Source: an uncultured Acidobacteriota bacterium (GTDB lineage Bacteria > Acidobacteriota > UBA6911). From it: 64,000 bases of DNA. How positions within the stretch are numbered: the first letter of the stretch is position 1; the number at the start of each line of letters is the position of its first letter. This document shows, piece after piece, positions 1 to 64,000 of this stretch. The stretch covers positions 4,395 through 68,394 of the forward strand of contig CAZHQK010000180.1 of NCBI GenBank assembly GCA_964534795.1. The letters run 5' to 3'. The translations under genes and the position numbers were made by a program. The notes beneath the pieces were generated by a model. That model worked only from the letters and a program-made list of their open reading frames with translations, ran no database searches and was not told where the DNA came from.

Positions 1-223
1 CTGGGTGCCCGAGTGTGCTCAGCCGGGCCAGGCGCTGCAAGAGCACTCGCGAATCGTGTTCCTCCCCGCCGGGAACAAGCACCTCCTTCAACACCACTGC
101 GACACCCGCCTCCTTCAAATCGTGCGCCAGGTAGCTGTATCCCAACGGACCCCGCCCGAGGCATGACTCCACCCGGTAACGGTCCCCGACAACCGATCCG
201 ATCTCAAGAACATCGCCCGACAT
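1..223 (-). CDS. Ser/Thr protein kinase, N-terminal fragment. The gene runs off the window edge. An alternative upstream ATG lies at 350-352.
   Basis: Reverse translation gives MSGDVLEIGSVVGDRYRVESCLGRGPLGYSYLAHDLKEAGVAVVLKEV... This matches the Hanks kinase subdomain I-II pattern (Gly-loop LGRGxxGxxY, then VAVK-like Lys). The frame is open to position 1, and it is absent from the ORF track because no stop falls inside the window. Confidence 0.4.
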   Translation of the reverse strand, partial: MSGDVLEIGSVVGDRYRVESCLGRGPLGYSYLAHDLKEAGVAVVLKEVLVPGGEEHDSRVLLQRLARLSTLGHP

Positions 224-598
224 CAGATCATCCTCCCCGCAAAGCCTCAAACCATCTCTCGGAAGCCCCCGCCCATAAAAGCAGCTGTCAACGGCTGCCG
301 CAACACCGGCACGGATTCCTTTCCATCGCTGGCCAACCTCCTTCGAGCGCATGATGCGCAGATGAATCTTGGACCATTATAGATATGCGCCCGCCCTTCC
401 GGCAACCGAGCGCCGGTTATGCCGATGCCGATGGCGCTCCAGCTTGCACGATCGATTTCGCCCGATTGGGGCCGGTGCCGGGCATCCATCCGGCATAGTC
501 ACCGACTATCTAACGTCCCTGCCGGCCGAGTGAGCCACTTTTTCGCGCAGGGCCTTAGCCACTTGACAGCAGCGGGCAATTCCCCGAAACTGGCCCCG

Positions 599-2365
599 AT
601 GTACCATAAGTTGCTCGCTATGCGGCCCCGCCTCGCGGTAACGATCTGGCTCTTGTCTCATCTCTGCACCGGGCTGAATGCCCAGGAGGTTCGACCCGAA
701 TTCCTCGTCCGAAGCGGACTCTCGGGAACAAAAGGAGGCGTCCTCGTCGCCGCCATCAATGCCGATATCTCCACCTTCAACAGGATGCTCACCGCCGGCA
801 TGGCCAATGCCATGGTGGCCGACCGCCTCTCCGGAGACCTCGTACACATCAACCGCAGAACGCTCGAACTGGAACCGTCCCTCGCCTCGCGCTGGGAAAC
901 CGCAGCGGACGGCAGGACCTATACGATTCACCTGCGCCGGGGCCTGCGTTTCTCCGACGGCAGCCCATTCACGGCCGACGACGTTCTGTTTTCGTTCCAG
1001 GTGCTGCAGGATCCCGCGACAGCGGCCGATCAGGCCGGGCAGGTGCAGATCGACGGCGGCTTTCCATCCGTCACCAAGATCGACGACCACACCGTCAAGC
1101 TGGAATTCCCCCGGCCGGTCGGGATGGGGCTGCGCGCGCTGGACTCCATTCCCATGCTCCCCAGGCACCGGCTCATGGATGCCTTCCGGCAGGGGAACCT
1201 GCGCTCGGCTTGGGGCCCCGGCGTCGACCCCGAGCAGGTGGCCGGCATGGGGCCGTTTCGCCTGAAAGAATACCGGCGCGGGATCCACGTGATCCTGGAA
1301 CGGAATCCCTATTACTGGAAGAGGGATGAATCGGCACAGGCTTTGCCCTACCTCGACCGTATCGTTTTCCTCGTCATCCAGGACCGCAACGCGGAAGCCC
1401 TGCGATTCCAGGCCGGCGAGCTCGATGTGGCCTCTTCGCTCAGCCCGGAGAACTTCGCCTTGCTGCGCCGCTCGCAGCCCAGAGGAAACTACCAGCTCAA
1501 GGATCTGGGCCCCGGATTGGGAATGGAATTCCTGTGGCTCAATCTCAACCCCGGGAAAAAGCCATCCGGCGAGCCCTACCTGGATCCCGAAAAACTGCGA
1601 CTGTTCCAGAGAGTCGAATTTCGGCAGGCGGTCTCCTGCGCGCTCGACCGTGAGGCCATGAAGCGCTCTGTCTTCCTGGGTCTGGGCGAGCCGCAGAGCG
1701 GTCCGATCAGCACAGGCAACAAGGCGTGGCGGCATCCCGACCTGCGATCCGCAACTCACGACCCGGCGCGCGCACGCGAACTTTTGGCCCGCATCGGCCT
1801 CCGGGACCGCGACGGCGACGGCATCCTGGAGTACGGAAGCAGAATGGCACCGCTCGAGATCGACCTTCTCAGTTCCCGCGGCAACCTGGCCAGGGAGAAG
1901 ATGGCCCAGATTATCAAGGAGAACCTCGCTCGTGCCGGCATCCGTGCCAACGTGCAGCTCCTGCTCGCCAACGAAATCGCCGCGCGCTTTATGGAAACCT
2001 TCGATTACGAGGCCATCCTCTTCGGCATCATCCCCACGGACGTTGTACCCGACCTGCAGACTGATCTCTGGTACAGTAGCGGCCGGCTGCATTTCTGGTA
2101 CCCGGCGCAGCCAAAGCCTCTTTACCCGTGGGAGGCCACGCTCGATGAACTGACCTCACGCCTTGTCCGCACAGTGGACCCACAGGCCCGCAGGGAGCTC
2201 TGCAACCGTATGCAGGAACTGTGGGTGCAGGAAATGCCGGCCATCCCGGTCATAGCTCCCAACGTGATCGTGGGATGGAAAAGCACCGTCGGAAACGTCA
2301 GCCCTTCCATCCTCGTACCCCATCTTCTCTGGAACGCGGAAGAGCTGACCGTTGGCAGGAAGTAG
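599..2365 (+). CDS. ABC transporter periplasmic substrate-binding protein, family 5 (peptide/nickel, DppA/OppA-like)
   Basis: The 648-aa ORF (419..2365) has a signal-peptide-like segment after internal Met 61/68 (MYHKLLAMRPRLAVTIWLLSHLCTG). It shows SBP_bac_5-like content and is followed by two permease genes. The N-terminal extension before 599 is Arg/Pro-rich, typical of GC artefact. Confidence 0.7.
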   Translation: MYHKLLAMRPRLAVTIWLLSHLCTGLNAQEVRPEFLVRSGLSGTKGGVLVAAINADISTFNRMLTAGMANAMVADRLSGDLVHINRRTLELEPSLASRWETAADGRTYTIHLRRGLRFSDGSPFTADDVLFSFQVLQDPATAADQAGQVQIDGGFPSVTKIDDHTVKLEFPRPVGMGLRALDSIPMLPRHRLMDAFRQGNLRSAWGPGVDPEQVAGMGPFRLKEYRRGIHVILERNPYYWKRDESAQALPYLDRIVFLVIQDRNAEALRFQAGELDVASSLSPENFALLRRSQPRGNYQLKDLGPGLGMEFLWLNLNPGKKPSGEPYLDPEKLRLFQRVEFRQAVSCALDREAMKRSVFLGLGEPQSGPISTGNKAWRHPDLRSATHDPARARELLARIGLRDRDGDGILEYGSRMAPLEIDLLSSRGNLAREKMAQIIKENLARAGIRANVQLLLANEIAARFMETFDYEAILFGIIPTDVVPDLQTDLWYSSGRLHFWYPAQPKPLYPWEATLDELTSRLVRTVDPQARRELCNRMQELWVQEMPAIPVIAPNVIVGWKSTVGNVSPSILVPHLLWNAEELTVGRK

Positions 2366-2395
2366 CGCCGCAAGCGGCGCTCCGCGGATTCACCG

Positions 2396-3385
2396 ATGGG
2401 ATCGCACCTCGGGCTGATCGGCAGGAAGGCGGGGCAGTTGGCGGCTCTGGTGCTCGCAGTCACTTTCGCGACATTCCTGCTGTCGTCCCTGATCCCCGGC
2501 GATTTTTACGCCGGCCGCGAACTCGACCCGACAGTCAGGCGTGAGACGCTCGAACGGCTGCGCAGCATCCAGGGGCTCGACCTGCCCATGCACGTGCAGT
2601 ACCTGCGCTGGCTGCGACGCGCCGCCCGGCTCGACCTCGGGATCTCGCTCTATTACCAGGCACCCGTCGCCTCGGTGGCGGCGCAGGCGCTCGCGCGAAC
2701 TCTCTGGATCGGAGCCCCTGCCCTGCTGATCGGCGTTCTCCTGGGTTCGCTGCTGGGCTCCCTCCATGCCTTGTCTGCCGGCAGGATGCCCGGCGTTCTT
2801 TTCGACGTCCTCTCTGCGATCGCCCTATCGCTCCCCACGGTGCTGCTCGGCCTGCTTGCGCTCCTGTTCGCAGCCCACACCCGATGGTTCCCGCTGGGAG
2901 GAATGAGCGCCCCCGACCTGGCCGGAGGCCGCTTTGGGGAGTGGTTGCCGGACCGGCTGCACCACCTCGTCCTGCCGGTGCTTTGCCTCGCCGCCCCGAT
3001 CCTGGCCTATGTCGAACGCATCCAGCTGGCCTCCTGCAGGCAGACGCTGGAGCAGCAGATCGTGCGCGCGGCGCGCGCGCGCGGGCTGGGCGCCGGACGC
3101 GTGCTCGTCCACCATCTGCTGCGACCGTCGCTCAACCCGGTGCTCGCGGTTCTCGGTCCGCTGTTCGGCGCGGCTTTGAGCGGCAGTCTGGTGATCGAGG
3201 TGATTTTCGCCTGGCCCGGTCTCGGCCAGGTCACCTACGAGGCCCTCTTCAACCGCGACGTGTTCCTCCTCGCCGGATGCGTCCTTACGACCAGTCTGCT
3301 GCTCGCGCTCGGCAGCATCGGCGCCGATTTCGTCGCCGCGCTCGTCGACCCGCGCGTGCGTCCTTCGCGGGAGCGGCAAATATGA
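2396..3385 (+). CDS. ABC transporter permease (DppB/OppB-like)
   Basis: 329 aa, multi-TM, with an EAA-like loop region and synteny with the substrate-binding protein. Its stop overlaps the next permease start. Confidence 0.8.
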   Translation: MGSHLGLIGRKAGQLAALVLAVTFATFLLSSLIPGDFYAGRELDPTVRRETLERLRSIQGLDLPMHVQYLRWLRRAARLDLGISLYYQAPVASVAAQALARTLWIGAPALLIGVLLGSLLGSLHALSAGRMPGVLFDVLSAIALSLPTVLLGLLALLFAAHTRWFPLGGMSAPDLAGGRFGEWLPDRLHHLVLPVLCLAAPILAYVERIQLASCRQTLEQQIVRAARARGLGAGRVLVHHLLRPSLNPVLAVLGPLFGAALSGSLVIEVIFAWPGLGQVTYEALFNRDVFLLAGCVLTTSLLLALGSIGADFVAALVDPRVRPSRERQI

Positions 3386-4419
3386 AACGCGGCCGCCTCG
3401 CCTCCGCCCTCCTGGGCACCGCCACGGCGCTCTTCGTGCTCATCCCCCTGGGTGCGGACTTCTTCGCGAGCAATCCGCCCGAATCCCAGAATCTGGACCG
3501 ATTCTACGCTCCGCCGACGAGGGTGCGTTTCGTCGACCGGCAGGGCAGGTTTCACTGGAGGCCCTTCGTCTATGGTGCGCGCATTGCGGATCCGCTGGAA
3601 ACCGTGTATGAAGAAGATTCCGAGGCGATCCACCCGCTGTACTTCTTCACCACCGGCTACAGCTACCGCCTCCTGGGCGTAGTGCCCTGCCGGGTGCATC
3701 TGGTCGGAACGCAGGCGCCCGGAACCTTTTACCCGTGCGGCAACGACGAACTCGGCCGCGATGTGCTGGCCCGCGCGCTGGCCGGCACGCGCACCTCGCT
3801 GCTGGTCGTCCTCGCCGGCGTGGTGCTGTACGTCGTACTGGGCTCGGCGGTCGGAATCCCGGCGGGCGTTGCGGGAGGCTGGCTCGATTCCCTTCTCATG
3901 CGCTTCTCGGAATTCGTGCTCGCGCTCCCCGCCCTCTATATCATACTGGCGCTGCGCGCCCTGCTGCCGCCCAGACTTTCCTCCGCGCAGGCGTTCCTGC
4001 TGACGACGGGCACCATCGCCGCCGTCACCTGGCCGCCCATGGCTCGCGGTATCCGCGGACTGATCCGGCAGTTGCGCAGCGCCGGCTACGTGGAAGCCGC
4101 CCGCTCACTGGGTTGTTCCACGCCCTGGATCGTGCGCCGCCACATCCTCCCCGCGCTTCTCCCCTACATGCTTCAGCAGACCCTGGTGGCAGCCCCGGTT
4201 TTTCTCCTGGGAGAGGTCATCCTGTCGTTCCTCGACGTCGGTGCGGGATCATCGGGAGTCTCGCTGGGAAGCATGCTGCGCAATCTGAGGGACGCGCGCG
4301 TGCTGACGGATTTCTGGTGGAACCTCTTACCGCTGGCGCTCGTGTTCCTCGTGCTGCTCTACTTGAATCTCATGAGCACGAGGGTGATGCGCCAAGCCGG
4401 GACACGCACGGTGCTGTAG
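3383..4419 (+). CDS. ABC transporter permease (DppC/OppC-like)
   Basis: In-frame ATG at 3383 (MKRGRLASALLGTATALFVLIPLG...) inside the long ORF 2884..4419. It is a hydrophobic multi-TM protein, and the 2-nt stop/start overlap with the upstream permease is typical of these operons. Confidence 0.75.
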
Positions 4420-4573
4420 CCCACGCGGCGGGCCGATGCCGCATGCAAGCCTGTCCGACAGGAAAAATACTCCCTCCACCCTCCCCCAGTGTGAGCGGGG
4501 AACCGGAATAGGCAAAAGATGATTCTGCCGACTCGCCGGGATTCCTGCGCGATTGCCGGAATCCGCGCGCAGC

Positions 4574-4873
4574 TTACTTCTTGGCGGGCACGATGGCGTC
4601 TTTTGCCGCCTTGGCCACGCGGAACTTCACGACCGTCTTGGCGGGGATCTTTATCGTCTCGCCGGTCTGGGGATTTCTCCCGACGCGTGCCTTGCGATGC
4701 GCCTTGACCAGTTTCCCGATTCCGGGAAACACGAACTGTCCGCTCTTCTTGGTCTCGCTCACCGCAATCCTGGCGATGGCGTCGAGGACGTCCTTGGCGA
4801 TCGCCTTGGTCAGACCGGTTTCCTGCGCAAGGAACGAAACCAACTGGCTCTTGCTCATCACCTTACCTGCCAT
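4574..4873 (-). CDS. hup: HU family DNA-binding protein (histone-like)
   Basis: 99 aa, MAGKVMSKSQLVSFLAQETGLTKAIAKDVLDAIARIAVSETKKSGQFVFPGIGKLVKAHRKARVGRNPQTGETIKIPAKTVVKFRVAKAAK. This is a textbook HU/IHF fold signature (GFGxF...R.GRNPxTGE). Confidence 0.88.
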   Translation of the reverse strand: MAGKVMSKSQLVSFLAQETGLTKAIAKDVLDAIARIAVSETKKSGQFVFPGIGKLVKAHRKARVGRNPQTGETIKIPAKTVVKFRVAKAAKDAIVPAKK

Positions 4874-4998
4874 ATGACCTTGCTCCTTTCATCTCGATCA
4901 TCCCCAGCAGCAAAAAACCACAACGTTCGAATACTGCAAAGCGTCCCGCGACTTTCGCCGCAAGGCAAGCACGGATCGCAAGAATCAGGCCCGGATTG

Positions 4999-5628
4999 CT
5001 ACCTCCGCGATTGATAGTAGGGATTCCGGCCGGCCGCGTGGTCCGTAGTATCCAGGATCTCGCCTACCTCGGGAATCAACTCGCGGATCGATCTTTCGAT
5101 CCCCTGTCGCAGCGTCGCATCGGCTGCGCCGCACCCCTGGCAGCCGCCGCCCAGGCGAAGATAGACGGAGCTGTTCTTGACGTCGATCAACTCCACCCAG
5201 CCGCCGTGCATCCCGAGCGCGGGATTCACCTCCCTGTCGAGCAACTGCTGTACCTTGCGCCGGATCTCTTCGTCGGAAGGCAGGCTGCGTCGATATTCCT
5301 CGCTCACGGCGGGTTCGCCGGAGCGAATGTGCTCCCGTATCTTGGCCCCAATCTGCTTTCCGATCACAGGCCAGGGATCGTTGCCGGATTTGGTGACGGT
5401 CACCTGGTTTTCCGCAATCACCACGTTCATCACCTCGGGGATCTCGAAGATCCGCGCTGCCAGGGGAGAAAGTCTCGCGGCGTTGCGGTCGGCGAAATAG
5501 GCCGAGCCGCCGGCGTAGACGGGCCGATCCACGGTAAATTTGCATATGGCCGGATTGCTCGTCGGTTCGCCGATAATCCGGATGTCCTGGTCTGCAGGCA
5601 TTCGCCCTCCTTGTCCCATGGAATTCAC
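4999..5628 (-). CDS. NifU/Nfu-type Fe-S cluster assembly protein
   Basis: 209 aa with a C-terminal NifU domain carrying CxxC (GGGCQGCGAADATL). The N-terminal Nfu_N-like region runs ICKFTVDRPVYAG... Confidence 0.75.
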   Translation of the reverse strand: MNSMGQGGRMPADQDIRIIGEPTSNPAICKFTVDRPVYAGGSAYFADRNAARLSPLAARIFEIPEVMNVVIAENQVTVTKSGNDPWPVIGKQIGAKIREHIRSGEPAVSEEYRRSLPSDEEIRRKVQQLLDREVNPALGMHGGWVELIDVKNSSVYLRLGGGCQGCGAADATLRQGIERSIRELIPEVGEILDTTDHAAGRNPYYQSRR

Positions 5629-5802
5629 TGCTGAAATTACCCGAGCCGCGCAGGCTTGTCAATTCAATCCGCGCTCCGGATGCGCCTGCGCTTCCACATG
5701 CCGTTACCGGACCCGTTGCGTGCGGGCGCACGGGATGCTCCGGCAGGCCCGGCCTCAACGGCGATGCATGCGATGCTTCGGGCGGAGGGTGCCGGAAAGG
5801 GA

Positions 5803-6141
5803 CTATCCGGCCTTCTTGCCGACGGGGAATCCGATGAATCGGCGCTCGGCGCCGGCGAAGGCAGGCTTGTATGTGAGGGCGGGGGCTGCAGCCTCGAAGT
5901 CCATCCGCGCAATGCCGTCCCAGGCAATATCGAGGCTGCGGCCCGATGTTTCCACCTTGAGCACTTCAGGACTGGAAAAATCCAGTACGTCGGCCGGGCC
6001 GATCGCCAGGCTTTCGCCTGCTTCCGTGGTGACGACCATCCTGTCCTTGGGAGAATACCTGCCCGACCCGCCGGCCGCAGGAACCAGGTCCGCACCCTTT
6101 ATCATCTCGAGGATCCAGAACTGTTTCTTGCTCACGTACAT
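5803..6141 (-). CDS. hypothetical protein (112 aa)
   Basis: Internal ATG at 6139-6141 (MYVSKKQFWILEMIKGADLVPAAG...) of the ORF 5803..6327. The upstream part is Arg-rich, artefact-like. I recognise no domain. Confidence 0.35.
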   Translation of the reverse strand: MYVSKKQFWILEMIKGADLVPAAGGSGRYSPKDRMVVTTEAGESLAIGPADVLDFSSPEVLKVETSGRSLDIAWDGIARMDFEAAAPALTYKPAFAGAERRFIGFPVGKKAG

Positions 6142-6454
6142 CGCAACGCTCCATCCGGATGCGCGAATCCGGAAAGGTCGGCGCAACCGTCGGGCCAGTG
6201 CTCGCAGAACCGGGTGCCCGCCGACGCCTCGTCCCGTTCCCTGGTGGAACCTGTGGACACCAACCCTGCGCCTCCTTCGGCTTACTGCCCGCGCGGTATG
6301 CGAGGGGAAACATACCGCTCGCCTCAACGGGCCATATCGTTCGTTGGTGCTATTTTAAGCACAAAAAAAAAGGATGCAAGCGCCGAATCGCCCCGCTCGA
6401 CGGGGCGATCTCCGGTCTTTCCCCCGGAGGGGCCAACGCCCGCCCGGACGCTCT

Positions 6455-6838
6455 TCAGCGCACCGCATCGCGCATGATGTTCGTGATGACCTCCTCGACC
6501 TCCCTGGCCACCGGCTCGAGTTCGGGCGCGCCGAGCAGCGCGACCATGGCCGTCGGCTGCAGGGTCGCGACCTTGGTCTTCCCGCCCTCGCGATATACCG
6601 AGACCCTGCAGGGCAGCATCGTGGATACCTCGGGCCTCGCATCCAGCACTTTCTTTGCCTGATGCGGATTGCAGATCTCGAAGATGACGCATTCGCCGTC
6701 GAAGGGAACACCCTTTGCGGCCATCGTTTGCTTCAGATCGTGCGACGCCATGACGCCGAACTTGTGTTTCTGCACCACGGGTTCCACGGCAGCGCAGACC
6801 TCGCGCATCGGTTTATCGCTTTCGTAAACAATCAGCAT
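6455..6838 (-). CDS. DUF302 domain protein
   Basis: 127 aa with a composition and motif pattern (..FGVMASHDLKQTMAAKGVPFDGECVIFEICNP..) characteristic of the DUF302 family. Confidence 0.6.
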   Translation of the reverse strand: MLIVYESDKPMREVCAAVEPVVQKHKFGVMASHDLKQTMAAKGVPFDGECVIFEICNPHQAKKVLDARPEVSTMLPCRVSVYREGGKTKVATLQPTAMVALLGAPELEPVAREVEEVITNIMRDAVR

Positions 6839-6952
6839 GGCTCACTCCTCCTGCAATCGTTATCGATCCTGCCGCTTCCAACCGCAGGCACGGATTTCGC
6901 CGGCGCTTGCGCGCGACTCCGTGTCGCGGGCATCCGTCCGCACAACGCCATA

Positions 6953-7753
6953 TCAATCGCCCGCCGCCAGCATCTTTCCCGCCAGCTCCTTCAGGATCTT
7001 GGCGCACGCCGCCGCGGTAATGCCCGAAGCGTCGCGCCGCGGATTGAACTCGACGATATCCGCACCGACAATGCTGCCCCGGAGTGCCCGGATGGCTCGC
7101 AAGAGCATGCGCGTCGTGCAGCCGCCGGGTTCGTGATGCGATACGCCGGGAGCGCAAGCCGGATCGAGCACGTCCATATCGACGGAAACGTAGACCGGCC
7201 CATCGATCTCCAAAACCAAATCCTCGCGCCAGTCATCCATCTCGATCGTGCGGATGCCGAACCTGCGCGCCTGCGCCCTCAATTCCCCGGTATCGGCCCG
7301 CACGCCGACCTGGATCAAGCGATCGGCCAGCTTCGCCTCCATGATGCGCGCAAACGGGCACCCGTGCGACAACCGGTCGCCCTGGAACTCGTCATAGGTA
7401 TCGGGATGGGCATCGAAGTCGACGACGGCCAGGGTCGGGAAGAAACGGCGGAAGGATCTCACGATCGGATAGGTTACCGAGTGGTCGCCGCCCAGGCAGA
7501 CGGGGACGAAGCCCTGCTCAAGAAGGCCGGCGACCGCGCGGCTGATTTTTTCCGGAGCGTCGCCGGGCGAGCCTTCGATGTCGCCCGCGTCGTACAACAC
7601 TCCCGGGGCGCCGAGATCGATGCCGCTCTCCGACCAGAGATTCCCTGCGCCCGACCACAAGGCGCGCCGGATGAGGGGCGGCGCCTCGGCGGCGCCGCGC
7701 ATGAACGACGAGTGCTCGTCGAAGGGCAAGCCGATCAATGCAATTCGTTTCAT
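6953..7753 (-). CDS. speB: agmatinase / arginase-family ureohydrolase
   Basis: 266 aa. It carries the arginase-family Mn-binding motifs GGDHS, DAHPD and SVDMDVLDP, and is of agmatinase length. Confidence 0.8.
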   Translation of the reverse strand: MKRIALIGLPFDEHSSFMRGAAEAPPLIRRALWSGAGNLWSESGIDLGAPGVLYDAGDIEGSPGDAPEKISRAVAGLLEQGFVPVCLGGDHSVTYPIVRSFRRFFPTLAVVDFDAHPDTYDEFQGDRLSHGCPFARIMEAKLADRLIQVGVRADTGELRAQARRFGIRTIEMDDWREDLVLEIDGPVYVSVDMDVLDPACAPGVSHHEPGGCTTRMLLRAIRALRGSIVGADIVEFNPRRDASGITAAACAKILKELAGKMLAAGD

Positions 7754-7783
7754 CGGTTGAATCTCCTTGCGCCGCCGGGGGCC

Positions 7784-9058
7784 TCAGTTCTGGTAGAAGA
7801 CCAGCGTTCTCGCCGGGATCGCCTTGTCGTCGACCTCGTCGCCGCTCAGGATCCGCCCGTCGGGGAGCCGATAGAAGGTGGAAGGATAGTTCCACTTGCG
7901 ACCGGCGATGCGCACCGGGGGACGGCCGGTCTGGACGTAACCGCCGTAGGTATAGCCGACGAGAACGCGGGTTCCCCGGGGCGGGTTCTCGAGCAAGGCG
8001 CGTCCCGCGGCATTGCGCACGAGCTCCGAGCCGGTGCGTATCAGACCGTCGGGGAAAAAGTAGATCGTGGAACTTTCCGCCCATGCCTCGCCGGCAAGCT
8101 GACGCACGGTGTCGCCGTCCCTGCCGATTTCCATGAAGCCCTCGAAGGTTTCTTCACGCTCCTCGCCGGAGAACTGGACGCGCGTGCCCGCGGGTATCCT
8201 GTTCCAGTCGGCGATACGATCCCCGGGGACCCGGTCGCCGTTCGGGAAGATATACAGGGTATCCGGGCGGTTGTAACGCTCGCGCGCGATGCTCCAGGCA
8301 TTGACCCCCGGGGTGATCACGCCCGCTTCGCCGGAGGCCGCGCCCGCTTCGACACTGCCGCCTTCGGCGCCGCGCACCTCGGCGGCGGGTACCGGCATGT
8401 AGAGGTGGCGCTGCAGCTCGGCGTCCGCGACCTTCAGACGGCCGGCATCGACGTCCGGGTCGCGCTCCGGCCGGGCGCGCAGGCCCAGGCGCTCGCGCAC
8501 GTCGGGCCGCGCGAAAATCATGCCGCAGCGCTTGCGGCCGCGGTGGTTGTGCGGGTGAAACCGGTTCGGGCGCCCGTACGCCACCATGGAATGAGTCAGG
8601 ACGTTTTCGTCCGGGATCCGGTAGAGGGATTTCAGCTGGCGCAGCAGCTCCCGCAGCGCCTCGTACTGGGCGGCCGTGATGTCGCGGTCGTAACGGCCCA
8701 CGACCTCGATGCCGATGGAATAGTTGTCCAGGCCCGTGACCCCCGCCCACATGCTGCGGCCCGCGTGCGTGGCGATCCGGTGGCGCTCGATGATTCGATA
8801 GACGCGGCCCGCGGGCGTCACGAAGTAATGGGTCTCGCCGTAGCGCCGGACCTCGTTCAGGGCGCTGGTTTCGCCCCCTTCGGTGGTGTGCAGGATGATG
8901 TAACGCGTCGCGGGCCGCACCGGGCGCCGAGAATTCAGCGGGCTCAGGCGATTGCTGATCTTCAAACCTGCGGCTTCGTCCGCCGACGGGCCGCCCGCGA
9001 ATGCCAACGCCACGATCAGACACAACGAAGCCGGCAGTCTTCCCAGGATCATGATCAT
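7784..9058 (-). CDS. N-acetylmuramoyl-L-alanine amidase (amidase_2/PGRP domain) with a C-terminal repeat region
   Basis: A signal peptide (MIMILGRLPASLCLIVALAFAGG), then an amidase_2 core (YIILHTTEGG...HYFV). The C-terminus has repeated 'YxFPDG..G' modules (YIFPNGDRVPGD, IYFFPDGLIRTG, FYRLPDGRILSG). The start overlaps the upstream gene's stop (ATGATCATGA). Confidence 0.6.
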   Translation of the reverse strand: MIMILGRLPASLCLIVALAFAGGPSADEAAGLKISNRLSPLNSRRPVRPATRYIILHTTEGGETSALNEVRRYGETHYFVTPAGRVYRIIERHRIATHAGRSMWAGVTGLDNYSIGIEVVGRYDRDITAAQYEALRELLRQLKSLYRIPDENVLTHSMVAYGRPNRFHPHNHRGRKRCGMIFARPDVRERLGLRARPERDPDVDAGRLKVADAELQRHLYMPVPAAEVRGAEGGSVEAGAASGEAGVITPGVNAWSIARERYNRPDTLYIFPNGDRVPGDRIADWNRIPAGTRVQFSGEEREETFEGFMEIGRDGDTVRQLAGEAWAESSTIYFFPDGLIRTGSELVRNAAGRALLENPPRGTRVLVGYTYGGYVQTGRPPVRIAGRKWNYPSTFYRLPDGRILSGDEVDDKAIPARTLVFYQN

Positions 9059-10008
9059 TGCAGGACGCTCTTCAAGGTCTCCGGGGCGATGTTGGCGCCG
9101 CACAGAACGATCACATGGCGCTCGTCGTGCCCGCCGCAGGCGACCTTGTGGAAGGCGGCGAGCGCCACGGCGGCGGCGCCCTCGATGAGCATGCGATGCG
9201 ACCCGATGAACGAGCGCAGGGCGCCGGCGATCTCATCTTCCGAAACCAGAACGTATTCGTCGACGAGTTTTCGGCACAGATCGAAGGTGATCGAGCCCGG
9301 CTCGATGCCGCCGGCGGTGCCGTCCGAAAGCGTCGGCTTCGACTCCAGCGCGAGGATCCGTCCGGCGCGCACGGACTGCACCATGACGCACGAGTTTTCC
9401 GGGGAGCAACCGTAGATGCGCACGCCGCCGTCGAGCGCCTTGAGATAGCCGGCGATTCCCGAGATCAGCCCCCCGCCCCCGAGGGCGACGAACACGCGAT
9501 CGACACGATCCAGCTGGCGCGCAATCTCGACGCCGACCGTACCCTGCCCGCCGACGACCTGGGGATCGTTGTACGGGGAGACGTAAACCGCGCCGTTCTC
9601 CGCCGCATAGGCGCGCGCATGCATCTCGGCCTCCACGCAGTCACGGCCGTGCACGCGGACCGCCGCGCCCATGCGGCGCATGGCATCCACCTTGACCCGG
9701 GATGCGCCTTCCGGCACGAAGATCGTGCTCGGGATGCCCGCGCGTGCCGCGGCGCACGCGACCGCGGCTCCGTGGTTTCCCGTGGAAGCGGCCACAACGC
9801 CTGCCTGCCGCTGTGCCGGCGCGAGAGCAGCGATCTTGTTCACGGCCCCGCGGAACTTGAACGATCCGGTCTCCTGGAGGTTTTCGAGCTTCAGGTAGAC
9901 GGGGGCACCGCACGCCCGGCTCAAGTCCGCGGAGTACTCGAGGGGCGTTTCCCGGATCGCGCGGCGGATGCGCCTTTCCGCCAGGAGTATTTCGCGCAGC
10001 AGATCCAT
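9055..10008 (-). CDS. threonine dehydratase / serine-threonine ammonia-lyase (PLP-dependent, fold type II)
   Basis: Internal ATG at 10006-10008 (MDLLREILLAERRIRRAIRETPLEYSADL...). It has the PLP-lysine motif SFKFRGA, the Gly-rich GGGGL loop and a catalytic-domain-only length. Confidence 0.75.
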   Translation of the reverse strand: MDLLREILLAERRIRRAIRETPLEYSADLSRACGAPVYLKLENLQETGSFKFRGAVNKIAALAPAQRQAGVVAASTGNHGAAVACAAARAGIPSTIFVPEGASRVKVDAMRRMGAAVRVHGRDCVEAEMHARAYAAENGAVYVSPYNDPQVVGGQGTVGVEIARQLDRVDRVFVALGGGGLISGIAGYLKALDGGVRIYGCSPENSCVMVQSVRAGRILALESKPTLSDGTAGGIEPGSITFDLCRKLVDEYVLVSEDEIAGALRSFIGSHRMLIEGAAAVALAAFHKVACGGHDERHVIVLCGANIAPETLKSVLQ

Positions 10009-10381
10009 GCAGCTGCTCCTCACAGCGCGGTCCGGCGGAAGTTGCGCCGGACCCCCAACATGATACCCGGTGCATGCGTCAATGGGTAGGGAAACCGAGG
10101 GCCGCACGGCATCGCAAACCCGGAGCGAAAGCCGGCTCACCCTGCGCTCGCTGCCGCCCGCGCAGGGGTCGCAGGGAAGGGTGCCGATCCGATCCCCGTC
10201 GCGGCGGCACATTCTCGAAACGCCCTGAGCGTGCGGAAGCGAAGGCGGATTCTCCGCGGTCTTCCGGCCGGTTCTTTTTTGTCCATTGACGGGCTCGCAC
10301 TTTTCCGCTACTGTTTGCGCGCTGGTTTGATGTTAAGAGCGTTTCTTGCAGCAAGCCTAGCTACATAGGAGAGAGAAAGAA

Positions 10382-10498
10382 ATGGCACTGTTTGTCGCGC
10401 TAGGCGGGCTGGTCGGCGGCGCGGTCGTTCTTGCAGCGCTCCGTTCCAAGCGGAACGCCAAGAGACCGGACCACGTCACCACGGTTAAGTTGAGCTAA
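10382..10498 (+). CDS. candidate small membrane protein (38 aa)
   Basis: ATG preceded by AGGAGAGAGAAAGAA. The peptide is MALFVALGGLVGGAVVLAALRSKRNAKRPDHVTTVKLS, a single TM helix plus a basic tail. A strong intrinsic terminator follows. It is below the ORF-track size cutoff. Confidence 0.3.
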   Translation: MALFVALGGLVGGAVVLAALRSKRNAKRPDHVTTVKLS

Positions 10499-10519
10499 CA
10501 GCCTACCTCGAAAGAGCAC

Positions 10520-10562
10520 GCGGGCCCGCGCACCGGAAGATGCGCGGGCCCGTTGCGTTTCG
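10520..10562. terminator. bidirectional intrinsic terminator-like hairpin
   Basis: A perfect 12-bp stem (gcgggcccgcgc accggaagat gcgcgggcccg) is followed by ttgcgtttcgtt. It lies between the convergent small ORF and the dsrP 3' end. Confidence 0.5.
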
Positions 10563-10593
10563 TTCCCCTCGCCTACGCATCCGCCTGCCGGCG

Positions 10594-11754
10594 TCACGCG
10601 AGGCTCTCGCGCACCGAAAGCGTGATCTTGTAAAAGATCGTGATCATAAGGAAGCCGACCGCCCAGATGGCCAGCGAGATGGCGATTTCCGGCAGGGTGG
10701 GCGTGTACTCCGTCACCGCCCCGAGCGGCGAAGGCACGAAGCCCCCCACGATCAGGCCGAGGCCCTTGTCGATCCAGAGGGAAAGGAATACGGTCACGCA
10801 GGCCGCCGCCAGAAAGGCATCATGGCGGCGCAGCCGCGGCACGAGCAGAATCGCCAGCGACACCAGCGCCAACAGCACCGAGGCCCACATCCAGGGCACG
10901 AGCGAGGCGCGCCCGTGCAGTCCGACGAACAGGTACCGGAAGTGCTCCATGTGCTCCGGGATCCTGCTGTAAAAGACGGTGAAGACCTCCATCAGAATGA
11001 AGAACACGTTGACGATCATCGCGTAGGTCACGATCAGCGACAGCTTCCGTATCGGCTCGCTGCCGGGATCGAAGCGCGTCAGCCGGCGGATGATCATGCA
11101 CAGCAGGATCAGGAGCGCCGGCCCGGCGGAGAACGCCGAGGCCAGGAAGCGCGGTGCCAGGATCGCGGTCAGCCAGAACGAGCGGCCGGGAAGGCCGTTG
11201 TACAGGAAGGCCGTGACCGTGTGAATGCTGATCGCCCAGGGTATGGAGATGATGATGATCGGCTTGATCCATCCGGGAGGCGCGACTGCCTTGCGCTCGG
11301 CGCTCAGCGTCACGAGCGCGATCACCGCATTCAGCAGAAGGTATCCCGTCAGGGATACGAAATCCCAGAACATCATGGAACCGGGCGTGGGGTGGAGCAT
11401 GACATTCAGCACGCGCGTGGGCTGCCCCATGTCGACGAAGATGTAGAGCATGCACATGGTCACGGCCGCGATCGCGAGGAATTCCCCGAGGATCGTGATC
11501 TTGGAGAATACCTTCCAGTCGTGCAGATAGTATGGCAGAACCACCATGACGGCCGAGGCGGCCACGCCCACCAGGAAGGTGAATTGCGCGATGTAGAGCC
11601 CCCAGGTCACGTCACGGCTCAGCCCGGTTATGCCCAGCCCTTGGTCGAACTGGCGCAGATAGGCGATCACCCCCAAGCCGATCACGGCGAACAGGCAGAA
11701 AATCCATGCCCAGTAGCGCCGGCTTCCGACCACGGCCTTTTCGAACATGAACAT
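10594..11754 (-). CDS. dsrP: DsrP, NrfD/PsrC-family integral membrane subunit of the DsrMKJOP complex
   Basis: 386 aa with about 10 TM helices of NrfD-like hydrophobic architecture. It is the last gene of a dsrMKJOP-ordered operon. Confidence 0.85.
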   Translation of the reverse strand: MFMFEKAVVGSRRYWAWIFCLFAVIGLGVIAYLRQFDQGLGITGLSRDVTWGLYIAQFTFLVGVAASAVMVVLPYYLHDWKVFSKITILGEFLAIAAVTMCMLYIFVDMGQPTRVLNVMLHPTPGSMMFWDFVSLTGYLLLNAVIALVTLSAERKAVAPPGWIKPIIIISIPWAISIHTVTAFLYNGLPGRSFWLTAILAPRFLASAFSAGPALLILLCMIIRRLTRFDPGSEPIRKLSLIVTYAMIVNVFFILMEVFTVFYSRIPEHMEHFRYLFVGLHGRASLVPWMWASVLLALVSLAILLVPRLRRHDAFLAAACVTVFLSLWIDKGLGLIVGGFVPSPLGAVTEYTPTLPEIAISLAIWAVGFLMITIFYKITLSVRESLA

Positions 11755-11763
11755 GGGAGCACC

Positions 11764-12486
11764 TCACACGATGTAATAGATTTCGGGGGCGGTGCCGAGT
11801 TCCGCCTTGCGCCGGATGGCGAAGTTGGTGCGCAGCAGCTCGCGCACCGCCGAGCCGGGGTCTTCCAGGTCCCCGAACACCAGGGCCTTTTCCTCGCAGG
11901 CTTCCACGCAGGCGGGCGCCTGTCCGCGCGCGAGGCGCTCCTCGCAGAACGTGCATTTTTCCACCACGCCCTTCGTCCGGGTCGGATAATCCGGGTCGAT
12001 GCGCGCGATGTGCGGGCGCGGGTCAAGCCAGTTGAAGCTGCGCGAGCCGTACGGGCAGGCCGCCATGCAGTAGCGGCAGCCGATGCACCGGTGCCAGTCC
12101 ATCATGACGATCCCGTCCTCCCTCTTCCAGGTGGCCCGGGTCGGGCAGACGCGCACGCAGGGCGGGTTGTCGCAGTGATTGCAGAAGACCAGGAAGGGCT
12201 GGTCGCGAAAGACTTCGTTCACATAGGGCCCGCGCTCGGAAACGAATGCTTCCTGGAACGGCTCCTTCCAGATCCACTTGATTTCGTGCGCGCGGTTCGG
12301 GAAATCGGGTACGTTGTGCACCCGATGACAGGCCTGGATGCAGCGGTCGCACCCCTTTTCCTTCAGGCACTTCCGCGCATCGATGACCATGGCCCAGCGG
12401 CGCGCCGCCGCTTGCGCCGCGACCCGGCGGCCGGCGAGCGCCGCCATGGAAAAGCAACCCAGTCTGAGGAATTCCTTCCTATTCAT
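11764..12486 (-). CDS. dsrO: DsrO, periplasmic 4Fe-4S ferredoxin-like subunit with a Tat signal
   Basis: In-frame ATG at 12484-12486 (MNRKEFLRLGCFSMAALAG...) with a Tat-like motif. Multiple CxxCxxCxxxCP ferredoxin motifs place it in the NrfC/PsrB family. It overlaps dsrJ by 8 nt. Confidence 0.85.
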   Translation of the reverse strand: MNRKEFLRLGCFSMAALAGRRVAAQAAARRWAMVIDARKCLKEKGCDRCIQACHRVHNVPDFPNRAHEIKWIWKEPFQEAFVSERGPYVNEVFRDQPFLVFCNHCDNPPCVRVCPTRATWKREDGIVMMDWHRCIGCRYCMAACPYGSRSFNWLDPRPHIARIDPDYPTRTKGVVEKCTFCEERLARGQAPACVEACEEKALVFGDLEDPGSAVRELLRTNFAIRRKAELGTAPEIYYIV

Positions 12487-12919
12487 GAACCACCTCGCTG
12501 GAGTTCGCCCCTGCGGCGCGGGCCGCCCGGGTCTGCGCAACGGTTGCCGGGTCGACATGGCACTCCCAGCAGTAGGGAGTCCGGACGCCCGAGTAGTCAT
12601 GGCAGCGGTCGCAGAATTCAGCCTTGTTGGTATGGCACTGCTTCAGGCAGGTACCGGTGAGGCTGATCGTGTACTCCTTGCCGTCGAAGGCGGTGTAGCG
12701 GCGGTTGTTCTCGCGCACGGCCGCGTCGCGCCACTGCACGAGCAGGCTCATGTGCGAGGTCTTCATGTAATCCGTGGGTGCGACGCACGTGCCGCCGGGC
12801 GGCAGCTTGATCTCCGGCGCCGCGGCGCGCGCACCGGAGGCTGCGTTGTACCAGACGGGGAAGGTGACCAGTCCGAGGAAGAAAACCAAGCCGGCGAATA
12901 TCAGGGCTCGATCACGCAT
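12479..12919 (-). CDS. dsrJ: DsrJ, membrane-anchored triheme cytochrome c
   Basis: 146 aa with an N-terminal TM anchor and three CxxCH motifs (CLKQCH, CDRCH, CWECH). The conserved Cys in ...GGTCVAPTDYM is characteristic of DsrJ. Confidence 0.85.
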   Translation of the reverse strand: MRDRALIFAGLVFFLGLVTFPVWYNAASGARAAAPEIKLPPGGTCVAPTDYMKTSHMSLLVQWRDAAVRENNRRYTAFDGKEYTISLTGTCLKQCHTNKAEFCDRCHDYSGVRTPYCWECHVDPATVAQTRAARAAGANSSEVVHE

Positions 12920-14531
12920 GGGCCGCCGCCTCCTTGTTCTTGAGGCGCTCGCCGCGCAGATCCGTGGTGCGCTCGCGCTCGCCTTTCATGACCAGGGCAT
13001 TGCCGACAAACTCGTGAACACCGCCCACCTCGACCCCCGGCACCCAGTATTCCATGAGCGTCGGCAGGGTCGCCTTGTCGATGGCACAGACGCAGGCCAG
13101 CATGTTGACGCCGTGGCGCTCCCGCACGTAGCGGACCGCATTGGCCCGCGGGAACCCGCCGCGCATGCGCATTTCCGCATTCTCATCGGTTCCCAGACCG
13201 GCGCCGCTGCCGCAGCAAAATGTCTGCTCGCGGATCGTGTTTTCGGGCATCTCGTGGAAATTGCGGCACACGCTGCGCAGGATGTAGCGCGGCTCCTCGA
13301 GCAAACCCATGGCCCGCGCCGGATTGCACGAATCGTGGAAGGTCACGTTCCAGTGATCGTTGCGGCTGGGATCGAGATTGAGCTTGCCGTGGCGGATGAG
13401 GTCGGCGGTGAACTCGCAGATGTGCACCATGCGCGTGGAGCGGGCATGGTCGAAGCGCGTACCCGTGACGGGAGAAACCGGCACTTCCAGGAAGTCGGCC
13501 GGCCCGTTCATCGTGTCCATGTACTGGTGCATCACGCGCCACATGTGCCCGCATTCGCCGCCCAGGATCCACTTGACCTTGAGGCGCCGCGCTTCCGCAT
13601 ACACCTTGGCGTTCAGCCGCTTGATCATCTCGTGCGAGGTGAACAGCCCGAAGTTGCCGCCCTCGGAGGCGTAGGCGCTGAAGGTGTAGTCCAGCCCGAT
13701 CTCATGGAGAACCATCAGATACCCGAGCAGGGTGTAATAATGGGGCGACGCGAAGTAGTCCGCCGAGGGCACGATGAAGAGAACCTCGGCCCCCTTCTTC
13801 ATGATCGGAGCCTCGACCCGCACCCCGGTGATCTCTTCCAGCTCGTCGACGGCGAACTCGATGCTGTCCTTGAAACCGTGCGGCTGGACACCGAGGTGAT
13901 TGCCGGTACGGTGGCAGTTGGCCACCGGCTCGAGTACCCAGTTGATATTGCAGCCGATCAGGTTCAGCAGCTCCCGCCCGATCATGGTCACTTCGGCAGT
14001 GTCGATGCCGTACGGGCAGAAGACCGAGCAACGCCGGCACTCGGTGCACTGGTAGAAGTAGTAGAACCATTCCTTGATCACATCCTCGGTGAGCTCGCGG
14101 CCCCCGGCCAGCGGTCCGAAGAGGCGCCCGGCGGGCGTGAAGTAGCGGCGGTAGACCGAGCGGATCAGCTCGGCGCGCAGCACGGGCATGTTCTTGGGAT
14201 CGCCCGACCCTAGGTAATAGTGGCATTTGTCGGCGCAGGCGCCGCAGCGCACGCAGATGTCCATGAAGAGGCGGAACGAGCGGTATTTCTCCAGCCTCTC
14301 CTTCATTCCCTCGAGGATGATGCGTTTCCAGTCGGCCGGCAGCTTCCAGTCCTTGTCGAAGGGCTGCCACTCCCTGGGATTCGGCAGGCCCAGGTACTCA
14401 AGGTTCTTCGGCAGCGCACTGTAGCAGAAGGTGCCCTTGCGGAATTCGACGCTCGGGTCCATCCAGCTCTTCTTGGGGGGCCGGTAATCGATCCGGACGA
14501 GTTGTTCGGGTCTGGGCGTCGTTTCGGTCAT
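12912..14531 (-). CDS. dsrK: DsrK, HdrD-like catalytic Fe-S subunit with CCG domains
   Basis: 539 aa with two ferredoxin-type Cys clusters (CVRCGACADKC, CTECRRCSVFCP) and CCG motifs (FHDSCNPAR..., FCCGSGAG). It sits between dsrM and dsrJ. Confidence 0.9.
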   Translation of the reverse strand: MTETTPRPEQLVRIDYRPPKKSWMDPSVEFRKGTFCYSALPKNLEYLGLPNPREWQPFDKDWKLPADWKRIILEGMKERLEKYRSFRLFMDICVRCGACADKCHYYLGSGDPKNMPVLRAELIRSVYRRYFTPAGRLFGPLAGGRELTEDVIKEWFYYFYQCTECRRCSVFCPYGIDTAEVTMIGRELLNLIGCNINWVLEPVANCHRTGNHLGVQPHGFKDSIEFAVDELEEITGVRVEAPIMKKGAEVLFIVPSADYFASPHYYTLLGYLMVLHEIGLDYTFSAYASEGGNFGLFTSHEMIKRLNAKVYAEARRLKVKWILGGECGHMWRVMHQYMDTMNGPADFLEVPVSPVTGTRFDHARSTRMVHICEFTADLIRHGKLNLDPSRNDHWNVTFHDSCNPARAMGLLEEPRYILRSVCRNFHEMPENTIREQTFCCGSGAGLGTDENAEMRMRGGFPRANAVRYVRERHGVNMLACVCAIDKATLPTLMEYWVPGVEVGGVHEFVGNALVMKGERERTTDLRGERLKNKEAAAHA

Positions 14532-14533
14532 CG

Positions 14534-15526
14534 CTACTCCCTCTCGAGCGGCAACCCGGCGGCCTTGATCTTGTCATGGAACTCGTGTTCCCACTCTTCG
14601 TAAGTGTGGACGTTGACCGGGTAATTCCAGGGATTGACGTGCCGCACCATGCGGTTGTTGTTGGCCAGATTCCTGGTGGGGCTGAGGAAGACCCCCGCCA
14701 TGTGCATCAGCTTGCTGAAAGGAAAATAGGCGATCAGGGTGCAGAGAAACAGGAGATGGGCATAGAACAGCCACCCCACGGCGGGGGGCGTCGCCGGCGC
14801 AAAGGTCACCAGCCCCATGGCGAACTGTTTGACGGCCAGCAGGTCGATCTTGGCGAAGTAGCGCATGAGGATGCCGGTCGCCGCCAGCCCCAGGAGCAGC
14901 AGGAGCGCGAAGTAATCCGTAAAGAGCGAGATGTAGCGCACCTGGGGGCTGCCGAGCCTGCGGTAGAGCAGGTAGGCCAGCGCCGCGCCCAAAAACACGT
15001 CGGTCAGCAGCAGCTCCGGCGTGCCCACCTGGAAGAAGCCGTCCAGCGTCGCCAGGGCGAGCACCCAGTTCGGGACGGGCTCCATGAAAAAGCGCAGGTG
15101 CCGGAGGAGAACGACGAGGAAGGACCAGTGGAACGCAAGGGCGCCCAGCCACAACCATTTCTCCTCGCCGTAGACCAGCCTGGGCCCGGGACGCAGCTCG
15201 GCCCGCGTATTGCGGAAGAGCGAGCGGAAAAGCAGAATCTCCAGAGCCATGCGCGCCGCCGTGCCCAGCTTCGTGTAGGGGCTTTCCAGCCAGCTCGCCC
15301 GGATCCAAGGCAGCGACTTCTGCTGGCCGCAGGTGGTGGTGATGCGAAAGGGAACGGGCGACGAGGCCCAGCGCGCAACCCGCAGGATCATGCCCAGAAT
15401 GAAGGTGGTGATCGCGGCATAGGGAACGATCACGCCGATCAGGCTGCGCATCCCGCTTGCCTGTGCGCCCAGCGCTCCGATCGCGGCGATCACCACGACT
15501 GCGCCCAGCGCGGCCATGACATTCAT
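14534..15526 (-). CDS. dsrM: DsrM, NarI/HdrE-like dihaem cytochrome b membrane subunit
   Basis: 330 aa with 5-6 TM helices and conserved His pairs, and a cyt b-like C-terminal tail. It is the first gene of the MKJOP set. Confidence 0.85.
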   Translation of the reverse strand: MNVMAALGAVVVIAAIGALGAQASGMRSLIGVIVPYAAITTFILGMILRVARWASSPVPFRITTTCGQQKSLPWIRASWLESPYTKLGTAARMALEILLFRSLFRNTRAELRPGPRLVYGEEKWLWLGALAFHWSFLVVLLRHLRFFMEPVPNWVLALATLDGFFQVGTPELLLTDVFLGAALAYLLYRRLGSPQVRYISLFTDYFALLLLLGLAATGILMRYFAKIDLLAVKQFAMGLVTFAPATPPAVGWLFYAHLLFLCTLIAYFPFSKLMHMAGVFLSPTRNLANNNRMVRHVNPWNYPVNVHTYEEWEHEFHDKIKAAGLPLERE

Positions 15527-16179
15527 CAGCGCCTCCCTTCAGGACGGTCCCGCCGGCGCTCGTCGCCGCTTTCCGCGGCCTGCGCGGAGGATTCCGCCAG
15601 CGCGGGACTCATCCGTTCGAGAAGAAACATCCTCCTTTGCATCTCATGGACCCTGATCTCGAGAAGACGCTCGCGGCATTCGAGGTAGAGGTCGAAGGCC
15701 GCCAGCGCCATTTCGTCGATGCGGCCGTCGAGAGGCTCCAGGTCGATCGCGGGCATGCCCGCGGCATCGTCCTCGCGCAGCGCCGCGCGCACCACCTCCT
15801 TGAGATCGAAGACGAAGGCAACGGCCTGGCTGGCCGTGAAGTCCTGGACCGCCCGGATGCGGACGAGATCGTCGAGCGCGGCCTTCAATGCGGCGGGGTC
15901 CATTTCGCCGACGAGCTGGTCGAAAAGCGCGGGCAGGCCGCGCTTGAAGGCCAGCCCGACAGGATTGCGGAAGGGGTCTTTCTCTTCGAGGAAGAATCGG
16001 GCCGTGCTCCCGGAATAGCCGCGCAGTATCCGCGCCAGCCACGCGTCGATGACGGCACCTCTCCTGCGCGCCAGAGCTTCCGACAGGAGCCTGGAAAGCC
16101 CGGGGGCGCCCGAGCGTCGGCCCGGCGCGACCCGGCCCCCCCTTTGAGCATCCCCGGACCCGCAGCCCGTGACTTTCAC
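15526..16179 (-). CDS. dsrT: DsrT-like protein (RsbRD_N-type domain), putative regulator preceding dsrMKJOP
   Basis: The globular part (..AVIDAWLARILRGYSGSTARFFLEEKDPFRNPVGLAFKRGLPALFDQL..) resembles the RsbRD N-terminal family that defines DsrT in dsrTMKJOP operons. A GTG at 16177-16179 has GGGAGA 6 nt upstream. The track ORF extends to ATG 16278 with a Gly/Arg-rich N-terminus, so the start is uncertain. Confidence 0.45.
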   Translation of the reverse strand: MKVTGCGSGDAQRGGRVAPGRRSGAPGLSRLLSEALARRRGAVIDAWLARILRGYSGSTARFFLEEKDPFRNPVGLAFKRGLPALFDQLVGEMDPAALKAALDDLVRIRAVQDFTASQAVAFVFDLKEVVRAALREDDAAGMPAIDLEPLDGRIDEMALAAFDLYLECRERLLEIRVHEMQRRMFLLERMSPALAESSAQAAESGDERRRDRPEGRR

Positions 16180-16267
16180 CGCCGTCTCCCGACCCGGACG
16201 AACCGCAACCAAAGCAGAACCGGCTCGATCCCGTGGTCTTGATCCAATGCGTGCGTGCCGCCGGCTG

Positions 16268-16414
16268 TCAGCAATCATCTCTCAGGCATCGCGCTCCCTT
16301 CCCTTCAGGAAGCCCGATTGCCGAAAGCTGAGCGTGAAGGCTGCAGCGACGACGATCATGCTCCACCCTTGTCGACTTCTTGCCCGAAACAGGCAAGAGT
16401 TCACCGCCAAGGGA
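16268..16414. repeat. intergenic repeat element, copy 1 (dsrC 3' end to dsrT start)
   Basis: About 65-70% identical, with small indels, to 48346..48499. Shared blocks are cagcaatca, gaaagctgag, atcatgctcca(c/t)ccttg(t/c)cgac, ccgaaacag(g/a)caa and gttcaccgcca(a/t)gg. It contains the hairpin CTTGCC-cgaaaca-GGCAAG. Confidence 0.6.
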
Positions 16415-16732
16415 CTAGACGCAACCGGTAGGTTTGGGCAGTCCGGCAAGCTTGCACGCGCCCTTGGCGGGCCCGGAAGGAAAGAGTTCGTAGATCTTGT
16501 TGAGCTTGAAGCCGGTCTCCTTGCACAGTTTGCGGATCATGGGAGCGATGCCGAACTCGAGGTAGTAATTGCGCAGGTAGTGGATCACCTTCCAGTGCTC
16601 CTCGGTCAGCTCCGTGACTCCCTCGGTGGTGGCGAAATCCTTCGCGACCTCCTCGTTCCACAGCGACGGATCCTGCAGGAAACCGTCTTCATCCACTTCG
16701 TAGCTTCGTCCATGAACTGTAAATGTAGGCAT
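16415..16732 (-). CDS. dsrC: DsrC (TusE/DsrC/DsvC family) with both conserved C-terminal cysteines
   Basis: 105 aa ending ...CKLAGLPKPTGCV, the diagnostic DsrC C-terminal arm with two Cys spaced by 10 residues. Confidence 0.95.
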   Translation of the reverse strand: MPTFTVHGRSYEVDEDGFLQDPSLWNEEVAKDFATTEGVTELTEEHWKVIHYLRNYYLEFGIAPMIRKLCKETGFKLNKIYELFPSGPAKGACKLAGLPKPTGCV

Positions 16733-16793
16733 GATAGCTGTTCTCCTCTTTCAGTTGGAATGCCCTCGCGTCGCTGCAGGAGCCGCCCGGCCT

Positions 16794-16828
16794 GCCGGCA
16801 CGGCCCCGACGGCCGGCGCCGTGCCGGC
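16794..16828 (-). other. GC-rich stem-loop between dsrD and dsrC, with no U-tract
   Basis: gccggcacggc ... gccgtgccggc forms an 11-bp stem. It is followed by the dsrC RBS AAAGAGGAGAA. It looks like an mRNA processing or stability element rather than a terminator. Confidence 0.4.
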
Positions 16829-16864
16829 ACCCGCTATGCTGCAGCCCCGTATTCCCCGACCCCT

Positions 16865-17113
16865 CTATTCGGGTGCCGCTCCTTCCTTATGCGGCAGGGT
16901 GATGTAGCTGCCGCCGAAGTAGCTGTAAACGCAGCGACCGGAATCGATGAGGCTGCGGATGGCAAGCTTGCAGTCGTCCTTGGTGCAATTCTCCTCTCCG
17001 AACTTGGCGATCATGGCCTTGGTCAGATCGCCTGCTTTGAGGTTCTTCTTGCCGAGGCATTCGACCACCATCTTGTACATCTCCTCGGCAAGATCTTCGA
17101 TGCTCACGCCCAT
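16865..17113 (-). CDS. dsrD: DsrD (small winged-helix protein of reductive dsr operons)
   Basis: 82 aa, immediately downstream of dsrB. The C-terminal ..GRCVYSYFGGSYITLP resembles the DsrD YWSSGSTTMYGL wing. Confidence 0.8.
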   Translation of the reverse strand: MGVSIEDLAEEMYKMVVECLGKKNLKAGDLTKAMIAKFGEENCTKDDCKLAIRSLIDSGRCVYSYFGGSYITLPHKEGAAPE

Positions 17114-17122
17114 GGTCGCCTC

Positions 17123-18205
17123 CTAGTACTTGATATGCATGGAGCGGGCATAGGTCAATCCCGCGTGCTTGAAATCGTCGATATGATAGCGGGTGAACGG
17201 AATGCCCGTCAGCTGGAAAAAGCGCGGCCAGCCGATGCGCTCGATCCACTCGCCCATGCGCTCGTGCTTGCGGGCGTGCGCGGCGTAAACCTTGACGAGG
17301 TTGACGACCGCCTCGACCACCTCCGGCCAATGGGGCGGATTGTTGGGTATGAAGGGGATCGCCAGTTTCGAGAACTTGGGGGCGCTGCGCGCGTTGCTGA
17401 CCTTGCCCCCGACCCAGATCGACAGCCCGTCGTTGTCGGGATCGTTCAAAGGCATGGCGGGGCATACGGTGTAGCAGTTGGCGCAGAACATGCACTGCGC
17501 CTCCACCACTTCGACGGTCTGCTTGCCGTCGACGGTCTTGGGGCGGATGGCCCCCGTCGGGCATGAGGCGATCAAAGTCGGGATCTCGCAGACCTTGGGC
17601 AGCAGTTCGTGCTGCACCTTGGGCAGCCTGCGGTGCACCCCGAGGATCGCGATGTCGGAGCAGTGGACGGCACCGCACATGTTCAGGCAGCAGGCGAGGG
17701 CGATGCGCAGCTTGGCCGGCAGCTTTTCCTCGGTGAACTGGTCGCACAGGGCATCCATGACGCTCTTGACGATTCCCGAGGCGTCGGTGGCCGAGGAGTG
17801 GCAGTGGATCCAGCCCTGGGTATGCACGATATTGCTGATGGCATTGTTCGTGCCCCCCACCGGGAAGCCCGCGGCCTGGAGTTCCTTCTTCAAGGGCTCG
17901 ATATTCTCTTTCTTGTCCAGCAGGAACTCGACGTTGTTCCGGCTGGTGAAGCGGAGATATCCGCCGCAGTATTTGTCGGCCAGGTCGGCAAAGAACCGCA
18001 TGGTATGGACGCTGAGCAGACGGGGCGATCCCGCGCGGACGCTGTAGATGCGGTCTCCCGACTCGGCGACATGGCACAGGACCCCGGGGGCCACCGACTC
18101 GTGATACTTCCACTGGCCGTAATTCTTCTTGATGATGGGATGAAGGAACTTCTCGTAATGCGGAGGCCCGATATCGGTGATTCTCTTAGCAGGTTGCGTC
18201 GACAT
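17123..18205 (-). CDS. dsrB: dissimilatory sulfite reductase beta subunit
   Basis: 360 aa with the sirohaem/Fe-S Cys motifs ([23 protein letters not shown]) and a ferredoxin insert (CPTGAIRP...[12 protein letters not shown]). Confidence 0.95.
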
Positions 18206-18261
18206 GATATGAACTCCTGATCTTCAGGTTGATGGCGTTGCCGAACGATGATTGTCCGGCC

Positions 18262-19449
18262 CTAGTCTTCATCCTGCTGGAAGAAGATGTAAGGATTGTC
18301 TCTCGGGGCGCTGATCATTTCCGGCTGCGGGTCGAGACCGATGGCGTCGAGGAAATTCGCCATCCCCACCCGCTGGATCAGCTCTCCGATCCTCTCGCGA
18401 TTCATGCCGTGCTCGTCCCAGAACTCCCACACGCGGGAGATGAGCTCCTTCAGGGTCTCCAGCAGTTCCTCCTCCGGCACGAAGGGAATGATGACGGAGG
18501 AAAGCAATGCGCCCTGAACGATCGGCGCCTTGGCCCCGATCAAGACCACGGCGCCTCTTTCCGTGCCCGGGCGCAGGGCCTTGGGCATGAGGTTGATGCA
18601 GTGCATGCAGTGCACGCATTCCCGATTGTCGATCGTGAGCTTTTTGCCGTCCCATTCCATGCACTTGGAGGGGCACAGGTCGCACACCTCCTTCTGGATG
18701 CTCATGGCGGCGGCATACTCGCGCACGGCGTCGTCGTCCTGCCGGATGTCGTCCTTCCATGTGCCGATGACGGAGAGGTCGGCACGCGCGATCGATGCCA
18801 CGCAATCGTTCGGGCACCCGGAGAACTTGAACTTGAACTTGTACGGGAAGGGCGGGCGGTGGAGTTCGTCCTGGTAGGTCTGGGTGATGTCGTAGCAGAC
18901 CTTCAGGGTGTCGTAGCACGCCCACTCGCAACGCGCGGGGCCGACGCAGGCGGACGGCGTGCGCATGCAGGATCCCGAACCGCCCAGATCGAAACCGGCT
19001 TCGGTCAGTTCCTTGAAGCAGGGCTCGAGCTCTTCGGTCTTGGTGCCGAGAAAGATGATATCGCCCGTGGATCCGTGCATGTTGGTCAGGCCGGAGCCGT
19101 GACGCTCCCAGATGCCGGCCAAGGTGCGCAGCGCCTCGCTGGTATAGAACCATCCCGCCGGATGGTTGATGCGCATGGTATGGAAATGGGCCACGTTCGG
19201 GAATTTCTCCGGCACGTCGCTGTAGCGCCCGATGACGCCGCCGCCGTAACCGAGAACGCCCACGATACCGCCGTGTTTCCAGTGCCCGATCTTCTCCTCG
19301 TATGAAAGCTCCAGCTGCCCGAGGAGATCCTGGGTGACGGGATTGGTCGCGGCCGCCTTCTTCATCTCGCGGACGAAGCTCGGCCACGGTCCCGTCTCGA
19401 GCTTGTCGAGAAGCTCGGTCTTGGACTTCTTTTCATCAGCCATTATCAT
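18262..19449 (-). CDS. dsrA: dissimilatory sulfite reductase alpha subunit
   Basis: 395 aa with [31 protein letters not shown] and [14 protein letters not shown], plus the ferredoxin domain CPSKCM...CVHCMHCIN. It is of reductive type, given the linked dsrD. Confidence 0.95.
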
Positions 19450-19556
19450 CTCCTATATGATTTCGGCTTTACGCCTTGGTTGGATGCAACATCGAACATG
19501 CCGCACTCCGGCCGGCCGGCGGCTGCTGTTTCCCCCGCCTGCGCGCGGGCCAGGGT

Positions 19557-20387
19557 TCACACCGAGTCCCTTCTTTCCTGCCGCGCGGCCGCCGCGCGCC
19601 TTCTTTCCTCCATCACGGCCTTCTTGATCTTCATGGTCTTCTCGCCCAGAAGGCTGAAGCGCAGCCACTGCATGGCCAGCTCCAGCAGATCCTGGTCGTC
19701 CTGGCGCGCCGCCTCGATCCTGGTCTCATCGATCTCGAAGAGCTCGAGGAATCGGGTCTCGAAGACGAACCGGCGAAAGCGGTCCAGGTCGTAGCAAGCC
19801 ATGAAGTACATGTCCATCTGCTGCGGGCCGAGCGGTTCCTCCTTGTCCCAATGCTCATGGAGCATCAGTTCCTTGAACGATGCACCCATCATCTCGTATT
19901 GCTCGATTCCCTGCCGCTGCAGCCACTCGCGGATCGTCGATCCTCCGCCGCGCCCGTGGCCGTGGCACAAATCCTCCCGCAGCATGAAGAAGAAGCGCCT
20001 TTCGTCCGCGTTCGGGTTCTGCGGCTCGGCCATGCCGAGCGGATACATGCGGCACGACCACGGGCGGTGCGCGTAGACGGAACATCCCTCTGCGGTCACG
20101 AACGGGCAGCGTTTGGTCTCCGGGTCCATGCGGATGAGCACCGCAGGGATCTTCTGCTCCGGAGAAAAGGGCGACAGCGTGTATTTCTGCAGGAACTCCG
20201 TCGAATCGATGCCCAGGCAGCGTTTCAGGCGGAGCACGTCGTACGGCGTGAGCACGATGGACACGTCGCGGCAGCATTCATTGAAGCACTCGAGGCCCTT
20301 CTCGCAGGAGAACACGATGCGGTCCTCGAGCCCCAGCCGCGGGTATTCCCGCAGTATCTTTTCCTGGATTGCGCCGCGCTCAGTCAT
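19557..20387 (-). CDS. YkgJ/UPF0153-family putative Zn/Fe-chelating protein (CxxCxxCC)
   Basis: 276 aa with an N-terminal CFNECCRD motif and further Cys ([19 protein letters not shown]). It is co-oriented between aprA and dsrA. Confidence 0.6.
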
Positions 20388-20664
20388 CTCCCTCGCCTTC
20401 GTCGGCCATGATGCCGCTCTTGAGGGCGTCCTTGGACCAGACCGGCAGGGGCCCCATTTCCCCGGTGGTGGGGTCGAGCCTGAGCCTGTAGGAAGCCGTC
20501 ACCTGGAAATGCTCCAGCATCCAGCGCCAGCCGCGCACGAAATAGCCGCACTGGTCGTTGAAGCAGACGTACTGATACTCCCCGCTCCAGCTGCTCAGCT
20601 GGGGGTTGGCCCACCGCACCATGGGCCGCCCGCAGTGGGGGCAAATCGGCGGCGCAGCGGCCAT
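20380..20664 (-). CDS. small zinc-ribbon protein (94 aa)
   Basis: Two CxxC/CxxxxC pairs ([15 protein letters not shown]), an acidic tail and a GGAGG RBS. It overlaps the ykgJ-like start by 8 nt. Confidence 0.45.
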
Positions 20665-20681
20665 GGATCAACCTCCGGAAT

Positions 20682-20707
20682 GCGGCCCCCGCCGAAGCGG
20701 GGGCCGC
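20682..20707 (-). other. perfect 11-bp GC stem-loop immediately 3' of aprA
   Basis: gcggcccccgc cgaa gcgggggccgc, a tetraloop hairpin with no U-run. It is followed by GGAGG plus the ATG of the zinc-ribbon gene. Confidence 0.45.
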
Positions 20708-20727
20708 CGCTCCAGTGGAACCGGACA

Positions 20728-22662
20728 CTAGCCTCCCAGGAGCTCGTGCTCCTTGGGCTGCGCGAACACATAGCGTACCGGCCGCGCAAAGACCTCCCAC
20801 TGGTCGGTCTTGGGATCGTACTTGCAGTTGGCGAACACGCGCCACTTTTCCTCGTCGAGCTTCGGGCGATCGGCGCGGAAGTAATAGCCCGGCCAGCGCG
20901 TCTCCTCGCGGAAGAGCATGGTCCGGACATGGGCTTCCGCCTGCCACATGCGATGCACGTTCTCCCAGCAACGCATGAGCTCGTGCAGGTTGGCGGCCGC
21001 CAGCTTGGTCGAATCCTCCTTGAGGAGGGCGATCAATTCGAGAGCCCTCTTCAGGAGCGCCTCGTTGGTGGTGAACTGCGCGCTGATGCCGCCCGCGTAC
21101 TCATCCATGATCTTCTGCAGGCGGAACATGAACATGCGCGGCTTGATGTAGTTGGGATTGATCTCGGGATCGGTGGTCTCGCCCATGTGCTTCTGGTAGG
21201 TCTCCAGAGGCTGCAGGATCTCGACCATCTTGCGATTGATGGTCTCGTCGTCCACCTTGGGCATCGTGTTGTTCTCCACGATGAATTTGATGGCCGACTT
21301 GGCCGCGATCCGGCCCTCGGTGCACGAGCCCGAGGAGAACTTGTGGCTCGAGGCCCCCGAGGCGTCGCCCGCGCAGAAGAGCCCCTTGACCGTGGCCATG
21401 TTGGCATAGCCCCAGAAGTACTCGCCGCGGGTCTCGTCGCTCTGCAAATCCTCGGGACCGCTCACCCAGGCGCCGCTGGCTCCCGAGTGCGATCCGATGA
21501 AGTACGGCTCGGCCGCAGCGATCTCGGAACTCTTCACCTCGGGCTCCACGTTGGTGGCCGCCCACAGGATGGCCTGGGAGATGGTCATGTCAAGAAAGTC
21601 TTCCCAAGCCTCGGACTCGAGTTCCTTCATCTTTTTCTTGTAGGCCTTGGGGTCGTCCTTGTAGGCATCGGCGATGGCCTGGATGGCTTCCTCGGTTCTC
21701 ATGTAGATGGGCCCCTTGCCCTCCATGATATCGAGCATGCCCAGGTAATTGCGCAGGTTGGCGGGGATCGGCTTCACCCGGCCGTAAGGCCCCCACTTCT
21801 CGAGCTCGGCCTTGCGCTCCACCATGTAATCGCCGCCCTGCGAGTTGGTGGCCCGGGACTTGAAGAGCAGGAACCACGCACCCACCGGCCCGTAGGCATC
21901 CTTGAAGCGCACGGGAATGAAACGCACTTCCTGGCAGGTCATCTCGGCACCCGCCTGGATGGTGAAATAGGCCGAAGAACCGGAATTCCAGGGTGGATAC
22001 CACGCGCGGCCCACGCCCTCGCCCGAGCTCCTCGGCTTGAAGACGTGCACGGCACCGCCCATGGCCACCAGGGTGGCCTTCGCCTTGAAGACGTAAAACT
22101 TGTTTTCGCGCACCGAAAAGCCCACGGCCCCGGCGCAGCGATCGCCGTCCATGAGCGGACCGACGATGAAGACGCGCTCGAAGATCTGCCCGACGCCGGA
22201 CTGGAGCAGGGCGTTCTTGGCCGCCTCGGCCACGACGACCTTGTACGACTCGCCGTTGATCATCAGCTGCCAGCGGCCCTCGTGGACGTAAGCGCCGTTC
22301 TCGTCTTTCCAGATGGGGAGTCCCCATTTTTCGAATAGATGAACGGTCGAATCGACGTGACGGGCGATGTTGGCCACCAGGTCCTCGCGCGTGATGCCCA
22401 TCAGGTCGTTGCGCACGTAGTCGACATAGTCCTTTACCGTGTTCGTGCCGTCGCACAGGCCGACGTACTGGTTGATGGCCGAGAGGCCCATCGCCACGGC
22501 TCCGGAACGGTCGACCGCCGCCTTGTCGACCAGGGTCACCTTCAGGCCGTTCTGCTTGGCCCAATACGCCGCCTCGACCGCGGCGCCGCAGGCGGCCATG
22601 CCGCCGCCCAGAATCAACAGATCAGTTTCCACCACGACTTTTTCGAAATCGGCCATGTTCAT
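20728..22662 (-). CDS. aprA: adenylylsulfate (APS) reductase alpha subunit
   Basis: 644 aa with an FAD-binding N-terminus (LILGGGMAACGAAVEAAYW) and AprA-specific blocks (YFTIQAGAEMT, WGYANMATVKGLFCAGDASGAS). Confidence 0.95.
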   Translation of the reverse strand: MNMADFEKVVVETDLLILGGGMAACGAAVEAAYWAKQNGLKVTLVDKAAVDRSGAVAMGLSAINQYVGLCDGTNTVKDYVDYVRNDLMGITREDLVANIARHVDSTVHLFEKWGLPIWKDENGAYVHEGRWQLMINGESYKVVVAEAAKNALLQSGVGQIFERVFIVGPLMDGDRCAGAVGFSVRENKFYVFKAKATLVAMGGAVHVFKPRSSGEGVGRAWYPPWNSGSSAYFTIQAGAEMTCQEVRFIPVRFKDAYGPVGAWFLLFKSRATNSQGGDYMVERKAELEKWGPYGRVKPIPANLRNYLGMLDIMEGKGPIYMRTEEAIQAIADAYKDDPKAYKKKMKELESEAWEDFLDMTISQAILWAATNVEPEVKSSEIAAAEPYFIGSHSGASGAWVSGPEDLQSDETRGEYFWGYANMATVKGLFCAGDASGASSHKFSSGSCTEGRIAAKSAIKFIVENNTMPKVDDETINRKMVEILQPLETYQKHMGETTDPEINPNYIKPRMFMFRLQKIMDEYAGGISAQFTTNEALLKRALELIALLKEDSTKLAAANLHELMRCWENVHRMWQAEAHVRTMLFREETRWPGYYFRADRPKLDEEKWRVFANCKYDPKTDQWEVFARPVRYVFAQPKEHELLGG

Positions 22663-22669
22663 CCCTCCT

Positions 22670-23116
22670 CTACTCGCACGACTTCAATGTGAACAATTTG
22701 TTCAAGCGGTTGGACGCCGGCTCGGTGAAGAGGTTGGGGCTGTTCAGATCGCCGACCGTCGGGAACCCGCCATCCGGCACCGCCTGTCCCTCGGGGGTCG
22801 TGCGGATGGGGAACTTGAAGCGCTTCAGTGTACCGTTGCGGAATTTCACGGTCCACATGATCGAATCGGTTGAACGCAGGGGCGTAACGGATGCCCCCAT
22901 CGGGACGAAGTCGGCGTAGCCGCGGATCTCGATGGCCTGGGTAGGGCAGATCTTCACGCAGTTGAAGCACTCCCAGCACATCATGACGTCGCGGTTGTAC
23001 GCCTTCATCTTCTCCCGGTCCAGGACCATGAGGTCGTTGGGGCAAATGTACTGGCAAGCGGTCTTGTCCAGCGCCTTGCACCCATCGCATTTTTCGATAT
23101 TGACGTAACTCGGCAT
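22670..23116 (-). CDS. aprB: APS reductase beta subunit (2x[4Fe-4S])
   Basis: 148 aa, MPSYVNIEKCDGCKALDKTACQYICPNDLM...CWECFNCVKICPTQAI. This is the classic AprB. Confidence 0.95.
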   Translation of the reverse strand: MPSYVNIEKCDGCKALDKTACQYICPNDLMVLDREKMKAYNRDVMMCWECFNCVKICPTQAIEIRGYADFVPMGASVTPLRSTDSIMWTVKFRNGTLKRFKFPIRTTPEGQAVPDGGFPTVGDLNSPNLFTEPASNRLNKLFTLKSCE

Positions 23117-23133
23117 GACGCTACCTTTCTGGT

Positions 23134-23739
23134 TCAGAACCGCCCGCCGGGGGAAACGAGCGGTTCCAGCTTGTCGGACTTATGACGACGGTAGAAACAC
23201 TCCCGCCGGCTGAGTTCCCCGAACCTGCAATTTTCGCGATAAGAAATCCCGCATTGCAGGCATACCTCATCCGGCCGGGAGCCGTGTTGGACGATCGATG
23301 CAGCCAGACGGTCCAGAAGCTCGGCCGCCCTCTGCAGCTCACCCGGATCGAACCGGCCCAACACCTCGGCCGCCTTGCGGTGCCTGGCCTCCTCGAAGGA
23401 CCGAAGCAGCGCGCGGCTTTCGTCGGTGAGACGGAAGCAGCTGCTGCGCCGATCCTCGGCCCTCTCGGCACGTGTCAGCAGCCGGCGCCGTACCAGCTTC
23501 TCGACCGTCTTGCTGGCGGCGGCGTCGCTGACCCCGAGGAAATCCGCTGCATCGCCGACCGTGTGTTCGCCGGTCGCTGAACCGAAAAACAGCAGCTTGA
23601 GATGAGAAAAACTCAGCGATTCGTCCGCGCTCTCCCGCAGGATCTCCTGCTCGAAAGCGCGGCGGATCGCTGCGGCGAAGACGTGCGCACTGCCCAGAAA
23701 ATCCGTCCGAACCTCGGCACTCCTCGCCTCGCAAGCCAT
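23134..23739 (-). CDS. MarR-family transcriptional regulator with a Cys-rich C-terminal extension, lead gene before aprBA
   Basis: ATG at 23737-23739 with GGAGGAAG upstream. The wHTH region runs LSFSHLKLLFFGSATGEHTVGDAADFLGVSDAAASKTVEKLVRRRLLTR. The C-terminus is ..CLQCGISYRENCRFGELSRRECFYRRH. It lies 17 bp upstream of aprB on the same strand. Confidence 0.6.
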   Translation of the reverse strand: MACEARSAEVRTDFLGSAHVFAAAIRRAFEQEILRESADESLSFSHLKLLFFGSATGEHTVGDAADFLGVSDAAASKTVEKLVRRRLLTRAERAEDRRSSCFRLTDESRALLRSFEEARHRKAAEVLGRFDPGELQRAAELLDRLAASIVQHGSRPDEVCLQCGISYRENCRFGELSRRECFYRRHKSDKLEPLVSPGGRF

Positions 23740-24081
23740 TGAACTTCCTCCATCCCTAAAGCGGGATGAAATCCGGACCCAGACCAACGGCTGGCGTCCG
23801 TCGTTTAACCCTGTCGAATTTAAACTCGATTTAGTCCTCATGCAAGAGTTTTTTTCGAAAATATGGCCAGATCTGGCAGGAAATTATTGTCAAAAGATAT
23901 TAAATCAGCACAAGCACCCGGCCATTTCGGCGATTTGAAAAAGATCGGCGACGCCGAACAGCCGACGGCAGGAAAGACTTCCCATGGCTGGGCCGCGACC
24001 CTCGATCCGGGATCGGAAGTCTCATTTGGCTCACTCTGAGACCGATTTGCCCTGCATTGCTCGGCGATAGGCCGCGTTTGC

Positions 24082-24150
24082 TGCAAAAAAAAATTTAAAT
24101 ATGATGACAAGCCGGTCAATTGCGTTTATTATTAACCGCCGAAAGGATCC
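24082..24150 (+). promoter_or_regulatory. conserved 69-nt upstream element, copy 1 (qmoABC leader)
   Basis: Ungapped 48/69 identity to 36638..36706. The core GCGTTTATTATTAACCG(C/G)CGAAA(G/A)GATCC matches at 27/29. GATGACAA is shared 14 nt upstream. A GC hairpin (cccgcc-tgaaggtcc-ggcggg) follows directly. Confidence 0.55.
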
Positions 24151-24608
24151 CGCCTGAAGGTCCGGCGGGAACCTGTGAGCAGGACTGGTTCCTGAAGTGC
24201 TCCGGCCCGGGTCGAGTCGGAGAGCGGAGGCAGCGAGGTCATCATCATCGATTCGGCAAGCTATGAAAACGGCCCGTGATCGCCATCATCGCATTACCCG
24301 TCATGGCGGACCCCGCGACACATCCCCTCGACTCCTCCCCCGTCGGCCCGGGGCAGCGCTGCGGCCTGTTCCTGCGATAGAGAAAGGCAGGTGTACGACG
24401 CTCGCCCCGAGCTCGGAGCCGCGGCGCTCCGGGCTCGTCGCGCGATGACAGGCGCAGGCACCGGCTGAGCCGGCCGACGTGCCCGGCAACCCGGTCTCGA
24501 GGCTACCGACGCCTTCGCATCGGGCCGGCGGCCGGACGCTCCCGCCGGGCGCGAGACAAGCCGGGGCCGAAGCCATCGACCAGAAGTCATATTCGCGAGA
24601 GACACAAT

Positions 24609-25868
24609 ATGAATGCCAAAGCAAAACCCATTCTAGTAATCGGCGGGGGCATAGCCGGGATGACGGCGGCGGTCGAAGCCGCCGAGGTAGGGTATCCCGT
24701 CGTCCTCGTGGAAAAGGAAGCGTATCTGGGAGGACGCGTAATGCGCACCTACCGCTACTTCCCGAAGATGTGTCCCCCGACCTGCGGCTTCGAAATCAAC
24801 GTGCGCCGGATCCGGCAGAATCCCAGAATCACGGTCCACACGCTTGCGACCGTGGAGGAGATCACCGGCCGCGCGGGTGCTTTCCGCGCCAGAATCAGGA
24901 AGCGCCCCCGATACGTGACCGGCCGGGAACCGCTGAGCGATTCCCTGGCGCAACAGCTGACCTCCGAGCGTCCCGACGACTTCAACCTGGGCATGGGCCG
25001 GACCAAGGCACTCTATCTGCCGCACGCAATGGCCTACCCGCCGCAGTATGTGCTGGACCGGGACGCCCTCTCCGCAGCCGACGCCGAAATCCTCAGGAAA
25101 AACGCCGCCGGGGCCGTCGATCTCGACATGGCCGAAGAGGAGCTGCTGGTCGAGGCGGGCACCGTCATCATCGCCACCGGATGGCGCCCGTATGACGCCG
25201 CCAAGCTCGACCATCTGGGCTTCGGAAAATGCCGCAACGTCATCACCAATGTCATGATGGAACGGCTGGCGGCGCCCGGCGGGCCGACGGGCGGAGAGAT
25301 CCTGCGGCCCTCCGACGGCAGGAAAGCGGAGAACGTGGCCTTCGTCCAATGCGCCGGTTCGCGCGACGAGAACCATCTTCCCTACTGCTCGGCCGTCTGC
25401 TGCATGGCTTCGCTCAAGCAGGCCAGGTACCTGAGGGAAAAGAACGCGAACGCCAAGGCGACCATCTTCTACATCGATATCCGCGCCGTGGGCCGCCTCG
25501 AGAAGTTTTATTACGACATGCTCGAGGATGCCAACGTCACCTATGTCAAGGGAAAGGTGGCCGGAATCAGCGAAGAACCCGGAAGCGGCAACCTGATCCT
25601 GGACGTGGAGGACACGCTGGCCGGCAGAAAGCAGCATCGCGGATTCGATCTTGCGGTCCTGGCGACCGGCATGGTGCCCAATACCGCCGATGCCGGCCTG
25701 CCCCTGCAGCTCCAATGCGACGACTACGGTTTCATCGACGGCACCACGGACATCGAGGGCGTGTATGCGGCCGGCTGTGTCAAGCGCCCGTGCGACGTTG
25801 CGCGTACGACCAAGGACGCCACCGCGGCTGCGTTGAAGGCCATCCAGTGCCTTCAGAGGGGAGAATGA
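24609..25868 (+). CDS. qmoA: QmoA (HdrA-like FAD flavoprotein)
   Basis: 419 aa with an FAD Rossmann start (ILVIGGGIAGMTAAVEAAE) and the HdrA-like Cys cluster (CAGSRDENHLPYCSAVCC). Confidence 0.9.
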   Translation: MNAKAKPILVIGGGIAGMTAAVEAAEVGYPVVLVEKEAYLGGRVMRTYRYFPKMCPPTCGFEINVRRIRQNPRITVHTLATVEEITGRAGAFRARIRKRPRYVTGREPLSDSLAQQLTSERPDDFNLGMGRTKALYLPHAMAYPPQYVLDRDALSAADAEILRKNAAGAVDLDMAEEELLVEAGTVIIATGWRPYDAAKLDHLGFGKCRNVITNVMMERLAAPGGPTGGEILRPSDGRKAENVAFVQCAGSRDENHLPYCSAVCCMASLKQARYLREKNANAKATIFYIDIRAVGRLEKFYYDMLEDANVTYVKGKVAGISEEPGSGNLILDVEDTLAGRKQHRGFDLAVLATGMVPNTADAGLPLQLQCDDYGFIDGTTDIEGVYAAGCVKRPCDVARTTKDATAAALKAIQCLQRGE

Positions 25869-25872
25869 ACCG

Positions 25873-28146
25873 ATGAAAGACAAGATCGGCGTCTTTATCT
25901 GCACGGGATACGGGATCGCGGAAGCGCTCGATATCGAAGCGCTGCGCAAGGTGGTCACCTCGGAATGCAAGGTGCCCTTCTGCAAGACGGTGGATTCCTG
26001 TGAGGGGCCCGCCCTGCAAGGGATCATCGAGGATATTGCCAGGGAAGGCCTGGCCAAGGTCGTCATTGCCGGGATTTCGCCGCGCCGCTACCCGGACGTC
26101 GCTTTCCCCGAGGGCGTCGTCGTCGAAAGGTTTGCGCTCCTCGAACACGTGGTATGGACGCAACCGGCGCGCGACGAGGATACGCAGATGATGGCGGAGG
26201 ACTACCTGCGCATGTACGTCACCAAGGTGCGCGAGATGGAACCTCCCCAGCCCTTCAAGCCGGAAGAAACCCTCGACAAGAGCATCCTGGTGGTCGGAGG
26301 CGGGATCACCGGGATGACCGCGGCGCTCGAAGGCGCCCGGGCCGGGTACCGCGTGCGCCTGGTCGAGAAGAGCGACCGCCTGGGAGGCTGGCTCGCCCGG
26401 CAGCACAAGTCGGTGCCCACCAAGCCGCCTTACAGAGAACTGGAGCCGACGGGGGTCGAGGATCTCATCAAGAAGGTCGAGAGCGACCCGCACATCACCG
26501 TCTACAAGTCGGCCGCCACCGGCCGCATCGCGGGCGCCCCCGGACTTTTCGACGTGACCCTGCATTCGACCGGCAACGGCCGCCCCGCCGGGGAAGTCGT
26601 CGATACCTTCCGCGTGGGGGCGATCATCCAGGCGACCGGCTGGAGACCGGCGGAACTCCGAGATACCCTGCCCTACGGCCGGCTGCCCGACGTCATCCGC
26701 AACGTCGAGCTGGAAGAAATGGTGCGCAGCCAAGGGCGCATCATCCGCCCTTCGGACGGCAGGGAGGTCAAGAGCATCGCCTTCATCCAGTGCGGCGGAT
26801 CGCGGCGCAAGGAACACCATTCCTACTGTTCTTCGATCTGCTGTCTGACCTCGCTCAAGCAGGCCCTCTACCTGCGCGAGCGGCAGAGCGACGGCAAGGC
26901 TTACATCTTCTACGAATTCATCCGGACGCCGGGGCACTACGAAGATTTCTACCGCCGGGTGCAGCAGGATCCCGGCGTGTTCCTCACCAAGGGTGAGGTG
27001 ACCGACGTGACCCGCGAGTCGGACGGCTCGTTGCTGGTCACGGCCCAGGACACCATGCTGGGCGAGCGGATCCAGGTCCGGGTCGACCTGGTCGTGCTCG
27101 CGGCCGGGATGGTGCCGAATTCGGCCGACGGCGAGGCTATCCGGGCGCTGCACGACGCCCAGGCTACGGCGACGCGCGGCGAATCGGAGGTGCAGCGCAA
27201 GGAGGCCGCCGAAAAGGCCGAACGGCTCAAGCACCACGAGGGCACGGAGATACTCAACCTGGTCTACCGCCAGGGACCCGACCTGCCGATCCTGCAGTAC
27301 GGCTTTCCCGACTCCCATTTCATCTGCTTCCCCTATGAGAGCCGGCGCACGGGAATCTATCCCGCGGGCAGCGTACGCCAGCCCATGGACGGAGTCGGCG
27401 CCCGCGAGGACGCGGCCGGTGCCGCCTTGAAGGCAATCCAGTGCGTGGAGATGACCGCCAGGGGCGAAGCGGTCCACCCGCGCGCGGGCGACAAATCCTA
27501 CCCTGAATTCTTCCTCCAGCGCTGCACCCAGTGCAAGCGCTGCACCGAGGAATGCCCCTTCGGCGTGCTCAACGAGGACGTCAAGGGCACCCCCCTGCTC
27601 CAGGCCACCCGCTGCCGGCGCTGCGGCGTCTGCATGGGGGCCTGCCCCGAGCGCATCGTGTCCTTCAAGGACTATTCGGTGCATATCATCGCCGAGATGA
27701 TCAAGGCGGTGGAGGTTCCGGACGAAGCCGAGGAAAAGCCGAGAGTCCTGGCCCTGCTGTGCGAAAACGACGCCATCCCCGCCCTGGACCTCGTGGGTCT
27801 GCACCGCCTCCATTACAACCCGTTCGTGCGCGTCGTCCCGGTGCGCTGCCTGGGCTCGGTCAACGCCGTCTGGGTCTCCGAGGCGATTTCGGCCGGCTAC
27901 GACGGCGTGCTGCTGGTGGGCTGCAAATACGGCGACGATTACCAGTGCCACTTCATCAAGGGGAGCGAGCTGGCGTTCACCCGCGGCGGGAACATCCGGG
28001 AAAAGCTCAAGCAGATGTCCATGGAGAACGAGAGGGTCGAACTCCACCAGCTACAGATCAACGAGTATGACAAGCTGCCGATGATTTTCGACAACTTCAT
28101 GAAAGTCATCGAAAAGTTCGGCATGAATCCATTCAAGGGCATGTGA
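25873..28146 (+). CDS. qmoB: QmoB (HdrA-like flavoprotein with ferredoxin and MvhD-like C-terminal domains)
   Basis: 757 aa with FAD motifs, the HdrA Cys cluster, 2x CxxCxxCxxxCP and an MvhD-like tail. Confidence 0.9.
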   Translation: MKDKIGVFICTGYGIAEALDIEALRKVVTSECKVPFCKTVDSCEGPALQGIIEDIAREGLAKVVIAGISPRRYPDVAFPEGVVVERFALLEHVVWTQPARDEDTQMMAEDYLRMYVTKVREMEPPQPFKPEETLDKSILVVGGGITGMTAALEGARAGYRVRLVEKSDRLGGWLARQHKSVPTKPPYRELEPTGVEDLIKKVESDPHITVYKSAATGRIAGAPGLFDVTLHSTGNGRPAGEVVDTFRVGAIIQATGWRPAELRDTLPYGRLPDVIRNVELEEMVRSQGRIIRPSDGREVKSIAFIQCGGSRRKEHHSYCSSICCLTSLKQALYLRERQSDGKAYIFYEFIRTPGHYEDFYRRVQQDPGVFLTKGEVTDVTRESDGSLLVTAQDTMLGERIQVRVDLVVLAAGMVPNSADGEAIRALHDAQATATRGESEVQRKEAAEKAERLKHHEGTEILNLVYRQGPDLPILQYGFPDSHFICFPYESRRTGIYPAGSVRQPMDGVGAREDAAGAALKAIQCVEMTARGEAVHPRAGDKSYPEFFLQRCTQCKRCTEECPFGVLNEDVKGTPLLQATRCRRCGVCMGACPERIVSFKDYSVHIIAEMIKAVEVPDEAEEKPRVLALLCENDAIPALDLVGLHRLHYNPFVRVVPVRCLGSVNAVWVSEAISAGYDGVLLVGCKYGDDYQCHFIKGSELAFTRGGNIREKLKQMSMENERVELHQLQINEYDKLPMIFDNFMKVIEKFGMNPFKGM

Positions 28147-28197
28147 GCGCGGCGCGACCGCCCGCGGCTCGAGAACCATGCAGGGTGCGGAGGAAAC

Positions 28198-29469
28198 ATG
28201 ACAGTGGAAAGTGCCGTCAAGCGGGAAAGCGGCGCAGGAATGCCGGTGCCTGCGGCGCCGGGGCCCGGGCTTTCCGGCGACACGCGACCGGTGCGCATCG
28301 AACCGGACCTGGAGTTCATCCGTGCGCTTATCAGCGGGGGGGCGGACACGGTCAAGAAGTGTTTCCAGTGCGGAACGTGCTCGGCGACCTGCACCCTTTC
28401 GCCCGATCCCGAGCCGTTTCCGCGCAAGGAAATGGCCTGGGCGCTGTGGGGCTGGAAGGACCGGCTGGTGCGCGATCCCGATGTCTGGCTGTGCCACCAG
28501 TGCCAGGACTGCTCCGTTCGCTGCCCGCGGGGCGCGCGGCCGGGTGACGTGCTGGCGGCGGTGCGCCAGGAATGCGTCGCGCACTATGCCTTCCCCCGTT
28601 TCCTGGCGCGCTGGATGAGCCGGCCGCAGTACGTCCCCCTGCTCCTGGCCATCCCCATAGCACTTCTGACCTTGGCCCTGCTGCTGCGGGATACGCTCGC
28701 GGCCGCCCTGGGTTTCTCACCTCAACCGGGGGCGCGCATCATCTATGCCTACTCGAGCGTCTTCCCGCACTGGCTGCTGAACGGCTTCTTCGGTCTCTTC
28801 AGCCTGCTGGCATTGCTCGCCATGCTGGTGAGCGCCCGGCGCTTCTGGCGGGCTCTCGAAGAAGCGGATCGCATGCCGCGCATCCGGGGGCTTGCCGCCA
28901 GCACCTGGGCGGCGCTGCGCAGCATCGCCACGCACAGGAATTTCGACCTGTGCACGGCGGCGCGGCCGCGCTACCTTTCCCATCTCTGCGTGCTCGCCGG
29001 TTTCGTAGCCCTGACGCTGGTCACGCTATGGGTGATCACCGCCGAATACAACCCCCTGATCCGCTCCGACTTCGTCTATCCTTTCGGCTTCTGGAATCCG
29101 TGGAAGATGCTGGCCAACGTGGGCGGAATCGCCGTGCTGGCCGGCTGCCTGCTCATGGCCTGGGAGCGCCTGCGCGAGGGCGGCTCGATGGGCATCGGGG
29201 CCTATTTCGACTGGGTGCTGCTCGCCGACCTGTTTCTGGTCGTCGCCACGGGATTCGCCACCGAGGTGCTGCACTACCTGCGCCTGGAACCCCACCGACA
29301 TATCGCCTACTTCACGCACCTGGTCTTCGTCTTCACGCTGCTGATCTACCTGCCCTATTCGAAACTGGCCCACCTGGTCTACCGCGCCCTGGCCATGATC
29401 CATGCCGACCGCATCGGGCGCATCCTGGGAAGCGCCCCGACTCCGGGCGCTGAAAGGACGGGGCGGTGA
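28198..29469 (+). CDS. qmoC: QmoC (HdrC-like Fe-S domain fused to an HdrE/NarI-like cytochrome b membrane domain)
   Basis: 423 aa with an N-terminal CFQCGTCSATC...CHQCQDCSVRCPRG, then 5-6 TM helices. Confidence 0.85.
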   Translation: MTVESAVKRESGAGMPVPAAPGPGLSGDTRPVRIEPDLEFIRALISGGADTVKKCFQCGTCSATCTLSPDPEPFPRKEMAWALWGWKDRLVRDPDVWLCHQCQDCSVRCPRGARPGDVLAAVRQECVAHYAFPRFLARWMSRPQYVPLLLAIPIALLTLALLLRDTLAAALGFSPQPGARIIYAYSSVFPHWLLNGFFGLFSLLALLAMLVSARRFWRALEEADRMPRIRGLAASTWAALRSIATHRNFDLCTAARPRYLSHLCVLAGFVALTLVTLWVITAEYNPLIRSDFVYPFGFWNPWKMLANVGGIAVLAGCLLMAWERLREGGSMGIGAYFDWVLLADLFLVVATGFATEVLHYLRLEPHRHIAYFTHLVFVFTLLIYLPYSKLAHLVYRALAMIHADRIGRILGSAPTPGAERTGR

Positions 29470-29486
29470 CCCCGAAGGAGAAAACC

Positions 29487-29855
29487 ATGAACGAAACGCC
29501 GCAAAGTTCGCGCAGTGTTCTTTTCCTGGCCGTCCCGGCGCTGATCCTGCTGCTGCCTTTCGCCTACAGCCTGGTCGCCTACGTGGCCGGCGCGGACACC
29601 GCCGCCGCCCGGCCCTTCCTCGAAAAGCCCGATCCCAAGTATCGGAACTGCGTGCGCGAAACCGCCTACATGCGTTTCCATCACTGGGAGCTGCTCAGAA
29701 CGGTGCGCGAGGAGGTGGTGCGCCAGGGGAAGCCGAGCGAGACGGGCCTGAAGCAATGCAAGAATTGTCACACGAGCAGGGAGCGCTTCTGCAATCAGTG
29801 CCACAACGCGGTCACTCTGAACCCCGACTGTTTCGGATGCCATTACTATCCGTGA
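29487..29855 (+). CDS. DsrJ-like membrane-anchored triheme cytochrome c (paralog)
   Basis: ATG at 29487 with AAGGAGA upstream, and an N-terminal TM anchor. It has three CxxCH (CKNCH, CNQCH, CFGCH) and aligns with DsrJ, including the extra Cys (RNCVRETAYM vs GTCVAPTDYM). Its start is 18 nt after the qmoC stop. Confidence 0.75.
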   Translation: MNETPQSSRSVLFLAVPALILLLPFAYSLVAYVAGADTAAARPFLEKPDPKYRNCVRETAYMRFHHWELLRTVREEVVRQGKPSETGLKQCKNCHTSRERFCNQCHNAVTLNPDCFGCHYYP

Positions 29856-29907
29856 GCACGCAGCCGGCGGTCGGCAAATGCAAGCAGCCTTGGAGGGTCG
29901 AGCGAAA

Positions 29908-30633
29908 ATGGACAGAAGAGAATTTCTGACGGCCGGCGGGGGCCTCCTGTTGGCGGGCGCCGCCGGCACCTATGCGGTACGGTTGCTCACGCAGGCCGGG
30001 GCCGTCGAAGCGGTCACGGCAGGGCGGCACAGGTGGGGCATGGTAGTCGACCTGCGCAAGTGCCGACCGGACTGCACGGCGTGCCTGGAGGCCTGCAGGC
30101 TGGAAAACAACACGGCTTCCGTCGGCGACGCGCGCTGGGACGTGCATTGGATCCGCAAGGTCCATGTCAAGCCGAAGAACGGCGGGGCCGAGCGCTCCGT
30201 GGTGCTCCTGTGCAACCATTGCGACCATCCGCCGTGCGCCCAGGTGTGCCCCGTGCAGGCCACTTACAAGCGTGCGGACGGCATCGTCATCGTGGACCAT
30301 CACCGCTGCATCGGGTGCCGCTACTGCATGATCGCCTGCCCCTACAACGCCCGCTACTTCAATTTCAAGGAAAGCGAGGAGTGGCCCAACAAGGAGTTCC
30401 CCAAACGCTCGCACGGCGTCGCGGAAAGCTGCACGCTGTGCGCCCATCTCCTCGACGTCGGCAAGAAACCGGCGTGCGTCCAGGCCTGCGAGCGCGCACA
30501 GGCCGGAGCGCTCGTCGTGGGCGACCTGAACGATCCGCAGAGCGAGATTTCCAGGTTGGTTTCCGAGAATTCCGTCAAACGGCTCAGGGAGGATCTGGGC
30601 ACGGAGCCCAAGGTTTACTACATCGGATTATGA
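29908..30633 (+). CDS. DsrO-like Tat-exported 4Fe-4S ferredoxin subunit (NrfC/PsrB family)
   Basis: Tat signal MDRREFLTAGGGLLLAGAAG, a GGAGGG RBS and four ferredoxin-type Cys clusters. Confidence 0.8.
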   Translation: MDRREFLTAGGGLLLAGAAGTYAVRLLTQAGAVEAVTAGRHRWGMVVDLRKCRPDCTACLEACRLENNTASVGDARWDVHWIRKVHVKPKNGGAERSVVLLCNHCDHPPCAQVCPVQATYKRADGIVIVDHHRCIGCRYCMIACPYNARYFNFKESEEWPNKEFPKRSHGVAESCTLCAHLLDVGKKPACVQACERAQAGALVVGDLNDPQSEISRLVSENSVKRLREDLGTEPKVYYIGL

Positions 30634-30655
30634 CGGTTCACCTGTGAGGGACGGC

Positions 30656-31852
30656 ATGGAAGTCAAATACGAGCGCATCGCAGGAAACTCCAGGCACTAT
30701 TACCTGGCGCTGGCGGCCTTCGCCGCCGTCGGCCTGGCGGGGGTGCTGTGCACCTTCTGGGTTCTCGGTCAGGGGCTGTGGGTGACCGGCATGTACAACC
30801 GCGTGCCCTGGGGCCTGCAAATCGTCATGGCAATCTATTACATCGGGCTCTCGGCGGGCTCCCTGGTGATCTCCGGCCTCTACGGCGTCTTCGGCAAGCT
30901 GGAGTACAAGCCTTTCGCCAGAACCGCCGTCTATCTCGGCATGCTCTTCATGATCGCCGGCCTGCTTTCCATTCTCACCGACCAGGGCCGGATGGACCGG
31001 GTCTTCGTCCAGCCCTTCGTCCATTTCAACCTCCTCTCCCTGTTCTCGATCAACCCGATGCTGTATATCAGCTACATCCTCATCTGCATCGTCTACCTCT
31101 ACGCGCTCTTCCGGGACAAAAAGAAGCTCACCCGGGTCGTCGCCACCCTGGCCTTCGCCTGGGCTTTCGGCGTCCACAGCGGCACGGGGGCGATCTTCGG
31201 CTTCGGTCCCAGAACGCTCTACGATTCGCCGCTGCTGCCGGCCAGCTTCGTCGTGGCCGCCATGGCCTCGGGCACCGGCCTGATGATCGCCTTGCTCGTC
31301 GCCCTCTTCCGCCTCACCCGCAGGCACCTGGATGACGAGCTGGTCTTCGGGCTGGGACGCCTGCTGGCGCTGTTCGTTCTGGTGGTCCTCTATTTCCTGG
31401 CGGTGGAAAACCTGTATTTGGTTTACCAGGTGGAGTGGCGCGAGGCGGCCCTATACTACCTCTTCGGCGGATTCCACAGCGTGATCTTCTGGGTCGGCCT
31501 CATCGGGCTCGGCTGCGCCGTGCCGCTCTTCCTGCTGTTTTACCCGCGGACCTCGAAGTCGATCCCCTGGGTGGTGACGGCGGGCTGCCTGGTGGTTTTG
31601 GGAGTGCTGTGCGAGCGGTACGTGATCGTGATCCCCGGCCTGACGCGCCCGCCGGAGATTTTCCCCGGGATGGAAGTCAGCGGGCCGGGCCTGATCGAAG
31701 GGGTGGCGAGCTACGCGCCGACGCTCGTCGAATTCTGCCAGGCGCTGGGGGTGCTGGGAATCATCGGATTCCTGTTCCTCGCGGGCCTGAAGGTGTTCAA
31801 GTTGTTGCCGGCCGAGGCGCGCATCGCGAAACAGGCTGGCCCGGCCAGTTGA
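30656..31852 (+). CDS. DsrP-like NrfD/PsrC-family integral membrane subunit
   Basis: About 398 aa with 10 predicted TM segments. A GAGGGA RBS precedes the ATG at 30656. The gene is 11 nt from the preceding Fe-S subunit gene. Confidence 0.8.
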   Translation: MEVKYERIAGNSRHYYLALAAFAAVGLAGVLCTFWVLGQGLWVTGMYNRVPWGLQIVMAIYYIGLSAGSLVISGLYGVFGKLEYKPFARTAVYLGMLFMIAGLLSILTDQGRMDRVFVQPFVHFNLLSLFSINPMLYISYILICIVYLYALFRDKKKLTRVVATLAFAWAFGVHSGTGAIFGFGPRTLYDSPLLPASFVVAAMASGTGLMIALLVALFRLTRRHLDDELVFGLGRLLALFVLVVLYFLAVENLYLVYQVEWREAALYYLFGGFHSVIFWVGLIGLGCAVPLFLLFYPRTSKSIPWVVTAGCLVVLGVLCERYVIVIPGLTRPPEIFPGMEVSGPGLIEGVASYAPTLVEFCQALGVLGIIGFLFLAGLKVFKLLPAEARIAKQAGPAS

Positions 31853-31894
31853 AGGAGCCCGGACACCCCAAGAAGATGGTGCCGCGCCGCGATC

Positions 31895-31920
31895 GCATGC
31901 CGGCCCTCGCGCCGGCATGC
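31895..31920. other. perfect 10-bp palindromic hairpin between convergent genes
   Basis: gcatgccggc cctcgc gccggcatgc. It lies between the NrfD-like gene 3' end and the CoADR-rhodanese 3' end, with no U-tract on either side. Confidence 0.4.
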
Positions 31921-31921
31921 C

Positions 31922-33574
31922 TCAGGGATTGAATCCGCAATAGGTCACATACCCGCCCGACAGAGTGCCTGCCCGGAAGCCGTGCTGCACCAGAATGCGC
32001 ACGGCCGTATAGGAGCGCTCGCCGATGGCGCAATAGACCAAAAGCTCGCGGTCGCGCGGCAGCTCGGCGAGCCGGTCGCGCAGATCGCCGAGCGGAATGT
32101 TGACCGCCCCGTCGAGATGGTCCGCGGCGAACTCGAAGGGCTCGCGCACGTCGATCAGCAGCGCGTCCGTGCTCGCCAAACCACTCCAGCCGGCTGCGGG
32201 CATATCTCCGCGCAGCACGTTGGCCGCGACCATTCCCGCGAGATTCACCGGGTCCTTGGCACTGCCGAACTGGGGAGCGTAGCATAGCTCGCACTCCTCC
32301 AGATCGAAGACCGTCCCATTCTTCTGCAAAGCCATCGCGATCACGTCGATGCGCTTGTCCACGCCCCCTTCCCCCGTCGCCTGGGCCCCCAGAATCCTCC
32401 CCTCCGGTCGGGAGAAGATGAGCTTGATGTGCATCCGCTTGGCGCCCGGGTAGTAGGAAGCATGCTGGTATGGGTGCAGGTAGACGACTTCGTAGTCGCG
32501 CACGCCGTGCTGCTTCAGGACCTTTTCGCTCGCGCCCGTCATGGCGACGGTCATGCCGAAGATGCCGCAGACGGCCGTGCCCTGGACGCCGCGAAAGCGC
32601 GCGTTGCGGCCGCATATGGCATCGGCCGCGACACGCCCCTGGCGGTTTGCCGGCCCGGCGAGCGGCATCAGGCACCATCTGCCGGTGACCGCGTGGCGCA
32701 CTTCCACGGCATCGCCGACGGCCCAGATCGCCGGATCGCTCGTGCGCATGGACTCGTCGACGCGGATGCCGCCGAGCTCCCCGATCTCCAGTCCCGCAGC
32801 ACGCGCGAGCGCGACCTCGGGCTTGACCCCGATCGCCAGGATTACGATATCGGCGGTCAGCGACGCGCCGCCTGCGGTGCGCACGACCAGCCCGCCGCGC
32901 GCGTCCGCTTCGAAGCCCGTCACCCCGTCCCCCAGATGGAGGTCCACCCGGTTCTCTTCCAGACAGCGCATCACCGGCTCTGCCATTTCGCCATCCAGAG
33001 GAGCCATCACCTGCGGCAGGACGTCGACGACGGTCACCGCCAGGCCGCGACGCACCAGATTCTCCGTCATCTCGAGACCGATATAACTGCCGCCGACCAC
33101 GACCGCCTTGCGCGCCCGGCGCGCCGCGATCCATTCCCGGATCTCGCGACTGTCGGGGATGGTGCGCAGCGAGAAAATCCCGGGAAGGTCGATTCCGGGG
33201 AGGGGCGGGCGCAAGGGAGCGGCGCCGGGAGCGAGAACCAGTGCGTCGTATCCTTCGCGGTATTCCCCGCCGGTCGCACCGTCCCGGACGACGAGCTCGC
33301 GCCGCCGCCGATCGATGGCGGTCGCTTCGTGCAGGACGCGCACGTCGATGTTGAATCGCCGGCGGAAAAGATCGGGCGACACCATCAGCAAATCGTCCTC
33401 GTCCGGAATGACACCGCCGACGTAATAGGGAAGCCCGCAGTTCGCAAAGGAAACATACGGGCCGCGCTCGAGCAGAACGATGGCCGCGCCCTCGTCGAGC
33501 CGACGCAGACGCGCAGCGCACGAGGCACCGCCGGCCACTCCACCGACAATGATGACCTTTCTGTTTGTTTCCAT
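31922..33574 (-). CDS. CoA-disulfide reductase-family flavoprotein fused to a C-terminal rhodanese domain (NADH persulfide/polysulfide reductase-like)
   Basis: 550 aa. It has an FAD/NAD(P) Rossmann fold, the redox Cys in SFANCGLPYY, and a C-terminal rhodanese with a catalytic Cys (LLVYCAIGERS). Confidence 0.8.
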   Translation of the reverse strand: METNRKVIIVGGVAGGASCAARLRRLDEGAAIVLLERGPYVSFANCGLPYYVGGVIPDEDDLLMVSPDLFRRRFNIDVRVLHEATAIDRRRRELVVRDGATGGEYREGYDALVLAPGAAPLRPPLPGIDLPGIFSLRTIPDSREIREWIAARRARKAVVVGGSYIGLEMTENLVRRGLAVTVVDVLPQVMAPLDGEMAEPVMRCLEENRVDLHLGDGVTGFEADARGGLVVRTAGGASLTADIVILAIGVKPEVALARAAGLEIGELGGIRVDESMRTSDPAIWAVGDAVEVRHAVTGRWCLMPLAGPANRQGRVAADAICGRNARFRGVQGTAVCGIFGMTVAMTGASEKVLKQHGVRDYEVVYLHPYQHASYYPGAKRMHIKLIFSRPEGRILGAQATGEGGVDKRIDVIAMALQKNGTVFDLEECELCYAPQFGSAKDPVNLAGMVAANVLRGDMPAAGWSGLASTDALLIDVREPFEFAADHLDGAVNIPLGDLRDRLAELPRDRELLVYCAIGERSYTAVRILVQHGFRAGTLSGGYVTYCGFNP

Positions 33575-33607
33575 GGATCTCCCTCAGGCAGGCCGCACGC
33601 ACCCCGG

Positions 33608-34384
33608 TCAGCGGGAAGCGTCGTCCGGCCGGCGATCGAGCGCGCGCCGGGCCGCATCCAGCTTTTCGCGCAGGCGCACCACTTCGCCGATCACCAGCGT
33701 GGCCGGCGGCTTCAAGCCCGCGCGTTCGACCTCGTCCGCAATAGTGGCCAGCGTCGCCGTCACCACCCGCTCGTCGCGCCAGAAAGCCGTCTGGATCATG
33801 GCGGCCGGCGTCTGCGGGCTGCGCCCGCTTTCCATCAGGCGCGCGGCGATGCGCCGGACGTTCTGCACCCCCATGACGAAGACTAGGGTCTCGATCGCGC
33901 TCAGGGCGCGCCAGTCCAGGCGGCCCGGTTCGCCGCGGGCCTCGTGCCCGGTGACGATGGCCACGCACGACGCCGCATCACGGTGGGTCACCGCGATGCC
34001 CGCGCGCAGCGGGGCCGCCAGCGCCGACGAGATGCCCGGGACGACCTCGAAGGGGATGCCGTGCTCCGCGAGAAACTCCGCCTCCTCGCCGCCCCTTCCG
34101 AAAAGGAAAGGATCGCCTCCCTTGAGGCGAACCACCATCTTGCCCTCCTGCGCCTTGCGCACGAGCAGCCGGTGGATCTCCTCCTGGCGCACATCCTGCC
34201 CGCCGACGGCCTTGCCCATGTAAATGCGTTCGGCGCCGGGTCCGACCAGCGCCAGCGTGTCCTCCTGGATCAGCCGGTCGTAAACCACCACGTCGCAAGC
34301 CCGCAAAAGCTCCGCCGCCTTCAAGGTGAGGAGCTCCGGAGGGCCGGGGCCCGCCCCCACCAGGTATACCTTGCCGCTTGTCAT
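33608..34384 (-). CDS. cobA: uroporphyrinogen-III C-methyltransferase (SUMT)
   Basis: VYLVGAGPGPPELLTLKA...GGDPFLFGRGGEE...VVPGISS are SUMT signatures. ATG at 34382-34384 has a GAAGAGG RBS. The track's upstream GTG at 34408 is an alternative. Confidence 0.85.
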   Translation of the reverse strand: MTSGKVYLVGAGPGPPELLTLKAAELLRACDVVVYDRLIQEDTLALVGPGAERIYMGKAVGGQDVRQEEIHRLLVRKAQEGKMVVRLKGGDPFLFGRGGEEAEFLAEHGIPFEVVPGISSALAAPLRAGIAVTHRDAASCVAIVTGHEARGEPGRLDWRALSAIETLVFVMGVQNVRRIAARLMESGRSPQTPAAMIQTAFWRDERVVTATLATIADEVERAGLKPPATLVIGEVVRLREKLDAARRALDRRPDDASR

Positions 34385-34551
34385 CGCCGGCCTCTTCGCC
34401 GAGGGCACTCTTCTTTATCACGCCGCCTCGGGCAGTGCAACACGCGATTGGCCCCCACGGCGACTCTGACACCGGCATTGCGATTCAGATACCGGCAGCC
34501 GAGGGTGAGCCGAAGGCGAAGGCAAGCAGATCCCGCGCGCCGCGCGCGATC

Positions 34552-34598
34552 GCCGGCTTGAAGCAATAAGCCCCCGGTCCGCCACGGCGCGGCGGACC
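34552..34598 (+). repeat. 47-nt hairpin-containing element, copy A, in the leader of the cbiA/dsrN-like gene
   Basis: GCCGGCTTGAAGCAATAAGCCCCCGGTCCGCCACGGCGCGGCGGACC. It is 39/47 identical (ungapped) to copy B. It contains the stems GCTT/AAGC and GTCCGCC/GGCGGAC. Confidence 0.55.
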
Positions 34599-34835
34599 TA
34601 CCAGCCCCGGCAGGGGCCCTGAGCCGGTAGCCGGGGGTGAGCCGGAGGCGAACCCCCGGAAAGGAGCGTTAGATCAGTCGAGCCCCGGAGGGCCGACAGA
34701 CCAGGTTTCTGATTCATCCTTCTGCCGGCCCTTCGGGGCTTGTCGCATGCCGTCACCTTTTCTCCAGGTTCGCTTCCGCTCACCTGGAGCTACCAGCTTC
34801 CGTCCCTCCGGGACGGATATGCGCCGCGCGGAAAC

Positions 34836-34882
34836 GCCAGCTTGAATCAATAAGTTCACCGTCCGCCGCGGTGCGGCGGACC
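34836..34882 (+). repeat. 47-nt hairpin-containing element, copy B
   Basis: GCCAGCTTGAATCAATAAGTTCACCGTCCGCCGCGGTGCGGCGGACC. Both stems are preserved. Confidence 0.55.
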
Positions 34883-34970
34883 GGGGCAGGAGGGCATCGC
34901 GCGCAAGGGGGCCTGTGCAAGCGCCGGCGATTCATGTATCCTGAAACGCAAGTGGTCGGCTGGGTCGGTA

Positions 34971-36374
34971 ATGAGCGGTGATCGGGATGAAGCGCGGGCG
35001 CTGCCGCGCGTCGTGATCGCAGGCCTGTCCGGGGACTCCGGCAAGACGCTTGCCGCCCTCGGCCTGCTGCTTGCGGCGCGCGCGCGCGGTCTCGAGGTCG
35101 CCGCCTTCAAGAAAGGTCCGGATTACATCGACGCCGCTTGGCTGAGCTGGGCGTCGGGCCGGCAGGCCAGGAATCTCGATTCCTTCCTCGCGGGCTTCCC
35201 GGGATGCGCGGCTTCCTTCGGCCGGCACGCACTGCCTGGGGGGTTGAACGTCATCGAGGGCAACCGCGGCCTCTACGACGGCGTGGATGCCTGCGGCACC
35301 CACAGTACGGCCGAGCTCGCCAAGGCGCTGCAGGCCCCCGTGATCCTGGTCATCAACGCCGCCAAGGTCACGCGCACCATCGCCGCTCCGATCCTGGGAT
35401 GCCTCGATCTCGATCCCGACGTGCACATCGCCGGCGTCATCCTCAACCGCGTCGCCGGGCAGCGCCATGAGACCATGCTGCGCGCGGCGGTGACGGCGTG
35501 CGGCCTTCCGGTGCTCGGTGTCATTCCCCGGATCGCCGCCCCGGCGCTGTTGCCCGAACGCCACCTCGGCCTGGTGACTCCGGCGGAACATCCGGGGATC
35601 GAGGACCTCGAGCGCAACCTGCGCACCCTGGCAGAGAGGCTCGATCTGGACGGGATTGGATCGATCGCACGCGACGCACCGCCCCTCGCCGTCCCGGCAC
35701 CCGCCGCCATGCAGGGAGCGCCGGCCCGCACCGTCAGGATCGGCTTCCTGCGCGACAGCGCCTTCAATTTCTACTATCCGGAAAACCTCGAAGCATTGCA
35801 GCAGCACGGCGCCGAGCTGGTTCCGCTGTCGAGCCTGGAATCGCCCGAGCTGCCGGCGGATCTCGCCGCACTGTACATCGGCGGCGGCTTCCCGGAAACG
35901 CACGGCGCGGCGATCGCGCGCAACAGTTCCTTTCTCGGCAGCCTGCACCATGCAGCAGCCGCGGGGCTGCCCATCTATGCCGAGTGCGGCGGCCTGATGC
36001 TCCTCTCCGAAGCCGTCGTCTGGCGCGGAGTTTCATACCCCATGGCCGGCTGGCTGCCCTTCCCGGTCCACATGTGCGAGACGCCGCAGGGCCATGGCTA
36101 CGCCGAGCTTCTGGTCGACCGGCCCAATCCGTTCTACCCGCCGGGCCTCTCCCTGAAAGGCCACGAGTTCCATTACTCGAAAATCGCCCTGCAGTCCGAA
36201 GAGCCGCGGACGGCCTGCGCCGTGCGCCGCGGCACGGGCTGCTTCCACGGCCGCGAGGGCATCGTGCGCGCCAACACCTGGGCGGGCTATACGCACATCC
36301 ATGCCTCCGCGACGCCGGAATGGGCGCCGGCGTTCGTGCAATGCGCGCGGCGCTTCGCCGACAGCGCAAGATAA
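34971..36374 (+). CDS. cobyrinate a,c-diamide synthase family amidotransferase (CbiA/CobB homolog; plausibly DsrN-type sirohaem amidase given context)
   Basis: 467 aa with an N-terminal CbiA ATPase domain (VIAGLSGDSGKTLAALGLLLAA) and a C-terminal GATase-1 domain (YAECGGLMLL...). It sits next to SUMT inside the sulfate-reduction island. Confidence 0.8.
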   Translation: MSGDRDEARALPRVVIAGLSGDSGKTLAALGLLLAARARGLEVAAFKKGPDYIDAAWLSWASGRQARNLDSFLAGFPGCAASFGRHALPGGLNVIEGNRGLYDGVDACGTHSTAELAKALQAPVILVINAAKVTRTIAAPILGCLDLDPDVHIAGVILNRVAGQRHETMLRAAVTACGLPVLGVIPRIAAPALLPERHLGLVTPAEHPGIEDLERNLRTLAERLDLDGIGSIARDAPPLAVPAPAAMQGAPARTVRIGFLRDSAFNFYYPENLEALQQHGAELVPLSSLESPELPADLAALYIGGGFPETHGAAIARNSSFLGSLHHAAAAGLPIYAECGGLMLLSEAVVWRGVSYPMAGWLPFPVHMCETPQGHGYAELLVDRPNPFYPPGLSLKGHEFHYSKIALQSEEPRTACAVRRGTGCFHGREGIVRANTWAGYTHIHASATPEWAPAFVQCARRFADSAR

Positions 36375-36637
36375 CAGAGAGATCGGCTCGCTCCGCTCGC
36401 CGACCTCCGGGACCGGGAGGCATAGGCCCAAAGGGGAAAAGGCATCGGGCGACTCACAGGCGAACCCGCGCCAGTGCTTCCCGGCTCCTCGGCCCCTTTG
36501 TTTGCCGGTCTACTGCAAGCCGATTGCGAAGGCCCGGCCGGATCGGGAGCTTAACCGACCAATGGTGCGAATTGCGATGATGACGTCAGCGGTAAACGAT
36601 TCTTGGACGACAGGTCCGCTCCCGGGCATGGCTTTGT

Positions 36638-36706
36638 TGCAGAATTTTAATTAAAGGCGATGACAACGGCAGCTCCAGCGTTTATTATTAACCGGCGAAA
36701 AGATCC
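36638..36706 (+). promoter_or_regulatory. conserved 69-nt upstream element, copy 2 (sat leader, about 118 nt before the ATG)
   Basis: The core GCGTTTATTATTAACCGGCGAAAAGATCC lies at 36678..36706. It is followed by the hairpin gatccag-ggggat-ctggatc. Confidence 0.55.
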
Positions 36707-36823
36707 AGGGGGATCTGGATCGCGCTCAGGTTGAGAACGGTCATGATTTGGGACTTCAGATTGATCATTTCGGCGAGGCGATTCACGTGCCGCTTTCGCC
36801 CTTGATACGCAAGGAGGACCTCG

Positions 36824-38092
36824 ATGAGCAAATTGGTACCCCCGCATGGCAGCCCGACGCTGAAACCCTTGCTTCTCGGACAGGAGGAGGCCAAGGAAGA
36901 GCTCAAGAAGGCGCAGACGCTCAAGAAAGTGCCCATGTCGACGCGCGAGACGAGCGACCTCATCATGATGGGGATCGGCGCGTTCACGCCGCTCGACGGT
37001 TTCATGGGGCGAGCCGACTGGCAGGGATGCTGCGACACCTATACCATGCCGAGCAAGAACAATCTTTTCTGGCCTATTCCCATAACCCTATCGGCGGCCC
37101 AGGATCTGGCGGATTCCATCAAGATCGGCGAGGAAGTCGCCCTTTGGGATCTCGAAACCGAGGCCGTCATGGGAACCATGAAGGTCGTCGAAAAGTACAC
37201 CATCGACAAGGAGCATGAGTGCCGGCAGATCTTCAGGACGACCGACCCGGCGCATCCCGGCGTCGAGAAGGTGATGCAGCAGGGGCCGGTAAACCTGGCC
37301 GGACCGGTCAAGGTCATCTCCGAGTCCTACTACCCGGAAATGTTCCGCGGCATCTACCAGCGCCCGGCCGAGGCGCGCAAGGTTTTCGAGGAGCGCGGGT
37401 GGAGCACCGTGGCCGCGCTGCAGCTGCGCAATCCCATGCACTCGTCCCATGCCTACCTGGCCTGGATCGCCATCGAAGTGTGCGACGGCGTTTATATCCA
37501 CCAGCTGGTGGGCAAGCTCAAGCCCGGCGACATCCCGGCCGACGTGCGCGTGAAGGCGATCGACGTGCTGGTCAACAAGTACTTCCGCAAGGACCGCGTC
37601 GTTCAGGGCGGCTATCCCATGGAGATGCGCTATGCCGGCCCGCGCGAGGCCCTGCTGCATGCGGTCTTCCGCCAGAACTACGGCTGCTCCCATCTCATCG
37701 TCGGCCGGGATCACGCGGGGGTCGGCGACTACTACGGCCCGTTCGACGCCCAGAAGATATTCAACGAGATCCCGCAGAACGCGCTGGTCTTGCGCCCGCT
37801 CTGCATGGACTGGACATTCTACTGCTACGAATGCAAGAGCATGGCCTCGATGAAGACCTGCCCGCACGAAAGCAAGGCGGTGATCGACGAAAACGGCGTC
37901 TACAAGGGCGGCGCCAGGCTCCTGCTTTCCGGAACCCTGCTGCGCAAGCTCATGAGCGAGGGGAAACCCGTGCCGCCCGAGTTTTCCAAGCCCGAGGTGA
38001 TCGCCGTGCTCAAGGAGTACTACGACAAGCTCGAGCAGAAGGTGGATATCAAGCTGCACGGATTCGCCACGGGTGAGAAAAAGAGTTCCTAG
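36824..38092 (+). CDS. sat: sulfate adenylyltransferase (ATP sulfurylase)
   Basis: 422 aa with [18 protein letters not shown] and a PUA-like N-terminus. A GGAGGA RBS is present. Confidence 0.95.
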
Positions 38093-38257
38093 CCTGCCGC
38101 CCGATCTGCATGGCCGTGCCCGGGCTCTCTTCGAGCCCCAGGCTGCCGACGAGGTCGCAGAGGCGCTGCGCGCCCGCCGTTCCGGCGGCGGGCGCACCGC
38201 CGCCTGCCGGCGGAACCATTCCGTCGGAGCGGCCGTGCCCCGGAGAAAGGAAGCCCG

Positions 38258-39193
38258 ATGACCGCTGCTCTCTATCTGTTTCTCTACGCGATGATCCTGG
38301 TGTTCGCCGCCGGATGCGCCGTCAGAATCTACCGCTACGCGACCGCCCCGATGCACCTGCGCTGGGAGCTCTATCCCGTCCCCCACGAAGAGCCTCACCG
38401 GGTGCGACACGGCGGGTCCTACTTCGAAGCGCCGGATTGGTGGACGCGTCCCGTCCATTTCAACCTCGCAGGCGAACTCAAGTTCATGATCCCCGAGATG
38501 ATCTTTCTCAAGGGACTCTGGGAGTTCAACCGGCCGATGTGGCGGCGCTCCTTCCCCTTCCACTTCGGACTGTACCTGCTCATCGGTACCGCAGCCCTGG
38601 CGGCGGTGGCGGCGGTGCTCGACCTGATCGCCGCGGGGACTTCGAGCACGGGCCTGGGCTGGGCGATCGCCCGGCTCTATACGGTCACCGGACTCGCCGG
38701 AGCGATCCTGTGCGTCGTCGGAGCTCTGGGCCTGTTGCACCGGCGCCTGACCGACCCGAAACTGCGGCTCTATACAACCCCGGGAGACATATTCAATCTG
38801 GTCTTCTTCGTGGTCGCCGTCGCGCTGCTCTTCGCCGGCTTCGCCTTCGGCGGGCCGGACACTCCCGGGCCGGCTGCGATCGTGCGCGGGCTCGTCCGTT
38901 TCGACACCGGTCTCGAGATCCCGGCCACGCTCGCCGTCGGGCTGGCCCTCGCCGGGCTGCTGATCGCCTACATCCCGATGACGCACATGTCCCACTTTAT
39001 CGCGAAGTGGTTCACCTACCACGAAATCCGCTGGGACGACCAGCCGATCGCGCGCAGCCGCAGGCTGGCGCGCAAGCTCGCCGAGCAGCTCGCCTACCGG
39101 CCCACCTGGGCCGCCGCGCACGTAGGGGCCGACGGCAGCAAGACGTGGGCGGACGTCGCGACCACCAATCCGGCTCAAGGAGCGAAGCGATGA
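38258..39193 (+). CDS. DsrM/HdrE-like (NarI-type) membrane cytochrome b, paralog
   Basis: 311 aa with 5 TM helices and His residues positioned as in DsrM/HmeC. Its stop overlaps the next gene's start (ATGA). Confidence 0.75.
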   Translation: MTAALYLFLYAMILVFAAGCAVRIYRYATAPMHLRWELYPVPHEEPHRVRHGGSYFEAPDWWTRPVHFNLAGELKFMIPEMIFLKGLWEFNRPMWRRSFPFHFGLYLLIGTAALAAVAAVLDLIAAGTSSTGLGWAIARLYTVTGLAGAILCVVGALGLLHRRLTDPKLRLYTTPGDIFNLVFFVVAVALLFAGFAFGGPDTPGPAAIVRGLVRFDTGLEIPATLAVGLALAGLLIAYIPMTHMSHFIAKWFTYHEIRWDDQPIARSRRLARKLAEQLAYRPTWAAAHVGADGSKTWADVATTNPAQGAKR

Positions 39194-40800
39194 AGGACAA
39201 GAAGATCGATCTCAAAGACATGTCCCGGACGGAGCGCGAGCCGCTCGTCCATCTGGAGGACGGCGACCTGATGCCCTTGCCGGTTCCCTCAGCCGATGTG
39301 GTGACGGAACGCCGGTGGACGCCTCTTTCCGAGCAGATCCGGGAAAAGTACGAATGCATCCTCGACGACACCTGCGCGGTGAACGTCCCCCGGCCGCAGT
39401 CCAAGGAAGAGGAAGAGGAGCTGGTGCGCAAGTTTCTGTCCGGACTCGACAAGCTCTTCTCCAAGGAAAACAACTGGACCTTCCTGCTGCCGCTCGTGCT
39501 CACCATGGAGCATTGCGCCAAGTGCCAGACCTGCTCGGAAGCCTGCCATATCTACGAAGCCAGCGGCCGCAACGAGCTTTACCGGCCCACCTTCCGCTCC
39601 GAGATCATGCGCCGGCTTTACTACAAGTACGTCAAGCACGGGGGCCTGCTTTCGGCATGGCAGCACGGCGACATCGAGGTCAACTGGCCCCTGGTCGCCA
39701 GGCTGATCGAACTCTCCTACCGCTGCAATCTCTGCCGGCGCTGCGCGCAGACATGCCCCATCGGGGCCGACAACGGCCTCGTGGCCCATGAGCTCAGGAA
39801 GCTCTTCAGCCAGGAGATGGGGATCGCCGCCAAGGAGATTCACGATTCCGGCTCCATGCTTCAACTCAAGGTGGGCTCCTCCACCGGGATGAATGCCCTG
39901 GTGGTCAAGGACAATATCGAGTTCATCGACGAGGACATGTCGGAAAAGACCGGGATCAAGGTCGAGACCCCGTGGGATGTCGAAGGGGCCGACGTCCTGC
40001 TGATTCACAACGCCGGCGAGATCCTGGCGTGGCCGGAGAACCCCGGTGCCTTCGCCGTCATCCTGAACGCCGCGGGCATCAAATGGACCCTGTCGTCCGA
40101 GCTGGCGGGCTACGATTCGATCAACTACGGCGTGTGGTACGACGACGCCCAGTTCGCGCGCGTGGCGCTCAAGCACGCCGAGGCCGCCAGGAAGCTGAAG
40201 GTCAAGAAGATAGTCCTGGGCGAGTGCGGCCACGCGCACAAGTCGCTCTCGGTCATCGCCGACCGCGTCCTCGACGGCGAGTACAACATACCGCGCGAAA
40301 GCTCCATGACCCTGCTGCACGACATCGTGATGAACGGCCGCATCAAGCTGGATCCCTCGAGGAACGATTTCCCCGTCACGCTCCACGACCCCTGCAATCT
40401 CGTGCGTCTCATGGGCGTCGTCGAGCCGCAGCGCGAGATCCTGCGCAAGATCTGCCCGAAGTTCCGCGAAATGGAACCCCACGGCGTGGACAATTACTGC
40501 TGCGGCGGCGGCAGCGGCTTCGCCATCATGAGCCCCAACAATTTCTCCGACTGGCGCTTCCGCGTCGCGGGTCGGAAGAAAATGGAGCAGATCCTGAACG
40601 CGTTCGCGGACTGCCTCGACCCCTCGATCCCCAAGTACCTGTGCGCTCCCTGCAGCAACTGCAAGGGGCAGTTCCGCGACATGTTGGCCTACTATGACAT
40701 GTGGGAAAAGTATCGCATACTGTACGGCGGCCTGGTGGAGCTGATCGTCAACGCCATGGTCGACGTCAAGCCCGGATTCATCGAATGGGAGTGGCATTGA
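39190..40800 (+). CDS. DsrK/HdrD-like Fe-S protein with two CCG domains, paralog
   Basis: ATG at 39190 (MKDKKIDLKDMS...). It has CAKCQTCSEACH, CNLCRRCAQTCP, LHDPCNLVRLMG and YCCGGGSGF. The track ORF 38110..40800 is an upstream artefact extension. Confidence 0.85.
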   Translation: MKDKKIDLKDMSRTEREPLVHLEDGDLMPLPVPSADVVTERRWTPLSEQIREKYECILDDTCAVNVPRPQSKEEEEELVRKFLSGLDKLFSKENNWTFLLPLVLTMEHCAKCQTCSEACHIYEASGRNELYRPTFRSEIMRRLYYKYVKHGGLLSAWQHGDIEVNWPLVARLIELSYRCNLCRRCAQTCPIGADNGLVAHELRKLFSQEMGIAAKEIHDSGSMLQLKVGSSTGMNALVVKDNIEFIDEDMSEKTGIKVETPWDVEGADVLLIHNAGEILAWPENPGAFAVILNAAGIKWTLSSELAGYDSINYGVWYDDAQFARVALKHAEAARKLKVKKIVLGECGHAHKSLSVIADRVLDGEYNIPRESSMTLLHDIVMNGRIKLDPSRNDFPVTLHDPCNLVRLMGVVEPQREILRKICPKFREMEPHGVDNYCCGGGSGFAIMSPNNFSDWRFRVAGRKKMEQILNAFADCLDPSIPKYLCAPCSNCKGQFRDMLAYYDMWEKYRILYGGLVELIVNAMVDVKPGFIEWEWH

Positions 40801-40886
40801 GCGGCGGGCTTTTTTGCCGTGACCTCGCGGCGCCCGTCGTGGACAATAGACCGGGTTTCGGAGCCCGAACGCGAAGGAGGGGATCC

Positions 40887-41606
40887 ATGAAAGACGAACG
40901 AACAGTGATCTGGGGCCGCCGGAGGTTCCTCGCGGAAAGCGCCGGCGCGGCCGCGGCATTGACCTTTGCCCGGGCGGGAGGCGGAGGCCTGTTCGCGCGC
41001 TCGACGGCCGCTGCAGGCGTCAGCCTGCCCCCGCTGCCCTACGCCCAGGGAGCACTTGCGCCCGTCATTTCGGAGAACACCATATCCTTCCATTACGGCA
41101 AGCACCACCTGGCGTACGTCAACAACACCAACAAGCTGATCGCGGGCACCGATCTGGAAAACGCCCCCCTGGAGGAAATCGTCCGGAAAAGTGCCGGGCG
41201 GCCCGAGCGCAGCGCCTTGTTCAACAACGCCGCTCAGGTTTACAACCACAACTTTTACTGGGACAGCATGTCTCCCGCAGGGGGCGGCGAGCCCAAGGGC
41301 AGGATCGCCGAAATGCTGAGGGAGTCGTTCGGCTCCTACGCGAAGTTCGTCGAGGCCTTTTCCGATGCCGCGGCCACGCAGTTCGGCAGCGGATGGGCCT
41401 GGCTCGTGCAGGAGGGAAGCCGGTTGCGCGTGATCAAGACGGCCAATGCCGACACGCCGATCACCATGGGGCTCCGGCCGCTCGTCACCATCGATGTCTG
41501 GGAGCACGCCTACTATCTCGACTACCAGAATCGGCGGGCGGACTACATACGGGCGTTTGTCGACAAGCTGCTCAACTGGAGCTTCGCCGAGAAAAACCTG
41601 GCGTAG
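40887..41606 (+). CDS. sodB: Fe/Mn superoxide dismutase with a Tat signal peptide (periplasmic)
   Basis: RRRFLAESAGAAAAL Tat motif, then HHxxH..., DVWEHAYY and QFGSGWAWL SOD signatures. A GAAGGAGG RBS is present. Confidence 0.85.
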   Translation: MKDERTVIWGRRRFLAESAGAAAALTFARAGGGGLFARSTAAAGVSLPPLPYAQGALAPVISENTISFHYGKHHLAYVNNTNKLIAGTDLENAPLEEIVRKSAGRPERSALFNNAAQVYNHNFYWDSMSPAGGGEPKGRIAEMLRESFGSYAKFVEAFSDAAATQFGSGWAWLVQEGSRLRVIKTANADTPITMGLRPLVTIDVWEHAYYLDYQNRRADYIRAFVDKLLNWSFAEKNLA

Positions 41607-41756
41607 GCGTTCGGGCCGGGCCGATTCCTCGTGCCGATGCCCGCGCCGCCTTGCAGCCCGCTGCCGGCTGTCGTATAAGATCGGACGCACCCCATGATCG
41701 CCTGCCCGGGCCGCAGGCAACAGCGCGCACGCGGCGCGGGAAGAACAGGAGGAATC

Positions 41757-43112
41757 ATGGACGCGATCACGCTGGCGCGCGTGCAGTTCGCGCTCACGGT
41801 AGGCTTTCATTACATTTTCCCGCCTCTTTCCATCGGACTCGGCCTGATTCTGGTCGTCACCGAAGCCTTCTACCTCAAGACCGGCAGGCCGATGTACCGC
41901 GACCTGACCCGCTTCTGGGCGCGGATCTTCGGCCTCATCTTCGCCATGGGCGTGGCCACCGGCATCGTCATGGAGTTCCAGTTCGGTACCAACTGGGCCG
42001 CTTACTCCCGCTTCGTGGGGGACGTCTTCGGGAGCGCGCTGGCTGCGGAGGGCGTGTTTGCGTTCTTCCTGGAATCGGGCTTCCTTGCCATCATGCTGTT
42101 CGGCTGGGATCGGGTGAGCCCGAAGGTCCATTTTCTCTCCACGGTCATGGTATTCCTGGGCTCCGTGTTCAGCGCCGTCTGGATCGTGGTGGCCAATAGC
42201 TGGCAGCAGACGCCCGCCGGGTACCGCCTCGTCGAAAGCGCCGGCTCTCTGCGGGCGGAAATCACCTCGTTTTGGGACGTGGTGTTCAATCCCTCATCCC
42301 TGGATCGCCTGAGCCACGTGTTGGTCGGTGCTTTCCAGGCCGGAGCCTTCCTGGCGATGAGCGTGGCGGCATACTATCTCCTCAAGAAACGCCATGAAGA
42401 ACCGGCAAAGTTCGCCCTCAAGGTCGGTCTGATCGTGGCCGCAGCGGCCTCGCTGCTGCAGCTCGTCTCCGGACATGCCAGCGCTGTGGGCGTCGCCCGG
42501 AACCAGCCCGCCAAACTTGCCGCTTTCGAGGGCCACTTCGAGGCATCCGCGCCGGCGCCTCAGTACCTGTTCGGCTGGGTGGACGAGCGCGAGCAACGCG
42601 TGCGCGCGTCGATCGCGATCCCCGGCCTGTTGAGCCTGCTCGTCACCGGGGATTCCCGGAAGCCGGTGACGGGCCTGAATGCTTTTGCGCCGGAGGACCG
42701 GCCGCCGGTCAACCCCGTCTTTCAGTCCTACCATCTGATGGTGGGGATCGGTTTCGCGCTCATTGCTCTCAGCCTGGTCGGCCTGCTATTGTGGGCGCGG
42801 GGCACCCTCTTCGAAAGCCGCCGGCTGCTGTGGCTCTATGTTTTTGCGGTCGCGCTGCCCCAGGCGGCCAACCAGCTCGGGTGGTTTTCGGCCGAGGTGG
42901 GACGCCAGCCCTGGATCGTCTACGGGCTGCTGCGGACAAAAGACGGGGTCTCCCGGGTGGTAAGCGCAGGCCAGGCGTTGAGCTCGCTGATCCTTTTCGT
43001 CCTCGTTTATGCGCTGCTATTCGCCCTCTTCATCTACCTCCTGGATCGGAAGATTCGGCAGGGGCCGGCCGAAGAGGGCATGGAGCTGTCGTTCAAAGGA
43101 CCACGCGCATGA
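41757..43112 (+). CDS. cydA: cytochrome bd ubiquinol oxidase subunit I
   Basis: [29 protein letters not shown]..., with a Q-loop and a GRQPW motif. An ACAGGAGGAA RBS is present. Confidence 0.9.
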
Positions 43113-44131
43113 TCGCCGATCTGAATGTCGTCTGGTTCGTCCTGATAGGCGTGCTTTTTATCGGTTATGCCGTCCTCGACGGTTTCGATCTCGGGGTGGG
43201 AGCGCTCCACCTGCTGGCCAGGACCGACGAGCAAAGGCGCCTGATGCTCAACTCCATCGGCCCGGTCTGGGACGGCAACGAGGTCTGGCTGGTGACGGGC
43301 GGAGGAGCTCTTTTCGCCGCCTTCCCTCATGTGTACGCGACGGTATTCTCCGGCTTCTACACGGCATTCATGCTGCTGCTGCTCATGCTGATTTTCCGGG
43401 CCGTGGCGATCGAGTTCCGCAGCCGGCAGCCGATGCTCTGGTGGCGCCGCACGTGGGATGTCAGTTTCAGTATGGCCAGCATCGGATCGAGTCTTCTGCT
43501 GGGGGTGGCTCTCGGAAACATCGCCTGGGGCGTACCCCTCGGCCCCGACCACGAATTCGCTGGCAGATTCATGGATCTCCTGAACCCGTATGCGCTGCTG
43601 GTCGGCATCACCACGCTCGCCCTCTTCACCATGCACGGCGCCATCTACCTGGCCCTGAAGACAGAAGGCGAGATGCACGAACGGGCGCACGCGTGGGCGC
43701 GCAACGCGATCATCGGCTTCACCATGCTCTATGTCACGACCACGATGGCGACGCTGCTTTACGTTCCGCACATGACCGACACGGTCCGCGAGCACCCGCT
43801 GCTGTTCGGCCTGGCGCTTTTGAACATGCTCGCGATCGCCAACATCCCCAGGGAGATCCATCACGGCCGGGATTGGCGCGCCTTCCTTTCCTCGGCGGCC
43901 GCCATCGCGGCCCTCATCACCCTTTTCGGCGTGGGCATGTTCCCCGAGCTGGTCAGCGCCTCGAACGATCCGGCCAACAGCCTGACGATATACAACGCCG
44001 CCTCCTCTCCCAAGACGCTCGGGATCATGCTGATCATCGCCCTCATCGGCATGCCGCTCGTGCTCGCCTACACGGCCGGTATCCATTGGGTATTCCGCGG
44101 GAAAGTGCGCCTCGACCGCTTCAGCTATTGA
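43109..44131 (+). CDS. cydB: cytochrome bd oxidase subunit II
   Basis: ATGA overlap with cydA. The protein begins [31 protein letters not shown]... and is a hydrophobic 340-aa protein. Confidence 0.85.
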
Positions 44132-44170
44132 ACGGCGCGCGCGGCGCACGGAGGGCGGCGCCCGCAACGC

Positions 44171-45355
44171 TCACCGCATGCCGCGGCCCGGCACGGACGC
44201 GCTTGCCGGGGCGTGCGCGGTGGAGACCTCGACGATAGGCACCTGCTCGACTACCGTGATCCCGTAACCTTGCAGGCCGACGATTTTCTTGGGCTGGCTG
44301 GTGAGCAGGCGGATTCTGCGCACTCCGAGCGCGCGCAGGATCTGCGCCCCGATGCCGTAGATCCTGAGGTCCGAGCCGGCGCCTTGGGCGCTCTTCTTTT
44401 CCGCGCACGGCGCATCCGCAGTCTCCCGGCCGCAGGAACGTATCTCGTTGGCAATCCCGATTCCGCGGCCCTCCTGGCGCAGGTAAACCAGGATGCCCGT
44501 GCCGGCCTCGTCGATGGCTTTCAGGGCCGCCTCCAGGCGGCGCCAGCTGGGGCTGTGGTGCGCGCGGAACACGTCGCCGAGCGTCGATTGCGTCTGGACC
44601 CGCACGAGCACGGTTTCCTCCGGGTCGATCTCGCCCCGGATCAGGGCCAGGTGATGCTCGTGATCCAGGGAGTTCTCGAACACCGCAGCGCGGAAATGGC
44701 CGTACCCGGTCCGCAGCTCCGCTTCGGCGACCTTGTGGACGAAGGTTTCGGTGCGCAGCCGGAAAGCGATGATGTCGGCCACGGTCACCATTTTGAGGTC
44801 GTGGGCGCGCGCCAGCTCCTCCAGCTCCGGGCGGCGGGCCATCGTGCCGTCGTCCTTCATGACCTCGCAGATCACGCCCGCCGGATGGAGGCCGGCAAGC
44901 CGGGCCAGGTCCACGGCGGCCTCGGTCTGGCCGGTGCGCTCCAGCACGCCGCCCGGCCGCGCGCGCAGCGGGAAGACATGGCCGGGGCGGACCAGATCCG
45001 AGGGTTGCGCCTGCGGATTGACCGCGGCGAGAATCGTGGTCGCCCGGTCGGCGGCGGAAATGCCCGTGGTCACCCCGTAGCGCGCGTCGATCGAGACGGT
45101 GAAGGCCGTGCCGAATTTGCTCGTGTTCTCCTCGACCATCATGGGAAGCCGGAGCTGCTCGACGCGCTCCGGAGTCAATGCCAGGCAGATCAATCCGCGC
45201 CCGTACTTCGCCATGAAGTTGATGATCTCGGGCGTGACCTTTTCGGCGGCCACCGTGAGGTCGCCTTCGTTCTCCCGATCCTCGTCGTCGAGGACGATGA
45301 CCACCCTGCCCTCGCGGATCTCCGCGACGGCCTCTTCGACACTGCAAAAACTCAC
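44171..45355 (-). CDS. ribBA: bifunctional 3,4-dihydroxy-2-butanone-4-phosphate synthase / GTP cyclohydrolase II
   Basis: GTG at 45353-45355 with AGGAGAGAGG 6 nt upstream. The DHBP domain runs [15 protein letters not shown], and GCH2 has the Cys triad and RGYGITV-like blocks. Confidence 0.9.
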
Positions 45356-45518
45356 GACCTCTCTCCTCTCTGTCGATCGTCGGCGCGAGCAGAATAGATT
45401 ACCCATGCAATCGTGTCAATGGGCGCCGCCCGCAGCCGAACCTGCCGCAAGCGCCTCCGGCCGGCCTCCCGGCGGCGCTTCTTGCCCGCGCCGCAACCGC
45501 TGGTATATTTATCGCGCT

Positions 45519-46250
45519 ATGATACGAGCGACCGCCGTGTACCTGTTCGTCGCCATCTATGTGCTCCTGCTCGGACCCGTGGGCCTGATCTGGACCGCGC
45601 TCTCGCGCGACCCCGGGTTCAGCTACCGCCTGGCGCGTTGCTGCATCCGTGCCGCCGGCTGGATGGGCGGCATTCGCGTGCGCGTGCGCGGCCGCGAGAA
45701 GGTTCCGGCGGACCGCAACTGTCTCTTCCTCTCGAACCACCAGGGAAACCTGGACGGCCCCATACTCTTTTATGCCACGGGCCGCGACGTCCGGGCACTG
45801 GTCAAGCAGGAGATGATGCGCATCCCGCTGTTGTCGGCGGTTTTGCGGCAGGTGCACTTCGTGCCGATCGACCGGCGCGACCCGGTGCGGGCGCGCGCCG
45901 CCATCGACCGTGCGGCCGAACGGCTGCGCGGCGGCCTTCCCTTCATCGCCTTTCCCGAGGGTACGCGCAGCCGCGACGGCAGGCTCGGGCCCTTCAAGAA
46001 GGGCGTGTTCGTCATGGCCATCCGGGCGCAGGTTCCCGTGGTTCCGGTGACCATCAACCACAGCCGCGCCGTCCAGCCTCCGGGCTCCTACGCGATCAGG
46101 CCCGGGGTCGTAGACCTCCTGTTCCACGACCCCATTCCGACGGAGGGTATGACGGAGGCGGATCGGGACGAGCTGGCGCAGCGGACGCGCGCCGCCATAG
46201 CCTCGGCGCTCAGCGAGCCTGCGGCGGATTCTCGAGCTTGCGCCCCTTGA
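45519..46250 (+). CDS. plsC: 1-acyl-sn-glycerol-3-phosphate acyltransferase
   Basis: NHQGNLD (HxxxxD) and FPEGTRS motifs, with an N-terminal TM segment. Confidence 0.75.
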
Positions 46251-46857
46251 TCCAGCGCAGGGTGTTCGCCTTGTCCGTGGTGATGCTCACCAGCGATTGC
46301 ACGAAGCCGCGCACGGCCAGCTTCACCAAGAGGGGATTGTCCGGGGCGTCCAGAAACCAGCGCTCGCAGCCCCGATCGTCGACCGTCCTGACCACCGGCA
46401 GGTCCACCGGCGAGCGGTTGACCTGCACGCTGATGCGCTCGGCGCCCGTAACCGTCACCCAGCCGGGAATCGAATCCAGGGATACCTTCACTTTGCCGCG
46501 GCTTTTCAGCTCCCGGAAAAGCCGCTCGCTGAGCCACAGGATGGTTGCATTCTTCCCCGTCGTGTCCGATCCGCCCTGGAAGAGGCTGCCGTGCACGAAG
46601 ACCTTCGCCTCGCGCACGGCCTTCGCAGGCATGTAGACCGTGCCCTGCGTCGTGCGGTTCTCCCACTCGATGTAGCGGTCGGGCAGAAACCTGGCGATGC
46701 GCACGACGAGCTCGCTGTTCTCTTCCTGATGCCGGCTTTCCCATACCAGGACCGTATCCCGGCCGAACCTGGGGAGTGCATCCTCGGAAAAGCCGTGCGC
46801 CATGGCCACTCGAAGGGCCAGGAAAGCAGCGAAACCGATATGAGCCAGGGCGGTCAT
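46210..46857 (-). CDS. hypothetical secreted protein
   Basis: ATG at 46855-46857 with a GGAGGAGGG RBS and a signal peptide ([22 protein letters not shown]). I recognise no domain. Confidence 0.4.
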
Positions 46858-46861
46858 CGTA

Positions 46862-47509
46862 TCAGGAACCCTCCTCCCACAGCGATTCCATGAGCGGCCG
46901 CACCGGCCTGCCGCCCGCAAGCCCGAGCTGGAAAAAGCGCTCGAAGTACTTTGCCAGCAGGTCCGCTTCCAGGTTCACCGGATCGCCGACCCTCATATGC
47001 TGCAGGTTCGTCCCTTTCCAGGTGTAGGGTATCACCGCCACCCGGAAAGACCGCCGCCCGAGTGCGGCGACCGTAAGGCTGATGCCATCCACTGCGATCG
47101 ACCCCTTGGGAACCAGATATCGCTCGAGCTCGTGCGGGAAGGAGAATTCCATGACACCTCCCCCTCCGCTCGGCGCCGATGACACCAGGGCCCCCATGCC
47201 GTCGACGTGACCCTGGACGATGTGCCCGCCGAAGCGTGCTCCCGCGAGAAGCGCCCTTTCCAAATTCACGTACGTCCCCTCCCGGGCCAGCCCCAGGCTG
47301 CTGCGCGCCAGAGTCTCGCCCGAAAGATCGCACGAAAAGAGCTCTCCCCGTCGCCCGGTCACCGTCAGGCATACGCCGTTGACCGCCACCGAATCCCCCG
47401 GGTTCAGGGCGGGCGCAAGCTGCGGGGCGCTGATCTCGAGAACCGCCCCCTGCCGCTCCCTGCGCAGAGAACGGACGCGGCCGATTTCTTCTATGATCCC
47501 CGTAAACAA
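46862..47509 (-). CDS. ribE: riboflavin synthase (alpha subunit)
   Basis: TTG start with a GGGAGG RBS gives MFTGIIEEIG..., the canonical riboflavin synthase N-terminus. Both lumazine-binding repeats are present. Confidence 0.8.
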   Translation of the reverse strand: MFTGIIEEIGRVRSLRRERQGAVLEISAPQLAPALNPGDSVAVNGVCLTVTGRRGELFSCDLSGETLARSSLGLAREGTYVNLERALLAGARFGGHIVQGHVDGMGALVSSAPSGGGGVMEFSFPHELERYLVPKGSIAVDGISLTVAALGRRSFRVAVIPYTWKGTNLQHMRVGDPVNLEADLLAKYFERFFQLGLAGGRPVRPLMESLWEEGS

Positions 47510-47510
47510 C

Positions 47511-48332
47511 TCAGCCTCCCTGCGGATCCGGCGCGTCGCCGGCTGCAGGCTCACGGTGCCGCTCGCCCCGGTCGGCGCGCCCGCGGCGCTCTCCGCCCTG
47601 TGGAGCCTTCCGCCTCGACAGCCGGTAGATCTCGGCGACTTCTTCCGGGCTCAGCGGCCGATAGCTGCCCGGCGCCAGCCCCCGGTCGGTCAAGAACCCG
47701 ATCCGCTTCCGGCGCAGCTTGACCACCGGATGGCCGACGGCCTCGAACATCCTGCGAATCTCCCGGTTCTTGCCCTCGGTCAACGTCACTTCGAGCCAGG
47801 TGTTGGCCCCGCCGCGCAGTAGCTTCAGGCGGGCCGCCGCCGCCTGCGTGCCGTCGGCCAGGCGCACACCCGCGCGCACGCGCTCCAGGTCATGTCCGTC
47901 CGGCACACCCCGCACCTTGACATGATAGACGCGCGGGAAGCGTTCGCCCCCGTCACCCACGATCCTGGCGAGTTCGCCGTCGTTGGTGAGCAGAATCAGA
48001 CCCTCGCTCTGGCAATCCAGGCGCCCGACGTGAAAGATTCTGCCCCCGGCCCTGACCAGGTCCCGGACCGTCGTGCGGCCGCGCGGGTCGCTCACGGCGG
48101 AAATCACCCCCCTGGGCTTGTTCAGCAGCAGGTATACCTTGGGCCCCGGCGGCCGGATGCGGCGGCCGTCGACCTTGATGTGATCCCGCTCGGGATCGGC
48201 CTTCACGCCCAGTTCCGTCACCACCCGGCCGTTGAGCGAGACGCGTCCCTGCCGGATATACGACTCGCACTTGCGCCTCGATGCGATGCCGGCGGCAGCC
48301 AGTATTTTCTGCAGACGTTCGGTTGGCGCCAT
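47511..48332 (-). CDS. rluB: rRNA pseudouridine synthase (RluB/RsuA family) with an S4 domain
   Basis: An N-terminal S4 domain (RLQKILAAAGIASRRKCESYIRQGRVSLNG), the catalytic GRLDxxSEGLLLLTNDG, and a basic C-terminal tail. Confidence 0.8.
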   Translation of the reverse strand: MAPTERLQKILAAAGIASRRKCESYIRQGRVSLNGRVVTELGVKADPERDHIKVDGRRIRPPGPKVYLLLNKPRGVISAVSDPRGRTTVRDLVRAGGRIFHVGRLDCQSEGLILLTNDGELARIVGDGGERFPRVYHVKVRGVPDGHDLERVRAGVRLADGTQAAAARLKLLRGGANTWLEVTLTEGKNREIRRMFEAVGHPVVKLRRKRIGFLTDRGLAPGSYRPLSPEEVAEIYRLSRRKAPQGGERRGRADRGERHREPAAGDAPDPQGG

Positions 48333-48345
48333 AACAGCTTTCAGC

Positions 48346-48499
48346 GGTCAGCGTTCAGCAATCAGCTTTCGCCGACATGAGGGCGGAGGCCGGCAGCCGA
48401 TGACGGAAAGCTGAGAGCCGAGAGCTCCAAGCAGCAGCCATCATGCTCCATCCTTGCCGACGTCCCGGCCGAAACAGACAAATGTTCACCGCCATGGAT
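48346..48499. repeat. intergenic repeat element, copy 2 (scpB 3' end to rluB start)
   Basis: See 16268..16414. In both copies the six-frame track even produces an ORF starting MLHPCR..RNRQ.FTA from this element. Confidence 0.6.
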
Positions 48500-49039
48500 C
48501 TACAGCTGCTCTCCCGCCATCTGGGCGAATTCCTCCAGCGTGGGGAGATCGGACAGATCCTTCAGGCCGAAATGGACGAGGAATTCCTTCGACGTCCCGT
48601 ACAGGATCGGACGGCCCACGACCGGCTTGCGCCCCAGAATGGTCACCAGCTTCTTTTCGAGCAATGTGTGCAGGGCGGTCGTCGACTTCTTGCCGCGGAT
48701 CGCCAGAATCTCCGCGAGCGTGACCGGCTGGCGGTAGGCGATCACCGCCAGGGTCTCCAGGGCCGCCAGCGAGAGCTTGGCGCCGGGCTTCGATTTCAGA
48801 TAACTCCGGATATATTCGTGGTACTCGGGGCGCGTGCTCATCCGGTAGCCGCCGGCGACCTCGCGGATGCACATGCCGCCGCGGCGCGCATTGAACTCCT
48901 CGACCAGCCTGTGGAGCGCGACCTCCAGCTTGTCATAGCTCTCGTCCGGGAAAAGCTCCTTGAGTTGCTCGACGCGCACGGGGTCGTCGGCCACGTAAAT
49001 GACGGCTTCCAGGATGGGCTGGATGTCTTCGATTTCCAT
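48500..49039 (-). CDS. scpB: segregation and condensation protein B
   Basis: 179 aa with the tandem winged-helix ScpB signature (LEAVIYVADDPV...LETLAVIAYRQPVT). Confidence 0.85.
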   Translation of the reverse strand: MEIEDIQPILEAVIYVADDPVRVEQLKELFPDESYDKLEVALHRLVEEFNARRGGMCIREVAGGYRMSTRPEYHEYIRSYLKSKPGAKLSLAALETLAVIAYRQPVTLAEILAIRGKKSTTALHTLLEKKLVTILGRKPVVGRPILYGTSKEFLVHFGLKDLSDLPTLEEFAQMAGEQL

Positions 49040-49044
49040 GGGTC

Positions 49045-49818
49045 TCAGGCCGTACCTCCGGAAGTGTTGTTCCTGCCGATGCGGATTTCTCCGAACGTCT
49101 TCTGCTGGCGTATCCAGATCTCCCTGAGGCGCACGAGCTCCAGGAGCGCCAGGAAGGTCGCGATCAGGTGCCGCCGGGACGAAGCACTCTCGAAAAAGGT
49201 CGAGAACGACAGGCTCTCATGGACGAGCAGCAGCAGCCGGATCTCTTCCATCGCCTGTTCGATCGACACCTCCTCGGCGGCAACCTGCATCCTGTTGCGG
49301 TCCTCGAAGCGGCGCACCACTTCGTGAAACGCTTTCAGCAGGTCGAAAAGCGTCACGGCCACCGCCTCCTTGCCCTCCTCGAGGACTTCCGGCGGAGGGG
49401 AGGACCAGACCGAGCTCTCGATCTCCTCGCGCGTATGCAGCATCTGGGCGGCGGCTTTGAATTTCTGGTGCTCGAGCAGCTGGCAGACCAGTTCGGTACG
49501 CGGGTCCTCGCGCTCCTCCTCGGCGGTTTCCGCCGCAGGATCGGGCGGAAGCAGCATGCGCGACTTGATGTAGATCAGAGTGGCCGCCATCACCAGCCAT
49601 TCCCCGGCGACGTTGATGTTGAGATCGCGCATCCATTCCAGGTACTCGAGATACTGCTCGGTAATGCGCGCGATGGGAATGTTCCAGATATCGATCTCCT
49701 CGCGCCTGATCAGATGCAGCAGGAGATCCAGCGGCCCCTCGAAGCAATCCAGGCGGATCGTGATTCCCGGCCCGCCGGCGTCGATCGCTTCCCGCTGCTG
49801 GTTGCCCTCGCTCTCCAT
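49045..49818 (-). CDS. scpA: segregation and condensation protein A
   Basis: 257 aa with the kleisin ScpA pattern (FEGPLDLLLHLIRREEIDIWNIPIARITEQYLEY...). Confidence 0.85.
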   Translation of the reverse strand: MESEGNQQREAIDAGGPGITIRLDCFEGPLDLLLHLIRREEIDIWNIPIARITEQYLEYLEWMRDLNINVAGEWLVMAATLIYIKSRMLLPPDPAAETAEEEREDPRTELVCQLLEHQKFKAAAQMLHTREEIESSVWSSPPPEVLEEGKEAVAVTLFDLLKAFHEVVRRFEDRNRMQVAAEEVSIEQAMEEIRLLLLVHESLSFSTFFESASSRRHLIATFLALLELVRLREIWIRQQKTFGEIRIGRNNTSGGTA

Positions 49819-49836
49819 ACGCGTCCGCAGGCTCCG

Positions 49837-50532
49837 CTAGAAACGAAACAGAAGGCCGATCACCCACCACAGGGGCGCAAAGAGAAAACGGAAAATCCCG
49901 AGGAACATCATGCCGTACAGCACCATAATGCCGAAGCCGCTGACGCGCTCGAGCGCCCGCGCGGCATTATAGGGCAGCACTCCATACAGGATCCAGTGCC
50001 CGTCCAGCGGCGGGATCGGGATCAGGTTGAAAAGGGCCAGGGCCAGGTTGATGACCAGCGCAAAAAACAGCAGCCCCGCCAGCGGAGCCAGAAGCGAACG
50101 TTCCGGCGGCACGCTCATGGTCACCATCATGTTGAGCAGCAGCCCGTTCGCCTGGGGCGACACCGCTTTGAGCACCGCCAGCGCCGCGAAGGCCGCCACG
50201 GCCGCCGCCAGATTCGAACCGGGGCCGGCGAGCGATATGAAGATCTGGTCGCGCTGCGGGCGTCGCAGGTGCGCTGCGTTGACCGGGACCGGCTTCGCCC
50301 AGCCGATCAGGGGAAGGCCGGTGAAAAACTGCAGCAGCGGAAACAGCAGCGTGCCGATCGGATCGATGTGCGCGATCGGATTCAGGGTGACCCTGCCCAG
50401 ATAGCGGGCCGTATAATCGCCGAAACGGTCGGCCGTCCAGGCATGGGAAGCCTCGTGCAGGCTCAGGGAAAAGAGAAGTACCGCCAGCTGGATCAGCGCA
50501 CTGCCGAAATTGAAGTTGTGAAGGAAATCCAC
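49837..50532 (-). CDS. M50 family (site-2 protease-like) zinc metallopeptidase
   Basis: HEASH (HExxH) within a TM helix, and the LDG motif (PLDGHWIL). The GTG at 50530-50532 has a GGAAGAGAGA RBS. The track ORF extends to 50577. Confidence 0.7.
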   Translation of the reverse strand: MDFLHNFNFGSALIQLAVLLFSLSLHEASHAWTADRFGDYTARYLGRVTLNPIAHIDPIGTLLFPLLQFFTGLPLIGWAKPVPVNAAHLRRPQRDQIFISLAGPGSNLAAAVAAFAALAVLKAVSPQANGLLLNMMVTMSVPPERSLLAPLAGLLFFALVINLALALFNLIPIPPLDGHWILYGVLPYNAARALERVSGFGIMVLYGMMFLGIFRFLFAPLWWVIGLLFRF

Positions 50533-50813
50533 GGTCTCTCTTCCCGAATCCGATCGACGGGTCGCCTCGGCGCGCACCGGACCCGAATCCGCCCGGCACG
50601 CATGATCGAAGACGGCAAACCGGCGATCCCCCGGGATTCGCGCGGGCTCGGGTCCTGGCGAGCAATCCCGGAGCTTCCGACCTCACCCGAGATCCGGCCC
50701 GGATTTCAATATATCACAAGACAACCGGCCCGTGGCGCCGCAACCGCAGGTCTCCGGACATATCGCTGGCATGACCGGGCTTCGGAGTCTAAAATTGCGT
50801 TTTTCCGGTCTGG

Positions 50814-51755
50814 GTGGCGATGCCCCTGCAGGTCCTGAGAATCGGAAGCCGCGGCAGTACCCTGGCCCTTGCGCAGGCGAATTGGGTCCGCGATCGCATC
50901 CTTGCGTGCCGGCCGCACATGCAGGCCGTCATCTGCGTGATCCGGACCGCCGCCGACACCCGGCCCGACCTGCCGATCCGCGACGCCGGATCCACCGGCG
51001 TCTGGGTCAGGGAGATCGAACAGGCGCTGCTCGCCCGCGACGTGGATCTGGCCGTGCACAGCATGAAAGACCTGCCCACCAGGATTCCGCAAGGCCTCGC
51101 CATCGGCGCGATTCCCGAACGCGAAGACGCGCACGACGTCCTGGTAACCAGGCAGCCCGTCCGGGCACTGTCGGACCTGCGCCCCGGATCGGTCGTGGGC
51201 ACGGGAAGCCTCCGGCGGCGCGCCCAGATACTCGCGGCCCGTCCCGACCTGCAGGTGCGCGATATCCGCGGGAACGTCGACACGCGCCTGCACAAGCTCG
51301 AGCGCGGGGACTGCGACGCGCTCGTGCTGGCCGCGGCCGGCCTCAGGCGCCTGGGGCTGGAAGACCGCGCCGCACTGCGGCTGGAGTTCGAGGAAATGCT
51401 TCCCGCACCGGGCCAGGGGGCCCTGGCCTTGGAAACGCGCAGCGGCGACCTGGCGACCGCTTCCCTGCTCGCCGCCTTGCACCACGAGTCCACGGCGGCG
51501 GCCGTGCTTGCCGAAAGAACTTTCCTGCAGCACGCGGGCGGCGGGTGCAACAGCCCGGTTGCCGTGCACGCGCAGCCTCGAGGCGACCGGTTCTCGATCA
51601 CCGGGCTGATCGCCGCACCCGACGGCACCCGGGTCGTGCGCGAGACGCTCGCCGCGGGCGCGGGCGAAGTCCAGGAGATCGCCCGGGAGCTCGCCGCAAC
51701 GCTCCTGGCGCGCGGCGGGCGCGAGATTCTCCGCTCCATAGGTCGCATGCCATGA
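50814..51755 (+). CDS. hemC: porphobilinogen deaminase (hydroxymethylbilane synthase)
   Basis: LRIGSRGSTLALAQA..., and a dipyrromethane cofactor Cys region (GGCNSPVA). Confidence 0.9.
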   Translation: MAMPLQVLRIGSRGSTLALAQANWVRDRILACRPHMQAVICVIRTAADTRPDLPIRDAGSTGVWVREIEQALLARDVDLAVHSMKDLPTRIPQGLAIGAIPEREDAHDVLVTRQPVRALSDLRPGSVVGTGSLRRRAQILAARPDLQVRDIRGNVDTRLHKLERGDCDALVLAAAGLRRLGLEDRAALRLEFEEMLPAPGQGALALETRSGDLATASLLAALHHESTAAAVLAERTFLQHAGGGCNSPVAVHAQPRGDRFSITGLIAAPDGTRVVRETLAAGAGEVQEIARELAATLLARGGREILRSIGRMP

Positions 51756-52591
51756 GCGTTCATCCATCCGGCCCGGCAGGGAAACCGCTCGCAGGCATGC
51801 GCGCTTTTGTCGCATGCAGCGAAAAGACGGCCGTGCGCCTGGAAGAAGGCCTGAGGCTGCAGGGAGCGCATGCGCGTGCCGTTCCCGTCATCGAAATCCG
51901 CGCGAGCGCGTCGCCCGGGTTGCTCGATGCCGCTCTCGACTCCCTCGGCTCCTATGAGTGGGTCGTGTTCACCAGCTCCTACGGCGTGCTCCACTGCCTC
52001 GAGCGCATGAAGCAGCGCCGCCTGCCGCCGGACCGCCTCGCCGACGTCAAGATCTGCGCCATCGGCCCCGAAACGGCCTCTCGGCTCCGGGCGGCGCACC
52101 TGGAGCCGGCGCTGCTGCCCGAAGAATATACCGCCGAGGGGATCGTGGCCGCCCTCACCGCATGGTATGGCGGTACGGCCCGCCTCGCAGGCCGCCGCAT
52201 CCTGCTTTTGAGAGCGCGCGAGGCCAGAGACCTGCTCCCGGGGGAGCTTTCGGCTGCAGGAGCCGTCGTGGATGTGGTCGCGTGCTACGAAAACGTGCCG
52301 GCGGCCGTGGATCCGGCCGTGGTCGAAGACCTGCGCCGGAATCCGCCGCACCTGCTGGTCTTCACCAGCTCGCTCACAGTCCGCAACTTCATCGCGCTGC
52401 TGGGAGATCGGGACGGGCGCAGGCTTCTGGCATCGGCCACCGTCGCCGCCCTGGGCCCGATCACGGCAGGAACGGTGCAATCCTACGGCAGGAAGCCCGA
52501 AATCGTTCCGCCGCAAAACACGGTCGCCTCGCTCCTGGAAGCCATCCGCAGCCACTTCGAACGGGCGCGCGCTCCGCGCGGGGAATCATGA
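51752..52591 (+). CDS. hemD: uroporphyrinogen-III synthase
   Basis: ATGA overlap with hemC. It is about 279 aa with HemD-like fold periodicity (..VVFTSSYGV..., ..LLVFTSS..). Confidence 0.7.
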   Translation: MSVHPSGPAGKPLAGMRAFVACSEKTAVRLEEGLRLQGAHARAVPVIEIRASASPGLLDAALDSLGSYEWVVFTSSYGVLHCLERMKQRRLPPDRLADVKICAIGPETASRLRAAHLEPALLPEEYTAEGIVAALTAWYGGTARLAGRRILLLRAREARDLLPGELSAAGAVVDVVACYENVPAAVDPAVVEDLRRNPPHLLVFTSSLTVRNFIALLGDRDGRRLLASATVAALGPITAGTVQSYGRKPEIVPPQNTVASLLEAIRSHFERARAPRGES

Positions 52592-52607
52592 AGCGCGCCC
52601 GCCGGCT

Positions 52608-53510
52608 TCAGGGCTTCCTGGCGGCTTCGGGAGGAGGAAAATCGACGTAGAACTCGATCCGCCCTTCGAGCACTTCGCCATTCTTGGTTGCGGGCAAAAA
52701 CACCCAGCTGTTCCTGACGGCCTCCACGGCGCGCTCATCCAGGCCTCGCCCCAGGCCCTTCTCGACCCGAATGTCCTGGAGACCCCCGTTGCGGTTGATG
52801 AGTGCCGAAAGCTTCACGCGGCCGTAGGTCTTCGTGCGTATCGCCTCCTCCGTCGGAGCCACGGGCGGTCGCTCGATGATCTTGGGGACGTTCACCCCGT
52901 CTTCCCTGATGAGGCTCTGCCAGTCGCGGTCCCATTCCGACGTGCCGTCGGTCGTGCGCACGCTCCCCATCGGCCGCAGGTTGGCCTGCTCGAGGGCGTC
53001 CTGCGGATCCTCGCTTTCGAGATCGAGCTCGCCGATCTTGGCCGCCAGGATTTCGAATTCGGCCCGCCCCAGAGGTTGCATATAGTAGCGCCGTGCGCCG
53101 ATGCGGATGCTCGCTTCGGCGATGCCGTCCAGCTCCCGGAAAGCGCCCAGGACGGTCAGGCCTGTGAAGGATTTGCTCTTGATCAGCGTGGAAGCGGAGT
53201 ACTTGTAGGTCTGGCCGCGGCTGTCGGTGGTCGGCTTTTCGAAAACCTGGCCTATGTAGAAAGCGCCCGACGCGCCCTTGTAGATGAACTCATTGGGCTG
53301 GATCACCAGCACGAACTCGGAAAGGTTGATCAGGTTGAGAATGAAACTGTGAGGCCCGGCCACCTCCGCCGTTATGATGAGCTGGGGTGAAACGAACGCA
53401 AAACAGCGGAACGGCTCCTGGGATCGGACCTCCGTCGCGCCCAGCAGCCAGGCCAGCAGTCCTATCTTCCACCAGCGGCGCATCCATGCCGGCCGGTCCA
53501 TGATACGCAT
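52608..53510 (-). CDS. TonB C-terminal domain protein (periplasmic, signal peptide)
   Basis: The C-terminal 80 aa match the TonB_C pattern (GRVKLSALINRNGGLQDIRVEKGLGRGLDERAVEAVRNSWVFLPATKNGEVLEGRIEFYVDF). An N-terminal signal (MRRWWKIGLLAWLLGA) is present. The start is uncertain. Confidence 0.5.
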   Translation of the reverse strand: MRIMDRPAWMRRWWKIGLLAWLLGATEVRSQEPFRCFAFVSPQLIITAEVAGPHSFILNLINLSEFVLVIQPNEFIYKGASGAFYIGQVFEKPTTDSRGQTYKYSASTLIKSKSFTGLTVLGAFRELDGIAEASIRIGARRYYMQPLGRAEFEILAAKIGELDLESEDPQDALEQANLRPMGSVRTTDGTSEWDRDWQSLIREDGVNVPKIIERPPVAPTEEAIRTKTYGRVKLSALINRNGGLQDIRVEKGLGRGLDERAVEAVRNSWVFLPATKNGEVLEGRIEFYVDFPPPEAARKP

Positions 53511-53519
53511 CCCTCGAGG

Positions 53520-54668
53520 CTATCGCATCGACCGCAGCAGCCCGCACAGGAATGCGGCCCGCCGCGGTATATCGGGTATGACAATATGTTCGTCTTCCGC
53601 ATGCGCACCGCCGCCGTCCACGCCCAGCCCGTCCAGGGTCGGTTTGCCCATGGCAGCGGTGAAGGAGCCGTCGCTGCCGCCTCCGGACGACCCTTCGCCG
53701 AAGGGCATGCCGACGGCCGCCGCAATCGAGCGTGCCTTCTCGTAGAGAGCGGCCACTTCCCGGGTCCTCTCGAGCGGCGGCCGCTCGATGCCTCCCGTCA
53801 CCGCCAGCCGGCAGCGCGCATCGGAGGGCCGCAAGCCGCGCACCCGCTCCTCCAGGAAGCGCCCCTGCTCCCGAGTGACGAATCGGAAATCGACCGCCGC
53901 TTCGGCGTACGCAGGGACGACGCTCACGGCGATCCCGCCGCGCACCGTGCCGACGCTGAAGGTGACGCCGCTCCCATAATCGGTCATCTCCTGCATTTGT
54001 ATCACAATCCGGCTCAGCTCGACTATGGCATTTGCGCCCCGCTCGTGATCGAGTCCGGCATGGGCTGCGATCCCCTCGACGGCCACGTGGAACTGCCCTA
54101 CCCCCTTGCGCGATGTTTTGGCCTTGCCCCCGGGCAAAGGGGGCTCGAGGCACAGAACAGTGTCGCACGGGCGGGCGGCGGCCTCGAGAAGCGGCAAGCC
54201 GTGCGCCGTGCCCGTCTCCTCGTCCGGCGTGAAGAAAAAAACGACGTCCCGGCCCGGGTGTGCCACCCCCTCGTGAAAGGCCCGGCACGCGAGCAGGCAG
54301 AGCAGGATGCCGGCTTTCATGTCGAAAATCCCGGGGCCGAAGGCCTTGTCGTTTTCGATGCGGAACGGGCGGCGAGCGACCGTTCCCGCAGGCCAGACCG
54401 TATCGAGATGGCCCAGCACCATGACGGCGGGCCCGGGGCATTCGCCCGGCCACCGGGCTTCGAGCGCATTTCCGCCGGACTCGATTTCCAGGATCGCCGC
54501 GGCCGCGCCGCGCCTGCGAAATTCGAGAGCGAGAAACGCCGCCAGGGCGTCGACGCCGCACTTGTCGTCGGAGCAGGACTCCAGATTCACCAGCGCCTGC
54601 AGCAGAGCGAGGTCGGCGCTCAGGCTTCTCTCGAAGTAACCGCGGAGTTCCTGCAGGACGAGGCTCAT
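53520..54668 (-). CDS. M20 family metallopeptidase (ArgE/DapE/CPG2-like deacylase)
   Basis: Internal ATG at 54666-54668 (MSLVLQELRGYFERS...). Metal-binding blocks are HLDTVW, DMKAG and TPDEETG. Its start overlaps the dapF stop (ATGA). The track's 504-aa version carries an Arg-rich artefact N-terminus. Confidence 0.75.
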   Translation of the reverse strand: MSLVLQELRGYFERSLSADLALLQALVNLESCSDDKCGVDALAAFLALEFRRRGAAAAILEIESGGNALEARWPGECPGPAVMVLGHLDTVWPAGTVARRPFRIENDKAFGPGIFDMKAGILLCLLACRAFHEGVAHPGRDVVFFFTPDEETGTAHGLPLLEAAARPCDTVLCLEPPLPGGKAKTSRKGVGQFHVAVEGIAAHAGLDHERGANAIVELSRIVIQMQEMTDYGSGVTFSVGTVRGGIAVSVVPAYAEAAVDFRFVTREQGRFLEERVRGLRPSDARCRLAVTGGIERPPLERTREVAALYEKARSIAAAVGMPFGEGSSGGGSDGSFTAAMGKPTLDGLGVDGGGAHAEDEHIVIPDIPRRAAFLCGLLRSMR

Positions 54669-55540
54669 CGACAATCGTTTTCCGGCACGACGGCGTGCAG
54701 CTTTCCTTCGCAGATCAGCTCGGCGCTGCCCGTCAGCACGACATCCGACGGCGGATCCCACGATACCTGCAATTCGCCGCCGTCGGTGTGCACGCGCACG
54801 GGGCTCGCGGCGAGACCGCAGAGAATGGCGGCGACGGCGGCCGCGCAGCTCCCCGTCCCGGAAGCCTCGGTCCTGCCGACCCCCCTTTCCCAGAAGCGAA
54901 CCCGCAAGTTGTGCCGGTCCAGCACCTGGATGAACTCCACGTTCGTCCGCCTCGGGAAGGCGCCGTGCCTTTCCAGCAGCGGGCCCAGCCTGTCGACGGG
55001 CACGGCGAGCACATCCGGCCAGAAGAGCGCGCAATGCGGATTGCCCATCGACAGTACGGTCACCGGGTACACCTCATCGCCCACCTCGAGAGGATACTGG
55101 ATCAGCGGGCCTGCTCCGGATCCCAGAAGCACGGGAACAAGCGCCGGTTCCGTCACCGGCCCGCCCATCGAGCTTTCGTAAGTGTAGCTGCAGCCCCGGC
55201 GATCTTTCAGCGTACAGCAGCGGATGCCCGCCACGGTCCGTATCCTGGCCGTCGGCGGCAGCAGCCCGCCGGAATGGTGGAGGTAGGCCGCCAGGCAGCG
55301 AATGCCGTTTCCGGATACTTCGGCCTTGCTGCCGTCGGCGTTATAGATCAAGGCCGAGCAGTCGGCATCGGGGTCGCCGCTCGTGGGCCGGTAAAACACC
55401 ACCCCGTCGGCGCCCACGCCGCGATGACGATCGCAGGCCCGCCTGGCCAGATCGGACAGCGGCACGGCGGAATCGCCGGCCGTGTCGATGCGTATCACCA
55501 GGAAGTCGTTCCCGAGCCCATGCAGTTTTGCGAAGTTCAT
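54665..55540 (-). CDS. dapF: diaminopimelate epimerase
   Basis: ATG at 55538-55540 (MNFAKLHGLGNDFLVI...) with both catalytic Cys regions (SGNGIRC, GSC). It is 291 aa. Confidence 0.85.
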   Translation of the reverse strand: MNFAKLHGLGNDFLVIRIDTAGDSAVPLSDLARRACDRHRGVGADGVVFYRPTSGDPDADCSALIYNADGSKAEVSGNGIRCLAAYLHHSGGLLPPTARIRTVAGIRCCTLKDRRGCSYTYESSMGGPVTEPALVPVLLGSGAGPLIQYPLEVGDEVYPVTVLSMGNPHCALFWPDVLAVPVDRLGPLLERHGAFPRRTNVEFIQVLDRHNLRVRFWERGVGRTEASGTGSCAAAVAAILCGLAASPVRVHTDGGELQVSWDPPSDVVLTGSAELICEGKLHAVVPENDCR

Positions 55541-55676
55541 GGCCGTAGCCGCTGCCGGCCGGAGGCTCATGCCGGCATCCGGAAGCGCAGGCCTTCGAGA
55601 GCCCGCGCCGGGGCGCATTGTCGCCGATCGCCGGCAAGTCTGTCAAACGCAGCGCCGCGCGCCGCCGGTCGCGGGC

Positions 55677-56750
55677 TCAGCGGCTCAGTTCCCGCTTCAG
55701 GTATTCGATCACCTCGACCGGGGTCGGATCGACGCCGTTGAGGTAGGCAAGATACAGGCTGACGAAATCGCCCAGGTAGACAGCGGAAAATATGCGCGCA
55801 AGGCGCGAAGTCCCTTCCGTCCACACCTGATGCAGGGCGCCGCAGCGGCCGGTCAAGAGCCCGCACGTCAGGTCGAATCTCCGCCGCACCTGCGGATGGT
55901 CTTCGCGATCGCGCAGCATCACGACCCCGATACGTTCCAGAACGGGCGATTTCATCTCCCAGCCGACCAGCTCGTTGTGGTTCATCTCCGGCAGCGCGTG
56001 GTGCAAGGCGAGGTTCTTGGCGTTCTCCTCGATCTGGCAGCGCCAGCGATAGGCGGCAGGTTCGAGCAACCCGGCCGATCCGTATATCGCGGCGATCCTT
56101 CCGTGCAGCGAGCGTGCCAGCTGCTTGGCGGGGTTGGCGCTCTCCGGAATCTCCGGCTGCCAGCGGCGCCCCAGGGCATCGAGCAACGATTCCGTCTCCG
56201 CCAGGGATTCGTCGATGCCCCCGATCACGCCGGCGGCGCGCAGAAGGCCGAGGATCGCCACGGTCGAGTAGCCCAATGCCGCGCGCGGCGGGAGGCCGGG
56301 CGGTATAAGGACCAGGGGCATGCGATCGGCGGCCGCCAGGCGCGCCAGCTCCCCGCCTGAAGTCACGCATGCGACCGCCGCCCCGGCACGGCGGGCCTCG
56401 CCCACCGCCTGCAACGTCTCTTCGGTATTGCCCGAATAGCTGCTGGCGATCACCAGCGTGCGCGCGTCGGCAAAGGCGGGCAGGGCATAGTCGCGCTGGA
56501 CGGCGAGCGGAACCTGCAGGCGATCCGATGCGGCCGCGCGCGCGATCTCGCCGCCGATGGCGGAACCGCCCATGCCGGCTACGATCACATTGTCGATCCG
56601 GTCGCGGGGCAGCAGGCGGAGATTTCCGACCAGGCCGCGGGCAGCCCGCATCTGCGCCGGAAAAGAGGCCACCAGGTCCTTCATCGCACGCGGATCCGCT
56701 TCCTGCCACAGCTCCGGCCGATCGAGATCCTGCATCGTCCCTCCCTTCAA
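55677..56750 (-). CDS. bifunctional phosphoglucose/phosphomannose isomerase (SIS domain)
   Basis: 357 aa with SIS motifs (VIVAGMGGSAIGG, IASSYSGNTEET) and a PGI/PMI C-terminal region. Confidence 0.7.
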   Translation of the reverse strand: MKGGTMQDLDRPELWQEADPRAMKDLVASFPAQMRAARGLVGNLRLLPRDRIDNVIVAGMGGSAIGGEIARAAASDRLQVPLAVQRDYALPAFADARTLVIASSYSGNTEETLQAVGEARRAGAAVACVTSGGELARLAAADRMPLVLIPPGLPPRAALGYSTVAILGLLRAAGVIGGIDESLAETESLLDALGRRWQPEIPESANPAKQLARSLHGRIAAIYGSAGLLEPAAYRWRCQIEENAKNLALHHALPEMNHNELVGWEMKSPVLERIGVVMLRDREDHPQVRRRFDLTCGLLTGRCGALHQVWTEGTSRLARIFSAVYLGDFVSLYLAYLNGVDPTPVEVIEYLKRELSR

Positions 56751-56820
56751 TCCCCCCAGCAGCCTGCGGCGCCCCGGCGCGCATGGGGCTTTGCGGCGCC
56801 CAGCCGGCCAAGCCCGGCCG

Positions 56821-58956
56821 TCAGCGGACCTTGCCGATGATGAGCGTCATGTCGTCGTCGCGCTCCTCCTCGAAGGTCCATTTCAAGACTTCCTCGACCA
56901 CAACCTTTTGGATCTCGGAGGCCGGCAGCTGCCGGTGGTCCTGCACCAGGCGGATCAGGCGCGCCTCGCCGAACTCCTCGCCGTACTCATTGACGCATTC
57001 CAGGATGCCGTCCGTGTAAGCCAGCAGCAGATCTCCCGGAGCGAGCCGGATGGTCTCCTGCTCGTAGTCGGCCTCGGCGAAGATGCCGACGACGGTACCG
57101 CCGGTTTCCAGGCGCCGCCACCCGTCCCTGCCGAGGAACAGCGGCGGGTTATGGCCGGCATTGCAGTACGTCAGGCAAAGCCCGCCCTCCTCGAAAACCC
57201 CATAGAAAAGCGAGGCGAACTTGTTGGTGGAGGTGTAGTGCACGATATGACGGTTCAGCGCCGTCACCACCCGCGACACCTGGCTGCCGGCGCGCGCGCC
57301 GCCGCCATCGCCCGCACCGTGGACGAAGTTGGCCGCATTGCTGCGCAGTGCGGCCTGCAGGTTCGCCATCAGCAGGGCCGCCGATATTCCCTTGCCGCAT
57401 ATGTCTCCGAGCGCCACCCCAACGGCGTTCGCGTCGAAAGGGAGGAAGTCGTAATAGTCGCCGCTCACCACCCGGGCGGGCAGACACAGCCCCGTCAGTT
57501 CCAGACGTTCCAGACGCGGCGCCTGGTGCGGGAAAAGGCGCTCCTGCACCTCCTTGGCGATCTCCAGCTCGCGCTCCAGCCTTTCCTTCTGCACCCGCTC
57601 CTTGACCAGCGTCTGGATGTACTCGGTCATCTGATTGAAGGAACGCGCCAGCGCCCCCAGCTGGTCGTCCGATTTGACCACGATGCGATGGCTGAAATCC
57701 CCGCGCCGGATGAATTCCGTCCCGCGGTAGAGGTTGTGCACCGCGGTGGTGATCGACTTGGTCAGGAGAATCCCGACGAGCAGCGAGAAAATCTCCACCA
57801 CGATGAAAAACCCGATGACGATGCGCAGCACGTCCAGTATCGTCCGGCCCACGGGATTGTCGGAGCGGAAGAGATTCTGCAACAGCTTCGAGGTCGAAAG
57901 CTCCACGAACAGCACCTGCGAGTCCGCGCTTTCGGTCTCCACGCCCGTGGCCCACGACACCGGGTACAGCAGGATCGACCACATCGGCCGGCCGGCGCCG
58001 CCCTCGGCGCCCTCCGTCTCGAAGGTCGAGCCGACGATGTTCTGCCGCAGAATGCTGCTGTCCTGCAGCATGATGTTGAGCCCGCCGGTCGGCACGCGAT
58101 CCGCCAGAAGCATCTCCTGGCCGGTGGCGGCCTTGAGCCGATCGAGCATGTAGCCGTCGAAAGGCACGGAGCTCTCCAGGAAGAACTGCAGCCCGGGGCG
58201 CAATTCGCCGGCGACGCAACTGCGAAGGTACAGGCGCGCGCGCTTTTCCCCGTCCGCCGCCGGCAAGTCCGGCTGGTAAAGACCCGGCTGCAGATCCTCG
58301 GCCACCAGGCCGCTGTATTCCCGGCCCTCGATCCAGCGGGGCGGCTCCTGGTATTCGCGCAGCCGCTCCGGGCGCACTTTGCCGGCGCCGAACGTCTGGC
58401 GCCGGCCCGCGGCCGAGTCCGTCACCTGCAGAATCACGGCAGCCGACGGATACGCCCCCAGCAGATACCGGGAAACCTGGCCGAGCAGCGCATCGGGATC
58501 GCCGCGGCCCGCGGGCCATCCCGCCGCCGCCTGCTGCAGTCCCGAAGCGAGCGAGAGGTTGAAGGCATGCAGCTGCCCCAGATGGATGCCGATCTGGTTC
58601 ACGATCAGGTAATAGGTATACTGATAGTAGAAAAGCAGGGCGGAGATCCACAGGATCACGATTACCAGGAGCACCGGGATCAGGCCGATGAAGGTATGGG
58701 CCAGGATCAGCCGGCGGCGGATCCGCCAAAGGAGTCTGCGCCGGAGCGCAGCCGAAAGCACCCAGGCATAGTAAAGCGCCGGAAGCGCCAGCAGCAAAGT
58801 CAGGGAGTCGAGAAAAAACAGAAGGCCGGCGGGCAGCGCCTGCCGCCCGGCCAGCGCCACGAACAGCGACTTGAGGAGCCAGAGGAGAATCAGGCAGACG
58901 GTGAAGATCCCCATCCGCGTCCGCGGGATCGCTCGCCTCACATTTCCTCCGCACAA
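56821..58956 (-). CDS. membrane sensor PP2C-family protein-Ser/Thr phosphatase (SpoIIE/RsbU-like) with a HAMP domain
   Basis: TM helices, an extracytoplasmic domain, HAMP, and a C-terminal PP2C (SGDYYDF...GDICGKGISAALLMA...TDGILE). The start is uncertain (TTG 58956, or ATG 58914). Confidence 0.7.
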   Translation of the reverse strand: MCGGNVRRAIPRTRMGIFTVCLILLWLLKSLFVALAGRQALPAGLLFFLDSLTLLLALPALYYAWVLSAALRRRLLWRIRRRLILAHTFIGLIPVLLVIVILWISALLFYYQYTYYLIVNQIGIHLGQLHAFNLSLASGLQQAAAGWPAGRGDPDALLGQVSRYLLGAYPSAAVILQVTDSAAGRRQTFGAGKVRPERLREYQEPPRWIEGREYSGLVAEDLQPGLYQPDLPAADGEKRARLYLRSCVAGELRPGLQFFLESSVPFDGYMLDRLKAATGQEMLLADRVPTGGLNIMLQDSSILRQNIVGSTFETEGAEGGAGRPMWSILLYPVSWATGVETESADSQVLFVELSTSKLLQNLFRSDNPVGRTILDVLRIVIGFFIVVEIFSLLVGILLTKSITTAVHNLYRGTEFIRRGDFSHRIVVKSDDQLGALARSFNQMTEYIQTLVKERVQKERLERELEIAKEVQERLFPHQAPRLERLELTGLCLPARVVSGDYYDFLPFDANAVGVALGDICGKGISAALLMANLQAALRSNAANFVHGAGDGGGARAGSQVSRVVTALNRHIVHYTSTNKFASLFYGVFEEGGLCLTYCNAGHNPPLFLGRDGWRRLETGGTVVGIFAEADYEQETIRLAPGDLLLAYTDGILECVNEYGEEFGEARLIRLVQDHRQLPASEIQKVVVEEVLKWTFEEERDDDMTLIIGKVR

Positions 58957-58986
58957 GGCAGTCTTGCCGTTGCGGGCAAGGCCGGC

Positions 58987-61752
58987 CTAGCTCTCATCCC
59001 TCCCGCGCAGAATCACGGTCACCGCCCTTTCCCGGTCGAAGACGCGCTTCGCGACCTCCGGCAGATCCTCCTGCATGACCTCCTGCAGCCGGTCGAGCCA
59101 GCCGGTGAAATCCTCGAGTCCCCGGCCGGCCAGCACCGTCCGCACCAGGTGCCGGAACTGCTGCACCCGCAGCTGGCGCGCGATTTCGAAGCGGCCTGCC
59201 GCTGCCTGGCGCGCCGCGCGGAAATCCCTGTACGACATCTCCCCGCTCGCCCGGCGGGCGATCACCTCGGCGAGCGCCTGCACCAGCTTTTCGGTGTCGG
59301 CCGCCGGGCCCGTGCTGCAGACCGTTATGGCCCCGCCGCGCAAGCCCGCATCGCTCGACACCGAGAACGAATAGGCGCGGCCCTGCTTTGCGCCGACCGC
59401 GGCGAAGTACTCGCGCGCCGCTCCCGCCAGGTGCTCCGCGAGCACAGCCAGCGGATACCAGCCCTCGTCGCCGAAGGGAGGCGCCTGGAATGCCGCCGCC
59501 ACGAGGGTGCGCGGGCCGCCCCAGATCCGGTCGCTCGTGATCGTCTTCTCCGGCGCCTGCGGGAAAGCCTCCGGCAGCCGGGCATCCTGGTAGCGCGAAC
59601 CGGAAAAGTTCTCGACGAAGTACTCGGCCAGGCTCGTCCCGCGCGTGTCCCCCATGATGACAACGACCGGCTTGCGGTAGCGGACCGTCCGGTCATACCA
59701 GGAGCGCACCGCTTCCGGCGTCAGGGAAGATACGCCGGCTTCCGTCCCCGGCCCCGGCAGCCCGTACGCATGCTCGCCGAACAACAGACGGTCGGTCTCG
59801 TTCTGCATCAAGGTTGCGACGTCGCTCTCCCGCTGCCGGATGGCGGCCAGCAGAATCTCTTTCCGCCTTGCGATCTCCTCGGCATCGAACCTGGGCGATT
59901 TGATGAGCCCGATCAGTTCGTCGAGCGCCGGCTCGACATTCGCGGATGAAACCGCGAGCTCGATCCCGAAGTAGTCCCGGTCCACGACCGGGGTCAAGCG
60001 GCCGCCGTAGATTTCGAGCTGGCGGTGCACGTCGCCGGCGCTCCGCTCGGTGGTGTCCCTCAGCATGGCGTGCAGCATCAAGGCGGTGATGCCGGAATCG
60101 GCCGCGCTTTCGAGCAGCTTGCCGCCGGCATAGTAGAACCCCAGATAGACGACCGGCTGCGTGTGGTCCTCGCGCACATAGAGATCGGGGCCGCGCAGAA
60201 TCGAGGCTTTGCGCCAGTCGTAGATCAGCTCGCTCGGTTTGAAACCCGCAGTCGGTTCCGGAATCTCGAAGGCCGGCCTGGTCTCCTTCTCCCTCTCGGC
60301 CAGTTCCTGCGCCGTCGAGGATTCCAGCAGGCCGCGCAACAGCTCCTGAATGCCCTCGGAGGTCAGGTTTCTCTCCTCGTGGCCGAGCGGCAGACACTCC
60401 ACGAGCACGGCGTCCTCGAGGCCGAGATATCGCCGCGCCGCACGCTGGACGTCCTCGGCCTTCACCTTTCTCCAGCGGGCGGGGTAGGATCCCGGGCTGC
60501 TCTTCCACTCGCCGCGCAATTCCAGCGCCGCCAGCGCTCGGGCCTTCTGCGAAACGGTCTGCTGCCCTTCCCAGTAAGCCGTCTCGAGTCGCGCGACGGC
60601 GCGCGCCATCTCCTCAGGATCGGGTTTGGCCCGCCGGAGCAGTTCCAGCTCCGTGAAGGCGGCGATTTCGCAGCGATCCACATCCTTCGCATCCACCAGC
60701 ATCGCCAGGCTCAGGAGCCCGCGGTCGGCATAACCGAGCAGCCTCCCCCTGGCTTCGTAGATCACTTTCTTGCGATCCCGCAGCCGCCGATGCAACAGGG
60801 ATGCCTCGCCGTCGGCCAGCATGGCGCCGAGGATTTCCAGCGCCGCGTAGTCCGGCGACGACGTGCCCGGCGTACGGAAGCCGATCCATACCATCGGGAG
60901 CGCGATGTTCATCCGGGCCTGCTCATAGCGGAAACCGCCCGCGCCTGCCCCGCGGGACATGATGCGGCCCGCTGCGGGCGATTTTGCGCCCTTGCCGTAC
61001 AGTTGCACGACCTGGGCAAGCACCTCGGAGGTCGCGGCATCGCCCGCAATCACGAGCAGCGTGCGGCCCGGAGCGTAGTTCGTCCGGCGATACTCGCGCA
61101 GCCGTTCGTGAGTGATATCGTCCACGCCGGAAAAGGGAAACCCGGCCAGGCGCGCCAACGCGCCGTCCGGATAAGCCAGGGAAAGCACCCTCTCGTATGC
61201 GGCATCTTCCTTGGCGAGGATGCGCCGGCGCGCCTCTTCCGCAAAGCGCCCGCGCTCGCGCAGGAACTCGTCCGGGCTCCATTCCGGCCCGGCAAGCAGG
61301 GCGGCCTGGATCTCCATGGCCCTCTTCCACTGCGGGGCGGGCACAGTGATCTCGTAGCAGGTGCGGTCATAGTCCACCTCGGCCCGCAGTTCCCCGCCGA
61401 CCGCCTGGAGATCCTTAACCAGATCGCCCGTCAGCGATGCCGAAGAACGCTCCAGAATCATGTGCTGGAGCAGCCGGGAGATGCCTTCGAGACCTTCGGG
61501 CTCGTGGGCGAATCCCGATTGGAATACGGCGAGCAAAGAGACGACCGGCTGCGAGCGGGTTTCGAGCACGAGCACTCTGGTGCCGTCTTTCAGGACGGCG
61601 CGCACCACGGAACCGCTCTGCTCATAGGAAGCCAGCTGGGTCATGTAAGCGGCACGGGGCGTCGCCGGCCGCTGGGGACGCGCCTGCGGGAATGGGAATG
61701 CGGCGGGGGCTCCAAGCTGCGCCAGCATGACCAGCCAGATTCGGAAGTTCAT
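58987..61752 (-). CDS. secreted tandem M16 (pitrilysin/insulinase-like) peptidase-family protein
   Basis: About 920 aa with a signal peptide (MNFRIWLVMLAQLGAPAAF) and two Peptidase_M16 plus M16_C units. The HxxEH zinc motif appears degenerate (GFAHEPEG), so it is possibly non-catalytic. Confidence 0.65.
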   Translation of the reverse strand: MNFRIWLVMLAQLGAPAAFPFPQARPQRPATPRAAYMTQLASYEQSGSVVRAVLKDGTRVLVLETRSQPVVSLLAVFQSGFAHEPEGLEGISRLLQHMILERSSASLTGDLVKDLQAVGGELRAEVDYDRTCYEITVPAPQWKRAMEIQAALLAGPEWSPDEFLRERGRFAEEARRRILAKEDAAYERVLSLAYPDGALARLAGFPFSGVDDITHERLREYRRTNYAPGRTLLVIAGDAATSEVLAQVVQLYGKGAKSPAAGRIMSRGAGAGGFRYEQARMNIALPMVWIGFRTPGTSSPDYAALEILGAMLADGEASLLHRRLRDRKKVIYEARGRLLGYADRGLLSLAMLVDAKDVDRCEIAAFTELELLRRAKPDPEEMARAVARLETAYWEGQQTVSQKARALAALELRGEWKSSPGSYPARWRKVKAEDVQRAARRYLGLEDAVLVECLPLGHEERNLTSEGIQELLRGLLESSTAQELAEREKETRPAFEIPEPTAGFKPSELIYDWRKASILRGPDLYVREDHTQPVVYLGFYYAGGKLLESAADSGITALMLHAMLRDTTERSAGDVHRQLEIYGGRLTPVVDRDYFGIELAVSSANVEPALDELIGLIKSPRFDAEEIARRKEILLAAIRQRESDVATLMQNETDRLLFGEHAYGLPGPGTEAGVSSLTPEAVRSWYDRTVRYRKPVVVIMGDTRGTSLAEYFVENFSGSRYQDARLPEAFPQAPEKTITSDRIWGGPRTLVAAAFQAPPFGDEGWYPLAVLAEHLAGAAREYFAAVGAKQGRAYSFSVSSDAGLRGGAITVCSTGPAADTEKLVQALAEVIARRASGEMSYRDFRAARQAAAGRFEIARQLRVQQFRHLVRTVLAGRGLEDFTGWLDRLQEVMQEDLPEVAKRVFDRERAVTVILRGRDES

Positions 61753-61825
61753 CTCGGATCGTTCCGCCGCCAATTATAGCCTAATCGAGGAAATACCCGC
61801 CAAAAGGCCGCAGGCCGGACGCAAC

Positions 61826-63835
61826 TCAGCGCCGGGGGCTGCCGGCGCGATCGGCGTGCAGGCGCCCGCGGCCGGCGCCCGCATCTCCCCAATCCAGGCG
61901 GTAGATCCCTTCCGACTCCGTCCCGAGGAAAAACGAGTAAGGCCTTGTGGGGTCCGGTGTCAGGCACTGCACCGGAGATCGCAGTTCGGGCACGTCCAGC
62001 CTGAACCATTGGCGGCCGCCGTCCTCGGAAACCCAGATTCCGGCCAGGGTGCGATTGGCCGCCATCACCAGCGACCTTTGGGGCAGAGGGAAAACGACCG
62101 CGGGAACATGTCCGCCCGCACTCCCCAGGGGTACCTCGTGCCATCGATCGCCGCCGTCCTTCGATTCGTAGAGGCCCGCCGCCGTGCCGGCAAAAATGTG
62201 CCGCGCGTCCGTCGGGTCGACGGCAAGGCATTCGACCGGCGTGTCCGCGGGCAGCCCGGAATAAAGGATGTCCCACGTCGCTCCCGAGTCGGAGGAGCGG
62301 AGAAGGCCCATATGCGTGGCTGCAAAAACCACGTCGGGAGAGGCGGGCGAGAGAATGAGCGAGTAGACTCGCGGCAGCAGGCGGTATCCTGCAGGCCTCC
62401 GGAAATCGAGAGTCTCGGGCCGCGCGCGATAGATCCCCTGGCTCGTGCCTGCAAAGATCCAGCCGCTCCGCTCGTCCGCAACGAGATCGTAGACGGCGAG
62501 CCGCCCGATCGTTCCCGCAAGCTTCTGCCATTCCCGTGCGCCGGCCTTTTCCCGATACACTCCCTGCGGCGTGCCGAACAGCCTCCCCAGCCCGCCGGGC
62601 AGTGCCACGGCCGACAGGATGGCTGTTGCGGGATTGTCGCGGGAGGGGAGCGGAATCCACTCGTTGCGTTGCGCGTCGAACGAGAAAAAGCCGCCCTTGT
62701 CCCCGTCCGACAGCAATCCCGTCAGGGTGCGGCGATCGGGGCCGGGGACGGCAACGATGCGCGCGACGCGGCGCGCCGAGAAGCCGGTGTTCGAGGGAAT
62801 CCATGTCCTGCCGCCGTCGCCGCTGCGCAGCACCCCTTCTTCCTCGGTCCCGGCCAGGATCTTCCGGTTATCGCGTCGGTCGATATCGAGCGCATTGACC
62901 GTGAGCCGCCCGGAAGTCAGCCTGCGCCAGTTGAGCCCGTCATTGTCGCTGACGTACAGCCCTTCGGTGGTCCCGGCATAGACGCGCCGCGGGTTCACGG
63001 GATCGATACGCACGACCTGGGTGCGGATCACATAGGTGTCGCGCAGTACCCGCAGCCTCGTCCAGGAAGCGCCGCCGTCGACGGAACGATAGACCCCCGT
63101 GCATGCGCCCGCATAGGCGATCTTCTGGTTCGTTTCGTCGAAGACCAGGGAGAACAGGTCGGAATCGAACATCATGCCGCGGCTGTTTGCCGCCCATGTG
63201 CGCCCGAAGTCCCGCGAGCGGGATCCGAGCCGCCACGTCCCGACCAGCAGGACGTTGGAATCCTGGGGACCGATGGCAACCGACTCCACGTTGCGGAAGC
63301 CGCCCTCCGCCGGCTTCACCTCGCGCCATTCCGCGCCGCCGTCCTCGGTGACATAGACACCCGCGAGCGTACCCACCACCATGCGGTGCGGCGCCGATTT
63401 GCTGATCGCCAGGCTTCGGACGGCGACGTCCCCCCCGGGAAGGCGCGCGGCCGACCAATGCGCTCCCCCGTCCCGGGATTCGAAAAGTCCGCCCCCGTGC
63501 GAGCGCAGATCCCATGCCCCGGCATACAGGCGCCCGGGCTCTTCCGGATGCTCGACCAACGTGTCGACCGCCAGGTGCCGGCGCCCGATGCCCGGGTGGA
63601 GTGTCTTCCATGTGGCTCCGCCGTCGGCGGATTTGAGAATGCGCCCGTCGGCCGTGCCGAGGTACGCCGCGGCCGGCTCGTGCCGGCTGATGAGAATCGA
63701 GCGCACGCTGCCGCCGAACGGGCCGACGGCCTCGACCTTGACGGAGAATCCGGCGGCAGGGGAGGCGCTGCAGGGCCCGCGCGCCGCGCACAGCAGGAAC
63801 AGCAGCACCATGCTCGACGGGTATCTTGCATTCAT
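61826..63835 (-). CDS. secreted BNR/Asp-box repeat beta-propeller protein
   Basis: There are at least eight S/DxDGGxxW Asp-box repeats (DGGATW, DGGAHW, DGGAEW, DGGASW, DGGRTW, DSGATW, DGGDRW, DGGRQW) after a signal peptide. The start is roughly 63835, or GTG 63889. Confidence 0.7.
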   Translation of the reverse strand: MNARYPSSMVLLFLLCAARGPCSASPAAGFSVKVEAVGPFGGSVRSILISRHEPAAAYLGTADGRILKSADGGATWKTLHPGIGRRHLAVDTLVEHPEEPGRLYAGAWDLRSHGGGLFESRDGGAHWSAARLPGGDVAVRSLAISKSAPHRMVVGTLAGVYVTEDGGAEWREVKPAEGGFRNVESVAIGPQDSNVLLVGTWRLGSRSRDFGRTWAANSRGMMFDSDLFSLVFDETNQKIAYAGACTGVYRSVDGGASWTRLRVLRDTYVIRTQVVRIDPVNPRRVYAGTTEGLYVSDNDGLNWRRLTSGRLTVNALDIDRRDNRKILAGTEEEGVLRSGDGGRTWIPSNTGFSARRVARIVAVPGPDRRTLTGLLSDGDKGGFFSFDAQRNEWIPLPSRDNPATAILSAVALPGGLGRLFGTPQGVYREKAGAREWQKLAGTIGRLAVYDLVADERSGWIFAGTSQGIYRARPETLDFRRPAGYRLLPRVYSLILSPASPDVVFAATHMGLLRSSDSGATWDILYSGLPADTPVECLAVDPTDARHIFAGTAAGLYESKDGGDRWHEVPLGSAGGHVPAVVFPLPQRSLVMAANRTLAGIWVSEDGGRQWFRLDVPELRSPVQCLTPDPTRPYSFFLGTESEGIYRLDWGDAGAGRGRLHADRAGSPRR

Positions 63836-64000
63836 CCGAAATTCCCTGCGTGACGAAACAGGTGGTGGGCGGACCGTGGCGATGTGCACTGAACGGAAAG
63901 GGGGCGAAAGTCGCCTTTCGCCCCCCGGCCGGAAGCCTGTAGCCTGCGCCCGCGGCCTGCGCTAGCGGACGGAAAGTTCGACCTCGATCCGGCGGTTCTG

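Follow-up and report, generated by a model that had tools for sequence, protein, structure and literature searches.

Cysteine-based redox sensing is common in the MarR family of winged helix-turn-helix (wHTH) regulators, and in members such as OhrR, MgrA and SarZ, or AdcR and ZitR, the oxidation of a cysteine or the binding of a metal governs DNA binding. FabT of streptococci and enterococci is a MarR-family repressor that resides in a fatty-acid synthesis operon and has acyl-ACP as its effector, and it provides a precedent for a repressor placed in its own operon. SoxR, a [2Fe-2S] redox sensor of the MerR family, has four C-terminal cysteines after its dimerization helix and is an activator that distorts DNA. 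The closest functional analog of the regulator described here is ArnR of Corynebacterium glutamicum, a wHTH protein that binds a [4Fe-4S] cluster through cysteines and controls an operon for anaerobic respiration, its targets being narKGHJI and hmp (PMC12343034). For dissimilatory sulfate reduction, Rex and HcpR are the assigned regulators of sat/apr/qmo in Desulfovibrio (PMC4045070, PMC1274295). Their redox- or nitrogen-oxide-responsive control of these genes gives them a functional resemblance only to the regulator reported here, as they belong to unrelated families (Rex senses NADH and HcpR is of the CRP/FNR type), do not head aprBA and have no tail with four cysteines.

Acidobacteriota that reduce sulfate are abundant in wetlands, peatlands among them. 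In the literature searched, no regulator has been named for the acidobacterial switch between sulfate and O2 respiration, and in a peatland genome study the syntenic genes of the sulfur-gene clusters were depicted simply as conserved genes with no known function (PMC6018796). The MAG CO124 toggles between these two modes of respiration: most of its sulfate-reduction genes were silent in air, aprB had RPKM values of 0–4.4 under oxic and 51–63 under anoxic conditions, and aprBA was about 70-fold higher under anoxia (PMC10564751). CO124 corresponds to our locus L056, in which tblastn coordinates place the gene studied here (marR) about 18 nt ahead of aprB.

In the window, the 64,000-nt stretch of DNA that was analyzed, this gene (marR-C4) occupies positions 23134–23739 of the minus strand and, by its open reading frame and translation, encodes a 201-aa protein. 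Its ATG is at 23739 and is preceded, 6 nt to the 5′ side, by GGAGGA (23746–23751). A longer, 235-aa ORF from an ATG at 23841 was rejected as an unlikely start, because homologs begin at the 201-aa position and that ATG falls within a conserved −35-like hexamer. The protein exceeded the Pfam cutoffs for MarR_2 (38.4 bits, cutoff 27), MarR (25.6 bits, cutoff 24.6) and HTH_27 (33.5 bits, cutoff 22.2), with matches over residues 43–99 and 63–107. These matches, together with the invariant columns, delimit a wHTH DNA-binding domain at residues 43–107 (23419–23613, minus strand). Its recognition helix (AAASKxVxKLVRR) and wing (DRR) are near-invariant in all paralogs, the invariant columns being D63, A65, F67, L68, A74, A75, K81–R85, L88, R90 and D96–R98.

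AlphaFold predicted a MarR fold for the protein, with a pLDDT of 79.6 overall and 85–93 in the core (helices at residues 2–37, 44–55, 61–68, 72–84, 106–127 and 132–151; strands at 88–93 and 96–104). The model includes a beta wing as well as N- and C-terminal helices that could serve in dimerization. The best 50 Foldseek matches in the PDB were all MarR proteins, with target TM-scores of up to 0.85, and all the best PDB matches in sequence and structure were aligned over about 140 residues. Based on the wHTH HMMs and the predicted fold, the protein is a member of the MarR family, as the earlier note had proposed, and shares the wHTH signature of proteins such as ST1710, YusO, Rv1404, SlyA/RovA and MexR (PF01047/PF12802). 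A total of 589 homologs were found, and the regulator is uncharacterized in the literature searched. Its scores were below the NCBIfam equivalog cutoffs for SlyA (30.8 bits, cutoff 120), AdcR (NF038251; 30.2 bits, cutoff 175) and FabT (20.8 bits, cutoff 200), and Pfam and NCBIfam identified MarR-clan domains only, with no Rossmann (Rex) or CRP/FNR architecture. In contrast to the regulator, FabT has no Cys tail, and the zinc sites of AdcR and ZitR are formed by His and Glu residues in the core. The conserved N-terminal Cys of OhrR-type proteins is missing from the regulator.

The marR stop codon (TGA, 23134–23136) is separated from the aprB ATG (23114–23116) on the same strand by the 17 nt reported in the earlier note. 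This spacer (ACCAGAAAGGTAGCGTC, 23117–23133, minus strand) contains a GAAAGG ribosome-binding site and is too short for a terminator, and the equivalent gaps in related loci are of similar length (L084, 17 nt; L081, 14 nt; L087, 19 nt). A terminator-like hairpin inside marR (23248–23260) was dismissed, as such hairpins occurred at chance level (two found against 2.5 expected). Downstream, all on the minus strand, are the genes for the APS reductase beta subunit (aprB, 22670–23116; TIGR02060, 204.8 bits, cutoff 135.65) and alpha subunit (aprA, 20728–22662; TIGR02061, 902.6 bits, cutoff 641.75), an Ogr/Delta-like zinc-finger protein (20380–20664; PF04606, 46.4 bits) and a CxxCxxCC/YkgJ-type protein (19557–20387; PF03692, 39.4 bits). 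These two small Cys-rich genes, ogr and ykgJ, are syntenic with aprBA in acidobacterial loci, and they also follow aprA in 29 of the 32 metagenome aprBA loci whose flanks were long enough. This same-strand cluster ends downstream with dsrA (18262–19449) and dsrB (17123–18205), both of which have full-length matches at related loci (78–82% identity); the equivalents in L081 and L084 had NIR_SIR Pfam matches. The order in the window is thus marR-aprBA-ogr-ykgJ-dsrAB, and an intergenic stretch of 869 nt (23740–24608) lies between marR and the divergent qmoA. In two relatives, L084 and L087, a gene for a CoA-disulfide-reductase/rhodanese fusion was observed near marR.

All 80 regulator matches in species-representative genomes were from Acidobacteriota. 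In 38 of these 80 loci aprB was directly downstream of marR, and inspection added L044, giving marR-aprB adjacency in about 40 species genomes, on the same strand and with gaps of 14–207 nt. Among metagenome contigs, 11 aprB loci carried marR, all with the Cys motif. We rejected the idea that the regulator is a universal partner of aprBA, as 52 of the 63 informative metagenome aprB loci were without it; most aprBA loci of other lineages likewise lack this regulator. All apr-linked marR proteins formed one clade, with one dsrA-linked copy nested within it, and the paralogs grouped by gene context into separate clades. Identity within the apr-linked clade falls as low as 45%, and the adjacency of its members to aprB has been kept through rearrangements of the surrounding genes; the closest relatives of the window retain marR-aprBA even where qmo and dsr are elsewhere (e.g., L087). 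The suggestion in the earlier note that marR is the leader gene of aprBA is borne out by the recurrence of this adjacency in relatives, and there is good comparative evidence for its proposal of a regulator dedicated to APS reductase, since all the apr-linked copies fall in a single clade.

The paralogs were found in four other settings: as the first gene of hdrC-hdrB-hdrA-mvhD-mvhG-mvhA-hycI, as the last gene after mvhG-mvhA-hycI, as the first gene of an operon for DUF362, polyferredoxin and DUF6599 proteins, and on the same strand 1.1 kb upstream of an HdrD-like/ETF/HdrA cluster. All of these contexts are oxygen-sensitive, Fe-S-rich anaerobic modules.

Relative to solved MarR structures, the regulator has about 50 extra C-terminal residues, and these contain four invariant cysteines. 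The core of this tail (residues 160–186; 23182–23262, minus strand) has the pattern C160-L-Q-C163-G-x6-C171-x9-C181-F-Y-R-R-H186, so that the correct spacing is CxxC-x7-C-x9-C, and the CLQCG-x8-C of the earlier note was a miscount. The tail has a net positive charge and many Arg, Tyr and Phe residues, and its knuckle is of the form CxxC(G/E). C160, C163, C171 and C181 were invariant in 79–81 of 81 proteins that were 41–97% identical, the two exceptions being cut by contig ends. The four cysteines were also present in all 120 database homologs among the matches listed and in all 29 genuine family members read from a search with a profile of the tail, the weakest matches included, so that their invariance spans about 200 homologs in total. 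The earlier note had described four Cys plus a His; the four cysteines stood up to this comparison, whereas His186 was kept in only 52 of 79 proteins. The tail holds the only conserved cysteines of the protein, as homologs differ at the positions of C3 and C101 in the window protein.

No Pfam or NCBIfam model covers the tail, the matches being confined to the MarR core, and a PDB search with the tail profile gave no match at E ≤ 10. When 1.84 billion protein representatives were searched, the profile matched 78 cluster representatives; with the exception of two spurious repeat proteins, these had the tail in the same position behind a MarR domain or were short fragments. Within that set, the tail is thus restricted to this MarR architecture. 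Its AlphaFold pLDDT was about 68 in the full-length model and 52.9 when it was folded alone. A zinc ribbon, as suggested in the earlier note, is not what these searches indicated: there is a single CxxC knuckle, the other two cysteines are single and 7 and 9 residues apart, and no zinc-ribbon match was obtained. Searches of Pfam, NCBIfam and the PDB also found no homology of the tail to the known Fe-S regulator domains (FNR, Rrf2/IscR/NsrR, WhiB, SoxR, SufR and ArnR). With C160, C163, C171 and C181, the tail has four invariant candidate ligands, in line with the three or four, usually Cys, that characterize Fe-S regulators. In its combination of a MarR/ArsR-like wHTH with a C-terminal Cys region the regulator resembles ArnR; however, no sequence similarity between ArnR and the tail was detected, and the cluster of ArnR is demonstrated whereas the metal centre of the regulator is predicted. 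The likeness to SoxR lies in a short stretch with four cysteines directly after the dimerization helix of a dimeric DNA-binding protein, although SoxR has CX2CXCX5C spacing and no homology to the regulator.

Upstream of marR, amid regions that could not be aligned, a conserved element was identified at 23803–23845 (minus strand), 64–106 nt from the marR start, which we interpreted as a candidate marR-aprBA promoter with an overlapping dyad. It comprises a −35-like TTGCAT (23840–23845), a 17-nt spacer and a −10-like TAAATT (23817–23822), and it includes an imperfect 33-bp palindrome (23803–23835; 64–96 nt upstream) whose center is in GTTTAAATTC. A single copy was present in the window, where no chance matches were expected, and no second operator-like copy was found near qmoA or elsewhere in the window. 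With up to one mismatch, GTTTAAATTC occurred in 21 of 47 apr-linked genome loci, besides a doubtful off-position match in L001, and in the dsrA-linked L060; it was found in none of the 41 other paralog loci and in none of 62 aprB loci without marR. The element as a whole was recognizable in about half of the apr-linked loci and has ten invariant bases. An exact palindrome, GTTTAA-N9-13-TTAAAC, had also been considered and was dropped in favor of the broader GTTTAAATTC-centered element, as it was limited to the clade of the window.

The dyad was register-specific, with 72.9% of cells paired against 14–50% when it was slid. Its covariation, which amounted to one clean base pair only, was not significant against shuffles, 75 of 500 matching the number of cells with both sides changed and 154 of 500 the covariation score. 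The half-sites are about 22 bp apart, center to center, and this distance is narrower in typical MarR operators. An Rfam scan of 22500–25000 gave no match at E ≤ 1, which argues against a known leader RNA. A palindromic element in the regulator's own putative promoter region would be a further likeness to the MarR family, in which homodimers bind (pseudo)palindromic operators that are commonly in their own promoters, and we propose that the dyad at 23803–23835 is the putative operator of the regulator.

Based on these observations, we consider it fairly probable that the regulator is an operon-dedicated, probably autoregulated repressor of the acidobacterial APS-reductase cluster and that its four cysteines, probably as ligands of a metal or Fe-S center, sense redox state or oxygen. 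A dimer would bind the conserved dyad, which overlaps both the −10-like box and the probable start of transcription, 64–96 nt 5′ of its own start codon, and would thereby shut off transcription of marR-aprBA; we infer repression rather than activation from the position of the dyad only. As the repressor and the enzymes would be made from one transcript, the level of the former would track that of the latter. The four tail cysteines would ligate a metal center, for which an Fe-S cluster and a Zn(Cys)4 site that is redox-labile are the main candidates. The state of this center would report oxygen or cellular redox, so that the operon would be held off in air and released under anoxia. Paralogs with the same tail may act likewise on the operons for the Hdr-Mvh [NiFe]-hydrogenase and for DUF362/polyferredoxin by way of other promoter elements, and the family as a whole may thus provide facultatively anaerobic Acidobacteriota with anaerobic switches, each specific to one module.

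A different account of the tail is that it forms a purely structural Zn(Cys)4 knuckle, with a small-molecule signal, differing by paralog, that occupies the pocket MarR proteins usually have between their dimerization and wHTH domains. The knuckle might then stabilize the dimer or add a basic or aromatic contact to DNA, which would explain an unusually long dyad, and in the apr clade APS, sulfite or some metabolite related to them might be the ligand. The CxxC(G/E) knuckle, the positive tail rich in Arg, Tyr and Phe and the conserved element of about 33 bp are in keeping with this account, as is the invariance of the cysteines across paralogs with different targets, which is expected of a structural site; a repressor as first gene is also a layout typical of ligand-titrated repressors, for example FabT (PMC13046290). 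We nonetheless regard a purely structural site as rather unlikely. The tail has one CxxC only and no match to a zinc-ribbon or zinc-finger family, the protein scored 30 bits where the Zn-dependent MarR (AdcR) family requires 175, and the operon responds in vivo to an oxic/anoxic shift. Moreover, since all the known contexts are oxygen-sensitive anaerobic modules, one redox signal shared by all of them is a simpler explanation than a number of unrelated ligands. The presence of the same tail on the Hdr-Mvh and polyferredoxin paralogs makes a signal specific to apr improbable, and a general redox, oxygen or metal-cofactor signal appears to fit the tail better than sulfite or APS. The cysteines could instead act as a metal-free thiol switch in which the formation of disulfide or polysulfide bridges senses sulfide-derived reactive sulfur species (persulfide or polysulfide) or oxidants, like the sensors CstR, SqrR, BigR and those of the OhrR type, and apr expression would then follow the cellular sulfur status. 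The target operon does belong to sulfur metabolism, the fusion gene in L084 and L087 would suit such a role, and redox-sensing cysteines are, as noted, common among MarR proteins. We think this improbable: known persulfide sensors use two cysteines, whereas the four invariant cysteines at fixed spacing are characteristic of a metal site, the reactive Cys at the N terminus of OhrR-type proteins is absent, C3 and C101 are not conserved, and the tail also occurs on paralogs at hydrogenase/Hdr and polyferredoxin operons, whose link to sulfur, if any, is not obvious.

It could also be that marR is a mere neighbor of aprBA, controlling genes elsewhere or acting as an activator or global regulator, and that the upstream element is simply a strong promoter, as a highly expressed operon would have. 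The binding of the regulator to this DNA is a prediction, the dyad shows statistically weak covariation, and −35-like and −10-like boxes would be kept in any case; in addition, most aprBA loci of other lineages are without marR, and an element that can be recognized in no more than about half of the apr-linked loci could be a lineage-specific promoter. Against this, the adjacency is kept in a clade whose members diverge to 45% identity, through rearrangements all around, every paralog clade is tied to its own operon, ten invariant bases and a register-specific dyad exceed the needs of a −10 box, and the element is missing from the 62 aprB loci that have no marR. We give little credence to the reading of marR as a mere neighbor.

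We would suggest, tentatively, that the regulator is the first MarR-family Fe-S (or redox-labile Cys4-metal) sensor and a direct oxygen or redox switch between dissimilatory sulfate reduction and aerobic respiration in facultatively anaerobic Acidobacteriota, and that its paralogs make up a phylum-specific switch set for APS reductase/Dsr, the Hdr-Mvh hydrogenase and the polyferredoxin complex. Such a set would be an evolutionarily independent functional analog of FNR or ArnR. A tail that binds Fe-S would be a new sensor module for the MarR family and an independent solution to the oxygen control of anaerobic respiration. The gene offers a concrete candidate, with a defined protein, a 43-bp candidate DNA target and four cysteines to mutate, and the paralogs predict which other operons, including that of the Hdr-Mvh hydrogenase, may be under like control.

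The earlier note had also extended the control by this regulator to the divergent qmoABC, and here the comparison did not support it: the divergent marR/qmo layout is peculiar to the lineage of the window, most relatives having qmo downstream on the same strand, the sole operator-like dyad lies near marR and about 770 nt from qmoA, and qmoA has a promoter-like element of its own, common to sat and not to marR. This element (24103–24174, plus strand) faces qmoA and consists of GATGACAA-N13-GCGTTTATTATTAACCG followed by a hairpin formed by an inverted repeat (24144–24174), and a promoter scan found ATGACA-17-TATTAT in it. BLAST and alignment identified a second copy of the element at 36659–36706, upstream of sat (ATP sulfurylase).

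Translation of the marR gene (window 23134-23739, minus strand) gave a 201-aa protein that the earlier note had taken, from sequence alone, to be a MarR-type regulator with a Cys-rich tail. That assignment was borne out: MarR models matched residues 43-107 above Pfam thresholds, an AlphaFold model for which 32 homologues were used had a confident MarR core (pLDDT 85-93), and the best 50 Foldseek matches of this model in the PDB were all MarR proteins. The start codon is the ATG at 23739, with GGAGGA 6 nt upstream. An ORF extended to the ATG at 23841 is improbable, because homologues start at the 201-aa position and that ATG lies within a conserved -35-like hexamer. The stop codon (23134-23136) is, as previously stated, exactly 17 nt ahead of the same-strand aprB start at 23116, and the identities of aprB and aprA, the APS reductase genes downstream, were unambiguous.

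The tail reads C160-LQ-C163-x7-C171-x9-C181-FYRRH; the spacing of eight residues reported earlier was a miscount. A database search found 589 homologues, each of ~200 aa, and C-x2-C-x7-C-x9(-11)-C was present in 120/120 of those among the matches listed. All four Cys were invariant wherever the sequence was complete (81 proteins, 41-97% identical), as the earlier claim needed; the His counted with them, His186, was kept in just 52/79. No Pfam or NCBIfam model overlapped the tail, which left the suggestion of a zinc ribbon without a match, no PDB MarR structure reached across it, and a tail-only profile had 0 PDB matches at a threshold as loose as E<=10. Against 1.84 billion protein representatives the same profile found 78 proteins, which by length and match position were either full-length (~180-270 aa, with the tail at around residues 135-215) or short fragments; 29 of the 31 weaker matches inspected were MarR-plus-tail and two were spurious repeat proteins. 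On this basis the Cys4 module appears confined to the MarR-plus-tail architecture. No description of a Cys4-tailed MarR family was found in the literature searched, and we place the protein in a MarR subfamily that is real, strongly conserved and uncharacterised, and whose Cys4 module is new.

Scanning genomes, one for each species, placed 80/80 loci in Acidobacteriota, including Bryobacterales, Terriglobia, Solibacteraceae, Ca. Sulfopaludibacter and the SbA3 genome of Hausmann et al., who drew syntenic genes of these sulfur-gene clusters, which may include marR, only as conserved, function unknown (PMC6018796). The proposed role of marR as leader gene of aprBA held in about half of these loci: aprB directly followed the homologue on the same strand at 38/80, and at a 39th (L044) on inspection; dsrAB followed at 1/80. 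The commonest order was marR-aprB-aprA-ogr-ykgJ-qmoA-qmoB-(qmoC)-dsrA-dsrB on a single strand. The window has marR-aprBA-ogr-ykgJ-dsrAB with the upstream qmoABC-cytochrome-FeS-NrfD set inverted, as does L084, a near-identical relative, and in locus L087 only marR-aprBA-ogr is still clustered. What stays constant is thus the marR-aprB junction. In a neighbour-joining tree all apr-linked regulators formed a single clade, with the window protein its deepest branch; it is, as had been proposed, a clade dedicated to aprBA in Acidobacteriota. A gene for a CoA-disulfide-reductase-like flavoprotein/rhodanese fusion, which may act in sulfur or persulfide handling, was also seen directly upstream of marR-aprBA (L087 2395-4050, L088 696-2351) or beyond the inverted qmo set (L084 166-1818).

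Among the 80 metagenome aprB loci closest to the window AprB, the regulator was directly upstream in 11, with the Cys motif in 11/11, and was not found in 52 loci whose upstream sequence reached 650 nt or more. The co-occurrence sought by the earlier note therefore extended to the former and failed in the latter, which rules out a universal aprBA partner and makes the regulator a lineage-specific addition. Twenty regulator-less contigs inspected ranged from 32 to 70% G+C with varied upstream genes, and probably derive from several phyla. Two small Cys-rich genes follow aprA (window 19557-20664), encoding an Ogr/Delta-like zinc finger and a CxxCxxCC/YkgJ-type protein. The Ogr-like gene followed aprA in 29/32 informative metagenome aprBA loci (L092-L166), almost always with the YkgJ-like gene alongside, and the pair occurred on low-GC contigs (L133, 43%; L137, 32%); its range is therefore much wider than that of the regulator.

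Among diverged apr-linked loci, the upstream regions could be aligned in one block only (window 23803-23845, 64-106 nt ahead of the marR start codon), a candidate promoter/operator of the form cTTGCa, 17 nt, TAAATT, within TTRAYCAG-GTTTAAATTC-GAnnTGGTYAAAC. The block is unique within the 64-kb window (chance expectation, 0 matches). Allowing at most one mismatch, GTTTAAATTC was present in 21/47 apr-linked genome loci (a further match, in L001, is doubtful and out of position) and in the dsrA-linked locus L060; it was found in 0/41 other paralogue loci and 0/62 aprB loci lacking the regulator. The block forms an imperfect palindrome of 33 bp whose centre falls within the -10-like box; 72.9% of positions pair in the symmetric register versus 14-50% in registers shifted by 1-3 nt. 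A clean switch was seen at one position (G-C in seven sequences, A-T in six); covariation support is weak, because the measures were not above shuffles. From its position and co-occurrence we infer that the MarR protein binds this dyad and represses.

Paralogue clades outside the apr clade corresponded to other gene contexts, all of them Fe-S-rich anaerobic redox modules. Paralogues were the first gene of hdrC-hdrB-hdrA-mvhD-mvhG-mvhA-hycI (e.g., L083 8859-16613), the last gene after mvhG-mvhA-hycI (L021 6857-10630), the leader of an operon for DUF362, membrane polyferredoxin and DUF6599 proteins (L008 9878-14288), or 1.1 kb upstream of an HdrD-like/ETF/HdrA cluster on the same strand. Hdr-linked paralogues had their own, different conserved promoter-proximal element, TTAGTAAA...cTTGACAGTTAA...TATACTAA. 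The paralogues have in common the tail and a recognition helix that hardly varies, which suggests that the tail probably senses a signal shared by these modules and not an apr-specific metabolite. At L034 (9333-10573) a NiFe-hydrogenase maturation protease gene is followed directly by two MarR-C4 genes in tandem.

The most economical reading is that the protein would be an autoregulated repressor of its own operon, whose Cys4 metal centre, either Fe-S or Zn, would report oxygen or redox and which would keep marR-aprBA off in air. SoxR carries a C-terminal Cys4 [2Fe-2S] site, an analogue of the tail. ArnR, a winged-helix regulator of nar with a Cys-ligated [4Fe-4S] cluster, is an analogue of the metal model (PMC12343034), and FabT, a MarR repressor encoded first in its own operon, of the gene arrangement (PMC13046290); the Desulfovibrio regulators of sulfate-reduction genes, Rex and HcpR, belong to unrelated families (PMC4045070, PMC1274295). 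Expression in the acidobacterial MAG CO124, whose contig NODE_20 (L056) has marR ending ~18 nt short of aprB (tblastn coordinates), is consistent with this repressor. Its sulfate-reduction genes were mostly silent in air, aprB RPKM was 3.8, 0, 0 and 4.4 under oxic versus 57, 63, 51 and 55 under anoxic conditions, and aprA and the anoxia-induced Ogr-like gene had a similar pattern; the regulator is absent from that study's sulfur gene list (PMC10564751).

It is possible, if rather unlikely, that the invariant Cys4 is a structural Zn site and that the signal is a separate ligand. We consider it improbable that the four Cys form a metal-free thiol or persulfide switch, and just as improbable that marR is a mere neighbour of aprBA, given the junction kept even in L087. 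On the repressor reading, the protein is a concrete candidate for the switch by which oxygen would control sulfate respiration in these Acidobacteriota.

The earlier proposal that the regulator also controls the divergent qmoABC is unsupported, because no link between the two was found. qmoA lies 869 nt from marR, and the AT-rich island between them has a sigma-70-like ATGACA-17-TATTAT toward qmoA, then a hairpin. This sequence belongs to a ~48-nt promoter-like element, GATGACAA-N13-GCGTTTATTATTAACCGnCGAAArGATCC, that occurs twice in the window, upstream of qmoA (24103-24174 with hairpin) and of sat (36659-36706, within 36659-36720; sat, 36824-38092). A hairpin follows both copies, but its sequence differs between them, and the marR dyad is absent from the element. 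The pair resembles a promoter and 5' stem-loop that sulfate-reduction genes have in common, separate from the promoter of marR-aprBA, and as a promoter it would imply a ~470-nt qmoA leader. After qmoC, a 129-aa CxxCH-motif protein without a Pfam match and then a Fer4_11 iron-sulfur protein are encoded (window 29466-30633 and L081 4992-7480), with an NrfD-type membrane protein next in relatives; these genes are a Qmo-associated membrane module, which runs opposite to aprBA in the window but in the same direction in L081, where response regulator and histidine kinase genes lie between it and marR. Immediately after sat is a gene for an 896-aa HdrD-like protein with Fer4_8 and CCG domains (window 38110-40800).

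Follow-up and report, generated by a model that had tools for sequence, protein, structure and literature searches.

The window, by which is meant the whole 64-kb stretch of DNA analysed from an uncultured Acidobacteriota bacterium (65 % G+C), carries on its + strand qmoA, qmoB and qmoC followed by DsrJ-like, DsrO-like (Fer4_11) and DsrP-like (NrfD) genes (24609..31852), as assigned with Pfam and NCBIfam. The genes of this qmoABC-dsrJOP group lie on one strand with short gaps between them. Further along the same strand, at 36824..40800, are located sat (36824-38092) and a membrane/CCG-domain pair of genes that is DsrMK- or HdrED-like. Pfam matches on the sat side were to ATP-sulfurylase, PUA_2 and CCG, and the gene calls of locus L001 comprise Nitrate_red_gam and CCG.

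The original prediction for this DNA held that one repeated element precedes both qmoABC and sat. The element proved to be real: an ungapped comparison of 24082-24150 with 36638-36706 reproduced 48 identical bases out of 69, a 29-nt core identical at 27 of 29 positions (24122..24150 on the qmo side, 36678..36706 on the sat side, both on the + strand) and the block GATGACAA common to both copies (24103-24110 in the qmo copy). Local alignment extended the similarity 5 nt further to the left, to 24077 and 36633 (TTTGYTGCA), and detected no further significant similarity downstream in the two leaders. A second leader block common to both, ATCAT..TTCGGCRAG, was rejected as not significant, 198 of 200 shuffles scoring at least as high. 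The core pattern with up to three mismatches occurred twice in the window, in comparison to no occurrence in 100 dinucleotide shuffles. No other direct repeat of the window is an intergenic pair, and the identity of this one, 93 % (family D14), is the highest of all.

The copies seen in the 64-kb window and in the ~33 kb of the sister genome number only two. An nhmmer profile prepared from six copies did not find a third one in the window and in about 1 Mb of further loci, and the profile and the pattern search agreed with the earlier statement that the regions upstream of marR-aprBA and dsrA contain no copy. The core was present within eight mismatches in none of the 38 loci obtained by a QmoC-anchored search of genome contigs, all being at most 62 % identical, and sat and qmoA with separate, comparable promoters were never found on one locus. 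A collection of metagenome contigs, which excludes the source sample, was scanned with the 19-base pattern TTTATTATTAACCGNCGAAA and gave six chance matches on unrelated contigs of 29-56 % G+C.

A promoter scan revealed what had been overlooked in the original prediction, namely a -35 hexamer ATGACA contained within GATGACAA (24104..24109 and 36660..36665) and, exactly 17 bp downstream, a -10 hexamer TATTAT (24127..24132 and 36683..36688). In both copies ATGACA agrees with TTGACA at five of six positions and TATTAT with TATAAT also at five of six, including the A at the second and the T at the sixth position, which amounts to 10/12 against the sigma-70 consensus, a consensus that is that of E. 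coli and may not be the host's. ATGACA-17-TATTAT ties for the best promoter score in the window, where five sites of at least 10/12 were found and 0.85 were expected from shuffles. Both copies share the + strand with the operon that follows and lie at -505 (qmo) and -164 (sat) from the start codons. Of the first 12 spacer positions between the hexamers only two match across the copies, as read from the alignment, so the similarity resides in functional promoter blocks, unlike that expected of a recent duplication. It is likely, judging from these features, that both copies are sigma-70 (housekeeping) promoters of one design, equipped with an UP-like tract and a hairpin at the start.

Other sigma factors fitted poorly. 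An ECF-sigma reading (TGACAA ... CGTT) would leave a spacer of just 12 nt. Sigma-54 promoters were defined by GG at -24 and GC at -12 at a fixed spacing (TGGCAC-N5-TTGCW); by reading the sequence, the closest GG...GC pairs were located in GGCCGCGTTTGCTGCA and GGGCATGGCTTTGTTGCA, where they miss this register by 1-2 nt, and sigma-54 had been correctly excluded at the outset. The qmo copy also contains TTGACC-16-TAAATT (9/12) on the minus strand, which is probably spurious because it is missing from the sat copy and weaker in the relative L054.

The AT-rich flank reported in front of both copies was confirmed. The tract on the qmo side, GCTGCAAAAAAAAATTTAAATA (24080..24101, + strand), which occupies -59..-38 if transcription starts at 24139, contains 82 % A+T, and the corresponding tract on the sat side, GTTGCAGAATTTTAATTAAAGG (36636..36657, + strand), contains 73 %, the two constituting two of just seven AT-rich islands in 64 kb. 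Their position at -59..-38 and their composition would fit UP-element-like sequences. The outermost part of the element is a distal conserved block, TTTGCTGCA in the qmo copy (24077..24085, about -62..-54), at which the local alignment starts, and TTTGTTGCA in the sat copy (36633..36641), recognized by local alignment and the nhmmer profile; the six ortholog and paralog copies all carry this block, GnTTTGYTG, without variation.

On the qmo side the segment 24074-24150 shows 96 % identity with L052 and likewise with L054 (QmoA 92 % identical in amino acids); in both, all 29 core positions and both hexamers are unchanged and the UP-like tract is nearly invariant. The spacer adjoining the element is 84 % identical in L052 and merely 62 % in L054, and the leader is 70-81 % identical to that of L054, the part 24176-24340 being 99 % (L052) and 81 % (L054) identical. 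The sat relatives L047, L057, L058 and L063 encode Sat proteins of 98-87 % amino acid identity. In these the -35 hexamer is ATGACA in L047, L058 and L063 and GTGACA in L057, and the -10 hexamer follows TATNAT, being TATTAT in L047 and L057, TATCAT in L058 and TATGAT in L063. The spacing is 17 bp in L047, L052, L054, L057 and L058 and 18 bp in L063. Beyond the hexamers the core on the sat side decays stepwise with distance, while the hexamers and the 17-18 bp spacing persist: L047 shows one change, G to C, at a position that was variable already, and L057 retains GCGTTTATTATTAAC and GAAAAGAT, its spacer being completely different. As far as these comparisons go, the whole element is under strong purifying selection and is the best conserved stretch of intergenic DNA.

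Each copy is followed by a predicted hairpin, as had been noted originally. The qmo stem-loop (24144..24174, + strand) comprises GGAUCC:GGAACC and an inner CGCC/GGCG helix, with a minimum free energy of -20 kcal/mol (z = -3.2). The sat stem-loop (36701..36716, + strand), AGAUCC/GGAUCU with the loop AGGG, reaches -16 kcal/mol (z = -2.5) and is invariant in L047; an alternative register, GAUCCAG / CUGGAUC, is available to it. The earlier remark that the hairpin sequences differ was half right, because the common RGAUCC forms the basal helix in both: the remark applies apart from the base, where RGATCC of the core provides the 5' arm in each copy and pairs with GGAWC. On the qmo side the predicted leader, counted from the inferred start, is non-coding and 470 nt long (24139..24608, + strand). 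A test of it for a small ORF showed unbiased codon-position substitutions (24/27/21) and no conserved reading frame. The sat leader contains an upstream ORF of 20 codons, which was discarded, being frameshifted in L047.

Each promoter would thus be composed, in order, of GnTTTGYTG, the A/T-rich UP-like tract (~-59..-38), ATGACA, the 17-bp spacer, TATTAT and the start. The UP-like tract would recruit the C-terminal domains of the RNA polymerase alpha subunits, and transcription would begin 6-8 nt downstream of the -10 hexamer, near 24139 and 36695. The qmo copy is expected to drive qmoABC-dsrJOP via the 470-nt leader, and the sat copy to drive sat and the DsrMK-like pair via a leader of 130 nt. 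The final 12 nt of the core would be transcribed, and RGAUCC would supply the 5' side of a stem-loop that begins some 8 nt into the mRNA and could stabilise these presumably abundant messages. The two copies may go back to a single ancestral promoter module and would have stayed alike as each position matters to the same machinery. We infer the start sites, the UP function, the promoter strength, the mRNA stabilisation and the common ancestry of the copies.

The E. coli rrnB P1 type is a strong sigma-70 promoter with an UP element. The two copies share with it the near-consensus hexamers, the 17-bp spacer, the A/T tract at about -40 to -60 and the location ahead of presumably highly expressed operons of core metabolism, but their -35 hexamer begins with A and not T, their -10 hexamer is TATTAT, the host is uncultured with 65 % G+C, and the discriminator and the first 12 bases of the predicted transcript are also covered by the identity of the copies. 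Some bacterial mRNAs are stabilised by 5'-terminal stem-loops of the ompA 5' UTR type. Both mRNAs considered here would similarly possess a stable hairpin within ~8 nt of the 5' end, although this end is predicted and the single-stranded 5' tail would be longer than in the classical cases. Most likely the promoter pair is of the ordinary housekeeping type and constitutes no new kind or class of element. Among the shared operator, dedicated promoter and 5' leader RNA element proposed originally, the promoter is supported by the hexamers, the 17-bp spacing and the A/T tract, whereas the special character ascribed to it is not, the sites being of an ordinary sigma-70 type.

The core nevertheless includes parts beyond sigma-70 recognition. 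In the qmo copy it is made up of GCGTT (-17..-13), the -10 hexamer, the discriminator TAACCG, the predicted start at ~24139 and CGAAAGGATCC (+3..+12), of which GCGTT (with TG absent at -15/-14), TAACCG and +3..+12 may be read by an extra factor. For this part of the core, unexplained by sigma-70, operator and leader-RNA roles are possible, and the near-identity of -17..+12 could reflect a shared operator or the foot of the 5' hairpin. It is conceivable, though rather doubtful, that -17..+12 is recognised by a factor specific to this lineage, which couples sat to qmoABC-dsrJOP and acts either as a repressor on the -10 hexamer or by binding RNA at the 5' hairpin.

A shared operator would add to the promoter reading and not replace it. 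A dedicated factor bound across the -10 hexamer would co-regulate sat (sulfate activation) and qmo (electrons to APS reductase), a proposal that we put forward only tentatively; equally tentative is the choice of the factor, which could be the neighbouring MarR-family protein or a different repressor, and of its site, a near-palindrome on the -10 hexamer. Operators overlapping the -10 region are known for the MarR family, and the two copies resemble them in the A/T-rich pseudo-palindrome placed there and in the presence of a MarR-family gene in the same intergenic region. The candidate palindrome, GTTTAT-T-ATTAAC or CGTTTA-N4-TAACCG, is centred on the -10 hexamer, and the 16-bp pseudo-palindrome is exclusive to these two sites in the window. 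The conservation also exceeds the needs of sigma-70, with 27/29 positions kept between the paralogs, 29/29 among the qmo orthologs and GCGTTTATTATTAAC preserved in L057. However, the palindrome is imperfect (5/6 half-site pairs), such symmetry is cheap in a sequence so rich in A and T, and with up to two mismatches four matches were obtained, a number equalled by 6 of 100 shuffles and hence not clearly above chance. Against a shared operator speak also the decay of the core in L058 and L063, where the hexamers persist, and the failure to find a third site in the ~64 kb of genome covered.

The marR-aprBA genes have an operator-like sequence of their own. GTTTAAATTCnACnnGGTTAAAC, with the inverted repeat GTTTAA-N11-TTAAAC, shows deep conservation at the marR-aprBA promoter, being kept there in five lineages, and occurs once in the window (23803-25), but neither copy of the element contains it, even with six mismatches allowed. 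In the start region of marR, CGTTTAACC resembles the core minus TTATTA; the half-site spacing differs and the resemblance was not counted as evidence.

Coordinate control of the two functions has a precedent in Desulfovibrio alaskensis G20, where, of the sulfate-reduction genes, those responding in a rex mutant are qmoABCD and sat (PMC4045070), and in the Desulfovibrio Rex regulon Rex boxes mediate the joint repression of sat and qmoABCD (PMC4045070). The present loci are similar in that sat and Qmo functions are preceded by a common cis element, which suggests coordinate control, but they differ in having the promoter itself as the common sequence and no Rex box. The whole window gave no match to TTGTGAA-N4-TTCACAA with up to three mismatches, in agreement with the original exclusion of Rex.

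According to another explanation, which we consider unlikely, the functional unit is a 5' leader RNA motif, (S)CGAAARGAUCC with its stem-loop, bound by a protein or sRNA or acting as a 5' stabiliser, and the DNA upstream is merely a promoter. In both transcripts RGAUCC indeed supplies the 5' arm of the basal helix, at an equal distance from the -10 hexamer. Changes in the relatives are also consistent with pairing: two C-to-U changes in the qmo hairpin of L052 retain G-U pairs, possible in RNA but not in DNA, an A-A mismatch becomes an A-U pair in L054, and the leader of L057 retains GAUUC...GGAUC. On the other hand, wherever a plausible start is placed, over half of the core (GCGTTTATTATTAACCG) precedes it and so cannot act as RNA, the two leaders have no other sequence in common, and the changes are a handful in a handful of sequences, the hairpins of L057 (z = 0.2) and L058 being no better than shuffles. 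RNAalifold run on three qmoA leaders only gave an unfavourable covariation term (+3.72), with no net covariation support. Rfam 15 yielded no match at the gathering score in the window and, in two regions, only chance-level ones (E >= 2), i.e. no family match even at the cut-off of E = 5. Resemblances to the IHF and CsrA consensus sequences were judged by eye alone.

That the copies are direct repeats bounding a 12.5-kb segment (24151-36632) that has moved or been duplicated, in the manner of att-like island scars with an incidental likeness to promoters, is highly improbable despite their same orientation, 12,556 bp apart, around sulfur-metabolism genes, as no integrase, transposase or tRNA was found at either end, the similarity is blockwise (hexamers strong, spacer weak) and not uniform, the distance between the sat copy and sat is unchanged in L057, the hexamers are kept in L058 and L063 despite differing gene content, and the repeat is under strong purifying selection.

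To our knowledge almost nothing is known about the transcription of dissimilatory sulfur genes outside Desulfovibrio. The preferred reading, that of two sigma-70 promoters, provides probable promoters at base resolution, with predicted starts and leaders, for sat and qmoABC-dsrJOP of an uncultured lineage, and these could be used for reading metatranscriptomes or building expression tools. It also narrows a possible coordinate regulation to a short stretch, i.e. GCGTT, TAACCG and +3..+12. If a lineage-specific factor did act there, it would couple sat to qmoABC-dsrJOP in a clade of uncultured, Acidobacteriota-like bacteria that metabolise sulfate or sulfite, and would play the part that Rex has for the same genes in Desulfovibrio, through an unrelated motif. 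In distant phyla qmoA is likewise preceded by strong sigma-70-like promoters, as scored against the E. coli consensus, and by long leaders. The qmoA promoter of L017 (Zixibacteria) displays an identity of 14 nt, TTATTATTAACCGG, which, were such a factor to exist, would hint that its site travels with the qmo genes.

The window has a G+C content of 65% and derives from an uncultured bacterium known from the metagenomes JGI 3300022548 and ENA ERZ27245602. The genes dsrC and dsrBA, two small zinc-finger/CxxCxxCC genes, aprAB and a MarR-family gene (23134-23739) lie on the minus strand. An intergenic region of 869 nt separates the MarR-family gene from qmoA, the first gene of a plus-strand series of qmoA, qmoB, qmoC and DsrJ-, DsrO- and DsrP-like genes (24609-31852). 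Genes for a CoA-disulfide-reductase/rhodanese, a uroporphyrin methylase and a DsrN-like amidase are placed between the DsrP-like gene and sat (36824-38092), which is followed by a DsrMK/HdrED-like pair. For the region of this pair (38110-40800) the ORF list gives one 896-aa reading frame; gene calls on identical metagenome contigs give a 311-aa membrane protein (Nitrate_red_gam-like) and a 536-aa CCG-domain protein, which are the DsrMK/HdrED-like pair, and the 896-aa ORF is probably an overlap artefact with a different frame or start.

The likeness on which the original prediction was based was reproduced. In an ungapped alignment, 48 of the 69 bases of the segments upstream of qmoABC (24082-24150) and sat (36638-36706) are identical; the segments share the block GATGACAA and agree at 27/29 positions of the core GCGTTTATTATTAACCG(C/G)CGAAA(G/A)GATCC (24122-24150 and 36678-36706). 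Local alignment extended the similarity leftwards by a few bases to TTTGYTGCA at 24077 and 36633, and found no significant similarity of the qmo and sat leaders beyond the element, further downstream. With up to 3 mismatches allowed, the core occurs at exactly two sites in 64 kb and at none in 100 dinucleotide shuffles, and of all the window's direct repeats only this pair is intergenic; it also has the highest identity. With a profile HMM trained on six copies, a third one was found neither in the window nor in the other loci retrieved, a search that covered the window's 64 kb of the source genome and, of the sister genome, about 33 kb.

The arrangement of the conserved blocks makes it likely that both copies are promoters, of one sigma-70 design. 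A consensus scan placed ATGACA (within GATGACAA) exactly 17 bp from TATTAT (within the core) in both copies. The hexamers of each copy match TTGACA/TATAAT at 10 of 12 positions; only five sites in the whole window score at least 10/12, both copies among them, against a shuffle expectation of 0.85. With transcription starting about 7 nt past the -10 hexamer (near 24139 and 36695), the AT-rich flank falls at -59 to -38, which is the position of an UP element. Its A+T content is 82% in the qmo copy and 73% in the sat copy, compared to 35% for the genome, and four of the only seven AT-rich islands in 64 kb correspond to the two elements and the marR-aprBA promoter region. The design would thus comprise an UP-like tract, the -35 hexamer, a 17-bp spacer, the -10 hexamer and a 5' stem-loop, with one copy predicted to drive qmoABC-dsrJOP and the other sat. 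Such promoters would be useful for annotation and for interpreting expression in uncultured sulfur-cycling bacteria, while being unsurprising to specialists. Since only two of the first 12 positions of the inter-hexamer spacer match between the copies, their similarity comes in blocks that correspond to the parts of a promoter, a pattern that, judged from the alignment, is unlike the uniform likeness left by recent duplication.

The comparative set consisted of six element copies and two diverged sat promoters. The sister genome ERZ4756918 (loci L047 and L052) encodes Sat and QmoA 98% identical in amino acids to those of the window, and L054 is a more distant qmo-side relative (QmoA 92%). The qmo element (24074-24150) is 96% identical to both L052 and L054, and its core is retained at 29/29 in both; the adjoining spacer DNA is 84% (L052) and 62% (L054) identical, and the qmoA leader 70-81% identical to that of L054. 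The sole change in the L047 sat element affects a base that already differs between the window copies. Among the other sat-side relatives, L057 (Sat 91%, DsrN 72%, same dsrN-sat synteny) retains GTGACA-17-TATTAT, GCGTTTATTATTAAC and GAAAAGAT with a wholly different spacer. L058 (Sat 89%) retains ATGACA-17-TATCAT, the remaining core being gone, and L063 (Sat 87%) retains ATGACA-18-TATGAT just 87 nt before sat. The part that persists longest is therefore precisely the set recognised by sigma-70. As far as the compared sequences indicate, the extended core belongs to one clade: in the distant relatives examined (Gemmatimonadota, Planctomycetota, Zixibacteria and others) it is absent before qmoA, which is preceded there by strong sigma-70-like promoters and long leaders.

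The near-identity of the two copies at -17 to -13, in the discriminator and at +3 to +12, where neutral intergenic DNA is meanwhile about 62% identical, is open to further explanations. One candidate is the needs of the 5' hairpin. The original prediction of a hairpin in both copies held, a stem-loop being predicted at each 5' end (qmo -20 kcal/mol, z = -3.2; sat -16 kcal/mol, z = -2.5), but the accompanying statement that the hairpin sequences differ is wrong for the basal helix: RGAUCC of the core forms its 5' arm in both, with GGAWC as the partner. The qmo hairpin has an extra inner helix. In the L052 stem both substitutions replace a C by U opposite G, which keeps the pairing in RNA, not in DNA; in L054 an A-A mismatch becomes A-U and one inner pair is lost. 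These very few changes give modest support to a possible role at the RNA level, e.g. as a 5' stabiliser. The L057 and L058 hairpins were no better than shuffles.

A shared operator, which is compatible with the promoter reading, is another candidate source of the same near-identity, with a rather low probability. Both copies have the -10 at the centre of a pseudo-palindrome, CGTTTA-N4-TAACCG, whose surroundings are very A/T-rich and which appears weak as operator evidence. A MarR-family gene accompanies aprBA in all relatives, down to 58% identity. The marR-aprBA promoter region (23800-23870, minus strand) is deeply conserved (L052, L054, L059, L060, L061 and L062) and consists of an A-tract, TTGCAT, a 17-bp spacer and TAAATT, followed by AATCnnGTTTAAATTCnACnnGGTTAAAC. 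The latter carries the inverted repeat GTTTAA-N11-TTAAAC from -10 to about +10, is retained where MarR is just 58-65% identical and occurs once in the window; the scan did not find it at the qmo or sat copy. It probably serves as an operator by which MarR controls both its own expression and APS reductase, and if so, there is no obvious action of MarR on the qmo and sat promoters. In every relative compared, including those with MarR 58-65% identical, marR lies directly upstream of aprBA.

In Desulfovibrio, sat and qmoABCD respond jointly to Rex (PMC4045070). This is an analogy only. The window contains no Rex box at up to 3 mismatches, in agreement with the original view that the element is not a Rex operator. 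Nor is it a sigma-54 promoter, the GG/GC spacing read from the sequence being off by 1-2 nt. The element is unlikely to be a mobile-element or att repeat: its similarity is blockwise, recombinase genes are lacking, and it is conserved in other contexts.

In L017, a Zixibacteria MAG (QmoA 72% identical in amino acids), promoter-like TTGGCG-18-TATTAT followed by TAACCGG lies at 6120-6180, 173 nt upstream of qmoA. At this phylum-level distance it shares a 14-nt exact match, TTATTATTAACCGG, with the sat-copy core, which may have arisen by chance or may be a remnant of promoter sequence that moved together with qmo. Seven loci of Gemmatimonadota and relatives (L004, L005, L011, L012, L014, L029 and L040) have TTGACA/TTGACT-17-CATAAT about 130-140 nt upstream of qmoA, with GCGAGAAnnnCATCACA within the spacer and a repeated box of the type TGTGAGAA-N4-TTCACA upstream of -35. 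The box resembles an operator for a Rex- or CRP/FNR-like factor, though its spacing is unusual.

In protein searches the closest relatives of the window Sat were labelled Acidobacteria, many of them at 84-91% identity. Among the matches listed for QmoB none fell between 96% and 81% identity, and the nearest named relatives carried the labels Planctomycetota, Zixibacteria and Acidobacteriota. The source genome and its sister are apparently the only ones that figure in both the best 120 Sat matches and the best 120 QmoB matches. The sulfur locus looks mosaic.

The predicted non-coding leader of qmoA is 470 nt long (24139-24608) and may be a structured regulatory leader. Its substitutions displayed no codon-position bias, and in consensus folding of three leader sequences the covariation term was unfavourable (+3.72). 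Within the leader lies a conserved hairpin, CGCCAU...AUGGCG, whose loop varies, and over 24176-24340 the leader reaches 99% identity with the sister genome and 81% with L054, compared to 62% for spacer DNA. Intergenic regions of 779-1069 nt likewise precede qmoA in L055 and L056. In L047 a frameshift disrupts the small ORF of the sat leader. No Rfam family matched the element regions or the qmoA leader. CsrA recognises GGA motifs within hairpins, and AAGGAU stands at the base of the 5' hairpin of the qmo copy. In L059 (10638-11348), from a relative carrying marR-aprBA, fliW and csrA are found a few kb downstream; a CsrA link to the qmo hairpin is a loose lead.

Follow-up and report, generated by a model that had tools for sequence, protein, structure and literature searches.

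A DsrJOP-like gene trio conserved after qmoABC points to an extended Qmo complex

The stretch of 64,000 nucleotides analysed here (the window), from an uncultured Acidobacteriota bacterium, raises the question of what three genes resembling dsrJ, dsrO and dsrP are doing directly after qmoABC, and whether the six products could belong to one complex. Qmo itself is the membrane complex that supplies APS reductase with electrons during sulfate respiration. As the initial annotation had reported, qmoA, qmoB and qmoC are followed by three intact genes, here J2, O2 and P2, all on the plus strand; the gaps of 52 nt (J2-O2) and 22 nt (O2-P2) were found as given, while the qmoC-J2 gap measures 17 nt rather than 18 nt. 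The ribosome-binding sites described ahead of each trio gene are recognisable as purine-rich stretches 5' of the J2, O2 and P2 starts (GAAGGAG, GGAGGG and GAGGGA, respectively). If J2 instead began at the alternative GTG start at 29466, it would share 4 nt with the end of qmoC, the commonest arrangement among related loci; across these (n = 55), qmoC and J2 are separated by a median of -4 nt, closer than qmoB and qmoC (median 67 nt). The only plus-strand promoter-like site ahead of the cluster is a sigma-70-like candidate before qmoA at 24104..24132 (ATGACA-17-TATTAT, 10/12 matches), a weak, consensus-only prediction, and none was found from the qmoA start to the P2 end. Plus-strand terminator-like matches in the same interval are limited to a pair within P2 and do not exceed background, the region-wide count being equal to the shuffled expectation; no terminator was found between the qmoC, J2, O2 and P2 genes. 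Co-transcription of the trio with qmoABC is plausible from these junctions and is strongly backed by the usual overlap and by the gene order conserved in other genomes.

The first two genes encode HdrA-like flavoproteins. qmoA (24609..25868, 419 aa) contains FAD-binding Pfam families and has its best NCBIfam matches, over the flavin region, in HdrA2/HdrA; its product shares 62-77% identity with the proteins encoded first in the conserved cluster at other loci. qmoB (25873..28146, 757 aa) adds ferredoxin and MvhD/FlpD-like domains (Pfam FlpD and Fer4_9) and also matches HdrA2 and VhuD-like models; in one source a cluster member carries the annotation "quinone-modifying oxidoreductase subunit QmoB". 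qmoC (28198..29469, 423 aa) combines an HdrC-like domain for two [4Fe-4S] clusters with a NarI/HdrE-type cytochrome b membrane domain, scores over its full length as an NCBIfam qmoC equivalog (390 bits, cut-off 300), cross-matches HdrC and TmcC models, and has its NarI/HdrE-type last-helix motif in common with the DsrM of the window. The 8 Cys and the 5 membrane-domain His of QmoC are invariant in 41 sequences.

J2 (29487..29855, 122 aa) is a DsrJ-like triheme cytochrome c with three CxxCH motifs and one N-terminal hydrophobic helix (residues 11-29) as membrane anchor. Among NCBIfam models it matches DsrJ alone (64.6 bits, E 1e-17), below the cut-off of 100, and it lacks an insertion of about 12-15 residues present in DsrJ. 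The extra Cys that it was said to share with canonical DsrJ is confirmed (NCVRETAYM aligned to TCVAPTDYM), and in the J2 family, whose 324 clusters are all annotated as hypothetical, the three CxxCH motifs, C55, M62 and H66 vary little or not at all. O2 (29908..30633, 241 aa) is a DsrO-like ferredoxin with an RREFL Tat motif and 16 Cys for four [4Fe-4S] clusters, the twin Arg and all 16 Cys being invariant across the family; it exceeds the NCBIfam DsrO cut-off (295 bits against 200), the next best model being TtrB (179 bits). P2 (30656..31852, 398 aa, about 10 helices) is an NrfD-family, DsrP2-like integral membrane subunit, probably quinone-interacting (Pfam NrfD, 177.6 bits), with DsrP as its best NCBIfam match (72.7 bits, far under the cut-off of 350). 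Its R321 aligns with R306 of NrfD and R329 of HybB, the gate Arg of the NrfD family, a position held by Lys in the canonical DsrP of the window; 134 of its 398 positions are invariant, with a mean identity across phyla of about 70%. All the cofactor-binding residues of the cluster are conserved.

The affinity of the trio to DsrJOP, rather than to Psr, Nrf or ACIII proteins, holds on these model matches, and in a neighbour-joining tree, the phylogeny suggested as a check, O2 falls among the Dsr-type O proteins, which form one group against NrfC and HybA with 100% bootstrap. The window also contains, as had been noted, a canonical dsrMKJOP set outside the qmo cluster (10594..15526, minus strand), all five products of which exceed their NCBIfam equivalog cut-offs: dsrM (14534-15526, 508 bits), dsrK (12912-14531, 730 bits), dsrJ (12479-12919, 149 bits), dsrO (11764-12486/12600, 299 bits) and dsrP (10594-11754, 474 bits). 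The presence of both sets within one 64 kb window and the DsrO-level score of O2 would fit a recent duplication of dsrJOP, which the initial annotation took to have been recruited to Qmo. This origin is contradicted by identities of only 33% (J2/DsrJ), 41% (O2/DsrO) and 24% (P2/DsrP) between the two sets, and by P2 being closer to the DsrP of Archaeoglobales (37-39%) than to the bacterial DsrP of its own genome. An assembly or chance juxtaposition is at odds with the third-position GC content of the six cluster genes (0.81-0.89), which matches that of their neighbours, and with the same junctions in independent assemblies and in 53 other species. A trio of either origin, without special relation to Qmo, is therefore refuted by these comparisons as extremely improbable, and J2O2P2 is instead an old, separate lineage spread across phyla.

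A genome search for qmoC directly followed by a dsrJ-like gene gave a positive answer. The order qmoABC-J2-O2-P2 was found in 53/53 genome loci with a P2 of 56% identity or more and upstream DNA of 2.6 kb or longer, so that every such P2 is linked to qmoC; it also occurs in three further metagenome contexts. Besides the source organism, no fewer than 53 species of uncultured bacteria carry the cluster, and the phyla with the six-gene order include Zixibacteria, Planctomycetota, Acidobacteriota, KSB1, LCP-89, Latescibacterota and Gemmatimonadota, among others. Since the identical arrangement is also found in three independent assemblies of the source organism, the adjacency of qmoC and the trio is far beyond chance. 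The possibility raised at the outset that this is the common documented arrangement of close relatives is borne out in its first half only: the order is common, and no paper describing a qmoABC-JOP arrangement was found, the single trace being unlabelled raw synteny in one supplementary table.

The conserved trio after qmoABC points to an undescribed six-subunit version of Qmo, and a single operon for an extended complex, QmoABC-JOP, built like DsrMKJOP and Hmc, is somewhat more probable than not. In such a complex, J2 with three c haems, O2 with four [4Fe-4S] clusters and P2 with an NrfD-type quinone site would form a periplasm-facing module attached to the cytochrome b part of QmoC, in the way that DsrJOP binds DsrM and HmcABC associates with HmcEF, and there would be two quinone-interacting membrane subunits, QmoC and P2. 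A redox wire could then run from the periplasmic face through the b haems of QmoC and the HdrC-like clusters to the cytoplasmic flavoproteins QmoA and QmoB, which in the source genome would hand electrons to AprAB, whose genes lie alongside in the opposite orientation. As has been proposed for DsrJOP, the gain would most likely lie in quinol oxidation by P2 at the outer face or in the cycling of quinone from one membrane subunit to the other (P2 and QmoC), and P2 may translocate protons; if this is true, electron transfer from menaquinol to APS, which is nearly isoenergetic, would add to the proton-motive force, or could run in reverse. The role of DsrJOP itself has been called "an enigma", with quinone cycling or proton pumping proposed (PMC10861901).

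Among the closest known systems, DsrMKJOP (Hme) of sulfate reducers, sulfur oxidisers and Archaeoglobus has the same kind of module: a membrane-anchored cytochrome c with three haems, in which conserved Cys, Met and His are distal-ligand candidates, a Tat four-cluster ferredoxin and a 10-helix NrfD-type subunit. There the module is paired with a dihaem cytochrome b of the NarI/HdrE type and an Hdr-like unit in the cytoplasm. In contrast to that system, where DsrM and the HdrD-like DsrK with its CCG cluster serve DsrC trisulfide, the window's cluster has QmoC and QmoAB (HdrC-/HdrA-like), a qmo instead of a dsrMK context and AprAB as presumed acceptor, and J2 and P2 stay under the DsrJ and DsrP equivalog cut-offs. 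HmcABCDEF of Desulfovibrio, with the related Tmc, Nhc and Ohc, also joins a cytochrome c, an NrfC-like FeS protein and an NrfD-like subunit to a cytochrome b of the NarI type and an Hdr-like protein in the cytoplasm; however, Hmc has a 16-haem cytochrome and the HdrD-like HmcF and no HdrA-like flavoproteins, and the window's proteins score low on Hmc models (O2 against HmcB, 78 bits). The canonical three-subunit QmoABC of Desulfovibrio, Chlorobium and Archaeoglobus resembles the window's in gene order, in its full-length QmoC equivalog and in the adjacent aprBA, but the window's cluster has three more genes after qmoC with overlapping or very short junctions; canonical Qmo is not known to include subunits that are periplasmic or of the NrfD type, and qmoC is the last gene of its operon. 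The canonical QmoABC of Desulfovibrio functions without JOP, and thus JOP is not required for Qmo function. The cluster also differs from that of peatland Acidobacteria, in which aprBA-qmoABC runs directly into dsrAB.

Alternatively, J2O2P2 could work on its own as a small quinol:cytochrome c (or cytochrome c:quinone) oxidoreductase, comparable to a minimal ACIII or Qrc; it would not be attached to QmoC, and its co-expression with Qmo would reflect the use of the menaquinone pool by both. Pairs of the NrfC/NrfD type occur as portable modules in many complexes (PMC8076601), and O/P homologues with 52-55% identity lie beside dsrAB in Spirochaetales and delta-type MAGs, where neither qmo nor a J gene accompanies them. 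In structure, P2 matches ActC and ActF of ACIII best (TM-score 0.61-0.73), its AF2 model being nearest to ActC, with a 10-helix ActC-like fold (0.71-0.73), and ACIII and QrcABCD share the wire from quinone site through FeS clusters to c haems. The window's cluster, however, lacks a large subunit of the ActB type, a cytochrome with five or six haems and a second subunit of the NrfD type, and the scores on the Qrc models are far below cut-off (QrcC, 137 against 400; QrcD, 49 against 570). J2 offers only three haems and a membrane anchor, with no gene for a catalytic partner, and the unbroken linkage of P2 to qmoC and the usual overlap of the end of qmoC with the start of J2, as is typical of subunits synthesised together, speak for attachment, as does the fact that the nearest characterised relatives, DsrJOP, are subunits alongside a cytochrome b of QmoC's kind. 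A separate unit is accordingly considered unlikely. One further observation counts against the extended complex: no QmoC-J2 or J2-O2 fusion proteins were found among the best 120 J2 homologues, the lack of QmoC fusions also suiting the separate unit. Mirror-tree comparisons weigh on both sides: the distance matrices of the Qmo and the JOP proteins are correlated, in favour of the complex, but the correlations are only moderate (r 0.3-0.7).

A last question concerns the cytoplasmic partner of QmoABC-JOP. In the window, aprB (22670..23116, minus strand, Pfam APS-reductase_C and Fer4) is divergent from qmoA and is followed by aprA (20728..22662, minus strand, FAD_binding_2 and Succ_DH_flav_C), one source annotating a cluster member as "adenylylsulfate reductase subunit A"; between aprB and qmoA lies a MarR-family regulator (23134..23739, minus strand, Pfam MarR_2, HTH_27 and MarR). 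In other genomes this place has no MarR gene, and a histidine kinase and a response regulator adjoin the cluster instead. The complex might have the predicted composition and a partner other than AprAB, the JOP-linked Qmo being a specialised paralogue, switched on by a two-component system of its own, that might act in a different sulfur or thiol redox reaction, run sulfite oxidation backwards or be a condition-specific isoenzyme, with the placement of aprBA in the window secondary. In most loci the flanks are a PAS histidine kinase, a response regulator and housekeeping genes, not aprBA, which weighs against service to AprAB: the kinase and a receiver-only response regulator directly follow P2 in about 28 loci, such a pair precedes qmoA in 8-10 more, and in the metagenome contexts the neighbours are riboflavin or citrate-synthase genes, aprBA being absent. 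The QmoAB of the window are 70-74% identical to this widespread clade, to which the window's cluster belongs by that measure. On the other side, the cluster lies directly beside aprBA in the window, in L041 (Acidobacteria, AprB 81% identical to that of the window) and in L056 (Planctomycetota), on the same strand in the latter two; QmoC is, as said, a full-length equivalog; and the window, with sat, aprBA, dsrABDC, dsrTMKJOP and dsrN, contains a single qmo set, the whole sulfate-reduction pathway and this set lying in one island of about 30 kb. Overall, a partner other than AprAB is a minor possibility. At least the LCP-89 B3_LCP and Zixibacteria genomes have a separate AprA-AprB-Sat-Qmo locus as well (Neukirchen et al. 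2023, Suppl. Table 1); given these second loci and the two-component flanks, the link of JOP-linked Qmo to APS reductase is direct only in the window and two other loci, and in LCP-89 and Zixibacteria the Qmo linked to JOP may serve a different partner or function.

Six consecutive genes on the forward strand (24609-31852) encode QmoA, QmoB, QmoC and three products similar to DsrJ, DsrO and DsrP, here named J2 (29487-29855, +; 122 aa, a single hydrophobic helix at the N-terminus and three CxxCH motifs), O2 (29908-30633, +; 241 aa, an RREFL twin-arginine motif and sixteen Cys residues) and P2 (30656-31852, +; 398 aa, Pfam NrfD (PF03916) match of 177.6 bits), which confirms the order reported in the initial annotation. 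The J2-O2 and O2-P2 gaps are 52 and 22 nt as reported there, while that between qmoC and J2 is 17 nt and not 18; an alternative GTG start of J2 at 29466 would give a 4-nt overlap with the qmoC stop. Purine-rich sequences resembling ribosome binding sites precede the starts of J2, O2 and P2 (GAAGGAG, GGAGGG and GAGGGA, respectively), as had been noticed for each of the three genes. A consensus scan located a promoter-like site ahead of qmoA (24104-24132, +) and none from the qmoA start to the P2 end; the only two forward-strand terminator-like matches within this stretch both fall inside P2, and over the whole region such matches are as numerous as expected from shuffled sequence. The GC3 of the six-gene cluster matches that of the neighbouring genes. 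The canonical dsrMKJOP, also recognized initially, lies at 10594-15526 (-), with all five products above the NCBIfam equivalog cut-offs.

The cluster is conserved as a unit across phyla. A scan with the P2 alignment over one genome per GTDB species gave 70 loci, onto which the proteins of the window were mapped; qmoC-J2-O2-P2 is found in 53 of the 53 loci where the identity of P2 reaches 56% or more and the upstream sequence extends for 2.6 kb or more, and the full qmoA-qmoB-qmoC-J2-O2-P2 order in every locus of this P2 identity with at least 6.4 kb upstream; three of these loci counted as negative until the overlap of their O2 and P2 was allowed for. Three more metagenome contexts, reached through J2 homologues, hold the same six genes. 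The hosts are MAGs of Zixibacteria, Planctomycetota (Phycisphaerales, Pirellulaceae, Thermoguttaceae), Acidobacteriota, KSB1, LCP-89, Calditrichota, Ca. Electryonea, Latescibacterota, Gemmatimonadaceae and Ignavibacteria. The qmoC-J2 gap has a median of -4 nt (n=55) and is tighter than that between qmoB and qmoC (median 67 nt); in one metagenome lineage (L076, 7932-8649) two small unannotated ORFs of 146 and 91 aa separate the latter two genes. Across 41 complete clusters the cofactor ligands are invariant or nearly so, comprising the three CxxCH motifs of J2 together with its C55 (98%), M62 and H66, the twin Arg and 16 Cys of O2, and eight Cys and five His residues of QmoC. The exceptions to the qmo linkage are distant P homologues of Spirochaetales/delta-type, of Archaeoglobales (dsrOPMKJ) and of one Omnitrophota locus. 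In particular, at four loci of Spirochaetales and "delta proteobacterium" MAGs (L057, L063, L066 and L071, at ~9250-11200), O and P genes, whose products are 52-55% identical to O2 and P2, lie divergently beside dsrAB-dsrN and are followed by a gene for a small Cys-rich protein, with neither a J-type cytochrome gene nor qmo; this arrangement may be a J-less DsrOP variant.

Literature searches in several wordings, including the main surveys, returned no description of qmoABC followed by these genes. In a large synteny study, which describes the DsrO "homologous clades" as being of unclear function, the arrangement occurs only as raw table entries (PMC10504309): the supplementary synteny table lists "DsrP-DsrO-[unlabelled]-QmoC-QmoB-QmoA" for LCP-89 B3_LCP (our locus L008) and "QmoC-DsrO-DsrP" for Zixibacteria B5_G4 (Neukirchen et al. 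2023, PMC10504309). The initial annotation had envisaged that the arrangement might prove both common and documented; it is common, and the searches turned up no documentation other than those entries. The qmoABC-J2O2P2 arrangement is common, strongly conserved and apparently undescribed.

The haem motifs of J2 are CKNCH, CNQCH and CFGCH, all invariant in the family, and its hydrophobic helix covers residues 11-29, in agreement with the membrane anchor and triple CxxCH initially described. The additional Cys then matched to DsrJ is C55, which with M62 and H66 (both conserved at 100%) aligns with CV..T.YM..SH, a motif of DsrJ from bacteria and archaea. In DsrJ a Cys, a Met and a His are proposed as distal haem ligands (His/Cys, His/Met and His/His), and the three J2 residues are candidates for the same ligation. 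The sole NCBIfam match of J2 is DsrJ (NF038038; 64.6 bits, E 1e-17), below the cut-off of 100 and against 148.7 bits for the true DsrJ of the window. J2 falls outside archaeal and bacterial DsrJ, with 28-35% identity to them compared to the 40-50% that those two share, and is devoid of an insertion of ~12-15 residues present in DsrJ. Its family counts 324 clusters at 90% identity, all annotated as hypothetical and none with a Pfam match; no fusion proteins occur among the best 120 J2 homologues, and the AF2 model is poor (pLDDT 58, pTM 0.31).

O2 passes the DsrO equivalog NF045797 with 295.4 bits (cut-off 200), and its next-best models all remain below their own cut-offs: TtrB (179 vs 416 bits), ArrB (154 vs 450), NrfC (149 vs 378) and QrcC (137 vs 400). 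The twin Arg correspond to R3 and R4. O2 is 41-46% identical to archaeal and bacterial DsrO, about equidistant from both, 36% to NrfC and 29% to HybA. In a neighbour-joining tree with a thin outgroup, made up only of NrfC, HybA and one Omnitrophota sequence, all Dsr-type O proteins including O2 form one group against NrfC and HybA with 100% bootstrap, and the DsrO affinity that the initial annotation proposed to verify by phylogeny is upheld within this sampling; inside the group, O2 and some dsrAB-adjacent O proteins cluster together with 82% support, as the sister group of canonical DsrO.

The best NCBIfam model of P2 is DsrP (NF045798), with 72.7 bits and a cut-off of 350, against 474 bits for the canonical DsrP of the window. 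P2 shares 37-39% identity (~230 bits) with the DsrP of two Archaeoglobales loci having the order dsrOPMKJ, as for the purified A. fulgidus complex, compared to 24% and only 66 bits with the bacterial DsrP encoded 19 kb away. The gate position of the family, Arg in E. coli NrfD (R306) and HybB (R329), is Arg321 in P2, while the canonical DsrP of the window has Lys330, as described for DsrP1. The nearness of P2 to the Archaeoglobales proteins fits the published split into DsrP1 of Desulfovibrio-type sulfate reducers and DsrP2 of sulfur oxidisers and Archaeoglobus (Calisto and Pereira 2021; PMC8076601), and P2 is closer to Archaeoglobus-type DsrP (DsrP2) than to DsrP1 in a comparison that covered the Archaeoglobales proteins and the DsrP of the window. 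The AF2 model of P2 (pLDDT 64, pTM 0.65) has its best structural matches in ActC and ActF, 10-helix subunits of alternative complex III (TM-score 0.61-0.73); from the Pfam NrfD match and the predicted fold of two four-helix bundles, P2 can be assigned to the NrfD/PsrC family. Its mean identity of ~70% across phyla, with 134 invariant positions, is unusually high for a cofactor-less membrane protein. Sequence searches of the PDB returned no solved DsrMKJOP, no close relative of J2 or P2 and, for O2, generic NrfC-type matches only.

Both in the window and at 53 further loci the trio is encoded after qmoC, with dsrMK elsewhere, which is not the context that defines DsrJOP. Since J2 and P2 score below the DsrJ and DsrP cut-offs and all three genes lie outside this context, although O2 conforms to the DsrO model, the trio is set apart from DsrJOP proper and classed as a sister lineage. 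The initial annotation considered it a duplication of the dsrJOP of the window recruited to Qmo; this origin does not hold, because identities to the resident DsrJ, DsrO and DsrP are only 33%, 41% and 24%, and P2 is nearer to archaeal DsrP. A recent duplication or a chance juxtaposition is in fact refuted, with next to no probability left to it. A partnership of J2O2P2 with the second dsrMK copy downstream of sat was likewise discarded, as the linkage maintained across species is with qmoC and not with dsrMK. The systems closest to the cluster are DsrMKJOP, classical QmoABC, Hmc-type complexes and ACIII or Qrc; neither a molybdopterin catalytic subunit nor a multihaem cytochrome of Nrf/ACIII/Qrc type is encoded in the cluster in the window and related loci, and the NrfD (54 vs 348 bits) and QrcD (49 vs 570) models also match the trio below their cut-offs. 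By analogy, the cluster would work like DsrMKJOP with Qmo in place of DsrMK.

QmoC is a full-length match to NF038018 (390.4 bits, cut-off 300, model positions 1-360 of 360). Its HdrC-like domain carries two 4-Cys cluster motifs (C55/58/61/65 and C99/102/105/109), its membrane domain H246, H262, H359, H374 and H392, all invariant in 41 sequences, and it scores 56 bits with the HdrC model; it can be described as an HdrC-like domain fused to a membrane cytochrome b domain predicted to bind haem. QmoC and DsrM have a last-helix motif in common and each also matches the model of the other. Directly upstream of qmoC are two HdrA2-like flavoproteins of 419 and 757 aa, whose assignment as QmoA and QmoB is based on gene order, domains and source names, no family for either subunit having come up in NCBIfam.

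In the window, MarR-aprB-aprA are transcribed divergently from the cluster, which belongs to an island of ~30 kb that contains dsrABDC, dsrT-MKJOP, dsrN, sat and a second dsrMK but only this one qmo set. At loci L041 (Acidobacteria) and L056 (Planctomycetota), aprBA-qmoABC-J2O2P2 lies on one strand with dsrMKJO downstream, and their QmoAB are the most divergent of the set (52-56% vs 68-72% among the rest); the cluster of the window groups by QmoAB identity (70-74%) with the widespread clade. The closest relatives of the Apr and Dsr proteins of the window are in the L041 MAG (81-85%), those of its Qmo and JOP proteins in assorted phyla. Most other loci are devoid of aprBA; the tie between QmoABC and AprAB consists of adjacency, direct in a minority of genomes, and the interaction is putative.

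Two observations favour a complex of the same kind with a partner other than AprAB, to which we assign a low probability. The first is a PAS histidine kinase (~420-500 aa, best NCBIfam match AtoS-like) with a receiver-only response regulator (~150-160 aa, DVU0259/DivK-like, below cut-off), conserved beside the cluster in most genomes (L004 11294-13217, L076 12549-14385 and L080 12535-14422 among them). The pair is located directly 3' of P2 in ~28 loci, with products of ~499 and ~159 aa, and upstream of qmoA in another 8-10; the window is without this pair and has the MarR gene between aprB and qmoA instead. The second is that the JOP-linked qmo is a second set in at least the LCP-89 and Zixibacteria lineages, for which a published supplementary table, the sole source on this point, lists further qmo loci: in the LCP-89 genome an AprA-AprB-Sat-Qmo locus stands apart, B5_G4 has Sat-AprB-AprA apart from the QmoC-DsrO-DsrP region and a further QmoB beside DsrA, and Zixibacteria SURF_9 has a Sat-AprBA-linked qmo of the ordinary kind (PMC10504309).

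With moderate confidence, we propose that J2O2P2 attaches to QmoC to form a quinone-interacting complex that feeds QmoAB and, in the genome of the window, AprAB, with a gain as for DsrJOP; what the data establish is a single conserved six-gene unit in which every redox ligand is intact. The docking site on QmoC would be its NarI/HdrE-type cytochrome b domain, in the manner of DsrJOP on DsrM and HmcABC with HmcEF, giving a complex with two quinone-interacting subunits. Electrons would start at the outer face from the P2 quinone site, the O2 clusters and the J2 haems and proceed via the b haems of QmoC and its HdrC-like clusters to QmoAB, from which they would reach AprAB in the genome of the window. 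The gain could be quinol oxidation at the outer face or quinone cycling between two sites, possibly with proton translocation through P2, all of which have been proposed for DsrJOP (PMC10861901). That J2O2P2 is instead a free-standing small quinol:cytochrome c unit, merely co-expressed with Qmo, is given the same low probability as the reading with another partner. A broader and more tentative reading is that JOP might be a portable periplasmic/quinone-site module docking on different NarI/HdrE-type b cytochromes. QmoABC-J2O2P2 would then be a respiratory complex of six subunits that has so far escaped recognition, occurs widely in uncultured phyla, has spread among them by gene transfer along with its own sensor kinase, and couples the APS/sulfite step to proton-motive force or makes the step reversible.

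The DsrJOP role was still termed "an enigma" in the 2024 study that established the DsrMKJOP reaction (PMC10861901). The cluster touches both on what this module does and on whether, and in what way, energy is conserved in the menaquinol-to-APS step through Qmo. A JOP-type module on Qmo suggests a general accessory of Hdr-like menaquinol-oxidising complexes not specific to DsrC reduction, and would offer a second, independent system for testing quinone cycling, proton pumping or periplasmic electron entry; if the module is portable, it is a natural second instance for solving the DsrJOP role. The cluster makes testable both what JOP does and how the APS step is coupled to energy conservation, everything beyond gene content being what we infer.

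Public annotation names P2 (entries P0002-P0120) "molybdoenzyme membrane anchor", "DMSO reductase membrane subunit" or "HybB-like", despite no molybdopterin or hydrogenase subunit being encoded near it. DiSCo labels O2 and P2 as DsrO and DsrP, and the apparent completeness of dsrMKJOP in MAGs could be inflated (Neukirchen 2023 Suppl. Table 1). Annotation pipelines calling J2 "hypothetical" and P2 a molybdoenzyme anchor, and marker-based tools counting O2 and P2 as DsrO and DsrP, can both distort pathway calls in MAGs of Zixibacteria, Planctomycetota, Acidobacteriota and similar groups.

Other genes of the region deserve mention. Convergent with P2 is a CoA-disulfide-reductase-type pyridine nucleotide-disulfide oxidoreductase with a C-terminal rhodanese fusion (31922-33574, -), an architecture like that of Npsr persulfide/polysulfide reductase, followed by a tetrapyrrole methylase and dsrN. 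Directly after sat are a second dsrM-like gene (38258-39193, +; 311 aa, NarI-type) and a dsrK-like gene (~39190-40800, +; CCG domain) without JOP genes of their own, i.e., a DsrMK-only copy beside the full dsrMKJOP. Genes for a YkgJ-like CxxCxxCC protein (276 aa) and an Ogr/Delta-type zinc-finger protein (94 aa) lie between aprA and dsrA (19557-20664, -) and recall the two "hyp-hyp" genes that have been described downstream of aprA in Ca. Thermonerobacter (PMC6338057). Cytochrome bd oxidase subunit I (41694-43112, +; Pfam 557 bits) is encoded a few kb beyond the downstream end of the sulfate-reduction island, which suggests that this putative sulfate reducer tolerates or respires oxygen. Finally, the first haem motif of the canonical DsrJ (12479-12919, -; residues ~91-96) is CLKQCH, of CX3CH type, where relatives have CxxCH (for example CLKCH in L041); it is not a one-off assembly error, because 6 contigs of independent assemblies encode exactly this protein.
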